In this document: piece by piece, positions 1-64,000 of the stretch
Layout of the letters: the number at the start of each line of letters is the position of its first letter
Position numbering within the stretch: position 1 is the stretch's first letter
Assembly (NCBI GenBank): GCA_949300385.1
Contig: CASGDZ010000003.1
Location: forward strand, 17,316 to 81,315
Length of the DNA: 64,000 nucleotides
DNA from: an uncultured Christensenella sp.
GTDB lineage: Bacteria > Bacillota > Clostridia > Christensenellales > UBA1242
Direction of reading: 5' to 3'
Program-made: the position numbers and the translations under genes
The notes under the pieces: model-generated
What the model saw: only the letters and a program-made list of their open reading frames with translations
Told to the model about the DNA's origin: nothing
Databases searched by the model: none

Positions 1-99
1 TTTAAATGACATTGACACAAATGACATAACCGCCAAAACAACTGTCGCCATTATCATGATTAAGTTAACTAAACTTAATTTAGATTTAGATTTTTTCAT
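1..99 (-). CDS. 5' end of a gene for a TM-anchored or secreted protein that continues past the left edge (MKKSKSKLSLVNLIMIMATVVLAVMSFVSMSFK...)
   Basis: ATG is the complement of 97-99 and is preceded by an AGGGAGG Shine-Dalgarno (complement of 104-110). The N-terminus is hydrophobic and the frame stays open to position 1. It is too short in this window to appear in the ORF track. Confidence 0.4.
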   Translation of the reverse strand, partial: MKKSKSKLSLVNLIMIMATVVLAVMSFVSMSFK

Positions 100-318
100 A
101 TAACCTCCCTTTCGATAATTTAATGTTAATATATTTTAGAAACAAAAGTCAATTAAAATAACAAAATAATAAAAAGTTTAATTTTTTAAATTAAAATCCA
201 ACTTACTACAATACAAATATCGATTAAATTCGCTAATTACAATTTATATTATAATGTTTAAACTTTAATATATGATTTTAAAAACATTTAGTAAAAATTT
301 TTCTTATATAATTTAAAA

Positions 319-347
319 CAAAAAAAGTAGCGTAAATAGTGCGCTAC
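319..347 (-). terminator. rho-independent terminator downstream of tRNA-Asn
   Basis: Stem GTAGCG (327-332) / CGCTAC (342-347) is followed on the minus strand by a T-run (A-run 319-326 on plus). Confidence 0.6.
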
Positions 348-353
348 TTAATT

Positions 354-428
354 TGGCGCCCCGAGTAGGGCTCGAACCTACAACCTATCGGTTAACAGCC
401 GAGTGCTCCACCATTGAGCTATCGAGGC
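354..428 (-). tRNA. tRNA-Asn (anticodon GTT), CCA encoded
   Basis: The reverse complement folds as GCCTCGA-TA-GCTC-AATGGTG-GAGC-A-CTCGG-CTGTTAA-CCGAT-AGGTT-GTAGG-TTCGAGC-CCTAC-TCGGGGC-G-CCA. It has a 7-bp acceptor stem with one G-U, a 5-bp T arm, and T33/A37 around GTT. There is one C-T mismatch at the top of the anticodon stem. Confidence 0.9.
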
Positions 429-441
429 ATTCAACAAATGT

Positions 442-470
442 ATTATATATTAAAAGAAATCATATGTCAA
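442..470 (-). promoter_or_regulatory. sigma-A-type promoter for tRNA-Asn
   Basis: On the minus strand: TTGACA (complement of 465-470), 17 nt, TATAAT (complement of 442-447). The -10 box ends 13 nt before the tRNA 5' end. Confidence 0.55.
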
Positions 471-552
471 CCAATTTTTAAAATTTTTTTATATATAATG
501 GCTTTAAATTGCAAATTTTTATATTATTATATGAAATTTATATTAAAATGCG

Positions 553-586
553 AAAAAAGTGCTAATTACACTTTAGCACTTTTTTG
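553..586. terminator. bidirectional hairpin terminator after the LtaS-family gene
   Basis: Stem AGTGCTAA / TTAGCACT (about 558-565 / 573-580) is flanked by an A-run and a T-run, immediately past the stop at 596. Confidence 0.6.
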
Positions 587-595
587 TCTATTATT

Positions 596-2803
596 TTATT
601 TATTGCTTATTTCATTATATAGTTCATATCTGTTAAGGATTGTTAGATAATTGATTTTTTCTAAAACATTATACGATTCTGAAATAAAACTCGCTGTCAA
701 TATTTCATTTTCTTCACCAACATAAGTAAAGTTAGCTAAATCATAAGTAAATATATCTTCGCTAAATATTCCGCCTGTATTTGAGTAATAGACAATCATG
801 GCTCTATCTTCTACGCCATCATTATAATGATAATCTACAGGACTATACAATGAACGCCCAACATAAAAGTTTTCATTAAACTCAATGCCCATTAAGTCAA
901 ACAAAGTAGGGATAATATCATACGCTGACATAAACCTATCATTAATCATATAATTATTATCGCCTATTTCTTGCTCATAAATTTCACGCAGTCCTGGACT
1001 AGACAATATAAAAGGTATTGTATTAACTTCTATATCTTCAACACCACTTTCATTTACTCCGCGTTTTACACGCGAAGACATATTATCGTAATATGAATAA
1101 TGATCTGAGAATAATACTATAGTAGTATTGTCATATAAACTCTCACCATTTTCATAATATGTGTTTTGTAACTTTTCAATAATCTTACCAATAGCCGCAT
1201 CTAAGCCAACTGCTCCGCATTGATAATAAACAAGTTCTTGTACTAAAGAAGGGTCACTTTCTTCATAATTATTTAATATATTTGTATACCATTCTGTATA
1301 AAATTCTTCGTTATTGCGTTTTGACTCATCATCTAATTTCCAATTATTATTTTCGTCTAATACGCAATTATCTTTACCATAAATTACATAATCGTAATAA
1401 CGCAGAGCATCTCCATCTTTTTCATTATCATCTTCAGTATATGCACCATGCGAAGATACATTTAGATAGAAAGTGTAGAAAGGATTTTCTTCATAATCTT
1501 TTGGGACAATATAATCCATAGCATATGTAACTATTTCTTCTTCTGCAGCCCAATTATTCCATTTTAAATCATCTTTAGAATACACTAAATTTCCACTATC
1601 ATCGCGGATAGAATCTTTACCAATAACATTGTCAAAACCTAAATTTCCATGAGTTAAACCGCGGTTATAAAAACTTATTTTATTAGAATGTAAATAAGTT
1701 GTTGTATAACCCATATCGCGCAAAATACTCGGCATAGAATAACCCAAAGTGTTTTTTGAACTATCATAACGATTTCCGACAATATCTTTTAGAGATTCAC
1801 CAATAGGATACATACCTAAAATTGCATAACTTTCTGAAATATTTGTCTTAGATTTTGCAAAGAAGTTAGTGCCAATTAGACTATCGTCATATATCAAAGA
1901 ATAAATGTTTGGAGTAAGTTCATTAGAAAGATTTGATAGTGTATTATCATAATTTCCATCTCCAAAAGCGAACCATTCTAACGACTCCATCATTATCATA
2001 ATGACATTGTTGCCCGAATCTATACCAAATACTCCATTTTCTTTAATTTCATTAGTATCTTCGACATAATATGTTCCGTCGTATATATTGCCATTATTGA
2101 AGTATGAGATTGTAGCATTAATCACATCCTGATCTTTTTCTGCAATTAAACTTAAAACTAAATTTGTATAATAACCATATGTACCAAATGTCTCGTAACT
2201 ACTCTTTTTCAATAATGTTGAGTTCATTAAGAAGGCATCGCTTGTATAATAATCGACATCGTTGATGCTTGACGCTTTATTGATTCTATCCCTATCATAG
2301 GCTACTATTGCTAAAGAAAACACTTGCAAAACAACTAGTAAAATCACCATTAGAGATGAATAGTGTTGCTTAGCATCTATTTTGTCGCGTTTGACATATT
2401 TTAACAAAAGCGTACCTAAAATCACTAGAACTGTGTATAAAGTGACGAGTGTGCATAATACAGAAAAATATATAAAATTAGTAGTAACTGCATTTACGGC
2501 TTCCCCCATAAGGTTAAACATATCAAACGAAAATAAATCGCCATAAATCATAGTTAAAGAATAATTTGTGTATATGAGAATTGTCTGCACTGCAAGGAGA
2601 ATAGCGGACAAGACAAATTGTGCTGTATAATTTGGAATAGCATATATCAAGAGTGCTATAAAAAATATTATTGCAAAATCATACCAAAAATATTTAGGCA
2701 TTCCTCCGAAATCGAGCAAATAAAAGGTAACCGCTTCTAAAATAAGAGCGCTGATCACTAAATAAATTAGTAAAAGTAATTTATTTAAAACTGTCTTTCC
2801 CAT
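596..2803 (-). CDS. LTA synthase / phosphoglycerol transferase family protein (sulfatase-like, alkaline phosphatase superfamily)
   Basis: About five N-terminal TM helices are followed by an extracellular sulfatase-type domain (IMIMMESLEWFAF metal/nucleophile region, later LFSDH). The start is set at MGKTVLNK (complement of 2801-2803) because a consensus promoter lies inside the longer ORF-track extension. Confidence 0.8.
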   Translation of the reverse strand: MGKTVLNKLLLLIYLVISALILEAVTFYLLDFGGMPKYFWYDFAIIFFIALLIYAIPNYTAQFVLSAILLAVQTILIYTNYSLTMIYGDLFSFDMFNLMGEAVNAVTTNFIYFSVLCTLVTLYTVLVILGTLLLKYVKRDKIDAKQHYSSLMVILLVVLQVFSLAIVAYDRDRINKASSINDVDYYTSDAFLMNSTLLKKSSYETFGTYGYYTNLVLSLIAEKDQDVINATISYFNNGNIYDGTYYVEDTNEIKENGVFGIDSGNNVIMIMMESLEWFAFGDGNYDNTLSNLSNELTPNIYSLIYDDSLIGTNFFAKSKTNISESYAILGMYPIGESLKDIVGNRYDSSKNTLGYSMPSILRDMGYTTTYLHSNKISFYNRGLTHGNLGFDNVIGKDSIRDDSGNLVYSKDDLKWNNWAAEEEIVTYAMDYIVPKDYEENPFYTFYLNVSSHGAYTEDDNEKDGDALRYYDYVIYGKDNCVLDENNNWKLDDESKRNNEEFYTEWYTNILNNYEESDPSLVQELVYYQCGAVGLDAAIGKIIEKLQNTYYENGESLYDNTTIVLFSDHYSYYDNMSSRVKRGVNESGVEDIEVNTIPFILSSPGLREIYEQEIGDNNYMINDRFMSAYDIIPTLFDLMGIEFNENFYVGRSLYSPVDYHYNDGVEDRAMIVYYSNTGGIFSEDIFTYDLANFTYVGEENEILTASFISESYNVLEKINYLTILNRYELYNEISNK

Positions 2804-2809
2804 GATATA

Positions 2810-2838
2810 ATTATAATTCTTGATATGTTTAATGTCAA
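2810..2838 (-). promoter_or_regulatory. consensus promoter placed for a leaderless LtaS-family transcript
   Basis: On the minus strand: TTGACA (2838-2833), 17 nt, TATAAT (2815-2810), 6 nt (TATATC), then ATG (2803-2801). No Shine-Dalgarno is present. Confidence 0.5.
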
Positions 2839-2867
2839 GGTATTGTGAAATATACATTTTTAAATAG

Positions 2868-2896
2868 TTGACCCAAGTCAAATATAACGATATAAT
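2868..2896 (+). promoter_or_regulatory. divergent promoter for the DUF1858-like gene
   Basis: TTGACC (2868-2873), 17 nt, TATAAT (2891-2896). A GGAGGA Shine-Dalgarno precedes the ATG at 2946. Confidence 0.5.
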
Positions 2897-2945
2897 ATAA
2901 TGCAAGCGGACCAATAAGGTTATTGTTTGCAATTTTGGAGGAAAT

Positions 2946-3131
2946 ATGAAATTTAAATCAACAGACTTAATCAGTTATGTTTTACAACATCATAAAAATG
3001 CAAAAGAAATTTTGACAAACTTCGGGTTTCACTGCATATATTGCCCCGCTGCTCAAGGCGAAACACTAGAAGAGGCCTGTATTGTTCATCAAGTGGATGT
3101 CAATGAATTATTAAAAGCACTAAATAAATAG
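2946..3131 (+). CDS. small redox-disulfide protein (DUF1858 / hybrid-cluster-protein-associated redox disulfide domain-like)
   Basis: The 61-aa product has the CIYCPAAQGETLEEAC pattern typical of that family. It has a strong Shine-Dalgarno (TGGAGGAAAT-ATG). Confidence 0.65.
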   Translation: MKFKSTDLISYVLQHHKNAKEILTNFGFHCIYCPAAQGETLEEACIVHQVDVNELLKALNK

Positions 3132-3143
3132 TGTTTTTTAATT

Positions 3144-3172
3144 AAAAAACGAGTTTGAACTCGTTTTTTATT
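3144..3172. terminator. bidirectional terminator shared by convergent genes
   Basis: AAAAAACGAGT-TTGA-ACTCGTTTTTT hairpin. It overlaps the stop codon (3168-3170) of the minus-strand gene. Confidence 0.7.
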
Positions 3173-5513
3173 TTTTTGATGTTCTGCGCGAGATTCTTGA
3201 TTTTTTCTCCAATTCTTTGGTCGTTTCTTCAATCTTCGCATTCTCTTCTGCTATTTGAGCATCAATCTCTTTTAAATATGCATCGATATCTTTTACTTCG
3301 CCTGTTGGATTGACATTGCTTTCAACCATACCTTGCTCATTAGAATCGTTTTGAATCGTATCGTTTACGATTTTTTTAGGACGACCGCGCCTTTTTATTT
3401 GAATAGGAGCATTTTCATTTGAGTTATTGTCTTTGTTCTCACTATTATTGACTTCGGTTCCTTCAACTACTTTTTTTGGTCTACCAACTTTTCTTTTTGT
3501 TTTATCCACAGTCTCGACCGCTGTATCATTTTGCGATTCTATATCGTTAGTTTCACTTTTTTTAGGGCGACCACGACCGCGTTTTGCAGTAGTGACGACT
3601 TCAGTATTAGCAGTTTCTTTTCTAGGTCTACCTACTTTTTTCTTAGTCGATTGAGTTATTTCCTTCTTTGGACGACCTACTTTTTTCTTTTCAGTTGTAG
3701 ATGAGTCTACCTGTGTCTTTTTTGGTCTTCCAACCTTTTTTGCTGGTGCACTGGAGGTCTCATCTGTAGTTATCTTTTTAGGACGGCCAACTGGACGATG
3801 TTCGGTTTCTACTTTTTCTTTTCTTGGTCTTCCAACTTTCTTTTTAGGTTTACTGCTTTCAATTTGGACGGTGTCGAATGAACTGCTATCTACCGCATTC
3901 CCCTCTTGCTCAATAGACGGCGTATTTTGATTGTCACTTATGTTATATGAATCATTATTAAATTCACTAGAAACATTTTCATTAACATTTGATTGTCCAT
4001 CTTCGTAATAATTAAATGAATACGATTGATTATCAATGTTTGAATTTTGAACATCCTCGTTTATTGCTTCAATATTATGACTTCGATTATCTTGTACTTG
4101 GTTATTTTGGACTTGAGAATTATCAATTTCATTAGAATCATTGTTTTGCACTTGTTCACTCGTTTGCTCAACTTGAGAATTATTTACATTTGTAGTATTC
4201 GACAATTTTGCTTCTAATTCTTTTATCTTATCTTGCAAGCCTTTCATCTTTTTACTCTGTGATGCTTCTGCTTGCTTTTTTGCTGCCTCATAGACCTTTG
4301 CACTATATGTATCAAATTCGCTCATCATACCTTTTTCAAGGTTTGTCCTAACCGCTTTAATTTCATTTTCAATCGCAGTCAATTCTTCTTGATAGCCTTC
4401 CAATATTTTTTTATGTCTATCAGATGCTGTATCGTAATCTCTTTCCAAATTTCTTTGTCTATCGAGTTCTTGCTGCTGTTGTTTCTTTAAATAGTTTGCT
4501 TCAATCGCACTTGCAGCCTCATTAAGTTGCGCTTTAAAGTTTTCGAACGACTCTTTACTAACTTGCATTTGTCTTTGATACTCTTTTGTCGTTTCACGGA
4601 AATTAAGTTCTTCTTGAGATATATCGTTATTGATTTGCTCCATGTCTTGCATAAACTTTTTGCGCTCTGCAATATAACTTTCAGCTTCTTGCATGGCTCG
4701 TTCTAAGACAAGTGAACTTTCAACTCCTGCTTCGTCAAAATTAAATTTCTCATGTTCAACATTTCTTAAGCGCGCACGCTCTAATTCTTTTTTCTCTTCT
4801 TCCGCTCTTCTTTGTAAGTATGAATAAAGAATTGGAATACCTCGCTTAATTTCGTTTTTATCAAACAATACTTCATAGTCAACATATTCTGGCAATGTCT
4901 GGGTAGCCTTGTCCATATTTACTTCAAAATATTGATAATTTTGATTTAAATCGCTAACGATTGCATTATGTCTAAGGTCTAAAAATATCGTGACAATATA
5001 ATTTAATATAAGGATGAAAATAGGGCACAACAAGGTCTGCTGTAATACAGAAACTAAATCTGTAACCAACACTGAATACAAGTTAAATAAGAAACTTAAT
5101 ATTGCAAGTATGTATGCTAATATATTCATCGTAGTTATATCGCGCTTAAATGTGCTATTTTTAAGTGGCGAAGACACGCATATTTCAAATGACATATAAT
5201 GACTTGCTGGGTGCTCACGATATAACACGAATTGTTGCCATTGTTTGCGCAATTGCTTGGGTACATTGCGCATCTTCATACGATTATTAAATGAAACCAA
5301 ATTACTTTCATCAATCTGCGGATTATTAATAAAATAATTATTAAACATATCCACTGCTTTAATTAATTTTGATTCATATGCTCTTGATGTCGAGATTATT
5401 GTGGCTATTATAACGAATAAAAATATGCCTAAGAAAATTAAGAGCGAATCATTAAGCGATAAATAGCCATATAGAGAACTAAAGAATCTGTCAATTTCAT
5501 TGAAAATGTTCAT
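3168..5513 (-). CDS. membrane-anchored coiled-coil protein with eight C-terminal AT-hook (GRP-core) motifs
   Basis: It has N-terminal TM helices, a long E/K/Q-rich heptad-like middle, an N/Q/S-rich spacer, and then 8 copies of (K/R)(K/R)xGRP(K/R)K. The Shine-Dalgarno is AAAGGGGAT. Confidence 0.8.
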   Translation of the reverse strand: MNIFNEIDRFFSSLYGYLSLNDSLLIFLGIFLFVIIATIISTSRAYESKLIKAVDMFNNYFINNPQIDESNLVSFNNRMKMRNVPKQLRKQWQQFVLYREHPASHYMSFEICVSSPLKNSTFKRDITTMNILAYILAILSFLFNLYSVLVTDLVSVLQQTLLCPIFILILNYIVTIFLDLRHNAIVSDLNQNYQYFEVNMDKATQTLPEYVDYEVLFDKNEIKRGIPILYSYLQRRAEEEKKELERARLRNVEHEKFNFDEAGVESSLVLERAMQEAESYIAERKKFMQDMEQINNDISQEELNFRETTKEYQRQMQVSKESFENFKAQLNEAASAIEANYLKKQQQQELDRQRNLERDYDTASDRHKKILEGYQEELTAIENEIKAVRTNLEKGMMSEFDTYSAKVYEAAKKQAEASQSKKMKGLQDKIKELEAKLSNTTNVNNSQVEQTSEQVQNNDSNEIDNSQVQNNQVQDNRSHNIEAINEDVQNSNIDNQSYSFNYYEDGQSNVNENVSSEFNNDSYNISDNQNTPSIEQEGNAVDSSSFDTVQIESSKPKKKVGRPRKEKVETEHRPVGRPKKITTDETSSAPAKKVGRPKKTQVDSSTTEKKKVGRPKKEITQSTKKKVGRPRKETANTEVVTTAKRGRGRPKKSETNDIESQNDTAVETVDKTKRKVGRPKKVVEGTEVNNSENKDNNSNENAPIQIKRRGRPKKIVNDTIQNDSNEQGMVESNVNPTGEVKDIDAYLKEIDAQIAEENAKIEETTKELEKKSRISRRTSKK

Positions 5514-5869
5514 AATATCCCCTTTTATCTAAAATTTAATTTTAGATTTGACAAATATTTACATTGTTATTATAACACAAATAATAATTAATTACTAATA
5601 TTTTTAAATAATTTTTAATATTTTTTAAAATTTTTTTGTGTTATTTTTTATTAGTATTTTTTAATATTTTATTCTAAAACTTTTTTAATTTATAAATATA
5701 TTTATTTTTATTTTTTGTTTTATTTTTTATTGGTATTTTTTGATATTTAATGATTTTAAAAAATAATTAATTTTTATATAAATTTCATATTTTTAATAAT
5801 TTTTGAAATAAAAAATATATTATTTTAATATTGAATATAATAAACTATAAATTAGTATATTCATTCATA

Positions 5870-5898
5870 TTGACATACTTATATTAATTATTTATAAT
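5870..5898 (+). promoter_or_regulatory. promoter of the YugP-like peptidase gene
   Basis: TTGACA (5870-5875), 17 nt, TATAAT (5893-5898), then AAAGGAGAG Shine-Dalgarno and ATG at 5916. Confidence 0.55.
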
Positions 5899-5915
5899 TA
5901 TAAAAGGAGAGAAAT

Positions 5916-6641
5916 ATGTGGTCGATGTATATTATCTATTATATTTTAGGGATAGTCATGATACCAGGCATTATATTAGGTATTTGGGCTCAAAGCAAAG
6001 TATATACTACTTTTAATGAATATAATAAAATAGAAACAAAACATGGCAAAACGGCAAAAGAAGTCGCTCGTTTTATGCTTGATGGCGGAGGATGTATTGA
6101 CACGAAAATTCAGCCTATCAGTGGGCAACTAACAGATAACTACAACCCAAAAACAAATACTGTTTCCCTATCTGAAAGCGTTTATAACGAATCTTCTATC
6201 TCTGCGATTGGCGTTACTGCACATGAAATAGGACATGTGTTCCAACATAAACAAGGATATGGACTTATAAAGCTTAGAAATATTTTAGTACCTACAATTA
6301 ATATCTTAGGGTATTTTGTATGGCCGTTAATAATTATCGGTTTAATACTTGAAATGACATATTATGTCACAGCAGCAGATTGGCTTTTAATCATAGGTAT
6401 ATGTATATATGCATTAAATATTGTATTTTGTTTAATTACATTACCTATTGAACTGAACGCAAGTAAACGAGCATACAAAATGTTGATCACAACAGGCGAA
6501 ATGGATTTAGAAGAAGCGCGTGGTGTAAAAAAGGTTTTATCCGCAGCAGCATGGACATATGTCGCAGCGCTCGTTACATCTGTGTTATCATTAATTAGAT
6601 TATTGTTATTCGTTTTCATGATGCGCGGTGGAGAAAAATAA
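5916..6641 (+). CDS. YugP-like membrane zinc metallopeptidase (Zn_peptidase_2 family)
   Basis: HEIGH zinc motif (AHEIGHVFQH), TM helices at both ends, size about 240 aa. Confidence 0.8.
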   Translation: MWSMYIIYYILGIVMIPGIILGIWAQSKVYTTFNEYNKIETKHGKTAKEVARFMLDGGGCIDTKIQPISGQLTDNYNPKTNTVSLSESVYNESSISAIGVTAHEIGHVFQHKQGYGLIKLRNILVPTINILGYFVWPLIIIGLILEMTYYVTAADWLLIIGICIYALNIVFCLITLPIELNASKRAYKMLITTGEMDLEEARGVKKVLSAAAWTYVAALVTSVLSLIRLLLFVFMMRGGEK

Positions 6642-6717
6642 TATAAAATAATTATTAAATATTAACAAATAAAAAACTAATAAATACATTAAACATATTG
6701 TTTAATATAGATAATAA

Positions 6718-7731
6718 TTAAATAATATGTTTTCTTGCTCTAATATTTGAAAATTTTGTCATAACTTCATATTCACTTGAATTATTGTAATCAGAGTAAC
6801 GTTTTAAAGGATTGTTAGCATCAAGAATATAAATGCTATCTCCTTTTTTTAATTTTAAGCCTGTAATATCCAGCATGAAACAATCCATACAAATATTGAG
6901 AACTTGACATTTTTTGCCATTAACATTAATTTTTAATCCCAAATATGATAAGTCAAATCCATCTGCATATCCAAATGGAATAATTGCAACTTTCATATTT
7001 CTTTCTGCCACACAAACACGATTGTATCCTATTAATTCGCCTTTTTTAACAAAATTAATTTGTGTAATTTGCGATTTTATGCTAACAACTGGCAAAAACC
7101 TATCACTCGTTTTATTATAAAGAGAGAACCCCACCCTTACCATATCCAACGAATGATTTTCAATTTCATTTACTATACTATTATCCGCATGGATGATAGG
7201 TGAAAATTTCTCTTTTTTACATATTGCTAAAAATTTTTCAAAACGATTCATCTGCTCATTGATATACCCGTCCGCAGTAGCGAAGTGAGTGAATATGCCT
7301 TGAAGATTTAGCTTACTTTTCTTAATCAATGTTAATGCTAACAAAAATTCTTTAATTGATTTAAACCCATACCTATTCATTCCCGTGTTGATTTTTATAT
7401 GAATATTTATGCGTTTATTCAATTTTATTAATCTAATTATATCTTCAACATCATGGCATGAATACGAAAAACGCGTATCAATAGTTTTAGGTAAAGCGCT
7501 GACTATTAAAATAGGTTTTTTAGTGTATTTATATGCTTTTTTCGCTTCTGATATATTTGAAACCCCATAATAGTCAACATACTTGTCTATTGTTTTTTGC
7601 ACTACTCGCATACCTACACCATACGCATTTGCCTTTATCATAGCACATATTTTTGATTTAGGATTATTTAACCTTATTATTTTTATATTATTTATTAGAT
7701 TTTTTGTATTGACAATAAATGTATTAAACAT
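6718..7731 (-). CDS. alr: alanine racemase
   Basis: PLP-lysine motif MIKANAYGVG near the N-terminus, an NRYG-type barrel segment and a C-terminal beta domain. It is slightly short at 337 aa. Confidence 0.85.
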   Translation of the reverse strand: MFNTFIVNTKNLINNIKIIRLNNPKSKICAMIKANAYGVGMRVVQKTIDKYVDYYGVSNISEAKKAYKYTKKPILIVSALPKTIDTRFSYSCHDVEDIIRLIKLNKRINIHIKINTGMNRYGFKSIKEFLLALTLIKKSKLNLQGIFTHFATADGYINEQMNRFEKFLAICKKEKFSPIIHADNSIVNEIENHSLDMVRVGFSLYNKTSDRFLPVVSIKSQITQINFVKKGELIGYNRVCVAERNMKVAIIPFGYADGFDLSYLGLKINVNGKKCQVLNICMDCFMLDITGLKLKKGDSIYILDANNPLKRYSDYNNSSEYEVMTKFSNIRARKHII

Positions 7732-7798
7732 ATTTTTATCTATGAAAAATTAAAAATAATGTGAAAAAAGCGGAAAGATAAGTTGTTTTAATTTCAAA

Positions 7799-8398
7799 TT
7801 ACTTATTTTCCGCTCTATTTTGTAAGTGTGCCATGGCAAACTCGCATCCACAATAATCTTGTCTATAAATATCTTTTTCTTTAGTTAATTCACTGCTTCT
7901 AAGAAAACCATTTTCTTTCTTAAAATCGGCGTGAAGATATTTTACCCCATACTTTGCTTCTAGATTTTCACCGAGAAGATTTATAAACTGAGCATCTTTA
8001 TGCGGACTAATTGAAAGTGTTGTCGTTACAATATCAAAATTATTCTCTACCGCATATGAAAATGCCTTATCCATTCTATGTGCAATACAAATTTTACACC
8101 TTTGACCACCCTCAATATCCGCTTCATGCCCTTTTACTAAATTTAAAAACTCTTCATGATTGTATCCTATATCCACAACATTTACACCGAGTTTAGAAAA
8201 TTGATCTCGCCTTTTAATATATTCACTTTCTGGATAAATATTTGGATTAAAATATAGATATGTGATATCAAAAAATTTAGATATTTTTTCTATTACTGCA
8301 CTTGAACATGGCGCACAACAGCAATGTAAAAGCAGTCTTGGTTTAACACCAAAACTGCTTATTTCTTCATGCATAAGTTTGTTGTAATCTATCTTCAT
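7799..8398 (-). CDS. queH: epoxyqueuosine reductase QueH (DUF208)
   Basis: LLLHCCCAPCS motif plus downstream Cys residues (RCKIC, YCGCEF). Size about 200 aa. Confidence 0.85.
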   Translation of the reverse strand: MKIDYNKLMHEEISSFGVKPRLLLHCCCAPCSSAVIEKISKFFDITYLYFNPNIYPESEYIKRRDQFSKLGVNVVDIGYNHEEFLNLVKGHEADIEGGQRCKICIAHRMDKAFSYAVENNFDIVTTTLSISPHKDAQFINLLGENLEAKYGVKYLHADFKKENGFLRSSELTKEKDIYRQDYCGCEFAMAHLQNRAENK

Positions 8399-8428
8399 GC
8401 AAATATTTTAGCATAAATTTATTAATTG

Positions 8429-11400
8429 TCAACTAACTTTTTTTATTGTAACGCTAATTTCTAGTTCTTCACCCGATATAGAAGATCTCCCCAATATTGT
8501 CACTTTAAATTCATTATCATTCCTCTCAATAGTTAAGTTTTCAATATTTTCTTCCCAATCTTCTTCAGCATTTATCACAATATTGTCAACTTTTATCTCA
8601 TTTTCTTTATTAAAATTAGACAATAAATATGAATAATCGAATGTTAAATCCCCATTAACTTTTCGGACATTTATATTATATTTATCGCCATAAGCATACA
8701 AATTCGTTGTCCCAAAAGGTGTTTCAATATCCTCATTCGATAGATTCGTAAATACTATCAATTCTTCATCATAATTATTTCTACCCCATGAGTCAAAACT
8801 AGACACCTTAGTACCTACTAAATAGGTGATATAAGTTGCATCTAAATCGGTCATATTTGCAAAGATATTCGCAATTGGTAAGTCATACACTGCCCCACCT
8901 ATTAAATTTGCTTCGTCGATAAAGCCTATTATCGAATTTTCGACTTGCGAGGTTATAGTTGGTTCGATAATAAAACTATTACTATTGTTATCCTTAGCGT
9001 AATCAATGTCATAACTAATGCCACTACTTGATATTCCGACAAACAGACCCAAAACTCTATTGTATGTAATTGATGATTCAAAATTAGTTTGTGTCTGCAT
9101 GTACGAATAGAATAACTTCATGTTACCAAATAGATAATAAATAGTATCCATGGACAATGACAAGTTGCTATATTGCTCAATCGAACTACCTTGATATAGA
9201 TAATTGATTTTATTTTCTGGCAACACATCAATATTATTTCTATCAATTGCACCCGCACCTGTTGTACGATTAATAAATGTAGCATATGAGTAGTTAGCGC
9301 CAATAACTCCGCCCGTATAGAACCCTAAAAGTTGTCCATCAAATTTGCTTGAATGGATATATCCATATAGATTTCTACCTACAATTCCACCGACAGTAGA
9401 AGATGTATTTGTAATAACTATATCTATATCTGCAGTGCTGTTCATTATTATACCACCGAGATTGAATCCTACCAATCCTGCACTGACATTTGTTGAGTAT
9501 GTGAACAAATCTTGTGCTTCACTATCCACACTAGAAGATTCAATCCATCCTCTATTTTCACCAACTAATCCGCCAGTATATTGATATCCATACAATACTC
9601 CGCTAGATAATGAAACGGAAGCATTTTCTACTTTAACGCGCTCGCCAACAAGTCCAAACATTACACCTACTGTATCACCGATTGCAGTTATATTTCCTGT
9701 AACGGACAAGTCTTTGGCAACAAAATAGTTTTCGTCCGATAAAATTCTATCAGCCTTTACATTATAATTTGAACTATCATATCCGTCCAAAATTCCTGCT
9801 ATGCTACCTGCATAATATATGCTAGACAAATTCGATGAAGCGGTTGCGCCATTGTTAACTGATTCATATATAGCATATTGATATTGAGTTGAAGCGCGCA
9901 CACTATTTACGCCTACGCCACTTATAATATGCTCAATATCAAATCGCCCACGAACTACACCCGCTAAACCACCGACTGCATTCGCTCCAGCGATGACATC
10001 ATTTGCACCAATTTGAATGTTGTATAAATTATAATTTTCTATAATGCCTGCCAATATTCCAACTGCCTCAGTGCGTGTAGCCAAAACAGATGTTGCGTTT
10101 ATATTTAGATTTCTGATTGTGTTTTCAATTGAATTATCTTGTAGGCATATATCTTTAAATAGTCCGATTGAATCAAGGCTCTCTAGTGAATATATCATTA
10201 GTCCTTCAATATTCATGTTATTACCTTGAATGTTACCTGAGAATGTTAAACTACTTGTAGTAGGATTAGCATTTCTAGAAGAGAAGTCTATATCTGATAT
10301 AAACCTAAAGTATTTCGTCATATTTGATTCAATAAAGTATGATTCATACGATTGTAAATCATAAATCAATATAGGATTGTTCTTCTCCCCATACCCATTG
10401 TCCGATACTGACCATGAATAGTCATAACCGATAATATTACCACTTGCGTCTTTAATAGGACTATCTACGCGCTCTATTGTTCGCAAACCATAATAATATT
10501 GATAGTATGTAACTCCATCGATATTGATGGAATTACCACCATAGTCATTGTTTGAAGAATATTCTACTTTTTCAAGACAAGATACCAATTTAGGCGTACT
10601 ATTTCCCGTCGTTGTCCAAACAGCGCTAGCATTATCCCCAAATGTAAAAGTTGGATATTTGCTTGCATTTAGTCTGTCATTATAATTAATTTGCTCTAAA
10701 CCTTCAATTCCGTCCGCATATCCACTTACCGGAATCTTTATTTCATACGAATTTGTAATACCAGTTGTCGAAGTAGGTGCAAACATATTGACTATTGCAC
10801 TTGTCTTATTGCCTTTATTAATCATAGTGTAGCAATTATTAATTGTTGAACTATTTGAATTTACAAAACCTGAGAAAGTGTTGTTGCTATTGTCACCCAC
10901 CTGCTCCATTATTACATACGCGTCAAATATTGTACCGCTATTAGAATATACAAAACCTGCCGATATATCTTTTGCTGAAATATTTCCGATAGGTAGTGAG
11001 CCATTATAGTATGTAACACCTGATTCAACATAACTCATTGAGATTTCGCCACTATTTCTAACGACAAAACCGGCAACTTCAATTACGCTTGTATAACTAT
11101 TAGTTCGGTTATAACCATAAATTAAACCATGATTATTTGTATTTGCATCAAAGGCACTTGAAACGATTTTACCTGAATTTGAATAAACAAATCCACCTAT
11201 ATTTGCTTTTGCAAACATTTGTAATTCACTCGTAGAATTTGTAATGTATCCGCTTGAATTGTTATTTCCAACGAGACCACCCATATAGAAGGCAACATTG
11301 AGTCCGCTAACCTTTGCTTCAACAATAGGAGCAGTAAGTGCCATTAATCCACTAACTTTACAGTTCGTGATTATACCCGAATTTGAAGGTGTAATACCAC

Positions 11401-14400
11401 CAAATGTGACAGACTGATAATCTACTGTACTGCTATTTGTAATATTATAATATGAGACATCAAAACTCGTTGCCGTTCGATTATATGAACCAAAGCCCGT
11501 TTTATCACCACTAACATAGTAGACATTCACATTCATAACAAGCATATTTTCATAAACTTGCTTAAATAGTCCAGCCATAATATTTTCTTCACTAAATGTT
11601 GAAAAATTATTTATAGTTATTGTATGTCCATTTCCGTCAAAATAGGTCAAATTCACATCAATAGGTGTATAGTTTTCAAGCGTTATATCCGTACCAAGCG
11701 TATAACCTGTACCCGACTGCATATTTAAAAACTCTTGTGCAGTTGTAATAAGATTAGTTTCATGGTTAGTGAGTGCGTCGATAAAACTCAATGTATAATT
11801 TATGTCGTACGCGCGTTGTACACCGCTTGCTTGAGTTTCCGAATTTTCTTCAGACACTTGCCAATTATTGTTATTTAAATTTAAATAGAACTTTAAATTC
11901 ATTTGAGTGATTATATCATATCCTGTCACATTGATAGTGTATGTATTACCACTATTTGCTGATATGGATAATACTATTATTCCCTCATCATTTGTTAAAT
12001 AAAGCGTATTATCCGTTATTGATTTAGTATATTCTTTAAAATTTAAATAATTTAGATTTGAATTTAATTTTTCTAATATGCTATTAATATAGTATATAAC
12101 GCCACTTTTTTGCGTGATATTATTATCATAAATAATATCTTCTCCATTTGAACCTGCAAAACTGATATCATTACTATCAAAGTAGAAATAGAAATCAGTA
12201 TTAACACCATAATTACCATACAGTGTTTTTCCGTTATTGACAGAATGTGAAATACTCACATCATGAATAACAAAATTTGTAAACACAAATGAAATTGACT
12301 TTGTTGTACTATCAAAATCTCCATTCTCATTTGTCGCTGTAGCGCTTGCCTTGATTGTCAAAGTGTAACCTAATAAAGCTTCATAATTTGCATTTTCTTT
12401 TGGAGTTAATTCATAAAAATTATTATTTGAAGATAATGGATAGAAATAATCTAAATAATTTAATGTTTGTCCATTCCCATTTGTCAATGAATAACTAAAT
12501 ATTGGTACGCTACTATCCGCATTTGATGCGTAAATTAAGAATTCGTTAGTTGTACCTACCGCTAAATGTTGAGTTACTTGTGATGTTTCGATTGTTCCGT
12601 CTGGTCTGATATAATTCAATGTTATACTTGGCATCATGCGTGCTGTTACATTTATTTTATTAGTAGCAACACGAATGTCGTCTAATCTATTGTTATCATT
12701 TTCACTATTGTATACATAGGCACGAACTTGAATTGTGTGCATTATTGAAGAATAATCTCTACTTATTCGTGTAAATACATAAATAGTACTATCTCCCACC
12801 TTATTTAAGATAATGCCTGCATTGTCTCGCGATGGTAAATCTACACCAATACGATTTCCATCTTTGTCTACTTGTGAAAATACAATTAATTCTCTACCCG
12901 TAATATCACTAATTTCGAGATAATCATAATATCCATTTATAGGTGCAATATTTATTATGATAAGTCCATGTGTGTTAGGTTCTTCGTCACTACCCGACTT
13001 GATAATGTCGCTAAGTTTCGGTTCATTATTTTCATCATAAATATAATTTTTAATATCAACACTATTAATTCTTTGCGGTATGAATGTAAATCTAAGAGAA
13101 GAAGATACTATGCCATTTAATTCAAATTCTAAATCTAAATAATGCGTTTTAATTAAATCTACACCATTATCATTAAACACAACTTCAAAATTAAACACAA
13201 CTTCAAATGTGACAATTTGAATGTTATTATTTAATCCTCCAACTTTGATATTTTTGATATAATTATCAGTCTTTACTGACTCATTATCAAAATACAATTT
13301 CAACATATCGTTAAAATCAGTTTCATCTATAGCGACATCGGTTGAAACATAAGCTGTGACAGTTGTTGTATCATTTGGATATAGTATTAAATTATTATAA
13401 TTTAAAGATATAGAACTTGGTCCGCTATATGTAACTAAATCAAAAGATATTATCTTATCAAATTCAAGAGTGTATTCCCCCGCAACCAAAATATATGGTG
13501 TTATTTTAAATTGTAATACCTCTTTTTCATTTATAGTCTCTAATACTGTAATGCTGAAAGGTATGTCGTAATCTAAGTCAAGGTACCAAATTCCCCCAGC
13601 ATTATCATAAATCAATGTTTCACCACTAATGTTTATATAAGTATTTAAATTATAATTATTATAATCAATTCTAGTAGGTGCAGTGATTTCAATATGCAGG
13701 TTTACATTTTGATTTGTTGTATATTCAAATCCGCTAGAATAGCCAAAAGAAATAGTGTAATATTGTTCGCCTGAACCTTTAGCAATATTTAAAGTATCTC
13801 CATTAATTGACTTTGTTTTATCCACACTTGAACGACTAATAATGAACTCATCACCGATAGGTAATCCAACATAAATTGTTACACTAGTGGTTATCTTGCT
13901 ATTTAACTGCGCGCTAAATGTTATAGTTGCGCTACCCACTCCGCGAAGCAAAATATTGCTATTAGATATCATAACAACATTAGAATTTGAACTCACCACA
14001 TTAATTCGCACATTTTCCAAATCTTCTGGTTCAACCTTAAAGTCTAACAAGTCATATAGTGAATATGTATTTTTGCTAATTTCTAATGAATTAGTGCCAT
14101 CTAATATAAAATCATAATATTCTAAGTAAATAATATTACTAGGCAAGTTTTCAGGTAAGTTTTCTATATTCTCTGACGCGGTTGCCGAAATTGAATTAGG
14201 AATTCGCTCAAATATAGGTTTACCTTCACTATTTTTTAGATAAATATATCCGCCATTGATAGACTTACTATATCCCCAAATTTCGCTATTAGGGTCTTTA
14301 TCACTAATAATAAAGTTTTCTCCAATATCATTCTTTTCATATATTCCATTCACTGAAAATACTTGATACGATATTTGATTTGTTATATTTGTTACGACTA

Positions 14401-17400
14401 ATTGATTTCCTTCAAATCCACCTTCTAATTTACCTATGAATGAAGCATATATCATTAAAGGAGAAGCGGGCTGACTTGTACTTAGCACTGAAATTAAACC
14501 TGCCGATTGCGTACTACCAACAATATAGGCATTTGTGCTTGAACTGATAATAGTATTTACATTATTGTATGATGTATTATCATTTACGCCACCTGATATT
14601 CCGCCATTGGCGCCACCAATTAATCCTGCAACATAATTTAAGCCAATTATGTCTGCCTCTCCTGAGATTGAACTAGATTGAGAATAATCCCAACGATAAC
14701 TATAAACTGAGCAATATTTCAAATAACTATTAGTCGCCTGACCAATAATTCCGCCAACATTATTTCCGCCGATTATTGCCCTGGAAGAATCTGAAAGTAT
14801 TTGATAATGTACATCAATATAAATACCATTAGTATCTATTCCTACTATTCCGCCGACATTATTGCCACTAGCACTTATTGTAACAACAGATTTCACATTA
14901 TATAAACTATAAATATTTTTGCTATTATCAACGCTATCATTAATGTACAATTCTACATTACTTAAATGATTGTTTTCTAATGCATTAAGACTTACTAAAA
15001 CTTCATGTTCAATCCCTTCATTTTTACCTACGACTCCGCCTACATTGTTATGAATAGCATAAATTGTTCCTGCGACATATGCGTTAGATAAAGTTGCATT
15101 TTCGCCATTAATTCCAATAACTCCACCTACTACACTCTCAATATTTTTCATATTAGAATTAATATTAATATTAGAGATTGCGCCCTCATTCCCTATAAAT
15201 ATTCCAAATATTACATTTGAATTAGATATAGTTGTTGATCCGTCACTAGCGTTGACATTTAAACCTGTTTTGCTTGCATTTTCACCAGAATATCCGCTAA
15301 TAGATTTATTATTCACACCGACAAGACCGCCAAAATTAATTTTTGCATCTCCGTTGATAGTTATTGCTCCACTCACACCGATAATAGTATTTGAAGTATA
15401 ACTAATGGTTCCGTCATTAATTCCTACAAGTCCGCCAAAGTTTATAATATTATTTGAACCATTTAATGTCACACTACCAGAAATTACTGCTGTAGTGTTA
15501 ATAAGTTCGCCATTGTTTATATCAAATAAACCTAAATTATATGCTGTAGTTGCTGTAAAATTATAATTATATACTACATTAAAATTTATGTTAGAAATAG
15601 AGCCAGAGAAGTTAGTAAATAAGTTTTTGGTATTATCGTCAAGTGTTATTCCCGATATAGTATAAACATATTGAACACCATCTTCTTCAAATGTAGTGAT
15701 AGATCCAGTAAATCCATCTATAACCTTTTCGCCTGTATAAGTAGTATTATTCAAATTAATATTTGCCATGAGTTGATAGTGCGCCGACTTCATAGTATCA
15801 TTTGAGTTAATTTCCCAAAAATCATCTGAATTAAATATTAAATATGGGCTTGTTTTTGTTCCGTTTGACAAAACCAATTCGATAACAATATATGCTTCGT
15901 CATATAGTCCAATATTAGTACCTGTACCCTGCATTATAAATTGTGAAGGATTGTCAAACCCAGAAGCAAATTTACTTAAATCGTCCGCTAAAACATCTTT
16001 TGCAAAAACTATTAACTTTAAATTACTAGAACTTGAAATATTATCGCGCACACTAATTGTGTGGTTTTCGTTATTGATAACAACATTATTTGTATTTACA
16101 TTGCCGTACCTATCAACAACTATCATATACACATCAGGCGAGGTTATTTCCCCGAGTTGCGCTAGATTTTTAACAGTAAGGGTATAAGTCTCACCAGCCT
16201 TTAGATTTAAATAATAATTATTACTGCTTTCACTGACTTCTTCAAGTTCGCTAGTTATTTGTAAATGTTCAGTAAAAATAGGAGTTTCAACATTTATTGT
16301 AAAAATAAGCGTGAATGGATCTTGATTAAACTGAGTAAATGTTGCATATATTGTAACGCTATAAGACAACGCAGAAGAATATCCAAATTGTAAGCCTATT
16401 GAATAATCATTTTGAGATAAAATCGTTAGCAAATCTTTATCATTATTTGTATTCCATGTTACATTGTATTTTAAATTTTCGTTTGACTCAACTGATGAAT
16501 CAGATGAATTTTCTTCTAAATTTTCCGCATTTTCATCTGAAACATATGTTAAATTTGATTCCCGCTTTTGAACATAATTCCAAAGTGAATTATTAGACAA
16601 ACTGATTGATAACTCTGCGCGTGATAAATCTTTATAATAGGCTCCTAAACTATCATACATGTATCTAGTAATGGTTGTTGCGTCTATTGTTTGTCCATCT
16701 ATTGTAATATTGGCGTGTATATCATCTAACTCAATTTGCTCATAAATAAAGAATGTTAGCGCTAATTCAATTGTGTTTGTTCCGTCAATTGTGACAATAT
16801 TAGAATAATTTTCTACGCTGATAAGAACCTGTAAAGTAACATATTGCAAACTGTCAACATATGTTCCTTTCACAAATGATAATTCTGCACTATTATCTAA
16901 CGAACCATTATTATAAACATTTATAAAATCATTAACATTATATTCTGCACTACCTGACCAAATAACATTAAATTTGTATGATAGCACTTCATATACTTCG
17001 TCTAGATCTACCGCAAAATCTAGTGTTTGTCCACTAGCAACTATATAATCAGCAGTATATTCCGAGAATAAATATTCTTTTCCCCCAAGTTCGTCATATC
17101 TTATAAAATTTTTAAATGCCGAATCATTTTCATCAATTATATAGTTAACATCTTCATCTGTTAGCGCTTGATATACTTTACACTTAATTTCTATATATCC
17201 ATTATTTCCGCCGTCATAATTAGGAAAATATATAGTAATAATGTAATCACCTATATCCGTTTTACTATCAAATATGAGCAATATATTATTATAGATAGAT
17301 TCAGAGGCTTTGTAATTAAATGTAATTTCTGTTTGTCCGATAACGGATTTCCCATTTCCGTCATTCTGTGCATACTGCTTAATTTTAAGCGGATTATCCT

Positions 17401-19291
17401 TTCCACCATTCACTCCTATTCTAAAATCAGCCAAAGAAAGAGTATTCCCTTGCTCTCCTAAAACTTCACTCATGTATACAAAATATGTAGTTGCATTTTT
17501 ATTGTCTAAGCCTTGTGTTCTATCTAGATAAATTTGGTCAATCTCTATTGTTTCAGTCCCATCTTGGTAAAAATGTTGCTCATGATCATCTATATCAATA
17601 TACCCTGCATTCAATGTGATGTCCGAAACTCCGTCTCGCCTATTAAATGTAAGAGTTTTATTGATAGTACTAATGTCTTTTAAATATTCTAAATTTCCAG
17701 TGTAATAATTAGCAATATCAAATGTCAAAGTGTTGTAGTTATCGACTACGCTATCCGTTTTAACATATTTTACAAAAATATTATCGCTATATGTAATTTC
17801 TTCAGAAAAGAATTTATTATTAGTTTCATCATAATAGAATTTTAATGGCATAGATCCTTTGTAAAATTCTATCAAATACATATTATCGCCAAACTGGGTT
17901 GTACTACCATCATCATGTGTTACGCTAGTTCTTAAATCTTGAGTTGTAAAAGTGCTATCAGTATAAATCACATTAATTTTTGTATTTCCATAATTTACAC
18001 CAATATTTAAAAGTTGCGGAATAACTTGAATTCTCATACTTGATAAGTCAATATATGATTCTTCTGGCGTGGCTTCGAACTTAAATAATGCTCCTAATGA
18101 GTTAGGATAATAATCATATAGATTGTATATCATGTTTGCATTAATGATTTCATTTTGCATGTAAACATTTATATCATCTGGCTTGATTTCGCTTTTTACG
18201 CTAACGATTTTTGTAATACTTTCTAGACTGCTATTTACTTTTGGAACGAGCGATATGCTAACATCGGTTGGGTTAGGAATATAATCAGTCGCGGTAATTA
18301 TAACTTTATTCCCGCTTATGTTATATCTTATTGGCAAACCTGAATCATAATTTACCGTCAAGTCATAATAATTATAAAAATTAATTCCGTCAACATCGCT
18401 TAAAGGTATCATATCTTCATCGTCCAATTTTAACTCAAATTGAACATTATTATAATTATATGATTCTCCATCTGGTGTAGTATTAATATCCGTATCGTCA
18501 ACAATTAAAACTATCGTATCATTATCAATGTATTTTTCATGATATTCGTCTGTATCAATGATTATTTCGTCGTTAGAAAATTGGCGTACAAACTCTACAT
18601 TTATTTCTAAATTTGTTAAATGTATGTTTTCATAACCTTCTAAAACCAACACAGGTGTTAGAGTAATTGATCTACCAGTCTCTACATCTGGCGAAACAGT
18701 AAATCCTACAATTAAGTCCTCGTCATTAACCTCCTCATAAATTGGAGTTAATCCTGTCATATTGCTACTATTAGATACTGAAAAATAAATTTTTTCTGTA
18801 CCATCTATTTTTACAATATCATCTCCATTTATTATCACATCAGTGCTTTGCTCAAAAATAGGTAGATAATATTTGTTGGTTAAAAGTGTAGTATTAGTCG
18901 ACCTTTTGTTGATTGATAAAGGTATGCTAGCCTCTTTGTTTGAACTATTATGTCTAACAACTAATTTTGCATTATCTCCACTAGGCATATTCGCCTTTAT
19001 TGTCAAGAGATATGTATTGCCTTCTAAATTTCCTATACTAATATCTGCTAAGTTGCTAGGTTCTGTTCGAGCGCTAATTGCACCTATATCTGAAAAATCA
19101 ATACCATCAAATTTTACAGCAATAGTAGTTGTATCATTTTCATCGAGCAATAAGTCAACACTTGTTATAGCGTCCCCAGTGCCAGAATAAAATGACATGC
19201 TAAGTGCAGAATAGTCCGTTCCGCAAGCAGAAAAAATCAAGCACGACAAACATGCCATTATGACTAATACTACACCCCTTAATTTCTTCAT
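8429..19291 (-). CDS. giant (3620 aa) surface lipoprotein with Ig-like/beta-rich modules and two blocks of GLUG-like repeats; putative adhesin
   Basis: Signal peptide with lipobox (LIFSAC-G). It has recurring xxGG(L/I/V)(V/I)Gxnxgxi motifs at roughly 14600-15500 and 9300-11300. The ORF is uninterrupted for 10.9 kb. Shine-Dalgarno is AGGGGATGAA. Confidence 0.9.
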   Translation of the reverse strand: MKKLRGVVLVIMACLSCLIFSACGTDYSALSMSFYSGTGDAITSVDLLLDENDTTTIAVKFDGIDFSDIGAISARTEPSNLADISIGNLEGNTYLLTIKANMPSGDNAKLVVRHNSSNKEASIPLSINKRSTNTTLLTNKYYLPIFEQSTDVIINGDDIVKIDGTEKIYFSVSNSSNMTGLTPIYEEVNDEDLIVGFTVSPDVETGRSITLTPVLVLEGYENIHLTNLEINVEFVRQFSNDEIIIDTDEYHEKYIDNDTIVLIVDDTDINTTPDGESYNYNNVQFELKLDDEDMIPLSDVDGINFYNYYDLTVNYDSGLPIRYNISGNKVIITATDYIPNPTDVSISLVPKVNSSLESITKIVSVKSEIKPDDINVYMQNEIINANMIYNLYDYYPNSLGALFKFEATPEESYIDLSSMRIQVIPQLLNIGVNYGNTKINVIYTDSTFTTQDLRTSVTHDDGSTTQFGDNMYLIEFYKGSMPLKFYYDETNNKFFSEEITYSDNIFVKYVKTDSVVDNYNTLTFDIANYYTGNLEYLKDISTINKTLTFNRRDGVSDITLNAGYIDIDDHEQHFYQDGTETIEIDQIYLDRTQGLDNKNATTYFVYMSEVLGEQGNTLSLADFRIGVNGGKDNPLKIKQYAQNDGNGKSVIGQTEITFNYKASESIYNNILLIFDSKTDIGDYIITIYFPNYDGGNNGYIEIKCKVYQALTDEDVNYIIDENDSAFKNFIRYDELGGKEYLFSEYTADYIVASGQTLDFAVDLDEVYEVLSYKFNVIWSGSAEYNVNDFINVYNNGSLDNSAELSFVKGTYVDSLQYVTLQVLISVENYSNIVTIDGTNTIELALTFFIYEQIELDDIHANITIDGQTIDATTITRYMYDSLGAYYKDLSRAELSISLSNNSLWNYVQKRESNLTYVSDENAENLEENSSDSSVESNENLKYNVTWNTNNDKDLLTILSQNDYSIGLQFGYSSALSYSVTIYATFTQFNQDPFTLIFTINVETPIFTEHLQITSELEEVSESSNNYYLNLKAGETYTLTVKNLAQLGEITSPDVYMIVVDRYGNVNTNNVVINNENHTISVRDNISSSSNLKLIVFAKDVLADDLSKFASGFDNPSQFIMQGTGTNIGLYDEAYIVIELVLSNGTKTSPYLIFNSDDFWEINSNDTMKSAHYQLMANINLNNTTYTGEKVIDGFTGSITTFEEDGVQYVYTISGITLDDNTKNLFTNFSGSISNINFNVVYNYNFTATTAYNLGLFDINNGELINTTAVISGSVTLNGSNNIINFGGLVGINDGTISYTSNTIIGVSGAITINGDAKINFGGLVGVNNKSISGYSGENASKTGLNVNASDGSTTISNSNVIFGIFIGNEGAISNININSNMKNIESVVGGVIGINGENATLSNAYVAGTIYAIHNNVGGVVGKNEGIEHEVLVSLNALENNHLSNVELYINDSVDNSKNIYSLYNVKSVVTISASGNNVGGIVGIDTNGIYIDVHYQILSDSSRAIIGGNNVGGIIGQATNSYLKYCSVYSYRWDYSQSSSISGEADIIGLNYVAGLIGGANGGISGGVNDNTSYNNVNTIISSSTNAYIVGSTQSAGLISVLSTSQPASPLMIYASFIGKLEGGFEGNQLVVTNITNQISYQVFSVNGIYEKNDIGENFIISDKDPNSEIWGYSKSINGGYIYLKNSEGKPIFERIPNSISATASENIENLPENLPSNIIYLEYYDFILDGTNSLEISKNTYSLYDLLDFKVEPEDLENVRINVVSSNSNVVMISNSNILLRGVGSATITFSAQLNSKITTSVTIYVGLPIGDEFIISRSSVDKTKSINGDTLNIAKGSGEQYYTISFGYSSGFEYTTNQNVNLHIEITAPTRIDYNNYNLNTYINISGETLIYDNAGGIWYLDLDYDIPFSITVLETINEKEVLQFKITPYILVAGEYTLEFDKIISFDLVTYSGPSSISLNYNNLILYPNDTTTVTAYVSTDVAIDETDFNDMLKLYFDNESVKTDNYIKNIKVGGLNNNIQIVTFEVVFNFEVVFNDNGVDLIKTHYLDLEFELNGIVSSSLRFTFIPQRINSVDIKNYIYDENNEPKLSDIIKSGSDEEPNTHGLIIINIAPINGYYDYLEISDITGRELIVFSQVDKDGNRIGVDLPSRDNAGIILNKVGDSTIYVFTRISRDYSSIMHTIQVRAYVYNSENDNNRLDDIRVATNKINVTARMMPSITLNYIRPDGTIETSQVTQHLAVGTTNEFLIYASNADSSVPIFSYSLTNGNGQTLNYLDYFYPLSSNNNFYELTPKENANYEALLGYTLTIKASATATNENGDFDSTTKSISFVFTNFVIHDVSISHSVNNGKTLYGNYGVNTDFYFYFDSNDISFAGSNGEDIIYDNNITQKSGVIYYINSILEKLNSNLNYLNFKEYTKSITDNTLYLTNDEGIIVLSISANSGNTYTINVTGYDIITQMNLKFYLNLNNNNWQVSEENSETQASGVQRAYDINYTLSFIDALTNHETNLITTAQEFLNMQSGTGYTLGTDITLENYTPIDVNLTYFDGNGHTITINNFSTFSEENIMAGLFKQVYENMLVMNVNVYYVSGDKTGFGSYNRTATSFDVSYYNITNSSTVDYQSVTFGGITPSNSGIITNCKVSGLMALTAPIVEAKVSGLNVAFYMGGLVGNNNSSGYITNSTSELQMFAKANIGGFVYSNSGKIVSSAFDANTNNHGLIYGYNRTNSYTSVIEVAGFVVRNSGEISMSYVESGVTYYNGSLPIGNISAKDISAGFVYSNSGTIFDAYVIMEQVGDNSNNTFSGFVNSNSSTINNCYTMINKGNKTSAIVNMFAPTSTTGITNSYEIKIPVSGYADGIEGLEQINYNDRLNASKYPTFTFGDNASAVWTTTGNSTPKLVSCLEKVEYSSNNDYGGNSINIDGVTYYQYYYGLRTIERVDSPIKDASGNIIGYDYSWSVSDNGYGEKNNPILIYDLQSYESYFIESNMTKYFRFISDIDFSSRNANPTTSSLTFSGNIQGNNMNIEGLMIYSLESLDSIGLFKDICLQDNSIENTIRNLNINATSVLATRTEAVGILAGIIENYNLYNIQIGANDVIAGANAVGGLAGVVRGRFDIEHIISGVGVNSVRASTQYQYAIYESVNNGATASSNLSSIYYAGSIAGILDGYDSSNYNVKADRILSDENYFVAKDLSVTGNITAIGDTVGVMFGLVGERVKVENASVSLSSGVLYGYQYTGGLVGENRGWIESSSVDSEAQDLFTYSTNVSAGLVGFNLGGIIMNSTADIDIVITNTSSTVGGIVGRNLYGYIHSSKFDGQLLGFYTGGVIGANYSYATFINRTTGAGAIDRNNIDVLPENKINYLYQGSSIEQYSNLSLSMDTIYYLFGNMKLFYSYMQTQTNFESSITYNRVLGLFVGISSSGISYDIDYAKDNNSNSFIIEPTITSQVENSIIGFIDEANLIGGAVYDLPIANIFANMTDLDATYITYLVGTKVSSFDSWGRNNYDEELIVFTNLSNEDIETPFGTTNLYAYGDKYNINVRKVNGDLTFDYSYLLSNFNKENEIKVDNIVINAEEDWEENIENLTIERNDNEFKVTILGRSSISGEELEISVTIKKVS
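13172..13207. repeat. perfect in-frame 18-nt tandem duplication inside the giant gene (FEVVFN FEVVFN)
   Basis: ATTAAACACAACTTCAAA occurs twice back to back (13172-13189 and 13190-13207). Confidence 0.9.
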
Positions 19292-19490
19292 TTCATCCCC
19301 TAAATTAATTTGCGCTAAATCGCAAGAATTATTTTAATCTTTAAAAAATTAAAATAAATAATAAATTCATATTTATTATAAAAATAAATGTAATATTTTG
19401 TCAAATAAATTTCTATTAATTTAAAATAAATTAAATTCAGAATATTTTTAAATAAAGAATATTTGGCAATTAAAAAAAATATATTATTTT

Positions 19491-19760
19491 ATGGAAAGTA
19501 TAGAAAATAAAGAACAAATTATAAATTTAGTAAATCGAAAATTTTTATCAATTACAGGAACTGAAAAAATAATTAGTTTAAAGCCTGATTTAATTCAATT
19601 AGATACAGTTAATGGTGGAATTATGATTTCAGGACAAAATCTTGAATTAATCAAATTAGATGACACTTTAAAAAAGGCAGAAATAAACGGGACAATAGAT
19701 TGTATTCGTTTTGATGTAGGAAAAAGTAAAGAACCATTTTTTAGGAAGATTTTTAAATGA
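19491..19760 (+). CDS. yabP: sporulation protein YabP
   Basis: The 89-aa product matches the YabP pattern (LSITG...I..F....I...T..G.L.I.G..L....L). It sits in yabP-yabQ-divIC synteny as in Bacillus. Confidence 0.8.
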   Translation: MESIENKEQIINLVNRKFLSITGTEKIISLKPDLIQLDTVNGGIMISGQNLELIKLDDTLKKAEINGTIDCIRFDVGKSKEPFFRKIFK

Positions 19761-20188
19761 TATTTTCAACGATTAATCAAATTAATTGTTTTATAACATT
19801 CCTATTTTTTGGAATTATATTTGGAATTATTTTGAATGTATTTTCAATTATATTTATAAAAAAATATTTAAAAATTTATCAAAAAATCATTTTTGAAAGC
19901 ATTTTTTATACTCTTTTTGCAATATTATTTATAATTTTTATTAATTTTTTCAATTTTGGACAACTATCATTAGCCTTAGTATTTGCATTTGTTTTAGGAA
20001 TAATTTGGATAAATCGACTAAGCAAAAATTTAGTTGATTTTCTTTCTACAAAGTGGTATACTTACTTAAAAGTTAAATTCGATCTTAAAAAAGCAAAACG
20101 AGAAGAAACAAAATCATTAAAACGAGCCAAGAAAGAAGCTAGAACAAAAAGGAAAAAATTAAAATATGAAAAGCCAAGGCAAAGTTAA
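19757..20188 (+). CDS. yabQ: spore cortex biosynthesis protein YabQ-like membrane protein
   Basis: ATGA overlap with yabP, four hydrophobic helices and a basic tail. The call rests on position between yabP and the divIC-like gene. Confidence 0.6.
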   Translation: MIFSTINQINCFITFLFFGIIFGIILNVFSIIFIKKYLKIYQKIIFESIFYTLFAILFIIFINFFNFGQLSLALVFAFVLGIIWINRLSKNLVDFLSTKWYTYLKVKFDLKKAKREETKSLKRAKKEARTKRKKLKYEKPRQS

Positions 20189-20396
20189 ATTATTTATAAT
20201 ATTAGCAATTGTCATTATATTGCTATTGTTTGTTATATCAATCATACAAATTGTAAGCATTTACGATAAAAAAAGGACTATTGCTGAGCAAAAAGAAGAG
20301 ATTTCACGATTAGAAGAAGAACTTGGATTTTGGGAAAACAAGGATAATAACGACACCTCAATCGACAACGATGTCGTTATAGAGGAAAGTATATGA
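20166..20396 (+). CDS. divIC: septum formation initiator family protein (DivIC/FtsB-like)
   Basis: One TM helix followed by a short coiled coil (EQKEEISRLEEELGFWE). The call is supported by synteny after yabQ. Confidence 0.65.
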   Translation: MKSQGKVKLFIILAIVIILLLFVISIIQIVSIYDKKRTIAEQKEEISRLEEELGFWENKDNNDTSIDNDVVIEESI

Positions 20397-20941
20397 TAAC
20401 TATTACAGGAAAACCATGTAGCGGAAAGTCTACTGTGGCAAAATTACTAGCATCTAAATATGGTTTTGAACACATTTCTATCGGAGAAATATTCAAAGAG
20501 GAAGCAAGACGATTAGGTATAACAATAGAAGAATTTAATAAATTATGTTTAGAGGATCCCAGTTTCGATCGTATTATCGACAAAGAAATTGAGCGTATCG
20601 GTAAAGAAAGAAAGGGTGAACGCTTAATCTTTGACAGCCGAATGGCTTGGCACTTCGTACCAAACTCATTTAAAGTATATGTAGATCTAAGCGATAAAGA
20701 GATGAGTAAAAGGCTACTAAACTCAGACCGTAAAGATAAATATAATTACAAAGATGAAAAATCAGCACTTGCTTCACTTTTAAATAGAGAGAAGATGGAA
20801 CTAGCTCGTTACAAAAAATTATACAATGTTGTTATGGACGATCCAAATAATTTCGATTTAATAATATCAAGCGAAAATGTAACTCCTGAAGAACTCGCAG
20901 AAATAATTTATCGTGAGTATGAAAAATATAATAAAAAATAA
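20393..20941 (+). CDS. cmk: cytidylate kinase-like P-loop nucleotide kinase
   Basis: N-terminal P-loop ITITGKPCSGKSTVAKLLA and kinase-like length (182 aa). It overlaps the previous gene by 4 nt. Confidence 0.65.
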   Translation: MITITGKPCSGKSTVAKLLASKYGFEHISIGEIFKEEARRLGITIEEFNKLCLEDPSFDRIIDKEIERIGKERKGERLIFDSRMAWHFVPNSFKVYVDLSDKEMSKRLLNSDRKDKYNYKDEKSALASLLNREKMELARYKKLYNVVMDDPNNFDLIISSENVTPEELAEIIYREYEKYNKK

Positions 20942-20960
20942 AAATTTTTAATAAATTTAA

Positions 20961-21002
20961 AAAAAATATGCCAAATTACTAAATTTTAGGCATATTTTTT
21001 AT
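20961..21002. terminator. bidirectional terminator between convergent genes
   Basis: AAAATATGCC (20963-20972) pairs with GGCATATTTT (20989-20998), flanked by A- and T-runs. Confidence 0.6.
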
Positions 21003-21151
21003 TGTTTTTTATTTTTTTAATAAAAAATAGTAATTTATATTAATTCTATTTTGCTTTTATAATTTAAAAAATATTTAATTAATTTTAATTTTTTATTAAA
21101 AAATTTTTTTTGTTATTAAAATATGTTTATTATTATTTTTATTATAATTTT

Positions 21152-21808
21152 TTATTTAATTTTATTTTTTATGTATGGATTTGTAAAATTTTCTTTATTC
21201 TCTTGCCTATTTCTTGCAATGGCAAATTGATTTTCACCTATATCCTTATTTATTGTACTGCCTGCTGCAATATATGCTTGATTATGGATTTCTATTGGCG
21301 CAATAATGTTCGCATTAGAACCTATGAAAACATTATCTCCTACAATTGTCCTACTCTTCTTTTCTCCATTATAATTACAAAACACAACCCCGCACCCTAT
21401 GTTGCAATTCTCGCCAATTGACGCGTCTCCTACATACGATAGATGTGCACATTTACTATTATCCCCCAATATTGAATTCTTTATTTCAACAAAGTTGCCT
21501 ACTCTACAATTCCTACCAACCTCACTTTTTGCACGAATATGTGCAAATGGTCCAATAGTCGAATTCTCATAAATGACCGAATCTTCAATATAACTTGATT
21601 TAATTTTTACACCAGTCATTATTTTTGAATTTTCGATGTGTGAATTATTCCCTATTTCAACATTATCCGCTATCTCGCTATCTCCAGACAAAATGACATT
21701 CGAACCGACCTTCACCCCTTTACCTATTTTTACGCTAGTTGATATAACTATATTTAAGGATATCAAACTAGATTTATCGATTTCGTCTAAATTATAAAAT
21801 TCACTCAT
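21152..21808 (-). CDS. left-handed beta-helix acetyltransferase equivalent to the C-terminal (GlcN-1-P acetyltransferase) domain of GlmU only
   Basis: Hexapeptide repeats throughout. The GlmU-like stretch is GPFAHIRA...VGNFVEIKNS..G..SKCAHLSYVGDA.IGENCNIGCGVVFCNYNGEKK..T.VGDNVFIGSN...IAP..I...A.IAAGSTI. There is no room for a uridylyltransferase domain upstream. Confidence 0.75.
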   Translation of the reverse strand: MSEFYNLDEIDKSSLISLNIVISTSVKIGKGVKVGSNVILSGDSEIADNVEIGNNSHIENSKIMTGVKIKSSYIEDSVIYENSTIGPFAHIRAKSEVGRNCRVGNFVEIKNSILGDNSKCAHLSYVGDASIGENCNIGCGVVFCNYNGEKKSRTIVGDNVFIGSNANIIAPIEIHNQAYIAAGSTINKDIGENQFAIARNRQENKENFTNPYIKNKIK

Positions 21809-21905
21809 GACATAATATATTTAATTAAAATTTATTTTATGTTATAAATAAAATAAAGTTATTAAATAAATTGCTAAAATTAATATAATTTATTATAATA
21901 ATCAT

Positions 21906-22805
21906 GTGGAAAATAATAAATTATCTACTAAAATTGCATCATTTAGTTTTATAATATCTTTTTTTAGTTGTATTATCGCAACAATTATTTTTTATGTAAT
22001 TTGTACAATTGTATTAAATATTATTAATGCAAATTCAACACTCGAAGAATTTTCAAACACAACATATGGTACTTTACTATCTACAATTGTATTTGATCTG
22101 ACAATGCTAATTATTTTCTTTTCTTTAAATAAAGGCAAAAATAATAAAATCATAAGCAAACCAAAAACAAATAAGGCGTTTTTATATATTCTTATTTCAA
22201 TCGCCACATTCTTTTGTTTAAGTCCTATAATAAATTGCTTTGATAAGTTATTTTCATTTTTAGGTTTTAAATCTGATCCTTTACAATCGATAGATCTAAA
22301 ATCTTATTTGATATCGATCATATCTTTAGTTCTTTTACCTGCCATATGTGAAGAATTGTTATTTAGAGGACTAATTTTTAAAGGTTTAAAGCAAAATGGC
22401 AAAGCCTTTTCAATTATGCTATCGTCCATTATGTTTTCAATTTTCCACATGTCAATTTATCAAACGATATATCCTTTATTAGTGGGCATGCTATTAGGTG
22501 TAATAATGTACTATGAAAATAACATATTATATACTATCATTGTTCATGCGATTAACAATTTTCTCTCATTGACATTCCAATATCTAAATATTAGTTTAGT
22601 ATTTGAACATTGGTCATACATTCTGCTTGCCATATTACTTCTTATTCTGTTTTTATGTATAATCATTAAATTTATTATAAAAGATGAAAAATCTACACAC
22701 ATAAAACTGAATTTTGAAGATAAATTATATCTTTATATATCATTAATAATTATGATAATAATAAATATTGTCATAAATATTGGAGAACTAATAATAAATT
22801 TTTAA
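21906..22805 (+). CDS. CPBP family intramembrane glutamic endopeptidase (CAAX protease/Abi family)
   Basis: Motifs CEELLFRG, FSIFH and HAINN in a polytopic protein. It has a GTG start. Confidence 0.8.
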   Translation: MENNKLSTKIASFSFIISFFSCIIATIIFYVICTIVLNIINANSTLEEFSNTTYGTLLSTIVFDLTMLIIFFSLNKGKNNKIISKPKTNKAFLYILISIATFFCLSPIINCFDKLFSFLGFKSDPLQSIDLKSYLISIISLVLLPAICEELLFRGLIFKGLKQNGKAFSIMLSSIMFSIFHMSIYQTIYPLLVGMLLGVIMYYENNILYTIIVHAINNFLSLTFQYLNISLVFEHWSYILLAILLLILFLCIIIKFIIKDEKSTHIKLNFEDKLYLYISLIIMIIINIVINIGELIINF

Positions 22806-22811
22806 TAAAAT

Positions 22812-23864
22812 ATGAAAAAATCAGTATTTACTAAAATAAATTTAATATATTTCATTGCAATGTTGTGTATTGCAGTTATTTTTGTATTAGGTTATTTGGG
22901 GATATTTTCTAACGAATTTTTGACGACTTTTCTTATTCAAATCGTAGTTATGTTTGCAATCCCTCTTATATTATATTCGCTACTTGTAACGCGAAATGTA
23001 AAGTCGACTTTTAGTGATTTTGGATTTAAAAAGATCAGTTTAAATGCAATATTTATATCTATTATTTTAGGTTTCGTGCTATATTTTATTAATTCTTTTG
23101 TAGCGAGCGCCACTCAAAGTATTATATCATTACTCGGCTTTGAAAATATCACTAGTTCAACTACTGTAGAATTCAGTTATGACATATTACTAAAAGAATA
23201 TCTTCTTACTGCAATACTTCCCGGAATTTGCGAAGAGGTTTTACATCGTGGACTAATGTTAAATGCGGGAAAGAAATATGCTAATCCTCGCTTTTGTTTA
23301 TTTGCTTCATCTATCCTATTTGGATTCATGCACATGAACATTAATCAATTCTTCTATGCCACAATTTTAGGTCTTATCATGGGTTATGTAGCGCTTGCAA
23401 GCGGAAGCATTTACCCTACTATGATTATTCACTTCATGAATAACGCTATAAGTATATATTTACTCTATGGCTATTATCTAGATTGGCCACTTGCTAGTCT
23501 ATATTATAGAATTCAATCCGTACTTTTATCTAACGCGTTTTTATTTGTAGTCGCAATAAGTTTATTTATATCATTATTGGTATGGTTGTACTTATATCTG
23601 ACCAGACTGCTCGCAATCGAAAGATCAAAGGCCGAAATTAAAAAAATAGTTGAATACCTAAAACTCACCACCCTTCCAATAGAAGAAGCACAAGCAAAAA
23701 TTGACCAAGCAAATGAGATATTAAAAAAATATAAAAACTTAACAATTGGAACAGATTTGCCAAAAGGCAGAAAATTATATTTTAGTGAAAAAATATTCTT
23801 CTATTCAAGCGTCGTTTTAGGTATTTTGGTAACAATTTCAAGTTTTATTTATGGTATAATATAA
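22812..23864 (+). CDS. second CPBP family intramembrane protease, with a C-terminal helical extension and an extra TM helix
   Basis: Motifs CEEVLHRG, FGFMH and HFMNN. It is a tandem paralog of the preceding gene. Confidence 0.8.
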   Translation: MKKSVFTKINLIYFIAMLCIAVIFVLGYLGIFSNEFLTTFLIQIVVMFAIPLILYSLLVTRNVKSTFSDFGFKKISLNAIFISIILGFVLYFINSFVASATQSIISLLGFENITSSTTVEFSYDILLKEYLLTAILPGICEEVLHRGLMLNAGKKYANPRFCLFASSILFGFMHMNINQFFYATILGLIMGYVALASGSIYPTMIIHFMNNAISIYLLYGYYLDWPLASLYYRIQSVLLSNAFLFVVAISLFISLLVWLYLYLTRLLAIERSKAEIKKIVEYLKLTTLPIEEAQAKIDQANEILKKYKNLTIGTDLPKGRKLYFSEKIFFYSSVVLGILVTISSFIYGII

Positions 23865-23873
23865 AGGAGAAAT

Positions 23874-24344
23874 ATGCTAAAGATTAACATTGTAGCAATG
23901 GGCGATATTAAAGAAAAATATTTTACGAGCGCAATAGATGAATATATGAAACGACTATCTCGATTTGCCGATGTGAAAATCATAGAATTACGCGAACATG
24001 TAGCGCCTTCAAATAATATAAAAGACATTGAGCAAGCATTAAATAAGGACGCAATTGAAATAGAAAAACATTTGCGTGGTTATAAAATAGCGCTCGATAT
24101 AAATGGAAATCAGTTCTCAAGCGTTGAATTTTCTAAAAAATTAGATTCCATCGCTTTAGAAAAAAGTGAAATTACATTCATAATAGGCGCATCTAATGGA
24201 ATTGCTAAGTCAATTAAAGACAAATGTAACACTCTTATAAGTTTTTCAAAAATGACATTCCCGCATCAATTAATGCGTGTAATTTTTTTAGAACAATTAT
24301 ATAGAGCATTCACAATAAGCAAAAATATTGCATATCACAAATAG
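23874..24344 (+). CDS. rlmH: 23S rRNA (pseudouridine1915-N3)-methyltransferase RlmH
   Basis: The 156-aa product has the SPOUT pattern (...FIIGASNG...SFSKMTFPHQLMRV.FLEQLYRA). Shine-Dalgarno is AAGGAG. Confidence 0.9.
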   Translation: MLKINIVAMGDIKEKYFTSAIDEYMKRLSRFADVKIIELREHVAPSNNIKDIEQALNKDAIEIEKHLRGYKIALDINGNQFSSVEFSKKLDSIALEKSEITFIIGASNGIAKSIKDKCNTLISFSKMTFPHQLMRVIFLEQLYRAFTISKNIAYHK

Positions 24345-24352
24345 AGGTGATT

Positions 24353-25342
24353 ATGACATATCAGGAATTGATAAACAGAATAGTCCAATTACAAGAAGAA
24401 GGACTAGAACTTTTTAATGCAGGCAAGTCCGTATTAGGGAAAAATATACTTGCCACTCATGTCGGCGATTATAATGGAACTCAGATTTTAATTCAAGGCG
24501 GGATTCATGCGCGCGAATACATAACCAGTCTTTTGCTAGTAGAGATGGCTAGAAATCTACATAATAACGATTTAGTACATAATGGCGGAATATATTTTGT
24601 ATTTTTAGTCAATCCAGACGGAGCGGAAATTGCACTTGACGGGATTGATAGCGTGGACTGCGAAATTACTCGTAATTATTTGATTATGGCTAATAATGGT
24701 AGCACTGATTTTTCAAAATATAAGGCTAATATAAATTTGGTTGATCTTAATACAAATTTTGACGCTCAATGGGGAGGCGGAAGTCAAAATGTATTCTGCC
24801 CTGCTCCTGAAAATTTTGTGGGATTTTATCCTAACAGCGAGCGCGAAGTTCAATCGCTAATTAATTTTACTTTACGCACGCGCCCACTCTTAACTATTTC
24901 ATATCATAGTAAAGGAAATATAATCTACTATGGGTTTGACGGCGAAAGTAATGAAAACATAGCGCGCGACCAATCGATTGGGGAAGCATTAAGCGAAAGC
25001 ACAGGCTACCCATTAGTTTTTACAGAAAATTCAACAGGCGGTTATAAAGATTGGTGTATAAACACACTTAAAATTCCTGCCTATACAATTGAAGTCGGCG
25101 ATGATAGTCTTCCTCACCCAATTGGCGAAGAATATCTTCCTGAAATTTATGCAAGAAATAAAAATGTGCCGTTAATCGCACTAGAAAAAGCAAACGAATA
25201 TGCAAAAGAAATTGACTTTACTCTGCCAAATGTGCAAAATAGAAGTAATGGAAAAAACAATGGATTATATGAAAGAGGCTACCTTGCTAGGCTACAAAGC
25301 GCGTATGAAAGACGAGGTTCCTATAGGCGCGGTAATCGTTAA
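24353..25342 (+). CDS. M14 family zinc carboxypeptidase (gamma-D-glutamyl-meso-DAP peptidase-like)
   Basis: HxxE zinc motif GGIHAREYITS and the usual N-terminal region. The start is moved to the ATG at 24353, downstream of AGAGG. The 3' end overlaps tadA. Confidence 0.75.
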   Translation: MTYQELINRIVQLQEEGLELFNAGKSVLGKNILATHVGDYNGTQILIQGGIHAREYITSLLLVEMARNLHNNDLVHNGGIYFVFLVNPDGAEIALDGIDSVDCEITRNYLIMANNGSTDFSKYKANINLVDLNTNFDAQWGGGSQNVFCPAPENFVGFYPNSEREVQSLINFTLRTRPLLTISYHSKGNIIYYGFDGESNENIARDQSIGEALSESTGYPLVFTENSTGGYKDWCINTLKIPAYTIEVGDDSLPHPIGEEYLPEIYARNKNVPLIALEKANEYAKEIDFTLPNVQNRSNGKNNGLYERGYLARLQSAYERRGSYRRGNR

Positions 25343-25706
25343 AGATAACAAAATCATAGCGCGCGCATACAACACTCGCGAAAGCGACCAAACAGCAACG
25401 CATCATGCCGAAATCAAAGCGATAGAAAAAGCCAATAAAAAATTAAAATCTTGGCGATTAGATGATTGTGATATGTATGTAACATTAGAACCTTGTCCAA
25501 TGTGCGCGGGTGCTATAGTAAATGCACGAATTCGTACCTTATATTATGCAGTTAAAGATGATAATAGTGGCGGAATAACGCGCTTTAATATTTTAGAAAA
25601 TACTTTAAACCATACCACAAAAGCCTATCACACAGCTGAGTACGAAAGTGAAAATGTAAATTTAATTAAAGGTTTTTTTAAATCAAAACGCAATAAGGCT
25701 AATTAG
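25248..25706 (+). CDS. tadA: tRNA adenosine(34) deaminase TadA
   Basis: HAE (TATHHAEIKAIE) and PCPMC (LEPCPMCAGA) zinc motifs. The start is chosen at MEKTMDYMKEA by analogy with the usual TadA N-terminus. The ORF track begins at 25200. Confidence 0.85.
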   Translation: MEKTMDYMKEATLLGYKARMKDEVPIGAVIVKDNKIIARAYNTRESDQTATHHAEIKAIEKANKKLKSWRLDDCDMYVTLEPCPMCAGAIVNARIRTLYYAVKDDNSGGITRFNILENTLNHTTKAYHTAEYESENVNLIKGFFKSKRNKAN

Positions 25707-25717
25707 CCTTATTTTTA
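25694..25717 (+). terminator. terminator overlapping the tadA stop
   Basis: TAAGGCT-AATT-AGCCTTA hairpin followed by TTTTT. Confidence 0.55.
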
Positions 25718-26022
25718 CACATATCTACTCTACTATATTACATTTCCAAAAATAAATATGAGTATAATATTTATAATGTCTATTTGATTATGATATGTTA
25801 TAACTTAGTACACAATATTATTTCTACATTGAAAATTGTCCCATATAACGATAAATATTTTATAATGTTCCATAGACAATATTTTTTTACAAAATTCAAT
25901 ATTTTTGAATAATATCTTCATATATGCTATATTTTTGTAAAAAAATATTAATTATTGTATAAAAATTCTTTACTATTTTTGTCGTTTTTTATATAATAAA
26001 AATGTAAAAAATAGGAGTTTAT

Positions 26023-26910
26023 ATGCGAATAAGTATGTCAAAATTAAATTCTATGTTGAGTGAGCGAAATTATAATACCGAAGATTTAATAAAATACATA
26101 GGTCTAACAAAAGATACTTTTTCAGCATCTATTAATGATGAAAATGAAAATACTTCACTTTTAAATAAAATATGCGAATTTTTAGATTGCGAACCTAGAC
26201 AATTATTAGACTATAATCCAATTTTAAATTCACTTAGACAAGAAAAAGAAGAAGGAATAAACTCTAAAATTTACGAGTTAACACAAGTAAAATTAACATA
26301 CTCGTCATTAGATATTTCAAATTATGGCTTAACCGAAAAGCAAATAGCCCACATTTTTGAAACGAACAATATCGCTACCCTACCAATAACAACAGCCATA
26401 GAGACTCTTATCGAAATAAATAATCATTTCAAATGTATCGATTATGTAATCGATAATGCCGAAAGTGAACTAAGCGAATTTTTTATTAAGCAACTTCATT
26501 ATATTTTAAACCAAGGTACTGAATATTCTCGCTCTAGTCTAATAGGCGAATTCATTTTTCAGACATCAGATGTAAATGATAATACAATCGATATCCCTTA
26601 CAAGATGAATGAATTATTAACAAACTACAATTCAATAAAAAATAAAAATTTAGGTGCTATAATTAAATTTTTATATTATTTCATACAGATATCACCTTTT
26701 GAAAGAAGTAATGATACGATAGCGCGTTTGTTAGCTTTCAAAGAATGTTTAAAATACAACATCATTCCTTTTTACATTGACAACACCCACAAAAATGAAT
26801 ACAAAAAAGGGTTATCTGATTGGAAAAATTCAAGTAGTTTTCTAATACACGCTTGCAAAATAGGTCAAGCGAATTATTCTCAACTTTTATCTCATTTTAA
26901 TATAAAATAA
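26023..26910 (+). CDS. HTH (XRE/Cro-like) plus Fic-domain protein with a degenerate Fic motif
   Basis: The N-terminal 60 aa look like a Cro/C1 HTH. ISPFERSNDTIARLL aligns to the Fic signature HPFxxGNGRxxRLL with His replaced by Ser and GNGR by SNDT. Shine-Dalgarno is AGGAG. Confidence 0.65.
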   Translation: MRISMSKLNSMLSERNYNTEDLIKYIGLTKDTFSASINDENENTSLLNKICEFLDCEPRQLLDYNPILNSLRQEKEEGINSKIYELTQVKLTYSSLDISNYGLTEKQIAHIFETNNIATLPITTAIETLIEINNHFKCIDYVIDNAESELSEFFIKQLHYILNQGTEYSRSSLIGEFIFQTSDVNDNTIDIPYKMNELLTNYNSIKNKNLGAIIKFLYYFIQISPFERSNDTIARLLAFKECLKYNIIPFYIDNTHKNEYKKGLSDWKNSSSFLIHACKIGQANYSQLLSHFNIK

Positions 26911-26990
26911 TGTATTATGAATTTGATAATTGATTTGCTAGATTTGCATAAAAACTTTATTAATATGCAATACTACAAATAGGAGAATTT

Positions 26991-27527
26991 ATGGAAGGTA
27001 AAGGAATCGTTCGAAGAGTTGACGAATTAGGTAGAATTGTTTTACCACGCGAAATGAGAAAAATGTTAAATGTTCGAGTCGGTAGCAAATTAGAAATAGG
27101 TATTGTTGACGGCAATAAATTTTTATTGACAAAATATAGCGACATGGCTAGTCTAAAAGAATATAGCGATGCAGTTGCCTCTGCAATTTCGGTTAGTATT
27201 GAACACGATGTCCTAATTTCAGACATGGAAAAAGTACTTTCCTCTAACAAGAAAAAATACATTAATCGCAATTTAAGCGAAGAAGTACAAGAATTAATTT
27301 ACAATAAAGAAATCATTGTAAAAAAACAAGCGGACGGAAGCGAAATGTTGAAATTCTTTAATGACTTGTCAGGCGATTATAGTTGCCAACTAATCGTACC
27401 TATAATAAAAGACGGCGATGCTATTGGAGCGATCATCATACTCGCGGTTGAAAATAAATGTTTTGATGATAGTAGTGTGAAAGTATGCAAAGCGTTTAGT
27501 AAATATTTAAGTGACCAAATTTCGTAA
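26991..27527 (+). CDS. spoVT: stage V sporulation regulator SpoVT (AbrB-type swapped-hairpin N-domain plus GAF-like C-domain)
   Basis: GIVRRVDELGRIVLPREMRKMLNVRVGSKLEI matches the AbrB/SpoVT N-terminus. The 178-aa length matches SpoVT. Shine-Dalgarno is AGGAGAA. Confidence 0.85.
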   Translation: MEGKGIVRRVDELGRIVLPREMRKMLNVRVGSKLEIGIVDGNKFLLTKYSDMASLKEYSDAVASAISVSIEHDVLISDMEKVLSSNKKKYINRNLSEEVQELIYNKEIIVKKQADGSEMLKFFNDLSGDYSCQLIVPIIKDGDAIGAIIILAVENKCFDDSSVKVCKAFSKYLSDQIS

Positions 27528-27541
27528 ATTGGTCATTTTTT
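27512..27541 (+). terminator. spoVT terminator
   Basis: TGACCAAATT...AATTGGTCA hairpin spans the stop codon and is followed by TTTTTT. Confidence 0.6.
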
Positions 27542-27551
27542 ATAAATTATT

Positions 27552-27580
27552 TTGACTAAGATCATAAATTGTGTTATAAT
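27552..27580 (+). promoter_or_regulatory. promoter of the small membrane protein gene
   Basis: TTGACT (27552-27557), 17 nt, TATAAT (27575-27580) with a TGT extended -10. The Shine-Dalgarno AGGAGAAAAAT-ATG follows. Confidence 0.55.
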
Positions 27581-27599
27581 ATAGTTATAGGAGAAAAAT

Positions 27600-28058
27600 A
27601 TGAAACAAAAAAGTGTAAGTGGATTCGTACTTGGTTTAATAAGCGGATTAATACTACTTTTCATATCATTTATTATGCTTGTTGCTATTTCTGCAATTCT
27701 AGCATTGGTAGCGGCATTAGCTGAGCGCACCGAATTAATGGTGGCTTTTAATATCTTAAATATACTCTCTGGCGTTGGCGCTATTATAATGATAATAGGC
27801 GCATGCTTATGTTTTAAAAAAGCAAAAATAGGAGGTATTTTATTAATTATATCTCCTCTATTGTGTATCGGATTACCATGTGTATTAATATTATTCTCTA
27901 CTACTTATACTTTACAGACTATTATTCTATACTTAATCTGGTTCGCAATTATTGTAATGCCTTTAGTTGGAGGAATTTTGGCTTTAGTTAAGAATAGGAA
28001 AAAGATAGAAAAGAAAATTGAGCAAAATATCGATTTAAATGAAACAAAAGATAATTAA
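27600..28058 (+). CDS. small polytopic membrane protein (four hydrophobic helices), function unknown
   Basis: It has a good Shine-Dalgarno and promoter, a hydrophobic composition and a charged tail. Confidence 0.6.
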   Translation: MKQKSVSGFVLGLISGLILLFISFIMLVAISAILALVAALAERTELMVAFNILNILSGVGAIIMIIGACLCFKKAKIGGILLIISPLLCIGLPCVLILFSTTYTLQTIILYLIWFAIIVMPLVGGILALVKNRKKIEKKIEQNIDLNETKDN

Positions 28059-28087
28059 ATAATTATGCAATATATTAAAACTTAAAA

Positions 28088-28128
28088 CAAAAAAAGGATA
28101 ATGTAAGTTACACTATCCTTTTGTTTTT
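28088..28128. terminator. bidirectional terminator between the membrane protein gene and virB4-like
   Basis: AAGGATA (28094-28100) pairs with TATCCTT (28114-28120), flanked by an A-run and a T-run. Confidence 0.6.
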
Positions 28129-28152
28129 CTATATATAGAGAATTTTTTATTT

Positions 28153-30903
28153 CTATCTTTTTGGACCTTCACCCATGATATATTGTACAGCAGGGAATGC
28201 AATAATATCAACAAACGATCTATCCATAGGCCCTGTTATAAAGAATGCTCTACCGCGCGGTGCAGTTACAATACCTTCTTGTTCCTGCGCGTTTATTCCG
28301 CCTGCTGACTTGTAAAGTTCTAGCAAATCAGCCATATCGTTAGGCGCTAATTGTAAAATCATACTATATTGACATGCGTTAATGATCGCTGCTGACCTTC
28401 TTTGAATTTCTGGCGTTCCTAAGAAGTCTTTAATATTTTGTGTAATTACAATCTGCATACCTTGATATTTACGAATACGCTTAGCCATCTCTGCCATGAA
28501 GTTCAATGCAACTGGACTATCTGGATCGATAAACATATGCGCTTCATCTACCGCAATGACGACTTGTCGCTTAATATCTTTACCTGTCCTTTGATAATAT
28601 TGTTCATTAAAACGCTTATTATTGATAATTTCATTATTAAGGTATTTAAATACTAGCAACATTTGAGCATTCGCAAGTTTATTATTTTTACTTGCAAATA
28701 GCGTTTGGAAGTTAAATGTAATTAAGTTTTCATCTGTCAAAATAGAAGTTGGTCCGTTCCACAAATCTGAGTTACGACCGCCAGTCGCAAATTTTTGAAT
28801 ATATGTCTCAAGAATTAAAAGGTTGTTTCTGTAGAAAGGATCTTTCACCGTTTTAAGTTTAGACTTAATAAGCGCAAACAAATCGTCAAATATAGGATAA
28901 TCTTCCGCCTTTAACTTACCGATATTTGTCTTTTCATTAATACCCTTTTTATTATACAATTCAACGACTAATGTATTAAGCGTTTCAAATGCGTCCGAAC
29001 TAATACCTTCCAAAATTGCACGGAAGAACTGCTCTAAGAACTGCAAGTGAGTAAAGAATGTTTTATTACTACCTTTTTGAACGATATCATCTATCGCCAC
29101 ATCGTCAATGTTATCTGAACTATTCGCCGCGTCTAAGTCCTCAAGCGAAGCCATTATATGGAACGGGTTAAGAATACCGGATGAATTTGTACCCACATCG
29201 ATAACTTTACCACCCAAATTTCTTGTCATTACATCATATTCTTGCTCAGGGTCTAAAATAAACATTTTTGTTCTATCTGCCGCCAGATTCGTTAAAATCA
29301 TTTTTGTTGCATAAGATTTACCTGAACCCGACTTACCGATAACCATCATATTTGAGTTAATACGACCTTTTCTTGCGTCACGAGTGAAGAAATCAATAAA
29401 TACAGGATATCCGCTCGAACTTGATTGTCCAAGTGCAAAACCTGCAGGATCTTGCATAATAGAGTCTACCATAGGGAAAGACGCTGCAATAGTTGTTGAC
29501 GGCATGCTACGATAGAATGGTTTTAGTGTGTCTAACCTATTCACACTCGAAGATATGAAGGCGTCAACTTGCCTACCAAACAAATCAGAGTATTTAAATC
29601 CATATTGTTTTAAGACATTTCGAACTTCTTTTCGCTTATCTTCTTCAACTCGCAGATGGATTGAAATATCATACAATTGCTCATTATTTGTTTTCAAATC
29701 TTTTAAAAGTGTTTGTAATGATTCAATATCCGCTTCACGCTCGATAATTTCGCTCGATCTAAAAGTCCTATCCAACTTTGACTCTTTTTCCATAACCGCG
29801 CGATCGATAGTTTTTTCGCCCTTTTCCTTGTCAACTGGCATAATGTTCATAATAACACGAGTGCCGAGTTGACTAAATATAGGATAAGCCCAACCATTGC
29901 CTACTTCAAGTGGATAATTTGAAATTACCATTTGCTTATAATTCTTTTTATCCATTTCGACGCGCGCCACTTTGAAATTGATTCTATTTGGCATAACCCA
30001 ATTATTGATTTGACTTGGTGCCAATCCATCGATTTCTTTTTCGCTATAAACCGATTGATAGTTCGATTTTAAGAAACTAATTAAATCATCTTCCGTCAAA
30101 ATATCCGCCGATATCGTATATTGTCCAGTACTCAAATCGTTACAAATTCCAATACAAGTTTCTTCCAAATTTGTTCTATCATTTCCATATAACACCAAAT
30201 AGAAGTGATCTTGTAATACAGGTTCCGCACGAATTGCATTGTTTAATCGCTCAACACGCTCTCTAAATATAATCGAACGCGCCTCCATTTCGGCTTCAGT
30301 GTACTGACCCGCCTCATATAACTCGTTAAGTAATTCAAATTTTTTATCGTCATTTTTTAAGAAAATATCAAATCTCATCGGCTTAACATTTTTAATTAAA
30401 CTCGCCCGCTGATATTGAGAAATTCTCTTAAGCGCTTTACTAAATGTCATAATAAGTGAATCTTGAGCGGATTCTTGCATAAGGTCAAGTGCAACAGGGT
30501 GTATTTCAATAACCATTCCCGAATAATCACCGAAATCAATAAATTTACCCACATCAATATTTAAGAAAGGTGTAAGTTTTTCTATTGATTTTGACCTTGA
30601 TTTTTTTGAATTAGGTTGCATTTTTATATATTTCTTAGGAAAGGCAGCAAATCTAATAATAAGTCCAATTGAACTATAAAGCCTTAGCCCATCGTCAATA
30701 GGAATATACATACCGATAACGATCGCGATCCAACCCAATAGTGCGTACCAGCGGTAATCTACGCCATCGATTTTAAACAAATTGCTCGCAATAATAACTA
30801 CAGCAAAGATAAGGCAGATAACCGCAAGTATGATATCTCCAAACGAAATATTTTTAAAAAATTCAGTTTTAACCCGAGTTTTCCCCGGAATATATCTAAT
30901 CAT
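28153..30903 (-). CDS. virB4: VirB4/TraE/TcpF-family T4SS ATPase with an N-terminal two-TM VirB3-like segment
   Basis: Walker A VIGKSGSGKSYATK, Walker B QVVIAVDEAHMF, and IVITQN downstream. The 916-aa size fits. Two N-terminal hydrophobic helices are present. Shine-Dalgarno is GAAGGGG. Confidence 0.85.
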   Translation of the reverse strand: MIRYIPGKTRVKTEFFKNISFGDIILAVICLIFAVVIIASNLFKIDGVDYRWYALLGWIAIVIGMYIPIDDGLRLYSSIGLIIRFAAFPKKYIKMQPNSKKSRSKSIEKLTPFLNIDVGKFIDFGDYSGMVIEIHPVALDLMQESAQDSLIMTFSKALKRISQYQRASLIKNVKPMRFDIFLKNDDKKFELLNELYEAGQYTEAEMEARSIIFRERVERLNNAIRAEPVLQDHFYLVLYGNDRTNLEETCIGICNDLSTGQYTISADILTEDDLISFLKSNYQSVYSEKEIDGLAPSQINNWVMPNRINFKVARVEMDKKNYKQMVISNYPLEVGNGWAYPIFSQLGTRVIMNIMPVDKEKGEKTIDRAVMEKESKLDRTFRSSEIIEREADIESLQTLLKDLKTNNEQLYDISIHLRVEEDKRKEVRNVLKQYGFKYSDLFGRQVDAFISSSVNRLDTLKPFYRSMPSTTIAASFPMVDSIMQDPAGFALGQSSSSGYPVFIDFFTRDARKGRINSNMMVIGKSGSGKSYATKMILTNLAADRTKMFILDPEQEYDVMTRNLGGKVIDVGTNSSGILNPFHIMASLEDLDAANSSDNIDDVAIDDIVQKGSNKTFFTHLQFLEQFFRAILEGISSDAFETLNTLVVELYNKKGINEKTNIGKLKAEDYPIFDDLFALIKSKLKTVKDPFYRNNLLILETYIQKFATGGRNSDLWNGPTSILTDENLITFNFQTLFASKNNKLANAQMLLVFKYLNNEIINNKRFNEQYYQRTGKDIKRQVVIAVDEAHMFIDPDSPVALNFMAEMAKRIRKYQGMQIVITQNIKDFLGTPEIQRRSAAIINACQYSMILQLAPNDMADLLELYKSAGGINAQEQEGIVTAPRGRAFFITGPMDRSFVDIIAFPAVQYIMGEGPKR

Positions 30904-30961
30904 TTTACCCCTTCTAATCTATTACTTTTTTTCATTCTTTTTATTTTGGCGCTTTACAAGT

Positions 30962-33181
30962 TTATTTTTTGTCACCCTTGTTTGAGTCTTTGTTTTCTTT
31001 TATAGCTCTTCCAAAATCTTTACCATTTTCTATAATTGCAGATACAATACTCTTGTTCATATCCTTAGTATAATTGGTCATTCTATTTACTGAAGCATCT
31101 ACTTGTTTTACGACATCGAATAATTTTTCATTTTGAGCTTTTTTCAAGTCTTCTAATGTCGCGAAAATGTCTTCTGACAATTCTTGATTTACCGATGTAT
31201 CATTAGTATCAAGTTTTATACCATTTTTTAAACTCTTTAATTCTTCTGTTAATTTTTTTATTGGATCTACGAATTCTTTAATTGAATCTTGCATAGCCAT
31301 ATACTCACGAACAGCCTCGTTACTATCCCTTCTAAATTGTTTTTCATCATTACTAATTGATTTATCTTCCAGCTCTTCTTTAGTGTATAACTTACCAACA
31401 TTCATATTCTCTTGAGTAACGCTATCAAATCTTTGTTTATACCTTTCAGCTTTTTGAGTTGCTTTATCCATGTTTTTCAATTCGTCTGTTAGCTCTTTAT
31501 TTTTTGACTCTACTTGCTCATATTTTGCCTTATCAACTTTTAAAGATTTTAATGCTTCTGCAACATATCCTAAATCTTTAAGTTTAGACAAAGCTTTAAT
31601 AGCATCTTTAGGGAGTTCTGAGGTTGGAGAATAATTATCCTTTAAAGATTTAATTAACTCTCTTTCCTCATGGTTTTGTTTAGCCTCTTGCTTTCCTTCT
31701 TTCTGAGAGCTTTTCACTTTATCGGTATCAACTCCTGCATCTTTAGCTACTTTCTTTAAATTATCTTTAATTTGCTTTTTTATAGGATATCCAATTCCTG
31801 ATCTAATGTCACTTCTTTGTTCTTCTTTAAGCTGTTTTTCAATAGCACTTTTCTGTTTTTCTTTTTCTTGTGCGGTCAAATCAGCATTATTGTCAATTTC
31901 TTTGAACATATTATTTTTTAATTCTTTATAATAACTATGTGTTCCAATTCTTCTAGCTCCAGCAGCAAACGCTCCAGTAACTTTTTGCCCCGCTTTTTGT
32001 GTGGTTTTTTTAAGTCTGTCTTTTGTGCTAGACCATAAACCTTTACCATCATTTAGAGCATCTCCGCCACCAATATAACCATTTATCAACGATATAAAAT
32101 CTTTGACAACATATAATCCCGCGACTGTTAGGAGTAAAGTAGTTAAATCAACTATATTTAAGATTCCACCTGTTATATTCCAATCGAAACTGATGGTTTG
32201 AATTAGTGGAGAAATACTAAAGAATAAATTCATGCCAGCGATTGCGCCATATGCACTAATAGTGTTACTTATAAAATTGCCCTTCCATTTACCTACTGCA
32301 CTTCCTCCGTCAAGCGGATATAAAGCGCATAATGCAGGACTAATAATAAATAAGAATATAAGCATAAACATGCGCTTTATCATACCAAAAGTTATATAGA
32401 ACATGGAATAAAGTACAAATATTCCACCGCCTGCCAAAATAATATAATTTATGTTTATTAAGTTGTACCATATGCCGACAGACACCCAATCACAATAATT
32501 CCACTGATTGCTAGCCATTGCTTGATCTACACAATCTGCATAATATTCAAGGTCAGAATCTCCATTAGGATCATTAGAAAATGCTCGAATAGTAATTCCA
32601 TTACTTTCACAAAATTCTTTAATTTCATTATATTCTGTTTCGTCTATTGTCGAACCATATTTTGTACCTGTACGAATGTTGTTTGCTGAATATGCCGAAA
32701 CTAAGAAAATTTGACCGCTTAAATTTGTATTAGATTCGCTTAATCTAGTTGCTCCATCAATGGCATTTAATAGGATATTGCCTAACCATACACCAAGCAG
32801 ACAGCAAACAGGTAAAAATATGAAATTAGCAAGACCTTTAAAGGCATTTCCCACGATCTCTTTCCAAGACTTAGGTTGCGCAGCATATACATTTTTAATA
32901 AATGCCATTGTGGTAAAAATTACAATTAAGAATAACGCTAAAAATGAAATAGATATTAACAAATTTTTAACCAATGTTGTATTCAACAAATAGAACACAA
33001 GTCCAGTATCATTTACTTCGCCTGTATTATTTGAACCAATATTGCCGATAGAATCAATCCTTGCAACCCCTGTGCCTGCAAAAGTCGCAAATAATTCTTG
33101 CATCATATTAATAAGCACAAATATTATAGTGAATAAAGGATAAATAATCGTACCTAATGTTTCTAGTATTCCATCTACCAT
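30962..33181 (-). CDS. polytopic membrane protein with a long cytoplasmic K/E-rich coiled-coil tail; VirB6/TrbL/TcpH-like candidate
   Basis: About 6-7 TM helices fill the first 400 aa or so, followed by roughly 340 aa of charged helical sequence. It lies immediately upstream of virB4 and is likely co-transcribed with it. Shine-Dalgarno is AAGGAGA. The call rests on architecture and position only. Confidence 0.55.
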   Translation of the reverse strand: MVDGILETLGTIIYPLFTIIFVLINMMQELFATFAGTGVARIDSIGNIGSNNTGEVNDTGLVFYLLNTTLVKNLLISISFLALFLIVIFTTMAFIKNVYAAQPKSWKEIVGNAFKGLANFIFLPVCCLLGVWLGNILLNAIDGATRLSESNTNLSGQIFLVSAYSANNIRTGTKYGSTIDETEYNEIKEFCESNGITIRAFSNDPNGDSDLEYYADCVDQAMASNQWNYCDWVSVGIWYNLININYIILAGGGIFVLYSMFYITFGMIKRMFMLIFLFIISPALCALYPLDGGSAVGKWKGNFISNTISAYGAIAGMNLFFSISPLIQTISFDWNITGGILNIVDLTTLLLTVAGLYVVKDFISLINGYIGGGDALNDGKGLWSSTKDRLKKTTQKAGQKVTGAFAAGARRIGTHSYYKELKNNMFKEIDNNADLTAQEKEKQKSAIEKQLKEEQRSDIRSGIGYPIKKQIKDNLKKVAKDAGVDTDKVKSSQKEGKQEAKQNHEERELIKSLKDNYSPTSELPKDAIKALSKLKDLGYVAEALKSLKVDKAKYEQVESKNKELTDELKNMDKATQKAERYKQRFDSVTQENMNVGKLYTKEELEDKSISNDEKQFRRDSNEAVREYMAMQDSIKEFVDPIKKLTEELKSLKNGIKLDTNDTSVNQELSEDIFATLEDLKKAQNEKLFDVVKQVDASVNRMTNYTKDMNKSIVSAIIENGKDFGRAIKENKDSNKGDKK

Positions 33182-33233
33182 TTTGTCTCCTTCTTATGCG
33201 TAAGTGCACCCATAAACTTTTTATCTAGTATAT

Positions 33234-33262
33234 ATTATATACTATTGCGACAAATTAATCAA
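33234..33262 (-). promoter_or_regulatory. candidate promoter of the virB6-like/virB4 operon
   Basis: On the minus strand: TTGATT (33262-33257), 17 nt, TATAAT (33239-33234). Confidence 0.35.
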
Positions 33263-33448
33263 TAAAAAGACATTAAAAATTTTTAATATAGGTAAATTAA
33301 TATTAATTTAACTAACTAATCGACATAATAAAAAATCTCAGTTTACTATTTTTAATCCGTATTAAATTTTAGGTAATATTGTTTAAATATTTTTAATTAT
33401 CAAATTTATTTATTCTTTTAAAATAATTTTTAAATTATAAAAAATCAA

Positions 33449-33475
33449 CATAAAAAATGCGGTAAATCCGCATTT
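33449..33475 (-). terminator. terminator of the 493-aa gene
   Basis: AAATGCGG-TAAA-(T)CCGCATTT hairpin overlaps the stop and is followed on the minus strand by a T-run. Confidence 0.6.
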
Positions 33476-34955
33476 AATTTGTTACCTTATTATCAGCAAA
33501 AGCAAATTTACAATTGCTAGTAAAATCTAATTGTATTCCGCCATTTTTTTTAATCGAATAAACACTATCTTCTGTCGTTCCTGTATTAATTTCTAAATAT
33601 ATATTAAAATCACTTTCACCTTTTTGTGAAGCGTATATTATATCCCAAGTGGACACACCCGCGGATAAATGACCTAAATTGTTCACATCAATATTTGTAA
33701 ATGTTGTTGCTGAAAGATTAAACCCTTCCGCACTAAAATAATACGCACCCAACTCTTCATCTAAAATTTCCGATTCCATAACTACATTAGTTGTTCCGTC
33801 GGTTATTGTGATAGAAAACTCGTTTAAATCAATATCCTTTCCGCCAACATTCATTTCTAAATCGGTCAATGTTACATTCATTTTTGGCATATAAATAGCC
33901 ATAATATAATCTTCTTGTAACAAGTTATTTATACCGCCATCTTCTGCGAAAATATAATCTTTAACATATAATTTTTCAGCACGAATAGTAGTCGCATTAT
34001 TGAAATACTCATCAATAGTCGTAGAAATCATACTCTCAATTGAAGAATCATCTACGCTACTCTCGTCTTCAGTATTTGTTGTATATAAATCGTTTGAATT
34101 AATATAATCTTTAATCAAAATAGCAATTTCGCTATTCATATCACTAGATAATCCAAAATATTTGATATTATCAAGTTGCGACATTGTATCACTAATTGTC
34201 CCATCTGGATTGTCAAGCGCATATACTATATCTATAATTCCATTATTTGCACCATTTCCAGCCAATAACTGATAGAGTTCGGGGTATTCATTTGCAAATG
34301 TAGACTCATTAAATTTTAAATAATCATAATTAGTTGGGATATTAATGTTAATTGTTAAAGAGTAATCATTTTCTTTGCTCTCAATACTATCTACAACATT
34401 TTCAACAATGACTACATATTCATTTAACAAATCTGCACGCGCTTGTTCGTCGTCAATATATATCGTTCGTATCCCATAATAATTTGAACCAGTCATAATT
34501 GGGCTATCAGGTGTGATTCCTTCCGAATCCGAATTCCCAGTTAACCAACCAAACATACTATCAAACCAAGCCGCTATTGCCGAGCCAATAACTAGTATAA
34601 TAAAAAACCCCAAGAAGATTAATGCCAATATACCAATAGCGCTAGCTATATATCTCAATATTTGTTTTTTTCTATCAAGTGATCGATTTATTCCCCTAAC
34701 AATATTGGGATAATTTTTTCTTCCTTTTTTCATTAAGGTTTTTTCTTTATATGATAAAATCGGAAATACTCTTCCTTTGACACTTTTTCTAAGTTGAATT
34801 AATTGATTTCGAAATGATCTGTCTTCTGCTTTTTGTTTTTGAGATAATTCAGCATCTCGAGTTTCAAGATCTTCTTCGTCTTCGGTTTCTACATCAACTC
34901 CATATTGTTTGTCATCATCTTCAAATTCTTCCTCATTGATATTATTCTCTGCCAT
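33474..34955 (-). CDS. bitopic T4SS-associated protein of unknown family: acidic cytoplasmic N-terminus, one TM, about 360-aa extracytoplasmic domain
   Basis: The N-terminus is E/D-rich. The TM helix is ILRYIASAIGILALIFLGFFIILVIGSAIAAWF. The outer domain is N/D/T/Y-rich. Shine-Dalgarno is AAGGAGAT. It has its own terminator. Confidence 0.6.
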   Translation of the reverse strand: MAENNINEEEFEDDDKQYGVDVETEDEEDLETRDAELSQKQKAEDRSFRNQLIQLRKSVKGRVFPILSYKEKTLMKKGRKNYPNIVRGINRSLDRKKQILRYIASAIGILALIFLGFFIILVIGSAIAAWFDSMFGWLTGNSDSEGITPDSPIMTGSNYYGIRTIYIDDEQARADLLNEYVVIVENVVDSIESKENDYSLTININIPTNYDYLKFNESTFANEYPELYQLLAGNGANNGIIDIVYALDNPDGTISDTMSQLDNIKYFGLSSDMNSEIAILIKDYINSNDLYTTNTEDESSVDDSSIESMISTTIDEYFNNATTIRAEKLYVKDYIFAEDGGINNLLQEDYIMAIYMPKMNVTLTDLEMNVGGKDIDLNEFSITITDGTTNVVMESEILDEELGAYYFSAEGFNLSATTFTNIDVNNLGHLSAGVSTWDIIYASQKGESDFNIYLEINTGTTEDSVYSIKKNGGIQLDFTSNCKFAFADNKVTN

Positions 34956-35131
34956 AATATCTCCTTAGGTTTATTATATCAAATTAGCAATAAAATTACA
35001 AATATTATTGAAACATATTTGTATTTTAAATCTCAAAATAAATTCTATATCACATTGACTAAAATATATATTCAGTTAAATTTAACTTACAATTTTTATA
35101 ATGATGTGAATTTAATGTTATATTATATAAA

Positions 35132-35154
35132 ATAAAAAAGACGGATACCGTCTT
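35132..35154 (-). terminator. terminator of the pilin-like gene
   Basis: AAGACGG-ATA-CCGTCTT hairpin with a T-run on the minus strand. Confidence 0.65.
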
Positions 35155-35179
35155 TCTCTTACTAATCAAACTTACAGTT

Positions 35180-35518
35180 CTAAGCAACAAGCACTTTAAG
35201 AGCTGTACCTATGGAACCTGTTTCATTCCACCAATTATTGAATGTAATTTGTCCTTCTTTTATAGCATATGCTAACCAGTAGAACAATGCTATCAACAAT
35301 CCTGTAACAACAATTCCGACAATTACTGAAATAAGTTTTGCTTTTGCCTCATCACGCTCACCTTTTTCATCCGCCTTGACAAATTTTACGCCAACAACTA
35401 TAGCATATATAACACCAGCGGTTGCAGCTAATATCAAAATAGGATTAATGACATTTGTCATAGCGTTTACCAAAGTGTTCATCCAATCTGGTAATGTAGT
35501 TTCCATTAAAGTGCTCAT
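35180..35518 (-). CDS. VirB2/TrbC-like (pilin-like) two-helix membrane protein
   Basis: The 112-aa product has two hydrophobic helices separated by the charged loop KADEKGERDEAKAK. Shine-Dalgarno is very strong (AAGGGGGAT). The gene is monocistronic with its own terminator. The family call rests on topology and context. Confidence 0.5.
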   Translation of the reverse strand: MSTLMETTLPDWMNTLVNAMTNVINPILILAATAGVIYAIVVGVKFVKADEKGERDEAKAKLISVIVGIVVTGLLIALFYWLAYAIKEGQITFNNWWNETGSIGTALKVLVA

Positions 35519-35799
35519 AAAATATCCCCCTTACACAACACAACAAAAATATTTTGTGTCAATTTATGTCATAATATTAACAATTTAGAAATTTAAAATC
35601 AACTAATTTTAATATGTTTTTTAATTTTTTTGCATTTTTATTTAATTTTATTAAATTCATATTTAATAGTTTTACCCTATTTTTATATAATTAATCAGAT
35701 TTTTATTTAAAATTTATATTATTAATTTTATATTTTTAATTAATTTACAAATTAATTTCATTAAAGTAAAAATAATAAAATAAACATTTTAACTTTTAA

Positions 35800-35828
35800 T
35801 TGACAAAATACGCGACATTATATAATAT
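35800..35828 (+). promoter_or_regulatory. candidate virD4 promoter
   Basis: TTGACA (35800-35805) is followed either by TATAAT (35821-35826, 15-nt spacer) or by TAATAT (35823-35828, 17-nt spacer). Confidence 0.35.
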
Positions 35829-35875
35829 AAATATAGATTTATGTAAAAATAATTAAAAGCAATAAAAGGATAAAT

Positions 35876-37891
35876 ATGAAAGATTTTTTAAAAAAGGCAT
35901 TAAAATATCTTATCTTAGCAATTGTAGTTTATGTTGTTGCAACTATCATCATGACATATATCAATGAAGGTACAATAAGTTTCGGTGTTAAATATGCGAC
36001 AAGTGGACAACCATTTATCTTTGTATTTTTAGCGGTTGGTGTATTGCTAGTATACGACCTTTTACGAATACTAGACGGCAAGGGCGGGAAAAAGAAAAAA
36101 GATAAAGCGATAGATAAAGTTACAGACTCTCACGGAAACGAAACAACTCAATACTTCAATAGAGAATTCGTAAGCGAAGAAGAACTAAAAACAAATAAAA
36201 GTTATAATTACAACACTTTGTCAACTTTGAAAAATTGCAAAAAAGATGGTATACTTGTACGCGCAGACGAGTCAAAGGGCAAAATGGAAATTAACTTCGT
36301 CGAACCTATTCATACATTGATAGTAGGTACAACATCATCTGGTAAGACATCGCGTTTTGTCGTTCCGTCATTGCAACTTATGAGCATGACAGCCGCAAAA
36401 CCATCATTTGTTATAACTGACCCAAAAGGCGAATTATACGAAAAAGACGCAAATCATTTTATCGAGCAAGGTTATGATGTTAAAGTGTTAGATATTCGTG
36501 ACCCGTTTGCGTCAACTCAATGGAACCCATTAACATATGCATTTGATATATACACTCGTAGTTTCTCGCTAGAAAACGAAGTGCGTGTGCATCCTGCGGG
36601 CGATAACCCAAGAAGTTATAATCTAGTATTGCAACGCGATTTTGATTATGCTACTACAACATGGTTCGAGTTCGACGGAAAAGCATATGCAGACAAATCA
36701 GCATTAGAAAATGATATGCGCGTATTGTCAAGAAAATTGCGTGACGACACATACAATGCGCTTAATGACATTTGTACCACTCTCGCACCTATCGAAAGCG
36801 ATAAAGACCCTTCTTGGGAGCGCACAGCACAGCGATTAATTCACGCTGTAATGCTAGCCATGCTTGAAGATAGTAGAATACCTGAATTAGGAATGACGCG
36901 TGAGAAATATAACCTTTATAATGTACAAAAAATTTGTAATATAACAGACAGCGGTCGTGACACTTACGCAACGCTTAAAAAATATTTATTTGACTATCGC
37001 GATAAATTTTCACAAGTTCATGACCTTGCTTCTACCGCGCTTAACAACGCAGAAGGCACTTCTAAAAACTATATGGGCTTCGTTTCAAGTAAAACGGCTA
37101 TGTTCAGTGATGCTGGTATAAGTTTCATGACAGAAAAAACCGAAATTGACTTCATCGACATAGACGAAAAGCCAACAGCAATATTCCTAATCATTCCAGA
37201 CGAAATTCGCGTGCGTTATCCTTTAGCAATTTTATTCGTAACTCAATTATATAAGCGTCTAGTTGAAAAAGCGCAATCTATGGGCGGAAGATTAAAACGA
37301 AATGTTTACTTCATGCTAGACGAATTTGGTAACATGCCTAAATTCCCACAATTTGCATCCATTATGACAGTCGGTAGATCGCGTGGTATATTCTTCGAAC
37401 TTGCCGTTCAATCATATAGTCAGTTATACCAAATTTATGGTCAAGAAGAAGGTAAAATCATTAAAGACAACTGTCCTATTCAAGTTTATATCGCAACAGA
37501 AGATATGACAACAAACAAAGAATTTAGCGAGTTGCTTGGTAAAAAGACAATTCGACGAGAATCTGAAAATAAATCGGTTGGACCAGATGGTAAAGAAAGC
37601 AAATCGACAACGCCAACTATCGAATCTATACCACTTGTATATCCTGAACAATTAATGACATTTAGAGATAAAGGTGAAATCATTATTAAAACATTCTCTC
37701 CAAACGCTTGCTTAAAAACAAAAATTTCATCATGTTATACATCTAAAGTCTATAATATCTCAGAAAAGGGCGACATATATAGACCACGCCGTATGTTTGA
37801 CGAGAATGCAGTGTTCTATGATGCTAGACGAAGAAATCAAATCATGGCACAACAAAATGATGACGACGATGATGACGATGACTTATTCTAA
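35876..37891 (+). CDS. virD4: VirD4/TraG-family type IV coupling protein
   Basis: Two N-terminal TM helices, Walker A IVGTTSSGKTS, Walker B YFMLDEFGNM, and VQSYSQLYQIYG, the T4CP-typical Q..QL..YG. The C-terminus is DDDDDDDDLF. Confidence 0.85.
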   Translation: MKDFLKKALKYLILAIVVYVVATIIMTYINEGTISFGVKYATSGQPFIFVFLAVGVLLVYDLLRILDGKGGKKKKDKAIDKVTDSHGNETTQYFNREFVSEEELKTNKSYNYNTLSTLKNCKKDGILVRADESKGKMEINFVEPIHTLIVGTTSSGKTSRFVVPSLQLMSMTAAKPSFVITDPKGELYEKDANHFIEQGYDVKVLDIRDPFASTQWNPLTYAFDIYTRSFSLENEVRVHPAGDNPRSYNLVLQRDFDYATTTWFEFDGKAYADKSALENDMRVLSRKLRDDTYNALNDICTTLAPIESDKDPSWERTAQRLIHAVMLAMLEDSRIPELGMTREKYNLYNVQKICNITDSGRDTYATLKKYLFDYRDKFSQVHDLASTALNNAEGTSKNYMGFVSSKTAMFSDAGISFMTEKTEIDFIDIDEKPTAIFLIIPDEIRVRYPLAILFVTQLYKRLVEKAQSMGGRLKRNVYFMLDEFGNMPKFPQFASIMTVGRSRGIFFELAVQSYSQLYQIYGQEEGKIIKDNCPIQVYIATEDMTTNKEFSELLGKKTIRRESENKSVGPDGKESKSTTPTIESIPLVYPEQLMTFRDKGEIIIKTFSPNACLKTKISSCYTSKVYNISEKGDIYRPRRMFDENAVFYDARRRNQIMAQQNDDDDDDDDLF

Positions 37892-37908
37892 AATTATAAT
37901 TAAATGAT

Positions 37909-37941
37909 AAAAAACTAGCCTGGCGCTAGTTTTTTGTTTTT
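37909..37941 (+). terminator. virD4 terminator
   Basis: AAAAACTAGC-CTGGC-GCTAGTTTTTTGTTTTTT. Confidence 0.7.
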
Positions 37942-38070
37942 TATTAAATCCATATTTCTTTACCTACATAATTTGTAATAAATATTATAGAAATATTATA
38001 TTTTATGTAAATTATAGTATTTGTTCTAGATTAATTCATCATATTATTAATAATTGAAATTATTATAAAT

Positions 38071-38124
38071 AAATTATTATCAATCGTATTTTTAGATAAA
38101 TTATTATCAATTGTATTTTTAGAA
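38071..38124. repeat. 27-bp tandem direct repeat, two copies, 25/27 identical
   Basis: AAATTATTATCAATCGTATTTTTAGAT followed by AAATTATTATCAATTGTATTTTTAGAA. A partial third AAATTATTAT lies just upstream at 38057. Confidence 0.85.
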
Positions 38125-38238
38125 ACAGTTTATTAATTGCCAAACAACATAATTAATTTATCATTATAAATTTAAATGTATTATCAATCTGTCAATTTTT
38201 TAATATAATTTACATCAATAATAATAAAAATTAAATAT

Positions 38239-38502
38239 TTATTCCACCAAAATACCTGTAGACAAAAAATACTCTTCTTCAAACTCGCGAATTAAGTCGA
38301 TTTTTGATTTTTTTGGCGTCAAATACATTATGACATTTTCAATCTCAAATTTAATTGTAGTATTTATATTTAATAATTTATAAAAATCTAACGCTTGTTT
38401 TATTATTTCTTCATAATCATTACCTTTACTTAATCCCACCAAACGAATCAACTCTCCATTGACAAATTCAGCGAAAACCGACTTATATCTCTTTCTAATC
38501 AT
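38239..38502 (-). CDS. hypothetical 87-aa protein
   Basis: The start is moved to MIRKRYK, which follows a strong GGAGGA Shine-Dalgarno (complement of 38509-38514). No motif was recognised. Confidence 0.5.
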   Translation of the reverse strand: MIRKRYKSVFAEFVNGELIRLVGLSKGNDYEEIIKQALDFYKLLNINTTIKFEIENVIMYLTPKKSKIDLIREFEEEYFLSTGILVE

Positions 38503-38665
38503 GCTATCCTCCAAAAATTTAATATTATATATAATATTCGTGACATAATGATATAGTTCATATTCGCAAAATTTCCTAAAATACGACAAATTTATAAAAA
38601 AATAACCAACTTTAGATTAATAATTTTTTATTATAAGAAAAAATTGGAACTAAAATTTAATACCT

Positions 38666-38723
38666 AAAAACTCGATTATTTTCGAGTCTACTTCGCTAAA
38701 GGGAGTTAATTTGAACCAACGAC
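38666..38723 (-). pseudogene. degenerate copy of the tRNA-fMet 3' part (T arm and acceptor) with a copy of its terminator hairpin
   Basis: About 80 percent identical by eye to 38855-38912. The T stem (CCAAC to TAACT) and the acceptor/CCA are destroyed, so it cannot be a functional tRNA. Confidence 0.6.
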
Positions 38724-38850
38724 AGCGTCGCAATTCTCGTTTTTACTCAATCGCTCTATTGTTTCGCGATTTCGTCTTTTACTCGCTTGCTCCTTTTCCC
38801 CGTCAAAACTTTCGTTTTGCGGGGACCCCAACCCGAAGGTCTATCTCTAC
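38724..38850 (-). other. GC-elevated, ORF-free segment with two very stable tetraloop hairpins; function unknown (sRNA or recombination scar)
   Basis: Minus-strand CCCCG-CAAAAC-GAAA-GUUUUG-A-CGGGG (38798-38824) and GACC-UUCG-GGUU (about 38830-38842). There is also an internal 21-nt direct repeat, GAGTAAAAGACGAAATCGCGA / GAGTAAAAACGAGAATTGCGA. Confidence 0.35.
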
Positions 38851-38852
38851 AT

Positions 38853-38879
38853 GAAAAAAACTCGGATTAATTCCGAGTC
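38853..38879 (-). terminator. terminator of tRNA-fMet
   Basis: ACTCGGA-TTAAT-TCCGAGT hairpin with a T-run on the minus strand (A-run 38854-38860 on plus). Confidence 0.7.
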
Positions 38880-38883
38880 TACT

Positions 38884-38960
38884 TGGTTGCGGGAGTTGGA
38901 TTTGAACCAACGACCTTCGGGTTATGAGCCCGACGAGCTGCCGTGCTGCTCCATCCCGCG
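38884..38960 (-). tRNA. initiator tRNA-fMet (anticodon CAT), CCA encoded
   Basis: The reverse complement reads CGCGGGA-TG-GAGC-AGCACGGC-AGCTC-G-TCGGG-CTCATAA-CCCGA-AGGTC-GTTGG-TTCAAAT-CCAAC-TCCCGCA-A-CCA. It has the C1xA72 mismatch and three G-C pairs closing the anticodon stem, which are the initiator hallmarks. Confidence 0.92.
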
Positions 38961-39081
38961 ATATAAGAGATGTACAATCAGTACATTTCTATATTTACCA
39001 TATTATGCATGTTTTGTCAAGACTTTTACTTAAAATTTTTAATTTTATTGCGCTTTTTATTATATTTTGTAATTATTTTGT

Positions 39082-41088
39082 CTATTTTTCATTCACTAAA
39101 TAAAATGTGCATGTCGAAAGTTTTTTTCGCTTTAACCTTAAAATTTTACCTGACTGGCACCTATAACTATATCCATCTTTATACGGACATGCGCTACAAT
39201 TTGCACGCAAATGTTCTTTCATAGGGCAATGACGGAGCGTCATATATGGCGCATTAATATTCTTACCTTCTCCTTCCGCCTTCATATATGGCAAGTCAAA
39301 ACATTTAGCACTATACGAGTTGTATATGTTCATACCCCAACCTAACACCTTATCCACATTAAAATCTAACGCCCAAGCGTTGTTAACTATGATAGGTATA
39401 TTTGTTTTTTCAACAATCTCTCTTAAATACTCTATATCTTCACTTAGAGCGAAATTTATCATATCTAAAAATGGTCTTTTATTTAATTCTTTGCATTTTT
39501 GGATAAACTTTTTCACATCGTTAAATTCGTAAACTTCAGGCGAATATATAATATTATTCGACTTATACTCTTCATCTATATTTTCCACTATTTGAAAATC
39601 TTCAAAAATATTATGATTATAATCTAGATTTTCTAATTTTGTATGTTTAACTAAATTGTGATTTACGCTTGTCAAAGCACTATAAATTTTATCGAATACA
39701 TTTCGTCTAAACTCATTTAACATTGATTTTGGCATGAACACATTTTCAATTGTTGCATTTAAGTCAACATTAAAGTATTCACTCTTATTAAAATTATTTT
39801 TTAGTTCGTCAATAGTTAATGGACTATTTTTTGCTTCACTGCAAACAGGACCAAAAATTTCATATTTTTTATTATTTATTGTAAATTTTGCGGTAATTTT
39901 TTGATTTTCCATTGCAAAAACATTAATTTTTATATTTTTTCGTAAAATTTTATTTTTCATCTCTTCTTCTAATGCATTGTCGAGTATTAAATTTACACTA
40001 TCTTTTAATTTTAATTTTTGAGTCGTAGTAATTCGATACAAACCTTTTTCTTTACTAATATCATAAGCGGTCAAAGTCGTCAATTCTTCTCCGTCTCTAA
40101 AAATTTTGAATACCGACTTTGGACTTAAAATTCTATTTGACGAAATAAAAATTTCATTAAATTTTTTGCCATTTTTTACATATTTTACTTCGCCTATGTT
40201 TATACCGATATGCGATTGATATTTTGATATAATATCTCCGTTCCCATCAAAATAGCCTGCCGTATATCCCCTATTAAACGCAAGTTGAAGATTGTTATCC
40301 ACATTTTCCCCACGCACAGCATTTGCATATACTCTAGTAACCTCTCCTACATAGTATGGACGGCGTGCTCTTCCTTCTATTTTTATAGCGTCGACTCCTG
40401 CATTTTTCAATTCGTCGAGTTTAGAGAGCATGTTAAAATCTTTTGCACTTAAAAGGTAACCTTTTGCTAAAATTTTTCCCTTGTCCATAAATTCGTATGG
40501 AAGCCTACAAAGTTGTTTACACTTACCACGATTTCCACTATTGCCTGTAATATATTCACTCATATAGCAATTTCCAGAAAAACTGACACACAATGCACCT
40601 TGAACAAAATATTCTATTTCAATAGACGAATTATCCCTTATTCTTTTTATTTCGCTTAGCGGTGTCTCGCGTGCTAACACTACGCGCTTTACACCAAATT
40701 TTTCCAAAAACTTTACACCTTCTAAATTGTGTATACCCATTTGAGTGCTTGCATGAATTTCAATGTCAGGATATAATTTATGTACTAAACTAATAAGTCC
40801 TATATCTTGTATAATAAAGGCGTCAACACCTAAATTGTACGCATCGACAACTAAATCAAGCGCGGACTGAATCTCATCATCTCTAAAAAGTATATTCACA
40901 GTCAAATGTACTTTTACATCAAAAATATGTGCAAACTCGACCGCTTGTTTTAAACTTTCAAGCGAAAACCCTTCTATATTTCGCGCGTTAAAATCTTTAA
41001 CTCCCAAATAGACTTCATCTGCGCCATTATTGACTGCCATTTTTAAACTTTCCATATCTCCCGCTGGGGACAAAATTTTCAATCTCAT
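39082..41088 (-). CDS. peptidase U32 family protein (collagenase-like; the family includes RNA-hydroxylation enzymes)
   Basis: The N-terminus MRLKILSPAGDMESLKMAVNNGADEVYLG, the conserved segments E.F..GALC.S.SG.C and AIKIEGR, and the 668-aa length support the call. The start is moved to the MRLKIL methionine. Confidence 0.85.
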   Translation of the reverse strand: MRLKILSPAGDMESLKMAVNNGADEVYLGVKDFNARNIEGFSLESLKQAVEFAHIFDVKVHLTVNILFRDDEIQSALDLVVDAYNLGVDAFIIQDIGLISLVHKLYPDIEIHASTQMGIHNLEGVKFLEKFGVKRVVLARETPLSEIKRIRDNSSIEIEYFVQGALCVSFSGNCYMSEYITGNSGNRGKCKQLCRLPYEFMDKGKILAKGYLLSAKDFNMLSKLDELKNAGVDAIKIEGRARRPYYVGEVTRVYANAVRGENVDNNLQLAFNRGYTAGYFDGNGDIISKYQSHIGINIGEVKYVKNGKKFNEIFISSNRILSPKSVFKIFRDGEELTTLTAYDISKEKGLYRITTTQKLKLKDSVNLILDNALEEEMKNKILRKNIKINVFAMENQKITAKFTINNKKYEIFGPVCSEAKNSPLTIDELKNNFNKSEYFNVDLNATIENVFMPKSMLNEFRRNVFDKIYSALTSVNHNLVKHTKLENLDYNHNIFEDFQIVENIDEEYKSNNIIYSPEVYEFNDVKKFIQKCKELNKRPFLDMINFALSEDIEYLREIVEKTNIPIIVNNAWALDFNVDKVLGWGMNIYNSYSAKCFDLPYMKAEGEGKNINAPYMTLRHCPMKEHLRANCSACPYKDGYSYRCQSGKILRLKRKKLSTCTFYLVNEK

Positions 41089-41291
41089 ATTTATATTATA
41101 ACATAAGTCTATCAAATTTTCAACATTAAAATTTTGCATATAAAAAATTCAAATAATTATTTATATAATTTCATAAAAACTATAAATTTTATCTAAATTT
41201 TGATCAAATTAAATAAAATTTTAATAAATTTTGTAAAATCGATACAAACTTTTAAATTTGTGATATAATTAATACGTTTTAAGGAGAAATT

Positions 41292-42548
41292 ATGAAAGAA
41301 TTTAAGACAATTCCTATCACGCTTGTTACAGGATATTTAGGTAGCGGAAAAACTACACTTCTAAATTACATTTTATCTAATACAAAAGGATATAAAATCG
41401 CAGTTATCGTCAACGATATAGGAGAAGTAAACATTGACGCTGACTTAATCGAAAAAGGTGGCGTAGTAAACAAAAAAGAAGAAAGTCTTGTAGCGCTTCA
41501 AAATGGTTGCATATGCTGTACATTAAGAAAAGATTTAATCGAACAACTTCACGACATTATCAAGCAAAGAAAATTTGACCATATAATAATCGAAGCAAGT
41601 GGAATATGTGAACCTATTCCTATTGCGCAAACTATCAACTTTTTAACTGAAAGTTTTAAAGCAAAAGGCATGCCTATTTATTGCAAATTAGACGCTATAA
41701 TTTCCGTCGTTGATGCACTTAGAATGACACAAGAATTTGGTTGCGGTGACGATTTAATAAAAGAAAATATAGGCGAAGAAGATATTGAAAATTTAGTCAT
41801 TCAGCAAATCGAATTTTGCGATATCCTTATATTAAATAAAGTTAGTGAAGTCTCAAAAGAAGAATTATCGCGCGTTAAAAAGATTATTAAAAATTTGCAA
41901 CCAAAAGCAAAAATTATTGAAGCCGACTATTCTAAAGTAGATCTAAAAGAGATTTTAGATACAAACCGCTTTGATATGGAAAATGTTTTGACTTCTGCTG
42001 GTTGGTTTCAAGAAATTGATAAGGACATAGACGAAATTCAGAAAGAAAACGCAATAGACGAAGATGACGAAGATGATGAGCATGAACATGAGCACCACCA
42101 CGAACATCACGACGACCATGAACATGACCATGAACACGAGCACCACCACGAACACCATCATCACCACCACGACGGCGGAGAGACAGAAGAATATGGCATA
42201 GGTACATTCGTATATTTTAGACGCGAACCTTTTGACCGATTAAAATTTGAAGATTGGGCAAACAAAGATTATGGTAAAAAAATTATACGAACAAAAGGAC
42301 TAGTTTATTTCACGGACAACAATCGCAACGCTTATCTATATGAGCAAGCAGGAAAACAAAAAACTTTAACAGATAATGGCCCATGGCTAGCGACCTATCC
42401 ACGCTATCAAATTGAGCAAATGTTACTCAATGACGAGAAGTTTAGAAAAGATTGGGACGAAAAATATGGGGATAGAATGATAAAACTTGTCTTCATTGGT
42501 CAACACATAGACAAAAAGCAAATTTCCGCCGAACTTGATAAAATTTAA
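41292..42548 (+). CDS. COG0523 (CobW/YjiA/ZigA-like) G3E-family metallochaperone GTPase with an internal His-rich tract
   Basis: P-loop GYLGSGKTTLLN, metal motif GCICCT, His/Asp/Glu tract DEHEHEHHHEHHDDHEHDHEHEHHHEHHHHHHD, and a CobW C-terminal domain. Shine-Dalgarno is AAGGAGA. Confidence 0.85.
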   Translation: MKEFKTIPITLVTGYLGSGKTTLLNYILSNTKGYKIAVIVNDIGEVNIDADLIEKGGVVNKKEESLVALQNGCICCTLRKDLIEQLHDIIKQRKFDHIIIEASGICEPIPIAQTINFLTESFKAKGMPIYCKLDAIISVVDALRMTQEFGCGDDLIKENIGEEDIENLVIQQIEFCDILILNKVSEVSKEELSRVKKIIKNLQPKAKIIEADYSKVDLKEILDTNRFDMENVLTSAGWFQEIDKDIDEIQKENAIDEDDEDDEHEHEHHHEHHDDHEHDHEHEHHHEHHHHHHDGGETEEYGIGTFVYFRREPFDRLKFEDWANKDYGKKIIRTKGLVYFTDNNRNAYLYEQAGKQKTLTDNGPWLATYPRYQIEQMLLNDEKFRKDWDEKYGDRMIKLVFIGQHIDKKQISAELDKI

Positions 42549-42563
42549 AAATAAACTGCGAAT

Positions 42564-42590
42564 AAAAAATGAGCACAATGCTCATTTTTT
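42564..42590. terminator. bidirectional terminator
   Basis: AAAAAATGAGCA-CAA-TGCTCATTTTTT. Confidence 0.7.
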
Positions 42591-42653
42591 ACAATATTAA
42601 AATAATTCAAAATTTTTTAATTTTATAAATTATCTTCTATATATCATTAAATT

Positions 42654-43508
42654 TTAACTGCTAAATCCGCTCCAACTTCCATCATCTGGTATATAAAAGT
42701 CCTTTAAATCGTCATCAAAGTTTTTGTTGCTTTCGCAATCGAATTTTTCGTTGCTTTCGTCGTCAATCTTGTCTGCTGTTTCCTTATCTATAACTTTAAA
42801 AAACTTTTTAAATAAACTTAATAGACTAATAACTCGTTCTTCTATCTCATCATTAATCTTTTTAGTGTTTTTGATATAAACTTTTTGTTCTTTTTTCTCA
42901 TCTATATTTTGCCAATCGCGTTCAGGCATTTCATAAAAATAGCATGCAAATTTTTCTTTAACAAGGACAAAAAATTCTTCATCGCAAGTTATAATGTCAT
43001 TTTCTTCTTGAAAACCAAAATCATCTACAAAAGCCATGATATCATCTTTTGTGAAAATGTGATCATTTAGATATAATGATTTTAAAAATTCTAATCTAAA
43101 ATTTGCATTTCTCTTTAAATATTTATTAATGTAGTTATAAAAGAAATTTTTACAATTTAGTGGACTATTGGTTAATCGCCCTGCATTTAATAGATATTCC
43201 ATATCATTAATTAAAAATTTTGAATATTTTATTGAAGTATGGTCGTTAGTTTTAATAATCAAATTTCCCCATGAAGGGCACTCTCTGCCACATGGTTTAA
43301 TAGTTTTACCATTCCTTAAATTTCTTTCAATTCTATCCAATCTGGTACGACCTTTGTTATTTGATTGCTCATTATTTAAATATGCATAAAATTCTTCTTC
43401 ACTAATAGGTGGAACCTTGTTATAATTCTCTTCAATCATCTGTTCTATATCTTTATGTTTCTGCGCTCGACGATTTCTTACCTTTGTGGCTACAATTAAA
43501 TTTTCCAT
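42654..43508 (-). CDS. hypothetical 284-aa protein
   Basis: The start is moved to MENLIVATK, which follows an AGGAGAAC Shine-Dalgarno. No motif was recognised. The C-terminus is acidic. Confidence 0.5.
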   Translation of the reverse strand: MENLIVATKVRNRRAQKHKDIEQMIEENYNKVPPISEEEFYAYLNNEQSNNKGRTRLDRIERNLRNGKTIKPCGRECPSWGNLIIKTNDHTSIKYSKFLINDMEYLLNAGRLTNSPLNCKNFFYNYINKYLKRNANFRLEFLKSLYLNDHIFTKDDIMAFVDDFGFQEENDIITCDEEFFVLVKEKFACYFYEMPERDWQNIDEKKEQKVYIKNTKKINDEIEERVISLLSLFKKFFKVIDKETADKIDDESNEKFDCESNKNFDDDLKDFYIPDDGSWSGFSS

Positions 43509-43537
43509 AAGTTCTCCTAATGTATATATTTGTCGAA

Positions 43538-43566
43538 ATTCTAACATCAAATTGACAAGTTGTCAA
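43538..43566 (-). promoter_or_regulatory. promoter of the 284-aa gene; the -35 box lies in a 15-bp perfect palindrome
   Basis: On the minus strand: TTGACA (43566-43561), 17 nt, TAGAAT (43543-43538). TTGACAAGTTGTCAA (43552-43566) is a perfect 7-1-7 inverted repeat. Confidence 0.5.
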
Positions 43567-43607
43567 TAGCGAAATTTAGATTTTTGAAATTTTTTATTAT
43601 TTTCATC

Positions 43608-43635
43608 TTGCACTTATTATAAAATTTGATATAAT
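43608..43635 (+). promoter_or_regulatory. pth promoter placed for a leaderless transcript
   Basis: TTGCAC (43608-43613), 16 nt, TATAAT (43630-43635), 6 nt (AATAGC), then ATG at 43642. No Shine-Dalgarno is present. Confidence 0.45.
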
Positions 43636-43641
43636 AATAGC

Positions 43642-44172
43642 ATGAAAGCAATTATCGGATTAGGTAACCCAGACGGGAAATATAAATCAACATATCACAA
43701 TGTAGGATTCAGCGTTGTTGATCTTTTTGCTAAACAAAATAATTTGAAATTCAACACGAAAAAATGTCGTGGAATTATAGCAAAAGGAGAAGATTTTATA
43801 TTAGTAAAACCAATGACATATATGAACCTTAGCGGAGATTGTGTCAGTGAAATAAAAAAGTATTTTAAATTATCTTTAGATGATATTTTAATAGTCCTTG
43901 ACGATATAGATATGCCAAAAGGTCGCGTTCGTTTTCGTTTAAGCGGAAGTGCTGGAACACATAATGGCCTACGCGATATTGTAGCAAAAGTCGGTTCTAC
44001 CCCACGATTAAGAATAGGTATTGATAGGGATAGAAATATGGATTTGGCAGACTATGTTTTGTCGCATATTGACCAAAAAAGTCAAGAAATTTTAAATACT
44101 TCATATAACACTGCATGCGATTTAATCAATAAATTTATCAATGGTGAATTATGCCAAGATTTGACGATATAA
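43642..44172 (+). CDS. pth: peptidyl-tRNA hydrolase
   Basis: N-terminus MKAIIGLGNPDGKYKSTYHNVGF, plus a GTHNG segment and DD.D.P.G..R. Confidence 0.9.
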   Translation: MKAIIGLGNPDGKYKSTYHNVGFSVVDLFAKQNNLKFNTKKCRGIIAKGEDFILVKPMTYMNLSGDCVSEIKKYFKLSLDDILIVLDDIDMPKGRVRFRLSGSAGTHNGLRDIVAKVGSTPRLRIGIDRDRNMDLADYVLSHIDQKSQEILNTSYNTACDLINKFINGELCQDLTI

Positions 44173-47100
44173 AATCAAAAATATTATCTAATCCTATACT
44201 TTGTAGTAATTTAGGATATGGTGAGCAATGCGCACTTCTCTCTAAGTTTGATAGTGCGATTTTTATCGTATCCGATAGAGAAACAGCACACGAAATGAAG
44301 TCTCAATTGATGTCGTTAAATAAAGATTGTGTATTAATGGACGACTTTGATAAGCCTTTTACTACTTTTAAATATTCTAGTAGCGAAAATATATTCGATC
44401 AAATTCGTGTAATGTACAATCTTTTATATAAAAAATCAATTGTTATAACGACAGCACGCGCCCTATTTTCAATATTTCCAAATTTCGAAGACTTCAAAAC
44501 AAAGTTTTATTTAATAGAAAAAGGTAATAATTATGATTTGTCCACATTATCTAACCTATTAGTTAAACTTGGATATACCAAAGTAGAGGCCGTCCAAAAT
44601 ATAGGAGAATATTCAATCCGTGGGGATATTTTAGATATTTATACATTGACTGAAGATTATCCAATACGACTTGATTTCTTTGATACAAATCTTGAAGATA
44701 TCTATACTTTTGACCCTATAACATTTGAAAAAATAGAGCATATAAAAAGTATAAAACTTTGTCCAAACAACTTATTAATATTAGAAGAAAATGAGCGTAT
44801 TGAATATATTGAAAAATTAAAGACCTTATCATTAGACGAAAATATTTTTTACGATATAATCTCACAAATTGAACGAGGGGAAAATGTCCCTTTAGAATTT
44901 TTAGTGCCGTTTTATAATACTCAGACATTAGATGAATTGAACATCCCGATCGTTTTATCAAACACTATTCAAATAGAAAATCAAATAGAAAAATTGTATA
45001 TCGAATTTTGTGATAAAATTAAATCTACATTCCCAAACAAAGAAATACAAAAAATCTATGAAAAAACAAAAAAATATGAAAATATTGATGATTTTTATAA
45101 TAAAAATGCAAAAAAATTAATAATTTTTGAAAATTTTAATATTGATACATTAAATTTAAATGAAAAATTGAAACAATATAGTCCTTTAAATTATGATTTT
45201 AAATGCAAAAATTTTCCATCTTTTTTGCGCGATTTAAAAAGTATTGCAACGATATTAAAGCCATATTTAGATAAGCAAATTTATTTATGTTTAAGTTCAA
45301 TCGACACATTAAATTCAATAAAAAAAATATTTGACGAATTGCAAATACCTTATAGTACAAACACAAATTCACATGGGATAATATTAACTACACTAACTAT
45401 TCCGTACAATATTTGTTTCCCTGACAACGAAAAGTTCTATATCGGTTCAACTAATTTTGCGCACAAAAAACAACTTATAAAATCGCCTCGGACAAGTGTA
45501 AAATATCTACCCAAAGCAGGCGAATATGTAGTTCACTCAACGCACGGAATTGGAAAATGTGAAGGAATAGTGACCGTAAATGTGTCGGGTGTAGATAAAG
45601 AATTTTTTAAACTAAAATATCGTGGCGGAGATACTCTATATGTTCCATGTGAGCGTGCTGATTGTTTGTCCCTTTACATGGCAGATGGGGACAATGTCAC
45701 ACTAAATAAACTTGGTGGAAAAGAATTCTACAACCAAAAATTAAAGGCAATAAAATCTATTGAAGATATGAGTCGTGAATTGATTGAGTTGTATGCTAAG
45801 CGCAAATCTTCAAAAGGTTTTAAATATAGCGAAGACGACTATCTATATACAGAATTTGAAAATGCTTTTACACATACTGAGACTGCAGATCAATTACAAG
45901 CCATTGCTGATGTTAAGCGCGACATGATAAGCGGAAAGGTCATGGATAGATTAATATGCGGAGATGTTGGATTTGGTAAAACAGAAGTTGCAATGCGCGC
46001 GTTGTTTAAAGCAGTAGAAGACGGCAAGCAAGTAGCAATGTTAGCGCCAACCACTGTTTTAAGCATGCAACATTTTATGACTATCACTGAACGCACGCGC
46101 GATTTTGGTGTAAAAGTAGAAATGCTTAACCGATTTAGGTCAAAGAGCGAACAAAAAGAGATTATCTCAAAACTTGAAAGTGGCGATTTAAATGTCATAT
46201 GCGGTACTCACAGATTGTTAAGTGATGACATTAAATTTAAAGATTTAGGATTACTCATATTAGATGAGGAACAGCGCTTTGGCGTAAAAGCGAAAGAAAA
46301 ACTAAAGCAAATGAAAAATAATGTTGATGTTTTAACTCTTTCCGCCACTCCTATTCCGCGCACACTAAGCATGTCTTTAATGTCGATACGCGATATAAGT
46401 ATTATCAACACTCCACCTGTTGACCGCTTGCCTATTAAGACATATGTAACTCCATATCAAGACGACATCATACTCCCCGCTATAAATGACGAACTAAAAC
46501 GCGGTGGACAAGTCCTTATTGTATATAACAATATTGAAGATTTATATAAATATGCAAATGCCTTGAAAGAAAAATTAAATAACGATATAGCAAAGATAGA
46601 TGTAGCACATGGTCAAATGTCCGAAATTGCACTAGAAAATGCAATAAAAAGGCTATATGATGGCGAAACAAATGTGTTTGTATCCACTACTCTAATTGAA
46701 AACGGAGTGGATTTACCAAAAGCTAATACTTTAATCGTCCTTGATGCAGACAAATTGGGTCTAAGTCAAATGTATCAATTGCGCGGACGAGTTGGAAGAA
46801 GTAATGAACAAGCATATGCATACTTTACTTTCAAGAAAAATAAGGTTTTAACACAAGACGCCACCAACAGACTTCAAGCAATAGCAGAAAATACTGAACT
46901 CGGTAGCGGATTTAAAATTGCTATGCGCGACTTAACAATTCGCGGTGCGGGTGAACTTTTAGGAAAAGTCCAGCACGGACATATGGTAAAAATCGGATAT
47001 GACATGTACACAAAACTATTAAATGAAACCATCCGCCGTCTAAATGGTGAAAAGGTAGAGGAAGATAGAGATATAAAATTAGATATTGCTATTCCTTCTA

Positions 47101-47495
47101 AAATACCAAATTCATTTGTAAGCGAAGAGAGTGAGCGATTAAAAATCATTGCAAAAATATCAAATATTGCGGATAAAGAATCTATGCGTGCTGTCATCTC
47201 TGAACTTATCACGCGTTATGGCAAACTACCCAACGAAATATATAATCTAGCGAACATTTCGCTTATTAAAGTCATTGCGCAAGCGGAAAAAATAAAAAAC
47301 ATTACTCTATTAAAAAATCGTATGGCTATAACATATTATCAAGACGCAAATGTAAGCAAAATAATAGACAAAGTTCGCAAGTACAAACATTTTAAATTTG
47401 AAAATGGCACTTTGCCAACTATTGTTCTTTCAATTAATGATTTTAGCCCGATGACTGCAATGAAATATGTTTTAGAATATCTACTAGACAATTAA
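44151..47495 (+). CDS. mfd: transcription-repair coupling factor Mfd
   Basis: The 1114-aa product has an SF2 helicase core (GDVGFGKTEVA, LILDEEQRFGV, TATPIPRT, QLRGRVGRS) preceded by a CarD-like domain. It follows pth as in Bacillota. Confidence 0.92.
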   Translation: MPRFDDIKSKILSNPILCSNLGYGEQCALLSKFDSAIFIVSDRETAHEMKSQLMSLNKDCVLMDDFDKPFTTFKYSSSENIFDQIRVMYNLLYKKSIVITTARALFSIFPNFEDFKTKFYLIEKGNNYDLSTLSNLLVKLGYTKVEAVQNIGEYSIRGDILDIYTLTEDYPIRLDFFDTNLEDIYTFDPITFEKIEHIKSIKLCPNNLLILEENERIEYIEKLKTLSLDENIFYDIISQIERGENVPLEFLVPFYNTQTLDELNIPIVLSNTIQIENQIEKLYIEFCDKIKSTFPNKEIQKIYEKTKKYENIDDFYNKNAKKLIIFENFNIDTLNLNEKLKQYSPLNYDFKCKNFPSFLRDLKSIATILKPYLDKQIYLCLSSIDTLNSIKKIFDELQIPYSTNTNSHGIILTTLTIPYNICFPDNEKFYIGSTNFAHKKQLIKSPRTSVKYLPKAGEYVVHSTHGIGKCEGIVTVNVSGVDKEFFKLKYRGGDTLYVPCERADCLSLYMADGDNVTLNKLGGKEFYNQKLKAIKSIEDMSRELIELYAKRKSSKGFKYSEDDYLYTEFENAFTHTETADQLQAIADVKRDMISGKVMDRLICGDVGFGKTEVAMRALFKAVEDGKQVAMLAPTTVLSMQHFMTITERTRDFGVKVEMLNRFRSKSEQKEIISKLESGDLNVICGTHRLLSDDIKFKDLGLLILDEEQRFGVKAKEKLKQMKNNVDVLTLSATPIPRTLSMSLMSIRDISIINTPPVDRLPIKTYVTPYQDDIILPAINDELKRGGQVLIVYNNIEDLYKYANALKEKLNNDIAKIDVAHGQMSEIALENAIKRLYDGETNVFVSTTLIENGVDLPKANTLIVLDADKLGLSQMYQLRGRVGRSNEQAYAYFTFKKNKVLTQDATNRLQAIAENTELGSGFKIAMRDLTIRGAGELLGKVQHGHMVKIGYDMYTKLLNETIRRLNGEKVEEDRDIKLDIAIPSKIPNSFVSEESERLKIIAKISNIADKESMRAVISELITRYGKLPNEIYNLANISLIKVIAQAEKIKNITLLKNRMAITYYQDANVSKIIDKVRKYKHFKFENGTLPTIVLSINDFSPMTAMKYVLEYLLDN

Positions 47496-47629
47496 ATCTA
47501 AGTTATAATTGCGCGCAGAGATTAAATAAAAGCGCTGTCTAATTAGTTGCTTTTTGTTATAATATATATTATAATTGTAAATAATTTATTGTACTAATTT
47601 GTACTAATTTGCATTAAAGGAATACCTAA

Positions 47630-49525
47630 ATGAAAAAATTTACTACTTTATTGATTTGCTGTTTAATGATTATAACATTCAGTCTTACCGGATGTGCTGG
47701 TTTTTCTATAGATCGAGTTAAATATTATAACGAAGTTGTAGCAAAAGTTGGCGATTCAAATATTACGCGATTTGAACTTTTAAATGCTTATAATAGTTAC
47801 GGAAGTTCAAGTTTTAGTGAAGACGCTATGAATCAAACTCTCGACCTTCTTATTGATCGTGAAGTTTTGTATCAATATGCTTTAGGCCGTAGCGAATATG
47901 CGCTTAATGACTACCAAGTAAACAATCTTATTCAAGATTTATTTGATTCCATAGACGAGCAAATGGATGAATATATCACCAATGCAAAAACAATTCTAAA
48001 TATAGAAATTGCTGACAATTCTGATGAAGATGAAGAAGATTCTTATCTATATAAAGATTATGTCTATACTAAGAGAGCAAATGTAGTTAGCGAAAGAGTT
48101 TATTACACTGATGGAACCTTGACTACTATATCTTCCACTCCTACAAATTACTATACGACTACAAGCAAAATTGAATATATCGAAGAAGATGAAATCGTTG
48201 ATTCATATATTATTGACAGCACAATAATATCAAACTATGTTTTAGACTCATTGGACGGAAAAGTTGAAAATAGCACATTGCGAACAACTGTTGAAGCAAT
48301 AGTAAATGAGTATTTAGACCACATAAAATACGAATTGACTGAAGAAGAACGCAGTGAAGAAATATATAACAAAATCATTGATCTTCTTGCTGACGATTTA
48401 ATTAGTTATGAATATTATTTAAGAGACGAAAACAATAAACCTTATAACACAATAACTAATGATCTTATATACAGATATTTTGAAAGAAATTTTGTATCTC
48501 AGATTAAATCGCAATATCTTGCAAATATTCGTACTTACTATCTAAAGACTGAAACTCTTTCTATTCAAGAACTTACTGACACATATAAATCATTAGTCTT
48601 AGCAGATATTGACAAATATTCTAATCACAAAGATACTTATGCAAATGACATGAAAGACATTGGAACGGATGCAGATTCCATATTATATCACCCTAATTTA
48701 GATAATGGCACAGAGTTTGGTTATTTCATACATGTCTTATTAAATTTTACTGACGACGAAGATGTGGCTGAAAATGAAGTCAGTCAAAAAGAATTGATTG
48801 CTCAAATTGACCAACAACTTGAAAAGGGTTCTATAGATCAAGAAGAATACGACGCTAAATTGAATGAGATTGCGCATCTTACAACTGTAGCGGAACGAAA
48901 TTCGTCAAGCGGACTTTTAACTGAAAATAAATTTGATTTAGCCACAATCATGAAAAAATATTATGCTATATATGATGCTGACATAGATGAAAACGAGCGT
49001 TTAACTAAATTTATTGAATTTATGTTCAAATATTCGGGTGATACAGCGACTTTGACAAGCGGAATGCCATATGTAGTAGGTAATAATGGATATTCAGCAA
49101 TGGTAGAAGAGTTTAATGAAGAGGCTTTATCTATTATGGACGGAATAAAGGATGGCACACTCTCTATCCCTATGAGCGACCCTGATACAAATGGTTATTG
49201 TATATCGACTTATGGAATTCATTTGATTTACTATGTTGGCGATGTGCGCGAAGTTAGTTCAATAAACGATTATGATAATGTCTATATCCAATCGTTTGAC
49301 AACTTAAATGGCACTAACCTTTATACAAAAGTTTTAAATCCATTAACTGGCGAAACATATTTTGATATGTTATTTGATAAAGTATATCCAGCAAATAACA
49401 ATGAAGTTTATACTTCAAATACTGGTTATACTGATTACGAAGAAACATTGGTCGAAAATGCAAAATCTACAATAAAAATTACCAAATATACAACTAAGAT
49501 TAACGCCACAACAGCCACAATTTAA
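47630..49525 (+). CDS. PrsA/SurA-N-like lipoprotein (foldase-like; the parvulin region is divergent)
   Basis: Lipobox SLTGC-A. It has a SurA-N-like start (VVAKVGDSNITRFELLNAY) and a parvulin-like terminal strand (GYCISTYGIHLIYYVG). A position after mfd is typical of clostridial prsA-like genes. Confidence 0.55.
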   Translation: MKKFTTLLICCLMIITFSLTGCAGFSIDRVKYYNEVVAKVGDSNITRFELLNAYNSYGSSSFSEDAMNQTLDLLIDREVLYQYALGRSEYALNDYQVNNLIQDLFDSIDEQMDEYITNAKTILNIEIADNSDEDEEDSYLYKDYVYTKRANVVSERVYYTDGTLTTISSTPTNYYTTTSKIEYIEEDEIVDSYIIDSTIISNYVLDSLDGKVENSTLRTTVEAIVNEYLDHIKYELTEEERSEEIYNKIIDLLADDLISYEYYLRDENNKPYNTITNDLIYRYFERNFVSQIKSQYLANIRTYYLKTETLSIQELTDTYKSLVLADIDKYSNHKDTYANDMKDIGTDADSILYHPNLDNGTEFGYFIHVLLNFTDDEDVAENEVSQKELIAQIDQQLEKGSIDQEEYDAKLNEIAHLTTVAERNSSSGLLTENKFDLATIMKKYYAIYDADIDENERLTKFIEFMFKYSGDTATLTSGMPYVVGNNGYSAMVEEFNEEALSIMDGIKDGTLSIPMSDPDTNGYCISTYGIHLIYYVGDVREVSSINDYDNVYIQSFDNLNGTNLYTKVLNPLTGETYFDMLFDKVYPANNNEVYTSNTGYTDYEETLVENAKSTIKITKYTTKINATTATI

Positions 49526-49544
49526 TTATATCTATATCAATAAA

Positions 49545-49570
49545 CGGCACCTATTTGGTGCTTTTTATTT
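49545..49570 (+). terminator. terminator
   Basis: GCACC-TATTT-GGTGC followed by TTTTTATTTTT. Confidence 0.65.
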
Positions 49571-49826
49571 TTATGTGTATAGATTAACTTTCTAATCTTA
49601 AATACTAATCTTAATTATTAAACTCTATAAATCATCAAATAAAAAAACTAAACATTTATTGACTCAATCTTGTATGTATCATTAATTTAATATCAATAAT
49701 TGGTTTTACAATAATGAATATTTTATAAATCAAAATAATTAATCTATTAATTAAATTTTCGAATTACATACATAAAATTTTTTTTTAAGAGCAAAATATC
49801 ATTGTACTTTAAAAAAAGGAGATTTT

Positions 49827-50417
49827 ATGGAAAAAAATACATCTAGACGCCGTGTATCTGGCGCAACAATCGCAATAGTAATATTATCAATCTTATTGCT
49901 TGCTAGTATTGGTATTGGTGTAACACTGGCATATTTCACTGCTAGTGCAACAGTTGCGGGTGACATTACACTTGGTGACCCTGTTACAATATCAATCACT
50001 CAAGGTGGGGCTTCTGCTTCTACTCTTACATTCCCAGGAGACGCACTTCCTGGCACTGTATATGACCAAGCAATCGGTATTAGCGCTCCGTCTGAAATGA
50101 CTGAAGCATTAGTAAGAGCAAAACTAGAGATTACCAATACAGACGGCGCCTCTACAAATGTTGATGCCACAACAACAGGTGATTGGCAATTAGGCGAAGA
50201 CCAATACCACTATTATAAGGGTAGTATAAATGCGGACGACGACATCGATTTTATTACCGCTATAACAATACCTACAACACTAACAAACGAAGATGCAAAT
50301 AAAACATATAATATTCAGGTCATTGTAGAAACTATTCAAAAAGCAAACAACGCAGCAAATTCAGTGTGGACAACAGCACCTGAAGATTGGTTAAGCACAT
50401 ATTCACCAGTAGCATAA
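49827..50417 (+). CDS. TasA/CalY (camelysin)-like secreted protein with a SipW-type signal peptide
   Basis: A basic N-terminus and hydrophobic core are followed by GVTLAYFTASATV (AYF(T/S) class motif). The body is beta-rich and ends ...IQVIVETIQKAN, like the terminal strand of TasA-family proteins. Shine-Dalgarno is very strong (AAAGGAGA). Confidence 0.6.
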   Translation: MEKNTSRRRVSGATIAIVILSILLLASIGIGVTLAYFTASATVAGDITLGDPVTISITQGGASASTLTFPGDALPGTVYDQAIGISAPSEMTEALVRAKLEITNTDGASTNVDATTTGDWQLGEDQYHYYKGSINADDDIDFITAITIPTTLTNEDANKTYNIQVIVETIQKANNAANSVWTTAPEDWLSTYSPVA

Positions 50418-50421
50418 AAAT

Positions 50422-50483
50422 AAAAAAGGACTTATTAATTGTGTATGCAAATTCACTACACAGATTTTAAGTCCATTTTTTTT
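50422..50483. terminator. long bidirectional hairpin terminator
   Basis: GGACTTA (50428-50434) pairs with TAAGTCC (50468-50474), with an inner TGTGTA/TACACA stem. It is flanked by an A-run and a T-run. Confidence 0.6.
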
Positions 50484-51069
50484 ATTTATTGCCTAATGCT
50501 AAATAATCATTAGGGTCAACTTTTACGCCATTTACAGTCATTTCAAAGTGAAGGTGTGCGCCATTATTTAACTCCTGAGCCATACTATCACTTGCCTTTC
50601 CAATAACTGTGCCAGCACTAACTTTGTCGCCAGATGCAACCGTTACACTATCACTAGATAATGATTTATACACTGAAATTACACCATTGCTATGAGTGAT
50701 TTCTACTACAGTACCTTCAAGGTAGTTTGTGTACACATTAGATACAGTGCCATCAGCAACAGCCATAACATCTAAGTCTTCTCCAGCCAAGAAGTCGATA
50801 GCCTTGTGTATTTCCCATTGTTTAAGCGTATCGTTATATTGCAACTCACTAGCCGAATAATCTTTTTGAATGGTGTAATCACGCATAGGCACAATGTAAG
50901 TATTATTGGATACATCAACGACTTCTCCGCCCACATTTAAACTATTCCCATTAGACGTGCTAACGACTGCGATTGTAACTGCACAGGCTACGACAAGCAA
51001 TCCAATTATAGTGGCATAAATATAAGTCATTATTGTCTTTTTCTTTTGTTGGTTGATTGTATTATTCAT
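50482..51069 (-). CDS. M23 (LytM) family metallopeptidase with an N-terminal TM anchor (SpoIIQ-like architecture)
   Basis: HxxxD (HKAID) and HxH (HLHFE) motifs are present. The start is moved to MNNTINQQ, which follows an AAGGAGGAAAT Shine-Dalgarno. Confidence 0.8.
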   Translation of the reverse strand: MNNTINQQKKKTIMTYIYATIIGLLVVACAVTIAVVSTSNGNSLNVGGEVVDVSNNTYIVPMRDYTIQKDYSASELQYNDTLKQWEIHKAIDFLAGEDLDVMAVADGTVSNVYTNYLEGTVVEITHSNGVISVYKSLSSDSVTVASGDKVSAGTVIGKASDSMAQELNNGAHLHFEMTVNGVKVDPNDYLALGNK

Positions 51070-51212
51070 ATTTCCTCCTTGCAATGATAATATCCATTGT
51101 TTTATTTTTTAAACAAAATTATTTTTAGATTTTATTTAAAGTTTTGCAATTTTTATAATTTTTTGTAATTTTAATTTAATTTTTGTAATTTTTTCATATT
51201 TTTTATTTTTAA

Positions 51213-51300
51213 TTTTAAAATTTTATTTTTTTGTTATTTATTATTATCTTTTAAAATTTTATTTTTTTGTTATTTATTATTATCTTTTAAAATTTTATTT
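51213..51300. repeat. perfect 36-bp tandem repeat, about 2.4 copies
   Basis: TTTTAAAATTTTATTTTTTTGTTATTTATTATTATC occurs at 51213-51248 and 51249-51284. Its first 16 nt occur again at 51285-51300. Confidence 0.9.
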
Positions 51301-51302
51301 AA

Positions 51303-51722
51303 CTAAAAACTACCTAATATCATTGGCCAACCAATTATGGAATACTCGTCATAAAATGCAATTTGCAGATTTACAACGCTATCGAATACATTAACACTTT
51401 TTTTTATTATCGGACTATATACATAGAATACGATAGCGTCTTGTACCCTTTCTGTTTTTAAAATTTTACCATTTAACATATTGATTGCACTAATAGGTTC
51501 AAAATTATATATTTTCATACTTTCACCTATTACATTTTCAATAGAAATATGAGTGTTTGTCATATAGCATAGTCCTAAATCAATGCTTTCATCTGATAAT
51601 ATTGAATCTGTATAGGCATAATACTCTCCGTCAAAATAATCTAAGAGAGTAAAATCAGTATCATTTTTATTTCCGCTTATTAAAATGATAAAAAGAGTCG
51701 CGACTATTAAAAGTTTTTTCAT
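51303..51722 (-). CDS. hypothetical secreted or anchored 139-aa protein
   Basis: It has an N-terminal signal-like segment, MKKLLIVATLFIILISG. No motif was recognised. Confidence 0.45.
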   Translation of the reverse strand: MKKLLIVATLFIILISGNKNDTDFTLLDYFDGEYYAYTDSILSDESIDLGLCYMTNTHISIENVIGESMKIYNFEPISAINMLNGKILKTERVQDAIVFYVYSPIIKKSVNVFDSVVNLQIAFYDEYSIIGWPMILGSF

Positions 51723-51915
51723 GCTCTAATTGTTAACATAAAAATCTTCTCTTAATCACGACAATAATATATATCTATAAAATTTTTTGTATTATTTTAA
51801 ATATTTTAAAAAATTATATAAAATTTAAATTAATTTAATCATATAATTTTAACAATTATATTTTTATTGAATATTTTTGAAATTTTATAAAAATTTTAAT
51901 GATAATTTTTTTATT

Positions 51916-52851
51916 TTAATTTGAAAAAATATTATATAAATATAAATAACTTAAAATACTATTTGAATTTTTACAATAATTTTTTATTTTATATATTAAT
52001 TCATCTACTTCGTCATAATAGTCGCGCGATAGCGATAATAATTCACAAATTCGTTCTTTAGTTTTTTTGCAAACAATGTTGATAATATTAAAATTCAATT
52101 CTATAACATTAGGTAATATTTGATTTTTGCTCATAGCATAGAATTTATCAATAATCTCATAGTCCTCTCGTGAAGATTTATAAATATCTACTAGATTAAG
52201 GCTATGACTTTTGCTCGCCAAAATAATTAATTGAAAAGCGGTAATTAACAAATAATCAACTAATGGTAGCAATTTGTAATCTATCTTCATTTCACGCAGA
52301 ATATCCAAATCGACAAAATCAAAATCTTTATTTACATCATTGAGCATAGATATCAATTTTGATTGTGTTATTTCATTCTCATTAAAATCAAAATTAACAC
52401 TCGTTTGTTGATTAATAACAATGTCGTTTAGATAATTATAAAAACGATTAATATATATGCTTGTAACAGCACAATGATCGATTTTCCCCTGAGATAAACA
52501 TATATAATTATTTTCATTTTGTTTTATATCCAATGCAAAATAAGGCAAATAATTTTCATCTGGACAAAAAAAGAAATTTACAAATTCATTCGTGTCAATC
52601 TTAGCCTGCAAAAAACTATCAACTCCACATTTGAAAATTAGCATTCTATATCCATCATACAACTGTGCGCGATCGATATTATTTATATTCGCTTGATTAA
52701 ATATACATTCGCCTTTAATAGAATCGGAAATCGCTTTTATTTCTGAATTCGTAATACTATCATCATACAATAACATGACTTTTTGGTATTTAGCAAACTT
52801 CATAACCGCAATTTTCAATTCCTCATAATAATCTTTATAAATCACATGCAT
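51916..52851 (-). CDS. hypothetical 311-aa cytoplasmic protein
   Basis: It is a long uninterrupted ORF with no recognisable motif and no Shine-Dalgarno. A TGA-TAAAAT extended -10 lies 6 nt before the ATG. Confidence 0.5.
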   Translation of the reverse strand: MHVIYKDYYEELKIAVMKFAKYQKVMLLYDDSITNSEIKAISDSIKGECIFNQANINNIDRAQLYDGYRMLIFKCGVDSFLQAKIDTNEFVNFFFCPDENYLPYFALDIKQNENNYICLSQGKIDHCAVTSIYINRFYNYLNDIVINQQTSVNFDFNENEITQSKLISMLNDVNKDFDFVDLDILREMKIDYKLLPLVDYLLITAFQLIILASKSHSLNLVDIYKSSREDYEIIDKFYAMSKNQILPNVIELNFNIINIVCKKTKERICELLSLSRDYYDEVDELIYKIKNYCKNSNSILSYLYLYNIFSN

Positions 52852-52992
52852 AAATATATTTTATCATAATAAATATAATGCGAATCGATTAAAATTGTAG
52901 AATTATGTCAAAAGAACTAACAAAATTGTCATTTCTAATTAAATTACTTTACTTTTAACTATCAATTTAGTAGAATGATAGTAGGAGGCAAC

Positions 52993-53220
52993 ATGGAAGA
53001 AAAAATTATTAATCTAATCGCTGAAAAACTAGGCAAGAAAAAGGAGAGCATCACTCTTAAGAGCAATCTTGTTGAAGATTTAGAAGCAGATAGCCTTGAT
53101 GTCGTAGAACTTATTATGACTTTTGAAGATGAATTTGGCGTAAGTTTGCCCGATGAAGATGTCTCTAAAATGAAGACAGTTGGCGATATAGTTGATTACA
53201 TAAAAAAATTAAAGAAATAA
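52993..53220 (+). CDS. acpP: acyl carrier protein
   Basis: The phosphopantetheine site is LEADSLDVVELIM. The 75-aa product starts at MEEKI, which follows a GGAGG Shine-Dalgarno. Confidence 0.9.
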   Translation: MEEKIINLIAEKLGKKKESITLKSNLVEDLEADSLDVVELIMTFEDEFGVSLPDEDVSKMKTVGDIVDYIKKLKK

Positions 53221-53282
53221 TATAATAGATATATATTTATCTTACATTTTATTTAATTTACTTACAATATTAAAATTTATAA

Positions 53283-53314
53283 TAAAAAAACGGATTTACT
53301 ATCCGTTCTTTTTT
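53283..53314. terminator. bidirectional terminator
   Basis: AAAAAAACGGAT-TTACT-ATCCGTTCTTTTTT. Confidence 0.7.
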
Positions 53315-53930
53315 ATTGATTGAACCCGTTTGAATTATCATTAAGATAATTGTATAGGTTTGTAAAATCTGCACTTAGAGTATAGTATTTAGTATAATTT
53401 TCACCATAATAAATTACTTCCGAACTTCCTGTAGAAGAATTTTCTTCATAATAAGGTCGAATATAGACTTTAAAATCTGCTTCTCCGTCTGTATTGCTAA
53501 TTGAAAAAACTAATTCCTTATAATAATACACTTTACCATGACTATCTAAATAATTATCATTACCATATTTTAATGCCTGTGGAGTAAAATATCTATAAGT
53601 TACATAGAAAGTTCCTGAAGATTTAGGAACAGTATTTGTACCAGTTGTATAATTTCGTACTGTAGTTATCTCCGCTTTACTAAATAAATTTCCAGCGAAC
53701 AATGCCTCAAGGGAATTTCCTTTACTAGCATTATTAATCATGTTAAATATTTCTTCACTCTGACTATCAGTTGCAGATATTTGTGAATTTGAACCATATT
53801 GCACATAGATTGCATCTGGTTTAGCACAACTTATACTATAATTTACATTAATATTTGCCATAATGATTGTTGCTAAAATCAATACACCAATGATTGATAC
53901 GCTAACAATCGCACCTATTTTTTTTGCCAT
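53313..53930 (-). CDS. hypothetical membrane-anchored 205-aa protein
   Basis: N-terminal TM helix (IGAIVSVSIIGVLILATIIM) and an AGGAGAAATT Shine-Dalgarno. No motif was recognised. Confidence 0.5.
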   Translation of the reverse strand: MAKKIGAIVSVSIIGVLILATIIMANINVNYSISCAKPDAIYVQYGSNSQISATDSQSEEIFNMINNASKGNSLEALFAGNLFSKAEITTVRNYTTGTNTVPKSSGTFYVTYRYFTPQALKYGNDNYLDSHGKVYYYKELVFSISNTDGEADFKVYIRPYYEENSSTGSSEVIYYGENYTKYYTLSADFTNLYNYLNDNSNGFNQ

Positions 53931-53993
53931 AATTTCTCCTAATTGTTATATAGTTAGCATACACATTTTTTTTATTTTAATCAAGTATTTTAA

Positions 53994-56210
53994 CTATTTT
54001 TTATCTTCGTCATCACTATTAGCGTCAGCATTTTCCTTTTTCTCTGCGTTTGGTTGAAAATTATTTTTGTTTTCATTAGACTTAGTTTCGTCCGCTTTAA
54101 CATTGCTACGCTTTGATATCTCCGCTTCCGCTTCGCTTTTAATTTTCTCGTAATCAGACTTTGTGATAACTCCCGCCTTTGCTAAAGCCTCTGCAGTTGC
54201 TAATCTGGATTTAATATCTCGATTAAAATGTTCTGCCTCTGCTTGCTTTTTAGCGCGTTCTTGATATTCTCGTTTTTCTTTTTCTTTCTTATCAATTGCT
54301 ATTTCCACTTCTTCCACGCTTGCGCCATTGAATAGCATTTCAAATTCTTCTTTATAAATAGTCTCTTTATCCAAAAGGATATTTGCAACTTTTTCTATAA
54401 CATCTCGTTTTTCAGTAAGAATTTTAGTAGCAACTTGATGAGCATTATCAACAATTGATTTAACTTCTTCATCAATTTTTGAAGCCAATTCTTGACCATA
54501 AGGAACTTGACGCTGATAATCTCTTCCTACAAAGATTTGATCGCCTTCGCCAAAACTAATAAGCCCAATACTATCAGACATACCCCATTCAGCCACCATT
54601 TTACGAGCCAATTTTGTAGCGCGCTCAATATCGTTAGACGCGCCCGTTGTGATATCGTCCAACATAATTTCCTCAGCAGTACGACCGCCAAGCATCATAG
54701 CCAAACTATCTAATAATTTTTGTTTAGGCATATGCGATCTATCATTTTCGTCAAAGGTTAATGTATAACCACCCGCCATACCGCGCGGAATAATAGATAT
54801 CTCTTGTACATTATCGCAATTTGGCAAAGTCTGCGCCACAATTGCATGCCCAGCCTCATGAATTGCTGTAATACGCCTATCTTGTTCAGTTATCACACGC
54901 GACAATTTCTTCGGTCCCATAAGGGCTTTATTTATACCTTCTTGAATGTCAACCATTGTAATTTTAAATCTTCCATCTCGCGCGGTAAGTAATGCTGCTT
55001 CATTTAATATATTTTCGATATCTGCACCTGCGAGTCCACTTGTAAGTCGCGCTATGCGCTTAAAATCAACATCTTCACTCATAGGTTTGTTACGCGCATG
55101 AACTTTAATAATCTCTTCCCTGCCTTTAACATCAGGAAGATGAACATATATTTGTCTATCAAATCTACCTGGTCTAGTCAACGCTGGATCAAGAACATCT
55201 GCTCTGTTAGTTGCTGCAAGGACGATTATTCCGCTATTTTGTTCAAATCCGTCCATTTCGACTAATAATTGGTTAAGAGTTTGCTCGCGTTCATCATTAC
55301 CGCCACCAAGACCTGCTCCTCTTTGTCTACCAACCGCATCTATTTCATCGATAAACACTATACATGGTGCATTTGCTTTTGCACTATCGAACAAATCGCG
55401 CACACGACTAGCGCCGACACCGACATACAATTCCACGAAATCACTACCCGAAATACTGAAGAACGGTACTTTGCTCTCGCCTGCGACCGCCTTTGCAAGC
55501 AATGTTTTACCTGTTCCTGGCGGGCCTACTAACAATACGCCCTTTGGTATACGCGCACCAAGTTCAGTAAATTTTGAAGGATTTTTTAAAAATTCAACAA
55601 TCTCTTTTAACTCTTGTTTTTCTTCGTCCGCACCAGCGACATCGCTAAATTTTACATTTGAAGAAATAACAAGTTTTGCTTTTGATTTGCCAAAGCCAAA
55701 TCCTTTATTATTGCCCGACATGGCTTTAAACAAGAATATGCCTATAACAACTACGACAATTACACTAACATATGGTAGTGCTGTAGATATCCATGACTCA
55801 GATTCAAACGAGTAAGTTGCATTGATTAAAACTGCACCTTCCTCTAAAACCTTGTTATTATTATCATCTAATATATAATTTCCGTCATTATCTCGTTTGT
55901 AAAGACTATCATTATATTCGTCAATAAAAGCGGTAAGTTCATTTACGCTCATGAACGAACAATATGCGTCCACTTTATTAGGGAAATTTTTTTCATCAAC
56001 ACCATCGATTAATCGAACGCGAATCGTATAACCATATACATCAATCTCAGCCACTTGATTTGTCTCGACTAGATTCTGGAATTCAGTATAACTTATTTCT
56101 TTCCCATTATTGTTTCTTCCAACAACCCAATATATTAACAACACTATAATAACGAGTGTAAGAATATAAAATATTGCTGATTTCCACGGATTATTTTTTT
56201 TCTTTTCCAT
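53994..56210 (-). CDS. ftsH: ATP-dependent zinc metalloprotease FtsH
   Basis: Walker A GPPGTGKT, Walker [13 protein letters not shown] region, HEAGHA zinc site and two N-terminal TM helices. It has an unusually long K/E-rich C-terminal tail. Confidence 0.95.
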
Positions 56211-56472
56211 TATTCACCTCAGTAATGTATATTATAACATAATAAAAAAATATTAACAAATAAAATGACTAATTTACAATTATATTTTCCTATTACAATG
56301 ATTTTATGTTTAAAAATCAATAGTCCTTTACTAATTTTACCATGAATTGTCAAATATATTAACGCGATTATTTAAAGTATATGTTTGACCTATAAAATAA
56401 CATAAACGGCATAAAAATGTTTACAAATCTATTATGTTATGCTAAAATAATCAATGTAAAAAGGGAGAAAAT

Positions 56473-57270
56473 ATGTCTACTTTTGGTCTGATTATTGATA
56501 TAATTTTAGTTATAATTGTGGCTATTTTTGCTATCATAGGTTTTAACAAGGGATTTTTTAAGTCTATCCTTTCGTTATTTAGTTGGGTTGTCTGCTTAAT
56601 CGTCGCCATTGTACTAGCAAAATATGTTGCAAACTGGATAAATGGAATATATGATTTAACTTCGCTTATAGGATCAAAAATTGAGAGCGCTTTAAGTGGC
56701 ATGGGCGATGTGTTTAACAATACTATAGCAAGTTACAATTCGGCTGACGCAACTGCGGAATCGGTTAAAACGGCTATCCTTGCTGATATTCAAAAAGTCA
56801 GCGGAATGAATGGTGTCTTGTTACAATTTATCATAATGGTGTTTAACAATACGGCATTTGACCCAACTAGTGAAGCGACCATTGGCAACATTTTAGGTAT
56901 GAGTATCGGTCATATGTGTGTAGTACTTATCGCCGGCATTTTAGTATTCATTGTATTAAAAATTGTTGTAGCATTACTTACTAAACTTTTCGATAGAATT
57001 TCGAAAGTTAAAGTTATAGGTGGTCTTAATAAGGTTTTAGGCTTAGTACTTGGCGCATTGAAAGGAGCTTGTATTGTCGTCATTATTAACATAATTGTAG
57101 TTGCACTATCATTAATCCCTGCAGTGAATAATGTTATCACTCCAGTAATTCAAGACAATACTACTGTTGAAAAATTTGTTTATAATAAGACGGACGAAAT
57201 AATAGGAACTTATGTAATTGAAGGCAATATGATTCAAAATTGGATCAGTGATCTATGGAATGCAAGATAA
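56473..57270 (+). CDS. cvpA: CvpA family membrane protein
   Basis: N-terminus IDIILVIIVAIFAIIGFNKGFFKSILSLFSWVV is typical of CvpA. Shine-Dalgarno is AAGGGAGAA. The upstream promoter is TTTACA, 17 nt, TAAAAT. Confidence 0.75.
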   Translation: MSTFGLIIDIILVIIVAIFAIIGFNKGFFKSILSLFSWVVCLIVAIVLAKYVANWINGIYDLTSLIGSKIESALSGMGDVFNNTIASYNSADATAESVKTAILADIQKVSGMNGVLLQFIIMVFNNTAFDPTSEATIGNILGMSIGHMCVVLIAGILVFIVLKIVVALLTKLFDRISKVKVIGGLNKVLGLVLGALKGACIVVIINIIVVALSLIPAVNNVITPVIQDNTTVEKFVYNKTDEIIGTYVIEGNMIQNWISDLWNAR

Positions 57271-57284
57271 TCAAAGAGGAAAAT

Positions 57285-58514
57285 ATGGGTTTATTTGAAA
57301 CATTAAAAGAAAGAAATTTATTATATCAAACAACTGATGAAGAGAAGTTAAAAAATCTTTTAGATAACAAAAAAATTACTATATATACAGGCACTGACCC
57401 AACAGCGGATAGTTTGCACATCGGTCATTGCGTACCATGTACAATTTTGCGTAGATTTCAACAGGCTGGGCATAAAGTCATAATCCTTGTTGGTGGTGCG
57501 ACTGCCGCAATCGGCGACCCATCGGGCAAGACGGATATGCGCCCTATGCTTACAAAAGAGCAATTGGATCATAATATTGAGGGTATTAAACGCGCGTTTA
57601 GTAAATTTTTAAATTTCGAAGGCGACAATCCTGCAATTATTGTTAACAATGCAGACTGGTTCAAAAATTATAGTTATGTTGATTTTATGCGCGATGTCGG
57701 TGTACATTTCAATGTGAATAAAATGATCGCCAACGAAATTTATGCAAAACGAATTGAAGAAGGCGGTTTAACTTTCTTTGAAATGGGCTATATGTTAATG
57801 CAAGCGTATGACTTCTTATATCTAAATAAGGAATATGGTTGCAAAGTTCAATGGGGTGGCGCTGACCAATGGGGGAACATCGTTGCAGGTACCGAACTTG
57901 GAAGAAAGATGAATTTCATCGATGGAAAAAATCGCACTATGATAGGTGTAACAAATCCATTATTACTTACTCCTGAGGGTAAGAAAATGGGCAAGACAGA
58001 AAAGGGCGCTATCTGGATAGAAAAAGACAAAATATCCGCTTACGATTTTTATCAAGGAATATATCAAACGCCAGACGCGTGCGTAGAAATGATGTTTGCA
58101 CTATTTACAGATGAACCTATGGATAGTGTCAGAAAAATGATAAGCGAAGATATAGTTAAAGCAAAAAAGCGTTTGTCATATGAAATAACAAAGTTTGTTC
58201 GCGGAGAGGAAGACGCAATAGAAGCTGAAAAGATGTCAAACAACTTATTTGCGAATAGTGGAATTGACAAATCAAATGCTCCTATGGTAGAAGTCGAAAT
58301 TGCGGACAATACAATCGGTCTACTTGACTTGTTGGTAAACGCTAAATTCGTACAATCAAAGGGTGAAGCAAGGCGTCTAATCGAGCAAAACGGACTATCA
58401 ATGGACGGCGAAGTCATAAAAGATAGTACTATGTCTATTAATAAAGATCATTTAAAAGATGGAATACTATTTAAAAAAGGCAAGAAAAACTATCTTTTGA
58501 TAAAAGCAAAATAA
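57285..58514 (+). CDS. tyrS: tyrosine--tRNA ligase
   Basis: HIGH motif (SLHIGH), KMSKS-type motif (KMGKT) and a C-terminal S4-like domain. The start is moved to MGLFETL, which follows a GAGGAAAAT Shine-Dalgarno. Confidence 0.9.
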   Translation: MGLFETLKERNLLYQTTDEEKLKNLLDNKKITIYTGTDPTADSLHIGHCVPCTILRRFQQAGHKVIILVGGATAAIGDPSGKTDMRPMLTKEQLDHNIEGIKRAFSKFLNFEGDNPAIIVNNADWFKNYSYVDFMRDVGVHFNVNKMIANEIYAKRIEEGGLTFFEMGYMLMQAYDFLYLNKEYGCKVQWGGADQWGNIVAGTELGRKMNFIDGKNRTMIGVTNPLLLTPEGKKMGKTEKGAIWIEKDKISAYDFYQGIYQTPDACVEMMFALFTDEPMDSVRKMISEDIVKAKKRLSYEITKFVRGEEDAIEAEKMSNNLFANSGIDKSNAPMVEVEIADNTIGLLDLLVNAKFVQSKGEARRLIEQNGLSMDGEVIKDSTMSINKDHLKDGILFKKGKKNYLLIKAK

Positions 58515-58553
58515 GAATGTTAATAAAAATCACTATCATAAATAGTGATCTAG

Positions 58554-58579
58554 ATTGAAGAGCAATCTTCAATTTTTTA
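58554..58579 (+). terminator. tyrS terminator
   Basis: ATTGAAGA-GCA-(A)TCTTCAAT followed by TTTTTT. A second hairpin lies at 58529-58549. Confidence 0.65.
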
Positions 58580-58624
58580 TTTATTAATAATTTAATATAT
58601 CTTTATTTTAGATTTTTTTTGATT

Positions 58625-59293
58625 TTAAGATATTAACTTATATTTATTTGTATTAGATAATTCATATATTTGTTCATCACTCCAAAATCCTAATCGAGTA
58701 TCAGTCATATAACGATAACTTATTTTGATAAGCTTATTATTGCTGTCAAAATCAAATATCGCAAAAACTCCATCTCCATATAATGGTATTTCATCATACG
58801 ATGCCATGCATTCATCTTGAAATACTACTGAATTGTTTCTAAAGCAAAACATTGTATCTTTACTATGTGTCGCAGCTTCTTTATTTCTTCTGCCGAAATA
58901 CAAAATTGGATTTTTTTGTTCGTCTTGTGCAATTGTTATACCACGATAATTATAATAATTAAATTTATCTTTCTTATAATAAAATGCACTATAAGGCAAA
59001 TTTTTATAAATGTTAAACTTGATATGATTTTTCTTATTAAAAAAATCTTGTAATGTTTCATTTATCCTTTCAAAATTTCCATCAATTCCTTTTTGTTTGG
59101 CACAATTTACAAATGTTAAAATCTTATTCAATTTTATGTATATATCTTCGTAATTTCCACCATTATCTTTCAAAGAATACTCAACAAATTCTGCAAGGCT
59201 ATGAAATTTTTCTTTTTTATCATTTTTACTTTTAGAGGAATTATTTTGTTCCATAATTTCGTACTTTTTATTTAAAATTCTTAATAAGCCCAT
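58625..59293 (-). CDS. hypothetical 222-aa protein
   Basis: The start is moved to MGLLRIL, which follows a GGGAGGTAAG Shine-Dalgarno. No motif was recognised. Confidence 0.5.
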   Translation of the reverse strand: MGLLRILNKKYEIMEQNNSSKSKNDKKEKFHSLAEFVEYSLKDNGGNYEDIYIKLNKILTFVNCAKQKGIDGNFERINETLQDFFNKKNHIKFNIYKNLPYSAFYYKKDKFNYYNYRGITIAQDEQKNPILYFGRRNKEAATHSKDTMFCFRNNSVVFQDECMASYDEIPLYGDGVFAIFDFDSNNKLIKISYRYMTDTRLGFWSDEQIYELSNTNKYKLIS

Positions 59294-59351
59294 CTTACCT
59301 CCCAAATTTATTTAATAAAATTTGATATTTATAATATAAAATTTTTGCATT

Positions 59352-60446
59352 TTATACATTAAACTTAAATACTATAATATCGCCGTCTTGCACTACATAA
59401 TCTTTACCCGCACTTATAACTTTTCCCTTTTCTTTGCACAAATTATAATCGCCAAGTGAGATTAAATCATCATATTTTACTACATCTGCGCGAATAAAAC
59501 CGCGCTCAAAATCGGTATGAATTTTCCCTGCTGCTTGTGGAGCGAGAGTCCCGCGTTTAATAGTCCATGCGCGTACTTCCTTTTCTCCAGCAGTAATAAA
59601 ACTAATGAGCCCTAACAAATGATAACTAGCAACAATTAATTTCTCTAATCCAGAAGCGTCAATACCCAACTCTCTTTTGAACATTTCTCTATCTTCTGGC
59701 GACATGTTTATCAACTCTTCTTCTGTCTTAGCACATAGAGAGATAACTTCTGCCCCTTCTAATTTTGCTAACTCTTTAATTTTTTCAATTCCGTCTAATT
59801 GAAATTCATCTAAAGTATCGCCTGTATTTGCAACATAGATAACGGGCTTGCTTGTTATCAAGAAAAATCCGTCTACAATCTTTTTTTCTTCCGCGTCCAT
59901 TTTTAACATGCGAGCAGGTTTACTTTCTTTTAAAAGGTCTAAAATTTTATTTAATAACTCGTATTCTTTTTGAGTAGTTAAATCTGCCGACCCACCATGG
60001 ACAATCTTTTTTATTTTGTCCAATCGTTTCGTTACGCTATCAATATCGGCTAGAATCAATTCAAGATTAATAGTGTCTATATCGCGCAAAGGGTCTACGC
60101 TGCCATCTACATGGATAATTTTATCATTTTTAAACACACGCACAACATGCACTATTGCGTCCACTTCTTTAATGTGTGATAAAAATTTGTTTCCAAGTCC
60201 AGCACCTTCGCTTGCACCTTTTACGAGTCCTGCAATATCTACGAACTCAATTTGCGCGGGTATAATTTTATTTGTGTGATATAGTTTTGCTAATTCGTTT
60301 AGTCTATTATCTGCCACATCGACAACACCAACATTTGGTTCTATTGTACAAAACGGATAATTCGCACTTTCTGCTCCCGCCTTTGTTATTGCATTAAATA
60401 GTGTACTTTTGCCTACATTTGGAAGTCCAACAACGCCTAATTTCAT
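59352..60446 (-). CDS. ychF: redox-regulated ribosome-binding ATPase YchF
   Basis: MKLGVVGLPNVGKSTLFNA P-loop, a TGS-like C-terminus (...IVFKFNV) and 364-aa length. Confidence 0.92.
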   Translation of the reverse strand: MKLGVVGLPNVGKSTLFNAITKAGAESANYPFCTIEPNVGVVDVADNRLNELAKLYHTNKIIPAQIEFVDIAGLVKGASEGAGLGNKFLSHIKEVDAIVHVVRVFKNDKIIHVDGSVDPLRDIDTINLELILADIDSVTKRLDKIKKIVHGGSADLTTQKEYELLNKILDLLKESKPARMLKMDAEEKKIVDGFFLITSKPVIYVANTGDTLDEFQLDGIEKIKELAKLEGAEVISLCAKTEEELINMSPEDREMFKRELGIDASGLEKLIVASYHLLGLISFITAGEKEVRAWTIKRGTLAPQAAGKIHTDFERGFIRADVVKYDDLISLGDYNLCKEKGKVISAGKDYVVQDGDIIVFKFNV

Positions 60447-60558
60447 AAATTCGTCCTTTCTATGAGTATATATTTATTTTAAATTGAATAGATTATTTAA
60501 GTGATAGATTAATCTTCTACATTTTGATAATTATATATAATAAAAGGGAAAATTTCAA

Positions 60559-61305
60559 GTGATTGAGATAATTAAGTATATTTTCATAGGTTTTATTCAG
60601 GGCATTACTGAATTTTTACCTATTTCTAGTAGCGGACATATAGTTTTATTTGGTTCAATGTTTAATTTGGACAACCTTTTGCTTATAAGTATAGTAGCAC
60701 ATATTGGTACACTATTTGCCGTTTTGTTTTGTTATAGAAAAAAAATATTTGAACTAATTCGCCACCCTATCGATAAAACAAATTTGCATTTAATAATAGC
60801 CACTATCCCTACAGTCATAATAGTATTGATTTTTAACAAGTTTTTAGAAGACAACTTTTCTACTAAAACTTTAATTTGGGGATTTCTTATTTCGGCGGTT
60901 GCTCTATTAATCGCAGATCTTAAAAAGACAGGAACAAAGCAAATAACAAAATCTAGTGCGCTCTACATGGGTTTAGCCCAAGGATTAGCGCTCCTTCCCG
61001 GAATATCGCGCAGTGGTTCAACCTTAGTATGCGGATTACTCGTGGGCGTAGAGAAAAAAGAAGCCTTAGACTTCTCTTTCCTAATGAGTATCTCTATAAT
61101 TATTGCTAGCGCAGTATACGAAAGCATAAAATTGTTTACTCTTCAACTCACAGTTAACTGGTTAGGAATTTTTATAGTTATGATAACATCTTTTATATTT
61201 GGTATCTTGTCTATAAAGATTATGTTAAAAATTGTTAAAACTAATAAATTATACTATTTTTCAATCTATTTAATTGTTTTAAGTTTAATTCTTTTAATTT
61301 TTTAA
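60559..61305 (+). CDS. uppP: undecaprenyl-diphosphate phosphatase
   Basis: QGITEFLPISSSGH and PGISRSGST motifs in a polytopic protein. It has a GTG start. Confidence 0.88.
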   Translation: MIEIIKYIFIGFIQGITEFLPISSSGHIVLFGSMFNLDNLLLISIVAHIGTLFAVLFCYRKKIFELIRHPIDKTNLHLIIATIPTVIIVLIFNKFLEDNFSTKTLIWGFLISAVALLIADLKKTGTKQITKSSALYMGLAQGLALLPGISRSGSTLVCGLLVGVEKKEALDFSFLMSISIIIASAVYESIKLFTLQLTVNWLGIFIVMITSFIFGILSIKIMLKIVKTNKLYYFSIYLIVLSLILLIF

Positions 61306-61393
61306 ATAACTACAAATCTAAATTTTGACATCATTATAAAATTAATGAACAATCGCACCATTTAAGCAATGTTTTGTAATATGTAATATAAAT

Positions 61394-62035
61394 TTATATT
61401 CTAACTAATGTTCCATTGTATAAATTAATGTTATAATTCTTAGTTATACCTTCATTAATTTCTGGCAATTCGCCGACAATAGTATATTCAACATCGATTG
61501 TTGTATCTTCAAAAGAAATTGCTTCATCACCATTCATTAAAGTATAATTAATATTACTAAGGATAGTTTCAAAATCAGTTATATCTTTTTCTACAACTGA
61601 GCCTTCTGAAACTGTAACGGTATACATCGGTTCTTCACTGCTATCAATTGAAATGCTAACATCATCAACATTTAATATTGCGTCACGCTTATCGATAGTC
61701 ACAGTAAGCGGATCATTTGAGATATAATCTTTATAACCTTCTAAAGAAACTTTATAATAGACATTATAAACACCTGAATCAACAAGCCCTAAATCTTTTA
61801 CAAAATTATCTTTTGTTAGAGAATATGTTACATTAATATTTTTATCCTCATAGGCAATAGTAAAAATATGAGATTCTCCGTCATAAGTGTACACGCCATC
61901 TGCCCCATTAACAACAAACAATGAATCATTAAATGTCAGGCGATTATCATCATCTTTACATGCTGAGAATACCACCATTGAGCATAAAATCAAAAGTGTA
62001 CACAATACAACTTTTAAACTTTTTATAATTTTCAT
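61394..62035 (-). CDS. hypothetical lipoprotein (beta-rich)
   Basis: Signal peptide with lipobox VVFSAC-K, the same FSAC lipobox as the giant protein. Shine-Dalgarno is AAGGCGGA. Confidence 0.6.
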   Translation of the reverse strand: MKIIKSLKVVLCTLLILCSMVVFSACKDDDNRLTFNDSLFVVNGADGVYTYDGESHIFTIAYEDKNINVTYSLTKDNFVKDLGLVDSGVYNVYYKVSLEGYKDYISNDPLTVTIDKRDAILNVDDVSISIDSSEEPMYTVTVSEGSVVEKDITDFETILSNINYTLMNGDEAISFEDTTIDVEYTIVGELPEINEGITKNYNINLYNGTLVRI

Positions 62036-62299
62036 ATATCCGCCTTTAAAATTACTAATTTAAAAATTATTATATCTATTATTTTGTAGTCTATACGATA
62101 AGTTTTATTAGTATTATAATAACAAAATTTTATTTAAATAGCAAATCATTTTATATCATAATAAATTGATTACTATTCTTAAATATTTAAGTAAAACGCT
62201 AGAACTAAACAAAAAATATGCAAAATGTATTCATATAAAAGTTATATAATCGATTAACATGTCCATTTTTTATTACAAAAAATCATTTTTTACTAAATA

Positions 62300-62331
62300 T
62301 AAAAAGTCAAAGTACCTTATACCCTGACTTC
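62300..62331 (-). terminator. terminator of the four-TM protein gene
   Basis: On the minus strand: AAGTCA...TGACTT stem (62330-62325 / 62309-62304) followed by a T-run. Confidence 0.5.
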
Positions 62332-62365
62332 CTTAATTTAAAATATGACTTAATATTATGACATT

Positions 62366-62914
62366 TCAATCTTTTTTAGTGAAAAAATTAATAAATTTTG
62401 CAAATTTTAGTGTAATTTTGTTTGAATGAACGAGCGAATATTTTTTGAATTTTGATTTTCCAAATATTGTTAGTCCCGCTATTATTGCTGAAACTAGTGA
62501 AGAAATTACTATATCCATCAACTCCCCGTTCATGGTTATTCTTGTTAGTATACTTGCTCCTCCTGCACCTGATAACACACCACAAACATCGCAAATAACA
62601 TCGCAAATAGACGCTACTTTATCCGCATTCTTATTTAGCGCCATTGCCTGTCTGCTACCTTTAACTTTACGAGAAGCCATCGCTGCGAAGTGTTCAACAT
62701 TGCTAGACGCGACTGCAAGCCCAAGAACATCAAATAAAATACTTAATGCTATAAAGACTAAAATAATGATAATAGAAATTATAATTGCTGTCTTTGAAAG
62801 TGCGATTTCGCTGACTACACTAAAAATTAAAGAAAGCGATATTGCTAAAATCAAAATTTTTATTGACCATATCCAAGGTTTTTCATTTTTCTTTCGCTCA
62901 TGTCTTTGTTTCAT
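62366..62914 (-). CDS. small four-TM membrane protein (about 20 kDa) co-oriented with and directly downstream of the large structured RNA; OapA-like or DUF21-like by architecture
   Basis: It has four hydrophobic helices with intramembrane Asp residues (LFDVLGLAV, ICDVICDVCG) and an SEIAL segment after TM1. The start is set at MKQRHERKK because the longer ORF-track N-terminus runs into the structured RNA. Confidence 0.6.
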   Translation of the reverse strand: MKQRHERKKNEKPWIWSIKILILAISLSLIFSVVSEIALSKTAIIISIIIILVFIALSILFDVLGLAVASSNVEHFAAMASRKVKGSRQAMALNKNADKVASICDVICDVCGVLSGAGGASILTRITMNGELMDIVISSLVSAIIAGLTIFGKSKFKKYSLVHSNKITLKFAKFINFFTKKD

Positions 62915-62948
62915 ATATAAAATTGCTACTACAATTGTTTTTAAATAT

Positions 62949-63493
62949 GAAGGCGACAATTTGAGTAAACCTTGCGCCTTAGGTTCGGTTGGATTTCCCA
63001 ATTTTGCACTTAATAGTTACCCACTAAGCGGTTTCCCTTTACGCAAAACTTGCACCGAATCGCCACTTAGAACACACTATAATCCCCAAAATGCCTAGCG
63101 TAAGCTAACAGCTTAGAAGTTTTCCTTAACAACATCGAAGAAATTTATCTTAGTTTTGCAAATAATATTTCAAAAGTATTCTGATATAAGATATATTTTA
63201 CTTTATCCCAAATTATTCACTCAAAGCAGGCTACACTGCATATAACTTTCACCACATGCAGGTTTATACCCTAAAAGATAGAGTAATGAAAAATAATTAT
63301 CTATCTACCTATTTAGGTCTCCGCGAAAATTGGGGTTAGCATATATGCCATTATATACGCCCCAAAAATCTTAACTCCCAGCACTAGCCCCAATTTGGGC
63401 AACCAAAGCCAGCACCACGAACTTCATAGTTGTGCCAACAATGCTTATTTCAGCATCTTCATATCTCTTAGTTGACTAGAATACTGCGCCTTC
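62949..63493 (-). ncRNA. candidate large (about 545 nt) structured RNA or leader, possibly OLE-class
   Basis: The region has no plausible ORF and is visibly more G/C-rich than its surroundings. A 7-bp closing helix pairs GAAGGCG (63493-63487) with CGCCUUC (62955-62949). It contains many local hairpins. A promoter lies immediately upstream, and no terminator lies before the downstream membrane protein gene. Confidence 0.5.
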
Positions 63494-63498
63494 AAAAT

Positions 63499-63528
63499 AT
63501 TATATTAAAGACAGAAAAAGATTGTTAA
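63499..63528 (-). promoter_or_regulatory. promoter of the structured RNA / membrane protein transcript
   Basis: On the minus strand: TTAACA (63528-63523), 18 nt, TATAAT (63504-63499). The closing-helix G at 63493 follows 5 nt later. Confidence 0.45.
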
Positions 63529-63583
63529 ATCTAATCACATTACTATTAATAATAAAAATTTAATATTAATAATTTGATATATT

Positions 63584-64000
63584 TTATTTCAAATTCTTGT
63601 ACTTATTTTGACAAGATATAGGTATAATCTCTTCAATATTTTTATTTATAGCAACTTTCATTATTGTATCTTTATTCTTACGCTTTACAAAAGCAAAAAT
63701 ATATATAATATTTGCCATAATTAACACACTTACTAACACTAAATCTATAATTGATTTATTAAAAACTAACATTAAAACGGCAAATATTGTGTTTATAATC
63801 ATATGCATGGTTAATATCCATTTGTTTTTCTTTAAGAAATCGTTATGTCTATAACAATTTTGTAAAAGTTTAACTGAATTAATGAGCATAATTAAAATCA
63901 AAATTAGCATTATGGTAAAGACATATATTATAAGACAATTAACTAAATTTACATTTAATGAAAATGCTGAAAAAATATTATAAATAGGTATAAATAGCAT
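63584..64000 (-). CDS. hydrophobic membrane protein; it may continue beyond the right edge
   Basis: The ORF reaches the window end with an ATG at 63998-64000 (complement). It has about four hydrophobic helices and no recognised motif. Confidence 0.4.
   Translation of the reverse strand: MLFIPIYNIFSAFSLNVNLVNCLIIYVFTIMLILILIMLINSVKLLQNCYRHNDFLKKNKWILTMHMIINTIFAVLMLVFNKSIIDLVLVSVLIMANIIYIFAFVKRKNKDTIMKVAINKNIEEIIPISCQNKYKNLK

Follow-up and report, generated by a model that had tools for sequence, protein, structure and literature searches.

The five adjacent genes at positions 28153-37891 of the analysed DNA (a 64-kb stretch of a metagenome contig, hereafter the window) very probably form a domesticated, non-mobile and functional type IV secretion system (T4SS). 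The overall reading, held with slightly better than even confidence, is that of a vertically inherited, chromosomal, fully functional and minimal Gram-positive T4SS, a core machine of Onthoplasma for which contact-dependent exchange with neighbouring cells is the favoured use. The window derives from a Candidatus Onthoplasma-like bacterium of the Christensenellales (GTDB family UBA1242), where the cluster is surrounded by housekeeping genes, and homologues carry the name Ca. Onthoplasma. Two metagenome-assembled genomes from an mSphere study, JBKSNA (L020) and JBKSMT (L045), both belong to Onthoplasma within UBA1242 (PMC12306168). These are gut bacteria with tiny genomes (about 0.7-1.6 Mb for Onthoplasma/UBA1242), and UBA1242 has neither ATP synthase nor standard transporters and is missing a large part of glycolysis; dependence on a partner has been proposed (PMC12306168). 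The comparison set consists of the recovered species representatives, with 62 loci from about 60 species.

Components of the secretion system

Open reading frames of 916, 739, 493, 112 and 671 aa are present, with the coordinates and lengths given in a preliminary description of this DNA. Its assignment of the cluster to the T4SS is borne out by Pfam and NCBIfam profile matches for four of the five proteins, namely VirB4, a VirB6-like protein, a VirB2-like pilin and VirD4. The GC content of the cluster (0.27-0.36) lies inside the range of the whole window, in line with the flank-like composition described earlier, and the reported Shine-Dalgarno sequences are seen, together with four terminator-like hairpins.

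The VirB4-type ATPase (916 aa; 28153-30903, minus strand) is followed at its 3' side by a terminator-like hairpin (28092-28122, minus strand). Residues 11-900 align with positions 10-883 of NF045975, the 'Mbov_0397 family ICE conjugal transfer ATPase', at 556 bits, and the alignment includes the N-terminal membrane hairpin. Since this score falls short of the equivalog cut-off of 590 bits, the protein is placed in a sister group of the mycoplasma ICE equivalogs rather than among them. The second-best NCBIfam family, the CD1110 model, reaches 132 bits (cut-off 325); TIGR00929 and TIGR02746 also match, and the solved structure of VirB4 from Thermoanaerobacter (4AG5) aligns with residues 483-913 at E 2.6e-42. 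Walker A (GKSGSGKS) and Walker B (VDEAH), both noted previously, are read from the translation, and GKSGSGKS is kept in 62 of 63 VirB4 orthologues. The proposed VirB3-VirB4 fusion is suggested by topology only, hydropathy giving one strong and one weaker hydrophobic helix at the N-terminus; no VirB3, PrgI or TrsC profile matches the protein.

The reading in which the ATPases are of FtsK/HerA type and the cluster is not a T4SS is exceedingly improbable. Its basis would be weak Pfam matches, in which the 916-aa protein scores 39 bits with DUF87/HerA and, under the cut-off, 23 bits with FtsK_SpoIIIE. Against it stand the full-length VirB4 family matches, 4AG5, the VirD4 families above their cut-offs and the adjacent VirB6-like and pilin genes, and the T4SS assignment survives what had been named as a refutation.

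The coupling protein VirD4/TraG (671 aa; 35876-37891, plus strand) carries two N-terminal transmembrane helices and has a terminator-like hairpin 3' of its gene (37906-37938, plus strand). It matches PF02534 (E 2e-44) and the VirD4-like CD1115 family NF045973 (280 bits, cut-off 250); PF12696 and the TrwB-type DNA-binding domain PF10412 also exceed their cut-offs, and TrwB and Cag5 match as well. The motifs GTTSSGKTS and LDEFGNM are read from the translation, and the earlier VirD4/TraG identification is supported. A poly-Asp-Leu-Phe tail of the DDDDDDLF type ends 34 of the 35 VirD4 orthologues with a complete C-terminus. Such an acidic tail on a type IV coupling protein (T4CP) recalls the TraD-TraM recruitment of the F plasmid.

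The extended VirB6-like polytopic membrane protein (739 aa; 30962-33181, minus strand) matches, over residues 12-375, NF045848 (98 bits, cut-off 90) and NF045889, two families of VirB6-like proteins from mycoplasma ICEs. Six transmembrane helices in an N-in/C-in arrangement are predicted from hydropathy and the positive-inside rule. The protein consists of a conserved transmembrane domain (residues 1-400) with a variable outside loop (about 144-240), and a hypervariable charged C-terminal tail of about 340 residues (420-739); column conservation is 0.5-0.7 in the transmembrane domain versus 0.14-0.28 in the tail. The protein had been likened to TcpH or VirB6. The VirB6 likeness stands, but the closest model is the mycoplasma ICE family CDS16/Mbov_0396/MMCAP2_0566 and not TcpH. 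A promoter-like site, TTGATT-17-TATAAT (33234-33262, minus strand), precedes the VirB6-like/VirB4 unit and is identified by consensus match only.

The 493-aa bitopic protein (33474-34955, minus strand; terminator-like hairpin 3' of the gene at 33455-33475, minus strand) represents a new family without a known sequence or fold relative. As described before, it is bitopic, with one transmembrane helix. Pfam, NCBIfam and PDB contain no sequence match; the family comprises 218 clusters among 1.84 billion representatives. The AF2 model is confident (pLDDT 88.5), and Foldseek returns nothing at E<0.001 in PDB or BFVD, the best E values being 0.03 and 0.06, respectively. Among the top Foldseek hits there is neither the NTF2 fold of VirB8/PrgL/TcpC nor the fold of a VirB1-like lytic transglycosylase or CHAP enzyme, and both assignments were rejected. 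An acidic disordered N-terminus is followed by long helices, including the transmembrane one (about 103-128), and by an acidic ectodomain of 369 aa, in which the model places an alpha/beta domain (159-320) and a beta-sandwich (325-490). The gene sits between the pilin and VirB6 genes in 42 loci.

Pilin gene and its control region

The VirB2-like T4SS pilin (112 aa; 35180-35518, minus strand) consists of two hydrophobic helices with a basic loop between them. Its match to PF18895 (T4SS_pilin) reaches 32.9 bits (cut-off 26.6), which together with the two-helix topology upholds the previous assignment; the match to the Mbov_0395 pilin-like family NF045849 (30.6 bits) stays under the cut-off of 40. 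The core of the pilin is conserved in 47 orthologues, and the gene is divergent to VirD4 in 36 loci.

The control signals of the pilin gene are a conserved promoter predicted to be strong, a 5' hairpin with covariation, a Shine-Dalgarno sequence that does not vary and a terminator-like hairpin of its own (35134-35158, minus strand). The genus-wide promoter (35574-35602, minus strand) has its -35 element TTGATT within the box TTAGTTGATTTTAA, a 17-nt spacer, a TG-extended -10 element TAATAT and an A-rich upstream region. The 12-mers of the TTAGTTGATTTTAA box occur in 27 of 35 VirD4-pilin spacers, and in most loci, the divergent subgroup described below included, the box precedes the pilin gene with hardly any variation in spacing. 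In the 5'-UTR of the pilin mRNA, a hairpin with a 7-bp stem (35537-35560, minus strand) is located just upstream of the invariant GGGGG Shine-Dalgarno sequence. Cells of the stem alignment are paired in 91% of cases versus 22-61% for slid partners, compensatory changes affect five of the seven pairs, and the observed score is reached by none of 500 shuffles. In the divergent subgroup, other hairpins occupy the same place in the 5'-UTR.

Conservation at one chromosomal site

Wherever a locus of the 62-locus set is long enough to show it, the order pilin-(493)-VirB6-VirB4 is found beside spoVT, with one locus per assembly; the block thus holds the same address in related genomes, a point the preliminary description had left for comparison. 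Copies are full-length throughout, save for contig-end cuts and the outgroup L059 (44% identity), and no frameshifted or truncated copies beyond contig-end cuts occur among the Onthoplasma loci. Within Onthoplasma, a divergent subgroup (VirB4 62-66% identical) keeps pilin-VirB6-VirB4, and both the 493-aa gene and VirD4 are missing from the surrounding 6-7 kb, which means that the five-gene composition is not universal.

Every part of the cluster has a dN/dS below 0.5. The values are 0.008-0.05 for VirB4 and 0.03-0.07 for VirD4, so that the ATPases, at about 0.01-0.07, resemble the housekeeping flanks SpoVT, TadA, M14, Dus and MurJ (0.004-0.07), in which dS is similar to that of the ATPases and saturated. 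The 493-aa protein evolves faster (0.08-0.36) and the outside loop of the VirB6-like protein is variable, a pattern expected of exposed contact surfaces. Pairwise identity of VirB4 correlates with that of SpoVT (rho 0.89), TadA (0.85) and MurJ (0.89), and its mean identity exceeds that of each flanking gene. Synteny and intactness in about 60 species, combined with strong purifying selection, agree with the earlier impression of a maintained rather than decaying cluster.

The window was scanned with Pfam and/or NCBIfam for ORFs of at least 100 aa not inside or overlapping longer ORFs, about ten of which match no family at all. Among the scanned ORFs there is no relaxase, tyrosine/serine recombinase, DDE transposase, Rep, VirB1/CHAP or VirB11, as the first reading had also found; the sampled neighbours within +/-10 kb in other species contain no relaxase, and no att or inverted repeats bracket the cluster. 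The constant address, low dN/dS, co-divergence of VirB4 and lack of mobility genes and repeats lead to a vertically inherited, domesticated T4SS.

On the VirB4 side, a SpoVT-like AbrB-family protein (26991-27527, plus strand; PF15714, PF04014) is encoded next to VirB4 or a few genes away in 44 loci, in either orientation, and may be a regulator of the cluster. On the VirD4 side lies a small conserved gene for a protein of about 88 aa (38239-38505, minus strand), without a Pfam match, whose orthologues stand between VirD4 and tRNA-Met in 14 loci; whether it is part of the T4SS is uncertain. The tRNA-Met gene (38884-38960, minus strand) is found on this side, at most about 2 kb from the 3' end of VirD4, in 23 of 36 scanned loci. 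Where the neighbourhood varies in other species, it encodes housekeeping or surface proteins, the latter including giant proteins that bear M60 mucinase-like and F5/8-C domains, as well as LRR proteins of the BspA type. Wall functions encoded within the window comprise Alr, BacA and M23, and no cell-wall hydrolase in the window is linked to the cluster.

The preliminary description offered either a domesticated T4SS or the stripped core of an old ICE. The first alternative is retained; the second, as a relic, is not, given the conservation and the selection. A decaying, functionless remnant of an ancient ICE could account for the reduced parts list (no VirB1, VirB8, VirB11 or relaxase) and is nevertheless very improbable in view of the intact Onthoplasma copies, the ATPase dN/dS of 0.01-0.07 with all parts below 0.5, and the conserved promoter, UTR hairpin and Shine-Dalgarno sequence. 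An ancient ICE origin of the cluster, with no att repeats remaining, is plausible.

Only marginally less remote than the relic is the transfer module of an ordinary ICE, the relaxase, integrase and att sites of which would be located beyond the window. The window covers 64 kb of about 0.9 Mb, and tRNA-Met stands at one edge of the cluster with a partial copy near it. This copy (38674-38723, minus strand; 76% identity to 38865-38914) is a pseudo-tRNA made of the decayed 3' half of tRNA-Met and its terminator, with the anticodon arm deleted. It had been taken for a scar; however, it is a decayed tandem copy 191 bp from tRNA-Met, no partial copy was found at the far end of the cluster, and the neighbouring tRNA-Met reflects conserved synteny. 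The ordinary-ICE reading also conflicts with the unchanged position next to spoVT across about 60 species, saturated dS, co-divergence of VirB4, flank-like GC, the lack of bracketing repeats and the single locus per assembly.

Related systems and proposed function

The T4SS of Mollicutes ICEs and Spiroplasma plasmids provide the best profile for VirB4 over its full length, for the VirB6-like protein and for the pilin-like protein. In the Mollicutes ICE module, the counterparts are CDS15/Mbov_0395 (pilin-like), CDS16/Mbov_0396, CDS17/Mbov_0397 (VirB4) and CDS5 (TraG/VirD4), and the order pilin-VirB6-VirB4 is common to both. Neither has a recognised relaxase or components like VirB1 and VirB8 (PMC12857230, PMC6030558). 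The distance is considerable, with just about 26% identity; by tblastn, Spiroplasma plasmids are 25-28% identical over residues 22-902 of VirB4. Unlike Mollicutes, the host belongs to a walled Clostridia lineage with the standard genetic code, and the cluster has a single, fixed place in the chromosome, is vertically inherited and is free of inverted repeats, with the 493-aa protein as an extra component and a T4CP of the clostridial CD1115 family. NCBIfam searches of the cluster, near neighbours and ORFs without a Pfam family gave no CDS22 DDE, CDS1, CDS14 lipoprotein, CDS19/Mbov_0399, CDS30 or ParA-like protein.

The MPF_FATA systems of Firmicutes (CTn2 CD1110/CD1115, pCW3 Tcp, pCF10 Prg, ICEBs1 Con) share VirB4, a CD1115-family T4CP and, in TcpH or PrgH, a VirB6-like protein with a long C-terminal extension. 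Compared with them, the Onthoplasma cluster is without relaxase, peptidoglycan hydrolase, VirB8-like protein (TcpC/PrgL), adhesin and mobile element.

Machines of this kind are usually found on mobile elements; as a fixed and strongly conserved chromosomal gene set of Onthoplasma, the cluster probably has a routine cellular task and does not serve the spread of such an element. In the favoured scheme of contact-dependent exchange, VirB4, held by its VirB3-like hairpin, would power assembly, the VirB6-like protein would form the membrane channel, and abundant pilin would build a short pilus or conduit across the wall. The 493-aa protein, with its large acidic ectodomain outside the cell, might act as a wall-spanning scaffold or contact module and stand in for the missing VirB8-like component, while VirD4 would recruit a cytoplasmic substrate via its poly-Asp-Leu-Phe tail. 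The exchange would support a partner-dependent lifestyle, parallel to the essential T4SS of Patescibacteria.

In Patescibacteria, epibiotic growth requires a chromosomal T4SS that derives from MPF_FATA, has VirB2-like pilins and is without a relaxase (PMC12102498, PMC12857230). The recovered Onthoplasma loci likewise hold a chromosomal relaxase-less T4SS in a genome-reduced monoderm. The likeness to Patescibacteria/CPR such as Southlakia epibionticum extends to a genome not exceeding about 1 Mb, predicted partner dependence, an MPF_FATA-related set of VirB4, VirB6 and PF18895-type pilin, and conservation throughout the lineage, for Onthoplasma as seen in the recovered loci (PMC12102498, PMC12857230, PMC12306168). 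Onthoplasma differs in its phylum, in the VirB3-like hairpin fused to VirB4, in having no TrsD match, and in possessing one pilin gene without linked hydrolases where Patescibacteria have a pilin array. The analogy is imperfect with regard to the T4CP, whose gene lies close to the others and is under strong constraint in Onthoplasma, whereas the Patescibacterial model has an unlinked T4CP that it can do without. A function in partner interaction is argued by analogy and given somewhat less than an even chance. More tentatively, Onthoplasma/UBA1242 may be Bacillota attached to or dependent on other cells, with the T4SS, its pilus-like conduit and the 493-aa ectodomain forming the essential organelle of this lifestyle. 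The system would then match the Patescibacterial T4SS by independent convergence and share its ancestral stock with the mycoplasma ICE machinery.

The main rival, considered possible though doubtful, is a chromosomal DNA-exchange machine, which would pass chromosomal DNA between Onthoplasma cells in a conjugation-like manner without a classical relaxase or oriT, as mycoplasmas do in their chromosomal transfer, or would release or take up DNA, and so give recombination to a lineage with tiny genomes. The preliminary description deduced a non-conjugative role from the missing relaxase. The absence from the window stands, but the premise is weakened because mycoplasma ICE T4SS without a recognised relaxase move the ICE and chromosomal DNA (PMC6030558, PMC12857230), and these DNA-transfer systems of Mollicutes ICEs and plasmids are the nearest relatives (NF045975, 556 versus 132 bits). 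The strong conservation of VirD4 with its TrwB-type DNA-binding domain PF10412 points the same way, as does the Mesomycoplasma hyopneumoniae chromosome, in which a dprA-Mbov_0395-0396-0397-0399 cluster places pilin-0396-VirB4 directly after dprA. We found no published work on this cluster. Housekeeping genes surround it, and neither a T4CP nor a transposase is encoded close by, as in the T4CP-less divergent Onthoplasma form; it differs in its Mollicutes host, the CDS19-like Mbov_0399 and the adjacent dprA. On the other hand, occasional gene swapping hardly explains a VirB4 more conserved than housekeeping flanks at saturated dS; the other transfer essentials of mycoplasma ICEs (CDS1, CDS19, CDS30, ParA-like, DDE) were not found, and SSB, DprA and a nuclease are not linked in the window.

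Chromosomal T4SS exapted for a non-conjugative DNA function are likewise known in Helicobacter pylori (ComB, uptake) and Neisseria (GGI, release). Both are diderm systems; ComB has no T4CP, GGI depends on a relaxase together with ParA/ParB, and the main Onthoplasma form fits neither. A ComB-type uptake system does not fit the window form, in which VirD4 is present and conserved; ComEC and DprA, with which such a system works, are absent from the window.

That the system delivers effectors or toxins to the animal host mucosa, or to competing bacteria in contact-dependent killing, instead of forming a nutritional link to a partner is unlikely. No candidate effector or immunity gene is conserved beside the cluster, where the conserved neighbours are housekeeping genes. 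In its favour, the conserved acidic tail of the T4CP hints at recruitment through a specific adaptor or of a specific substrate, evolution is fast in the exposed parts, and M60 mucinase-like, F5/8-C and BspA-type LRR surface proteins are encoded nearby in other species. The mucinase-like neighbours imply that the target could be the animal host and not bacteria.

Protein components of the cluster

The five ORFs have exactly the coordinates and lengths given in the preliminary description, and its call of a type IV secretion system (T4SS) is upheld by firm profile identities for four of the five proteins. VirB4 (28153-30903, minus strand; 916 aa) is matched end to end, over residues 11-900, by the NCBIfam profile NF045975, 'Mbov_0397 family ICE element conjugal transfer ATPase (VirB4_plasma)', with 556 bits, the second-best family, CD1110, lying far behind at 132 bits. 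Its C-terminal half resembles the solved Thermoanaerobacter VirB4 4AG5 (E 2.6e-42). VirD4 (35876-37891, plus strand; 671 aa) passes PF02534, PF12696, PF10412 and NF045973 (VirD4-like, CD1115 family), and matches TrwB and Cag5 as well. Given the VirB4-family, 4AG5, VirD4-family and TrwB/Cag5 matches, an FtsK/HerA reading of the two ATPases is rejected, and the chance that the cluster is something other than a T4SS is negligible. The N-terminal 375 residues of the VirB6-like protein (30962-33181, minus; 739 aa) score above the cut-off of NF045848 (MMCAP2_0566 family conjugal transfer protein) and also match NF045889 (Mbov_0396 ICE transmembrane protein), two families of VirB6-like components of mycoplasma ICEs (PMC12857230). 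The pilin (35180-35518, minus; 112 aa) passes Pfam PF18895 (T4SS_pilin).

Hydropathy and the positive-inside rule predict one N-terminal membrane hairpin each in VirB4 and VirD4. The VirB6-like protein is predicted to cross the membrane six times in an N-in/C-in topology, with an outside loop at about residues 144-240 and a charged cytoplasmic tail. VirD4 terminates in a ...DDDDDDLF tail, kept in 34 of the 35 orthologues with a complete C-terminus.

The 493-aa protein (33474-34955, minus) falls, as previously described, outside recognised families: Pfam, NCBIfam and PDB sequence searches, profile search included, return no relative. A word-indexed homologue search yields four sequences only, even with a profile; an exhaustive HMMER search recovers a family of 218 representative clusters, nearly all of about 500 aa and matched over their full length. 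The AlphaFold2 model built from four sequences is poor (pLDDT 48.8), and the one built from an 82-sequence alignment is confident (pLDDT 88.5, pTM 0.72). The protein is predicted to be N-in, with a strongly acidic ectodomain of 369 residues (16 K/R versus 62 D/E). The model consists of an acidic disordered N-terminus, long helices including the transmembrane one, an alpha/beta region (159-320) and a beta-sandwich (325-490). Foldseek finds nothing significant for it (best E 0.03 in PDB and 0.06 in BFVD), the beta-sandwich giving faint CBM32/jelly-roll-like echoes only. A VirB8/NTF2 or hydrolase fold, suspected from the secondary-structure pattern, is unsupported by Foldseek and the PDB profile search; judged by the model, the protein is neither VirB8-like nor a recognisable hydrolase. 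Its invariant or near-invariant residues (R163, F267, G268, D333, Y160, G161, Y166, D168, K328, Y350 and S435) mark a conserved surface or site. Its dN/dS is 0.08-0.36, and its sequences average 29% identity between pairs. The protein is treated as a putative lineage-specific T4SS component, and this family, lacking a detectable fold relative, would be a new entry in the T4SS parts list.

Conservation and inheritance of the locus

The window has a GC content of about 30% throughout. Among its ORFs of at least 100 aa not inside or overlapping longer ORFs, Pfam and/or NCBIfam scans detect no relaxase, recombinase, transposase or replication protein, bearing out the previously reported absence of mobility genes. 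The identified flanking genes are housekeeping ones: YabP/YabQ, RlmH, TadA, a SpoVT-like regulator, tRNA-Met, U32 peptidase and CobW, together with Pth, Mfd, FtsH, TyrS, YchF, BacA and Alr. The cluster is not bracketed by repeats, direct or inverted. A partial tRNA-Met copy (38674-38723 versus 38865-38914), formerly referred to as a tRNA-fMet scar, proves to be a decayed tandem duplicate of the 3' half plus terminator, situated 191 bp away from the intact tRNA gene; the VirB4 end has no such copy, and the att-site reading is rejected. The spacer 3' of VirD4 holds three copies of a 27-nt tandem repeat with the core ATTATCAATYGT (38063-38116 and 38181-38195). None of the ten further species examined has these repeats, not even the two nearest to the window; they are probably without significance, and their reading as iterons or oriT was dropped.

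The source contig of the window VirB4 is metagenomic and 101 kb long. VirB4 homologues at 81-93% identity form more than 120 clusters, named Candidatus Onthoplasma or unclassified Clostridia/Christensenellaceae. Scanning one genome per GTDB species gave 62 loci, covered to 10 kb on either side of VirB4 and compared by tblastn and ORF clustering. A recurrent order emerges: VirD4 in minus orientation, then pilin, an optional small lipoprotein, the 493-aa gene, VirB6-like and VirB4, followed by SpoVT. All 63 loci carry VirB4; 54 have the VirB6-like gene, 46 the pilin, 44 SpoVT, 42 the 493-aa gene and 36 VirD4, most absences falling at contig ends. Of the 36 loci scanned for it, 23 have tRNA-Met on the VirD4 side, about 2 kb or less from VirD4. 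Lengths are stable (VirB4 907-935 aa, VirD4 667-695 aa); short Onthoplasma copies occur only where contig ends cut them, and the outgroup L059, at 44% identity, is apparently frameshifted. Neighbours that vary within 10 kb of VirB4 in the other species encode surface or housekeeping proteins (among them LDH, NADH oxidase, YfhO, Wzy, VanW, RmuC, BspA-LRR, M60-like peptidases and Listeria-Bacteroides-repeat proteins), and no mobility genes occur there.

Because dS is saturated for most species pairs, dN/dS (NG86) was limited to the closest ones. It is 0.008-0.05 for VirB4 and 0.03-0.07 for VirD4, against 0.004-0.07 for the flanking housekeeping genes SpoVT, TadA, M14, Dus and MurJ. In these pairs the T4SS genes have dS values similar to those of the housekeeping genes, which implies one divergence time for both. 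Pairwise identities of VirB4 track those of SpoVT (rho 0.89), TadA (0.85) and MurJ (0.89), and its mean conservation exceeds that of every flanking gene. The recurrent locus beside SpoVT, the full-length copies and the VirB4/VirD4 dN/dS of 0.008-0.07 agree with the earlier view of a cluster maintained rather than decaying. Stable gene lengths and low dN/dS thus exclude a decaying relic, the chance of one being minute, and conserved synteny, co-divergence with housekeeping genes and similar dS exclude a currently mobile ICE; a functional ICE with its remaining genes elsewhere is very improbable, by a hair less so than the relic. At the level of sequence, the comparisons show a minimal T4SS, domesticated, vertically inherited and expressed-looking, that belongs to the core genome of a Clostridia lineage with reduced genomes.

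The SpoVT-like AbrB-family gene (26991-27527, plus; dN/dS 0.004-0.06) lies beside or a few genes from VirB4, in both orientations. Its product is a possible T4SS regulator, or the arrangement may simply be old synteny. The idea of a sporulation 'feeding tube', drawn from this constant neighbour, was set aside, adjacency being its sole support. Adjoining the gene is an Xre-type HTH protein with a weak Fic/DOC match (26023-26910, plus). Only four loci have it, namely the source contig, the two most closely related to it and one from a more distant species, and it lies outside the conserved block.

Related systems and possible role

By sequence, the nearest systems are the T4SS of Mollicutes ICEs and plasmids. 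Spiroplasma plasmid VirB4s share 25-28% identity over residues 22-902, and the window VirB4 falls just below the NF045975 equivalog cut-off (556 versus 590), which together point to a sister lineage of the Mollicutes systems and not to recent transfer. The gene order is common to both (Mbov_0396-(small ORF)-VirB4-T4CP or 0395-0396-0397); the coupling protein here is of the clostridial CD1115 family. Mycoplasma ICEs have no VirB1, VirB8 or any recognised relaxase (PMC12857230, PMC6030558), and the missing relaxase of the present cluster would not, by itself, rule out DNA transfer. A chromosomal module of M. hyopneumoniae (NZ_LR214993.1, 10412-20059) comprises dprA, a transformation gene, followed by pilin-like Mbov_0395, Mbov_0396 (750 aa), Mbov_0397 VirB4 and Mbov_0399; it is flanked by eno and rpsT, with no coupling protein or transposase nearby. 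It is another housekeeping-embedded copy of the same module, and a literature search found no paper on this dprA-Mbov_0395-0399 cluster. The relationship would tie the biology of UBA1242 evolutionarily to the minimal conjugation apparatus of mycoplasmas.

The nearest biological parallel is the Patescibacterial T4SS, a chromosomal machine without a relaxase that derives from MPF_FATA, carries VirB2-like pilins and is essential to the epibiotic growth of Southlakia (PMC12102498, PMC12857230). The present system departs from it in its VirB3-like hairpin, predicted to be fused with VirB4, in having just one pilin gene and neither TrsD nor linked hydrolases, and in a T4CP that is tightly linked and under strong constraint. 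A December 2025 review describes nearly all Gram-positive T4SS as conjugative and the Patescibacterial one as unique among monoderms (required for growth; VirB2-like pilins) (PMC12857230). The Onthoplasma cluster, from Clostridia, would be a second, independent instance of a T4SS that has become fixed in the core genome of a lineage whose genomes are about 1 Mb, its ATPases conserved like housekeeping proteins. Our literature search found no publication linking UBA1242 or Christensenellales to T4SS.

L020 (JBKSNA) and L045 (JBKSMT), two loci of the set, belong to MAGs that a 2025 study assigned to Onthoplasma within the family UBA1242 (PMC12306168). According to that study, UBA1242 genomes of 0.67-1.6 Mb retain sporulation genes, have no ATP synthase, miss standard transporters and encode incomplete glycolysis, and a partner-dependent life like that of Patescibacteria has been proposed (PMC12306168). 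The family is also linked to lower chicken body weight (PMC13155120). In the working scheme, VirB4 would supply the energy to assemble a VirB6 channel together with a conduit made of pilin, the 493-aa protein with its ectodomain would serve as a wall-spanning or contact module, and VirD4 would recruit substrate via its conserved acidic tail. The use we tentatively favour, at somewhat less than even odds, is contact-dependent exchange with partner cells, underpinning the dependent lifestyle. Relaxase-independent exchange of chromosomal DNA, or DNA uptake or release, is a less probable purpose, at roughly one chance in four. ATPase constraint above that of neighbouring housekeeping genes favours routine over occasional use, and partner exchange is therefore ranked above DNA exchange. 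Delivery of effectors to a host or competitor is unlikely. The cluster offers a molecular handle on the possible cell dependence of widespread, uncultured UBA1242 gut bacteria, and its compact five-gene build suits structural and heterologous study.

Pilin leader and variable parts

A Shine-Dalgarno precedes each of the five genes, as had been claimed: the pilin has AAGGGGGA, VirB4 GAAGGGG and VirD4 AAGGA, and the 493-aa and VirB6-like genes share AAGGAG. Units with their own terminators, likewise proposed before, are seen as terminator-like hairpins 3' of VirB4, the 493-aa gene, the pilin gene and VirD4. These four positions divide the cluster into pilin, 493-aa and VirB6-VirB4 units on the minus strand and a divergent VirD4 unit on the plus strand.

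The VirD4-pilin spacer contains the box TTAGTTGATTTTAA, present as exact 12-mers in 27 of 35 spacers and, with up to two mismatches, at a near-constant distance upstream of the pilin in most loci, divergent subgroup included (Onthoplasma loci at 62-66% VirB4 identity). Within the box lies the predicted pilin -35, TTGATT (35602-35597, minus), preceded by an A-rich tract and separated by a 17-nt spacer from a TG-extended -10, TAATAT (35579-35574, minus). A leader hairpin (35560-35537, minus) stands directly before the invariant GGGGG Shine-Dalgarno. In a covariation test of this structure on 23 aligned main-group sequences, 91% of cells pair versus 22-61% with slid partners, five of seven pairs show compensatory double changes, and none of 500 shuffles reaches the observed score. 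RNAalifold finds no structure in the mixed pilin-leader alignment, where the divergent subgroup is misaligned; that subgroup has other hairpin sequences at the same leader position. Box, hairpin and GGGGG leader (35537-35602, minus) hold the same position in loci L002-L063 and form a new observation, conserved genus-wide. Taken together, promoter, hairpin, Shine-Dalgarno and own terminator resemble an arrangement for expressing pilin strongly and stably or for stabilising its mRNA. The leader may be compared with the 5' stabiliser hairpins of Bacillus mRNAs. An Rfam scan of the cluster region detects the tRNA only.

Other parts vary. The C-terminal end of the pilin is variable, and column conservation of the VirB6-like protein declines from 0.5-0.7 (TM core) through 0.24-0.45 (outside loop) to 0.14-0.28 (tail), the hypervariable tail corresponding to 30962-31920. 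Between L020 and L025, VirB4 and pilin are 99% identical, the VirB6-like protein is 50% identical and its tail about 20%, with doubled dS, which suggests allele replacement by a recombination swap, or extremely fast divergence, of the tail. The divergent subgroup (L042, L044, L048, L052, L056, L061 and L063) has the order pilin-VirB6-VirB4-SpoVT, the 493-aa gene and VirD4 being absent within 6-7 kb; where sequence upstream of its pilin exists, a coiled-coil protein and a BspA-type LRR protein are found there, divergently oriented. The slot between pilin and 493-aa gene, empty in the window, holds genes of about 120-170 aa in L012, L018, L020, L023, L024 and L025 and is also filled in L027, L029, L031, L040, L050 and L053. 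The three representatives read carry a lipoprotein-type signal with a Cys lipobox.

In three loci the T4SS adjoins giant surface proteins with M60 (enhancin/mucinase-like) and F5/8 type C or Listeria-Bacteroides-repeat domains (L026 4031-8440, L030 2207-6805, L024 13245-17054), neighbours that hint at an association with mucus or an animal host. Elsewhere in the window, AT-hook motifs, unusual for a bacterial protein, are the sole match of a 781-aa ORF (3168-5513, minus). A 3620-aa ORF (8429-19291, minus), rich in N, S, T and I and with no Pfam or NCBIfam match, begins with a lipoprotein signal (…LIFSAC); the gene for this giant surface lipoprotein accounts for about 1% of the genome, which measures roughly 0.9 Mb.

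Follow-up and report, generated by a model that had tools for sequence, protein, structure and literature searches.

A 64-kb window of a 101-kb ENA metagenome contig (the window being the whole 64,000-nt stretch of DNA analyzed here) contains, between the gene for a small membrane protein and its upstream neighbor (stop at 63584), a long stretch that does not look like a gene for a protein, which raises the question of what is made from it. An earlier note on this DNA had read the stretch as an OLE-class RNA followed by oapA or, failing that, as a new large leader or riboswitch controlling a membrane protein. The best explanation, which we hold to be almost certain, is that it is an ole gene, specifying an OLE (ornate, large, extremophilic) RNA of ~545 nt in a reduced form and apparently transcribed together with its partner gene oapA. 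RNA and gene are an ordinary copy of the known OLE/OapA system, and the find of the earlier note is a rediscovery: both the family, with its partner protein and gene order, and its reduced forms (those without P13 and those with a shorter P9) have been published already. The features of the locus are collected in Table 1.

Table 1. Features of the ole-oapA locus, in the order of transcription (positions refer to the window).
Feature	Position	Strand	Details
Sigma-70-type promoter of ole	63499..63528	-	-35 TTAACA 63528-63523; 18-nt spacer; -10 TATAAT 63504-63499
OLE RNA	62949..63493	-	545 nt, from P1 5' strand to P1 3' strand
P1, 5' strand, GAAGGC	63488..63493	-	Pairs with GCCUUC 62954-62949
P3-type long-range helix, 5' strand, AAGAGAU	63463..63469	-	Partner AUUUCUU 63144-63138; encloses P4-P9
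P4 hairpin	63440..63457	-	A-rich loop GAAAUA; from the Rfam alignment; helix 2
P5/P5.1 long hairpin	63375..63421	-	Loop GCCCA; helix 3; 95.3% paired
P6/P6.1	63325..63370	-	Loop AAUGGC(AU); helices 4 and 5; 3 of 5 inner-stem pairs covary
P7 hairpin	63270..63317	-	Helix 6; both-side changes at 9 pairs
P8 hairpin	63236..63261	-	Helix 7; 99% paired; 5 compensatory pairs
P9 arm	63148..63227	-	Distal part 63204-63173 shortened
P10 and P11	63096..63127	-	P10 63127-63117, P11 63107-63096; helix 12 invariant; helix 13 covaries at 4 of 4 pairs
P12/P12.1/P12.2/P14/P14.1/P15 domain	62955..63095	-	Helices 14-18
P1, 3' strand, GCCUUC	62949..62954	-	Partner of GAAGGC
Small spacer hairpin, AAUUGU-AGUA-GCAAUU	62921..62936	-	Followed by UUUAUAU and the start codon; 6 nt before ATG
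oapA	62366..62914	-	182 aa; coordinates include the stop codon; ATG at 62914
Terminator-like hairpin and T-run after oapA	62301..62333	-	Only such site in 61300-64000

Identification of an OLE RNA

When the whole window was scanned with Rfam at curated thresholds, one long match was obtained, to OLE (RF01071), on the minus strand at 63508..62934. Its score of 330.6 bits (E 2e-93) exceeds the gathering score of 50, and it extends untruncated over model positions 1-616 of 616; this is the outcome of the Rfam comparison that the earlier note had proposed as a check. A relaxed scan of the whole window added no further RNA, and no cis-regulatory Rfam family matched the OLE region at E <= 0.1. The upper-case consensus blocks of RF01071 that are matched in the window comprise GCAGUAUUCUAGUCA, GAGUUAAG, GUGUAGCCUG, GGAUUA.AGUG, AAAGGGAAACC, and GGGAAAUCC. 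At the level of single positions, 303 columns are invariant among the 17 relatives, and the window RNA retains 295 of them (97%); for the OLE family, >97% conservation has been described at about a quarter of positions. The element is also less AT-rich than the other intergenic regions, as had been remarked before, with a G+C content of 37.8%, compared with 30.4% for the window and 7-35% for all other intergenic gaps.

Covariation and the predicted fold

The secondary structure was assessed in an alignment of the window RNA with 17 full-length relatives, made with MAFFT (and thus not fitted to structure), onto which the Rfam structure was projected via the window row. Pairing partners slid by 1-3 columns and 500 shuffles served as controls, and the stem names used here were mapped from published descriptions, not from a figure. 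Across the 142 pairs tested in the 18 sequences, 89.8% of cells are paired, compared with 38.6-43.4% in the slid controls, and compensatory changes, that is, changes on both sides, occur at 55 pairs, compared with 14-23. None of the 500 shuffles attains any of the observed measures of pairing or covariation. Covariation among homologs, another check that had been suggested for this element, is strong.

The long-range helix P1, absent from the Rfam annotation, has six pairs that are 100% paired in the 18 sequences, with CG/UG/UA and GC/AU exchanges and with both sides changed at two of the six. The earlier note had drawn this helix with seven pairs, joining GAAGGCG (63493-63487) to CGCCUUC (62955-62949). 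The complementarity is real and six of the pairs covary, but the C of the seventh, C62955, is taken in the Rfam structure by a G at the start of P12. Within the element, a second long-range helix joins the segment before P4 to the one after P9 and corresponds to the P3-type stem that encloses P4-P9 in the published OLE model (PMC12265935). Its six equivalent pairs in the relatives are 92.6% paired, all six covary on both sides, and its covariation score is 0.981, compared with 0.318 for shuffles. The register of this helix in the window is shifted by 2 nt relative to the relatives; a first register, derived from the window, misfit them (42.9% paired) and was given up for the present one, in which the 3' partner is moved by 2 columns. 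The adjacent pairs of CAAC (63474-63471) with GUUG (63133-63130) and the P2-type pairs CAGU/GCUG and UAG/CUA are invariant except for one one-sided U-A/U-G change.

Several sites to which the OLE literature assigns a role can be recognized in the window RNA. The flanks of P5, AUGAAG and GGAGUUAAG, agree with the consensus and do not vary among the 18 copies; in the published OLE model, the nucleotides flanking P5 form a kink-turn, which is the OapC site (PMC9723947, PMC12286853). The A-rich loop of P4 is the site of the published A-A dimer bridge (PMC12286853, PMC12265935). In the window, the L6.1 loop AAUGGC(AU) is complementary to the L5.1 loop GCCCA, and the complementarity of L5.1 and L6.1 is the published intermolecular bridge of the OLE dimer.

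The hairpins listed in the earlier note fared unequally. AUGCU..AGCAU (P4), UUGGGG..CCCCAA with its inner hairpin (P6/P6.1), AGAUAGA..UCUAUCU (P7), and CUGCAU..AUGCAG (P8) are real OLE stems. By contrast, CUAAGUGG/CCGCUUAG, GCAA/UUGC, and UAAGC/GCUUA are chance matches: their covariation equals the shuffled value and their pairs break at every varying column, and since they also conflict with the covarying stems P11, P14, and P14.1, which they overlap, they were rejected.

A separate observation concerns AGUGG (63066-63062; columns 483-487 of alignment A2), which is complementary to CCGCU (63031-63027; columns 520-524). Rfam leaves AGUGG unpaired and assigns three of the CCGCU bases to P14.1. 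Both segments are near-invariant in the 18 copies, with one G-C to G-U change in two sequences, and they vary so little that the alignment cannot decide whether they pair.

A reduced copy of OLE

The window RNA departs from the Rfam model at P13 and at the tip of P9. P13 is absent, the 21-nt model insert being reduced to 2 nt, with the junction GCA at 63053-63051; the same 21-23-nt spacing at the P13 site is found in 64 of the 67 readable copies, the window and related loci taken together. The GNRA loop and single-nucleotide bulge of P13 form the primary OapB site (PMC7936274), and the GNRA loop of P14.1 is the published weak second OapB site; the latter loop (GUAA, 63020-63017) is kept in the window copy. 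Given that the loss of P13 is published natural variation, it does not exclude membership in the OLE family. Within the 64-kb window, a Pfam analysis of 43 ORFs yielded no candidate gene for OapB (KOW-like) or OapC (L7Ae-type).

The distal part of P9 measures 32 nt in the window, compared with 50-72 nt in the 65 readable related loci. At the tip, Rfam aligns 12 nt where the model has 32, and the hairpin that remains folds at only -0.5 kcal/mol. The palindromic apical loop that most of the 65 readable related loci possess is missing. This loop was shown by Kretsch et al. (PMC12286853) to form a symmetric kissing contact between two OLE RNAs. Of the loops involved in dimer contacts, the window copy has L4 (GAAAUA), L5.1 (GCCCA), and L6.1 (AAUGGC), but not the palindrome at the tip of P9. 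Among loci L002-L081, the palindrome reads GUAC in those nearest the window and GCGC, GGCC, or ACGU in others. The same cryo-EM paper (PMC12286853) reports covariation of the P9 loop among GGCC, GAUC, and AGCU; to these, GUAC, GCGC, and ACGU add self-complementary variants whose sequences fit a kissing-loop dimer contact.

The exact P9 shortening junction of the window was not found in the JGI metagenome collection. With a degenerate pattern, ten further OLE RNAs were recovered whose P9 tips measure 16-31 nt and which Rfam confirms at 216-505 bits, and shortening of the P9 arm thus recurs in nature. Both a shorter P9 and the loss of the OapB site are, moreover, published features of the variant 1 OLE RNAs (PMC11332333).

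The reduction might suggest that the window harbors a decaying, non-functional OLE relic in a small-genome gut bacterium. Its Rfam score, tied with that of the related locus L017, is the lowest among the full-length nearest copies (330.6-364.3 bits), and the loss of ~20 nt at the tip of P9, including the dimer loop kept by the relatives, is unique to it and has left only the marginal hairpin described above. In addition, no other of the 18 copies has as many private changes in columns that are otherwise invariant: the window RNA bears 8, two of them in the shortened P9 tip, and the next copies 7 and 6. One of the private changes, however, is a compensated pair (GC to UG, columns 478/575), while the large majority of the positions invariant in the relatives is retained, all other helices are intact, and so are the promoter and the terminator. 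The adjacent oapA keeps 46 of the 46 columns that are invariant across 23 aligned OapA sequences, and the bona fide OLE RNAs with similarly short P9 tips argue against decay as well. A relic is hence highly unlikely and, as judged from its sequence, the window copy of OLE is not decayed.

The downstream gene encodes OapA

The protein encoded downstream of the RNA is, by its sequence and its predicted structure, OapA. The only Pfam domain found in its 182 residues is CNNM (PF01595), a weak match of 32.4 bits (cut-off 28.4). In an alignment of the window protein with 22 homologs (23 sequences), both aspartates of the DxxxD motif, D105-V-I-C-D109, are invariant, and so are E36 and D62; all of these acidic residues lie within long helices. 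The basic loop R82-K83-V-K85-G-S-R (RKVKGSR) is also conserved, with K83 and K85 invariant and R82 nearly so, and the N-terminus of the window protein, MKQRHERKKNEK, is basic. An AlphaFold2 model (pLDDT 80.5, pTM 0.73) has long helices at residues 13-39, 44-70, 97-127, and 131-162, in keeping with the earlier description of a protein of about 20 kDa with four transmembrane helices and intramembrane Asp residues. The top Foldseek matches of this model are CorB (7M1T/7M1U; query-normalized TM-score 0.50-0.61), followed by the transmembrane domain of CorC (7CFG); a sequence search against solved structures gave weak matches to CorB and PurT only (E >= 0.03).

These properties match what has been published on OapA (PMC11332333, PMC12265935). 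According to Fernando and Breaker (PMC11332333), OapA ranks directly behind MpfA among the groups that score on the CNNM model, spans the membrane with four helices, is predicted to adopt a fold that superimposes on CorB (7M1U), and carries a DxxxD motif that is absent from CNNM domains. The identification rests on this correspondence in the CNNM match, the invariant DxxxD motif, the basic loop, the four long helices, and the CorB-like fold. The label DUF21/CNNM-like, given to the protein in the earlier note, was accurate, since a distant relationship of OapA to the CNNM domain has been published. Its broader reading, an OLE-class RNA followed by oapA, is upheld by the end-to-end RF01071 match, the covariation, and these hallmarks of OapA.

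In the public gene call on this contig, the protein is given as a 211-aa form that starts at a TTG (62366-63001) and extends 29 codons into the OLE RNA. Taken at face value, this call would make part of the element protein-coding, as the N-terminal extension of the longer ORF; an antisense ORF at 62445-63098 offers a second coding possibility. The homologs, however, begin at a methionine (MK...) that aligns with the ATG at 62914, and the 29-residue extension sits within covarying RNA helices. The stop-free runs of the element are short, the longest on the sense strand being 36 codons, and neither their frame nor their position is conserved among the 18 copies; no reading frame is conserved open across the 17 related OLE copies. 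The antisense ORF, for its part, largely overlaps oapA itself. We therefore give a coding function of the element practically no probability, in agreement with the earlier statement that it contains no credible ORF, and the alignment of the homologs places the true start of oapA at the ATG, the public call being 29 codons too early. An exact-protein look-up of the 182-aa OapA returned no entry, which is explained by the use of the 211-aa TTG form in the public gene calls.

Transcription of ole and oapA

The sequence TTAACA-18-TATAAT, with 11 of 12 matches, is the best promoter-like site in 61300-64000 and ends 5 nt before P1, exactly where the earlier note had placed the promoter. In 51 of 52 related loci, a -10-like hexamer precedes P1 by 4-12 nt; in many, it is accompanied by a perfect TTGACA farther upstream, and in several, the -10 is TG-extended. 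This conserved hexamer and the frequent perfect TTGACA indicate that, among these relatives, OLE is transcribed from a strong promoter of its own. A terminator scan of 61300-64000 found none between the OLE RNA and oapA, as had been claimed, although the spacer does hold a small hairpin and a U-rich tract. We infer that ole and oapA form one transcription unit, from their own promoter to the terminator after oapA.

The spacer between P1 and the oapA ATG is 34 nt long (62915-62948) and has no Shine-Dalgarno sequence, which most other genes of the window possess. A hairpin in this position passes strict criteria in 13 of the 20 copies with 33-40-nt spacers, compared with an average of 0.47 in shuffles; the hairpin of the window, which is among the 20, fails these criteria because its stem has one G-C pair only. 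In the relatives, the hairpins end 7-10 nt before the ATG, and their stems differ in sequence and stay complementary, that is, they covary. No description of this hairpin was found in the parts of the OLE literature available to us. Its possible roles are to set the 3' end of OLE, to terminate transcription weakly, to influence the translation of oapA, or to couple the production of OLE to the translation of OapA.

These features of the spacer bear on the possibility that the element serves chiefly as a leader or riboswitch that controls the transcription or translation of oapA in cis. The RNA and oapA are apparently co-transcribed without a strong terminator between them, and for a gene without a Shine-Dalgarno sequence, the conserved hairpin with its U-rich tract could be an expression platform. 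Yet, this sole candidate platform lies outside the OLE fold, no riboswitch family matches, relaxed thresholds included, and the full 545 nt belong to a family whose members are stable, abundant, membrane-bound RNA partners of OapA (PMC12265935). A primarily regulatory leader is accordingly very improbable, and given the OLE match, the new large leader or riboswitch that had been put forward as a fallback is not needed.

Relatives, host, and gene neighborhood

In a scan of one genome per species, 190 OapA relatives were found, of which the best 80 were kept. Among these best 80, the closest relatives of the window OapA have identities of 74% and below and come from uncultured gut Clostridia and Candidatus Onthoplasma, sampled from rabbit, chicken, sheep, and human; NCBI places Candidatus Onthoplasma in the Christensenellales, Bacillota. 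OLE is located immediately upstream of oapA in all 20 of the nearest loci scanned with Rfam, and 17 of the 20 matches are full length. The window also encodes SpoVT. With gut Clostridia as the nearest loci and SpoVT present, the host, known from its metagenome contig alone, fits the anaerobic or extremophilic Bacillota in which OLE is expected.

The gene neighborhood was compared between window positions 59352-64000 and locus L001, on one side, and loci L005-L061, on the other. The usual order in the relatives, where found, is ychF(-), uppP(+), ole, oapA, a metallo-beta-lactamase-fold gene(-), a gene for a 173-aa protein(-), and gltX(-). With respect to these flanks, ole-oapA has the reverse orientation in the window and in L002, the relative closest to it, and a lipoprotein-like gene lies downstream in both. 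Upstream, the window has a gene for a 196-aa membrane protein that is unmatched in the related loci. The gene uppP (undecaprenyl-diphosphatase) remains beside ole, which recalls the published link of OLE to isoprenoid and cell-wall genes.

Other features of the window

Outside the ole-oapA locus, the window contains a few further features of note. A 3620-aa ORF on the minus strand (8429-19291) carries a lipoprotein signal (...LIFSAC) and is rich in N, I, S, and T. It matches no Pfam family and is nearly free of internal repeats; its product is probably a giant surface protein. Conjugation-type genes occupy 28153-38960 and adjoin a tRNA-Met gene (38884-38960). They include a VirB4/TraG-like ATPase (28153-30903), a type IV secretion pilin (35180-35518), and a VirD4-type coupling protein (35876-37891), with large ORFs without Pfam matches between them, and the region may be an integrated conjugative element or a remnant of one. 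Beside the tRNA-Met gene, a 297-nt gap (38590-38886; 35% G+C) is the only other intergenic stretch nearing the G+C content of OLE, and no Rfam family matches it, relaxed thresholds included. Finally, a 781-aa protein encoded on the minus strand at 3168-5513 combines a membrane segment at its N-terminus with a series of repeated GRP(K/R)K AT-hook-like motifs at its C-terminus, an unusual feature in a bacterial protein.

Discussion

Compared with the OLE RNAs of Halalkalibacterium halodurans and Clostridium acetobutylicum (RF01071), the window copy shares the conserved sequence blocks, stems P1-P12 and P14-P15, and an anaerobic host among the Bacillota, and it likewise directly precedes oapA. 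It is missing P13, the hairpin bound by OapB in the model, and the palindromic P9 kissing loop. Whereas the ole gene of H. halodurans has been reported to be embedded in a long operon, ole-oapA in the window is a stand-alone two-gene unit. Among the reduced forms described so far, variant 1 OLE (Fernando and Breaker 2024, PMC11332333) is commonest in the TANB77 clade of uncultured gut bacteria and has in common with the window copy the shortened P9, the loss of the OapB-binding nucleotides of P13, and an uncultured gut host; P7 and P8 of the window are, however, near the model length. The window copy fits variant 1, a correspondence that is one of description, NCBI placing the nearest named relatives in the Christensenellales. 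Variant 2 (RF39 clade) is likewise a reduced OLE of gut bacteria with small genomes but is without P7 and P8, both of which the window copy has, and both of which covary.

On the protein side, no difference from OapA was found: the window protein has the size of ~20 kDa, the four transmembrane helices, the DxxxD motif, and the basic, presumably cytoplasmic residues. With MpfA and CorB, it shares the weak match to PF01595, and its predicted fold superimposes on that of CorB (7M1T/7M1U), but it differs from them in having no CBS or CorC domains and one more transmembrane helix.

The function of this OLE/OapA pair is inferred by homology, from work on the OLE RNAs of Halalkalibacterium halodurans and Clostridium in which OapA binding, dimer formation, and the roles in stress were described. 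Judging from the window sequence itself, the OLE RNA would be transcribed with oapA from its own sigma-70-type promoter, in a unit ending at the terminator after oapA, and it is predicted to fold into a molecule closed by P1, in which the P3-type helix encloses P4-P9 and is followed by the P10-P15 domain. By analogy, a dimer of OapA, as a four-helix membrane protein, would bind the RNA and hold it at the cell membrane, where OLE would probably act as an RNA dimer. The resulting particle may help the cell to cope with cold, short-chain alcohols, excess Mg2+, and poor carbon sources.

The window copy adds no new kind of element, and its practical value lies in annotation, in that the public call of oapA begins inside the OLE RNA. 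It is conceivable, though rather unlikely, that the copy represents a naturally minimized yet working OLE, without either P13 or the P9 kissing loop, and that the covarying spacer hairpin, in place of a Shine-Dalgarno sequence, is an undescribed element of this group of relatives. If the copy works, the dimer contact at the tip of P9 would be dispensable, or fewer contacts would suffice. The conserved hairpin before oapA is a small lead on how the levels of OLE and OapA are balanced. OLE is among the largest bacterial noncoding RNAs without a known biochemical function, and each natural reduced form shows which parts of the RNA are dispensable; the window copy is a further example of the natural loss of the P9 dimer loop.
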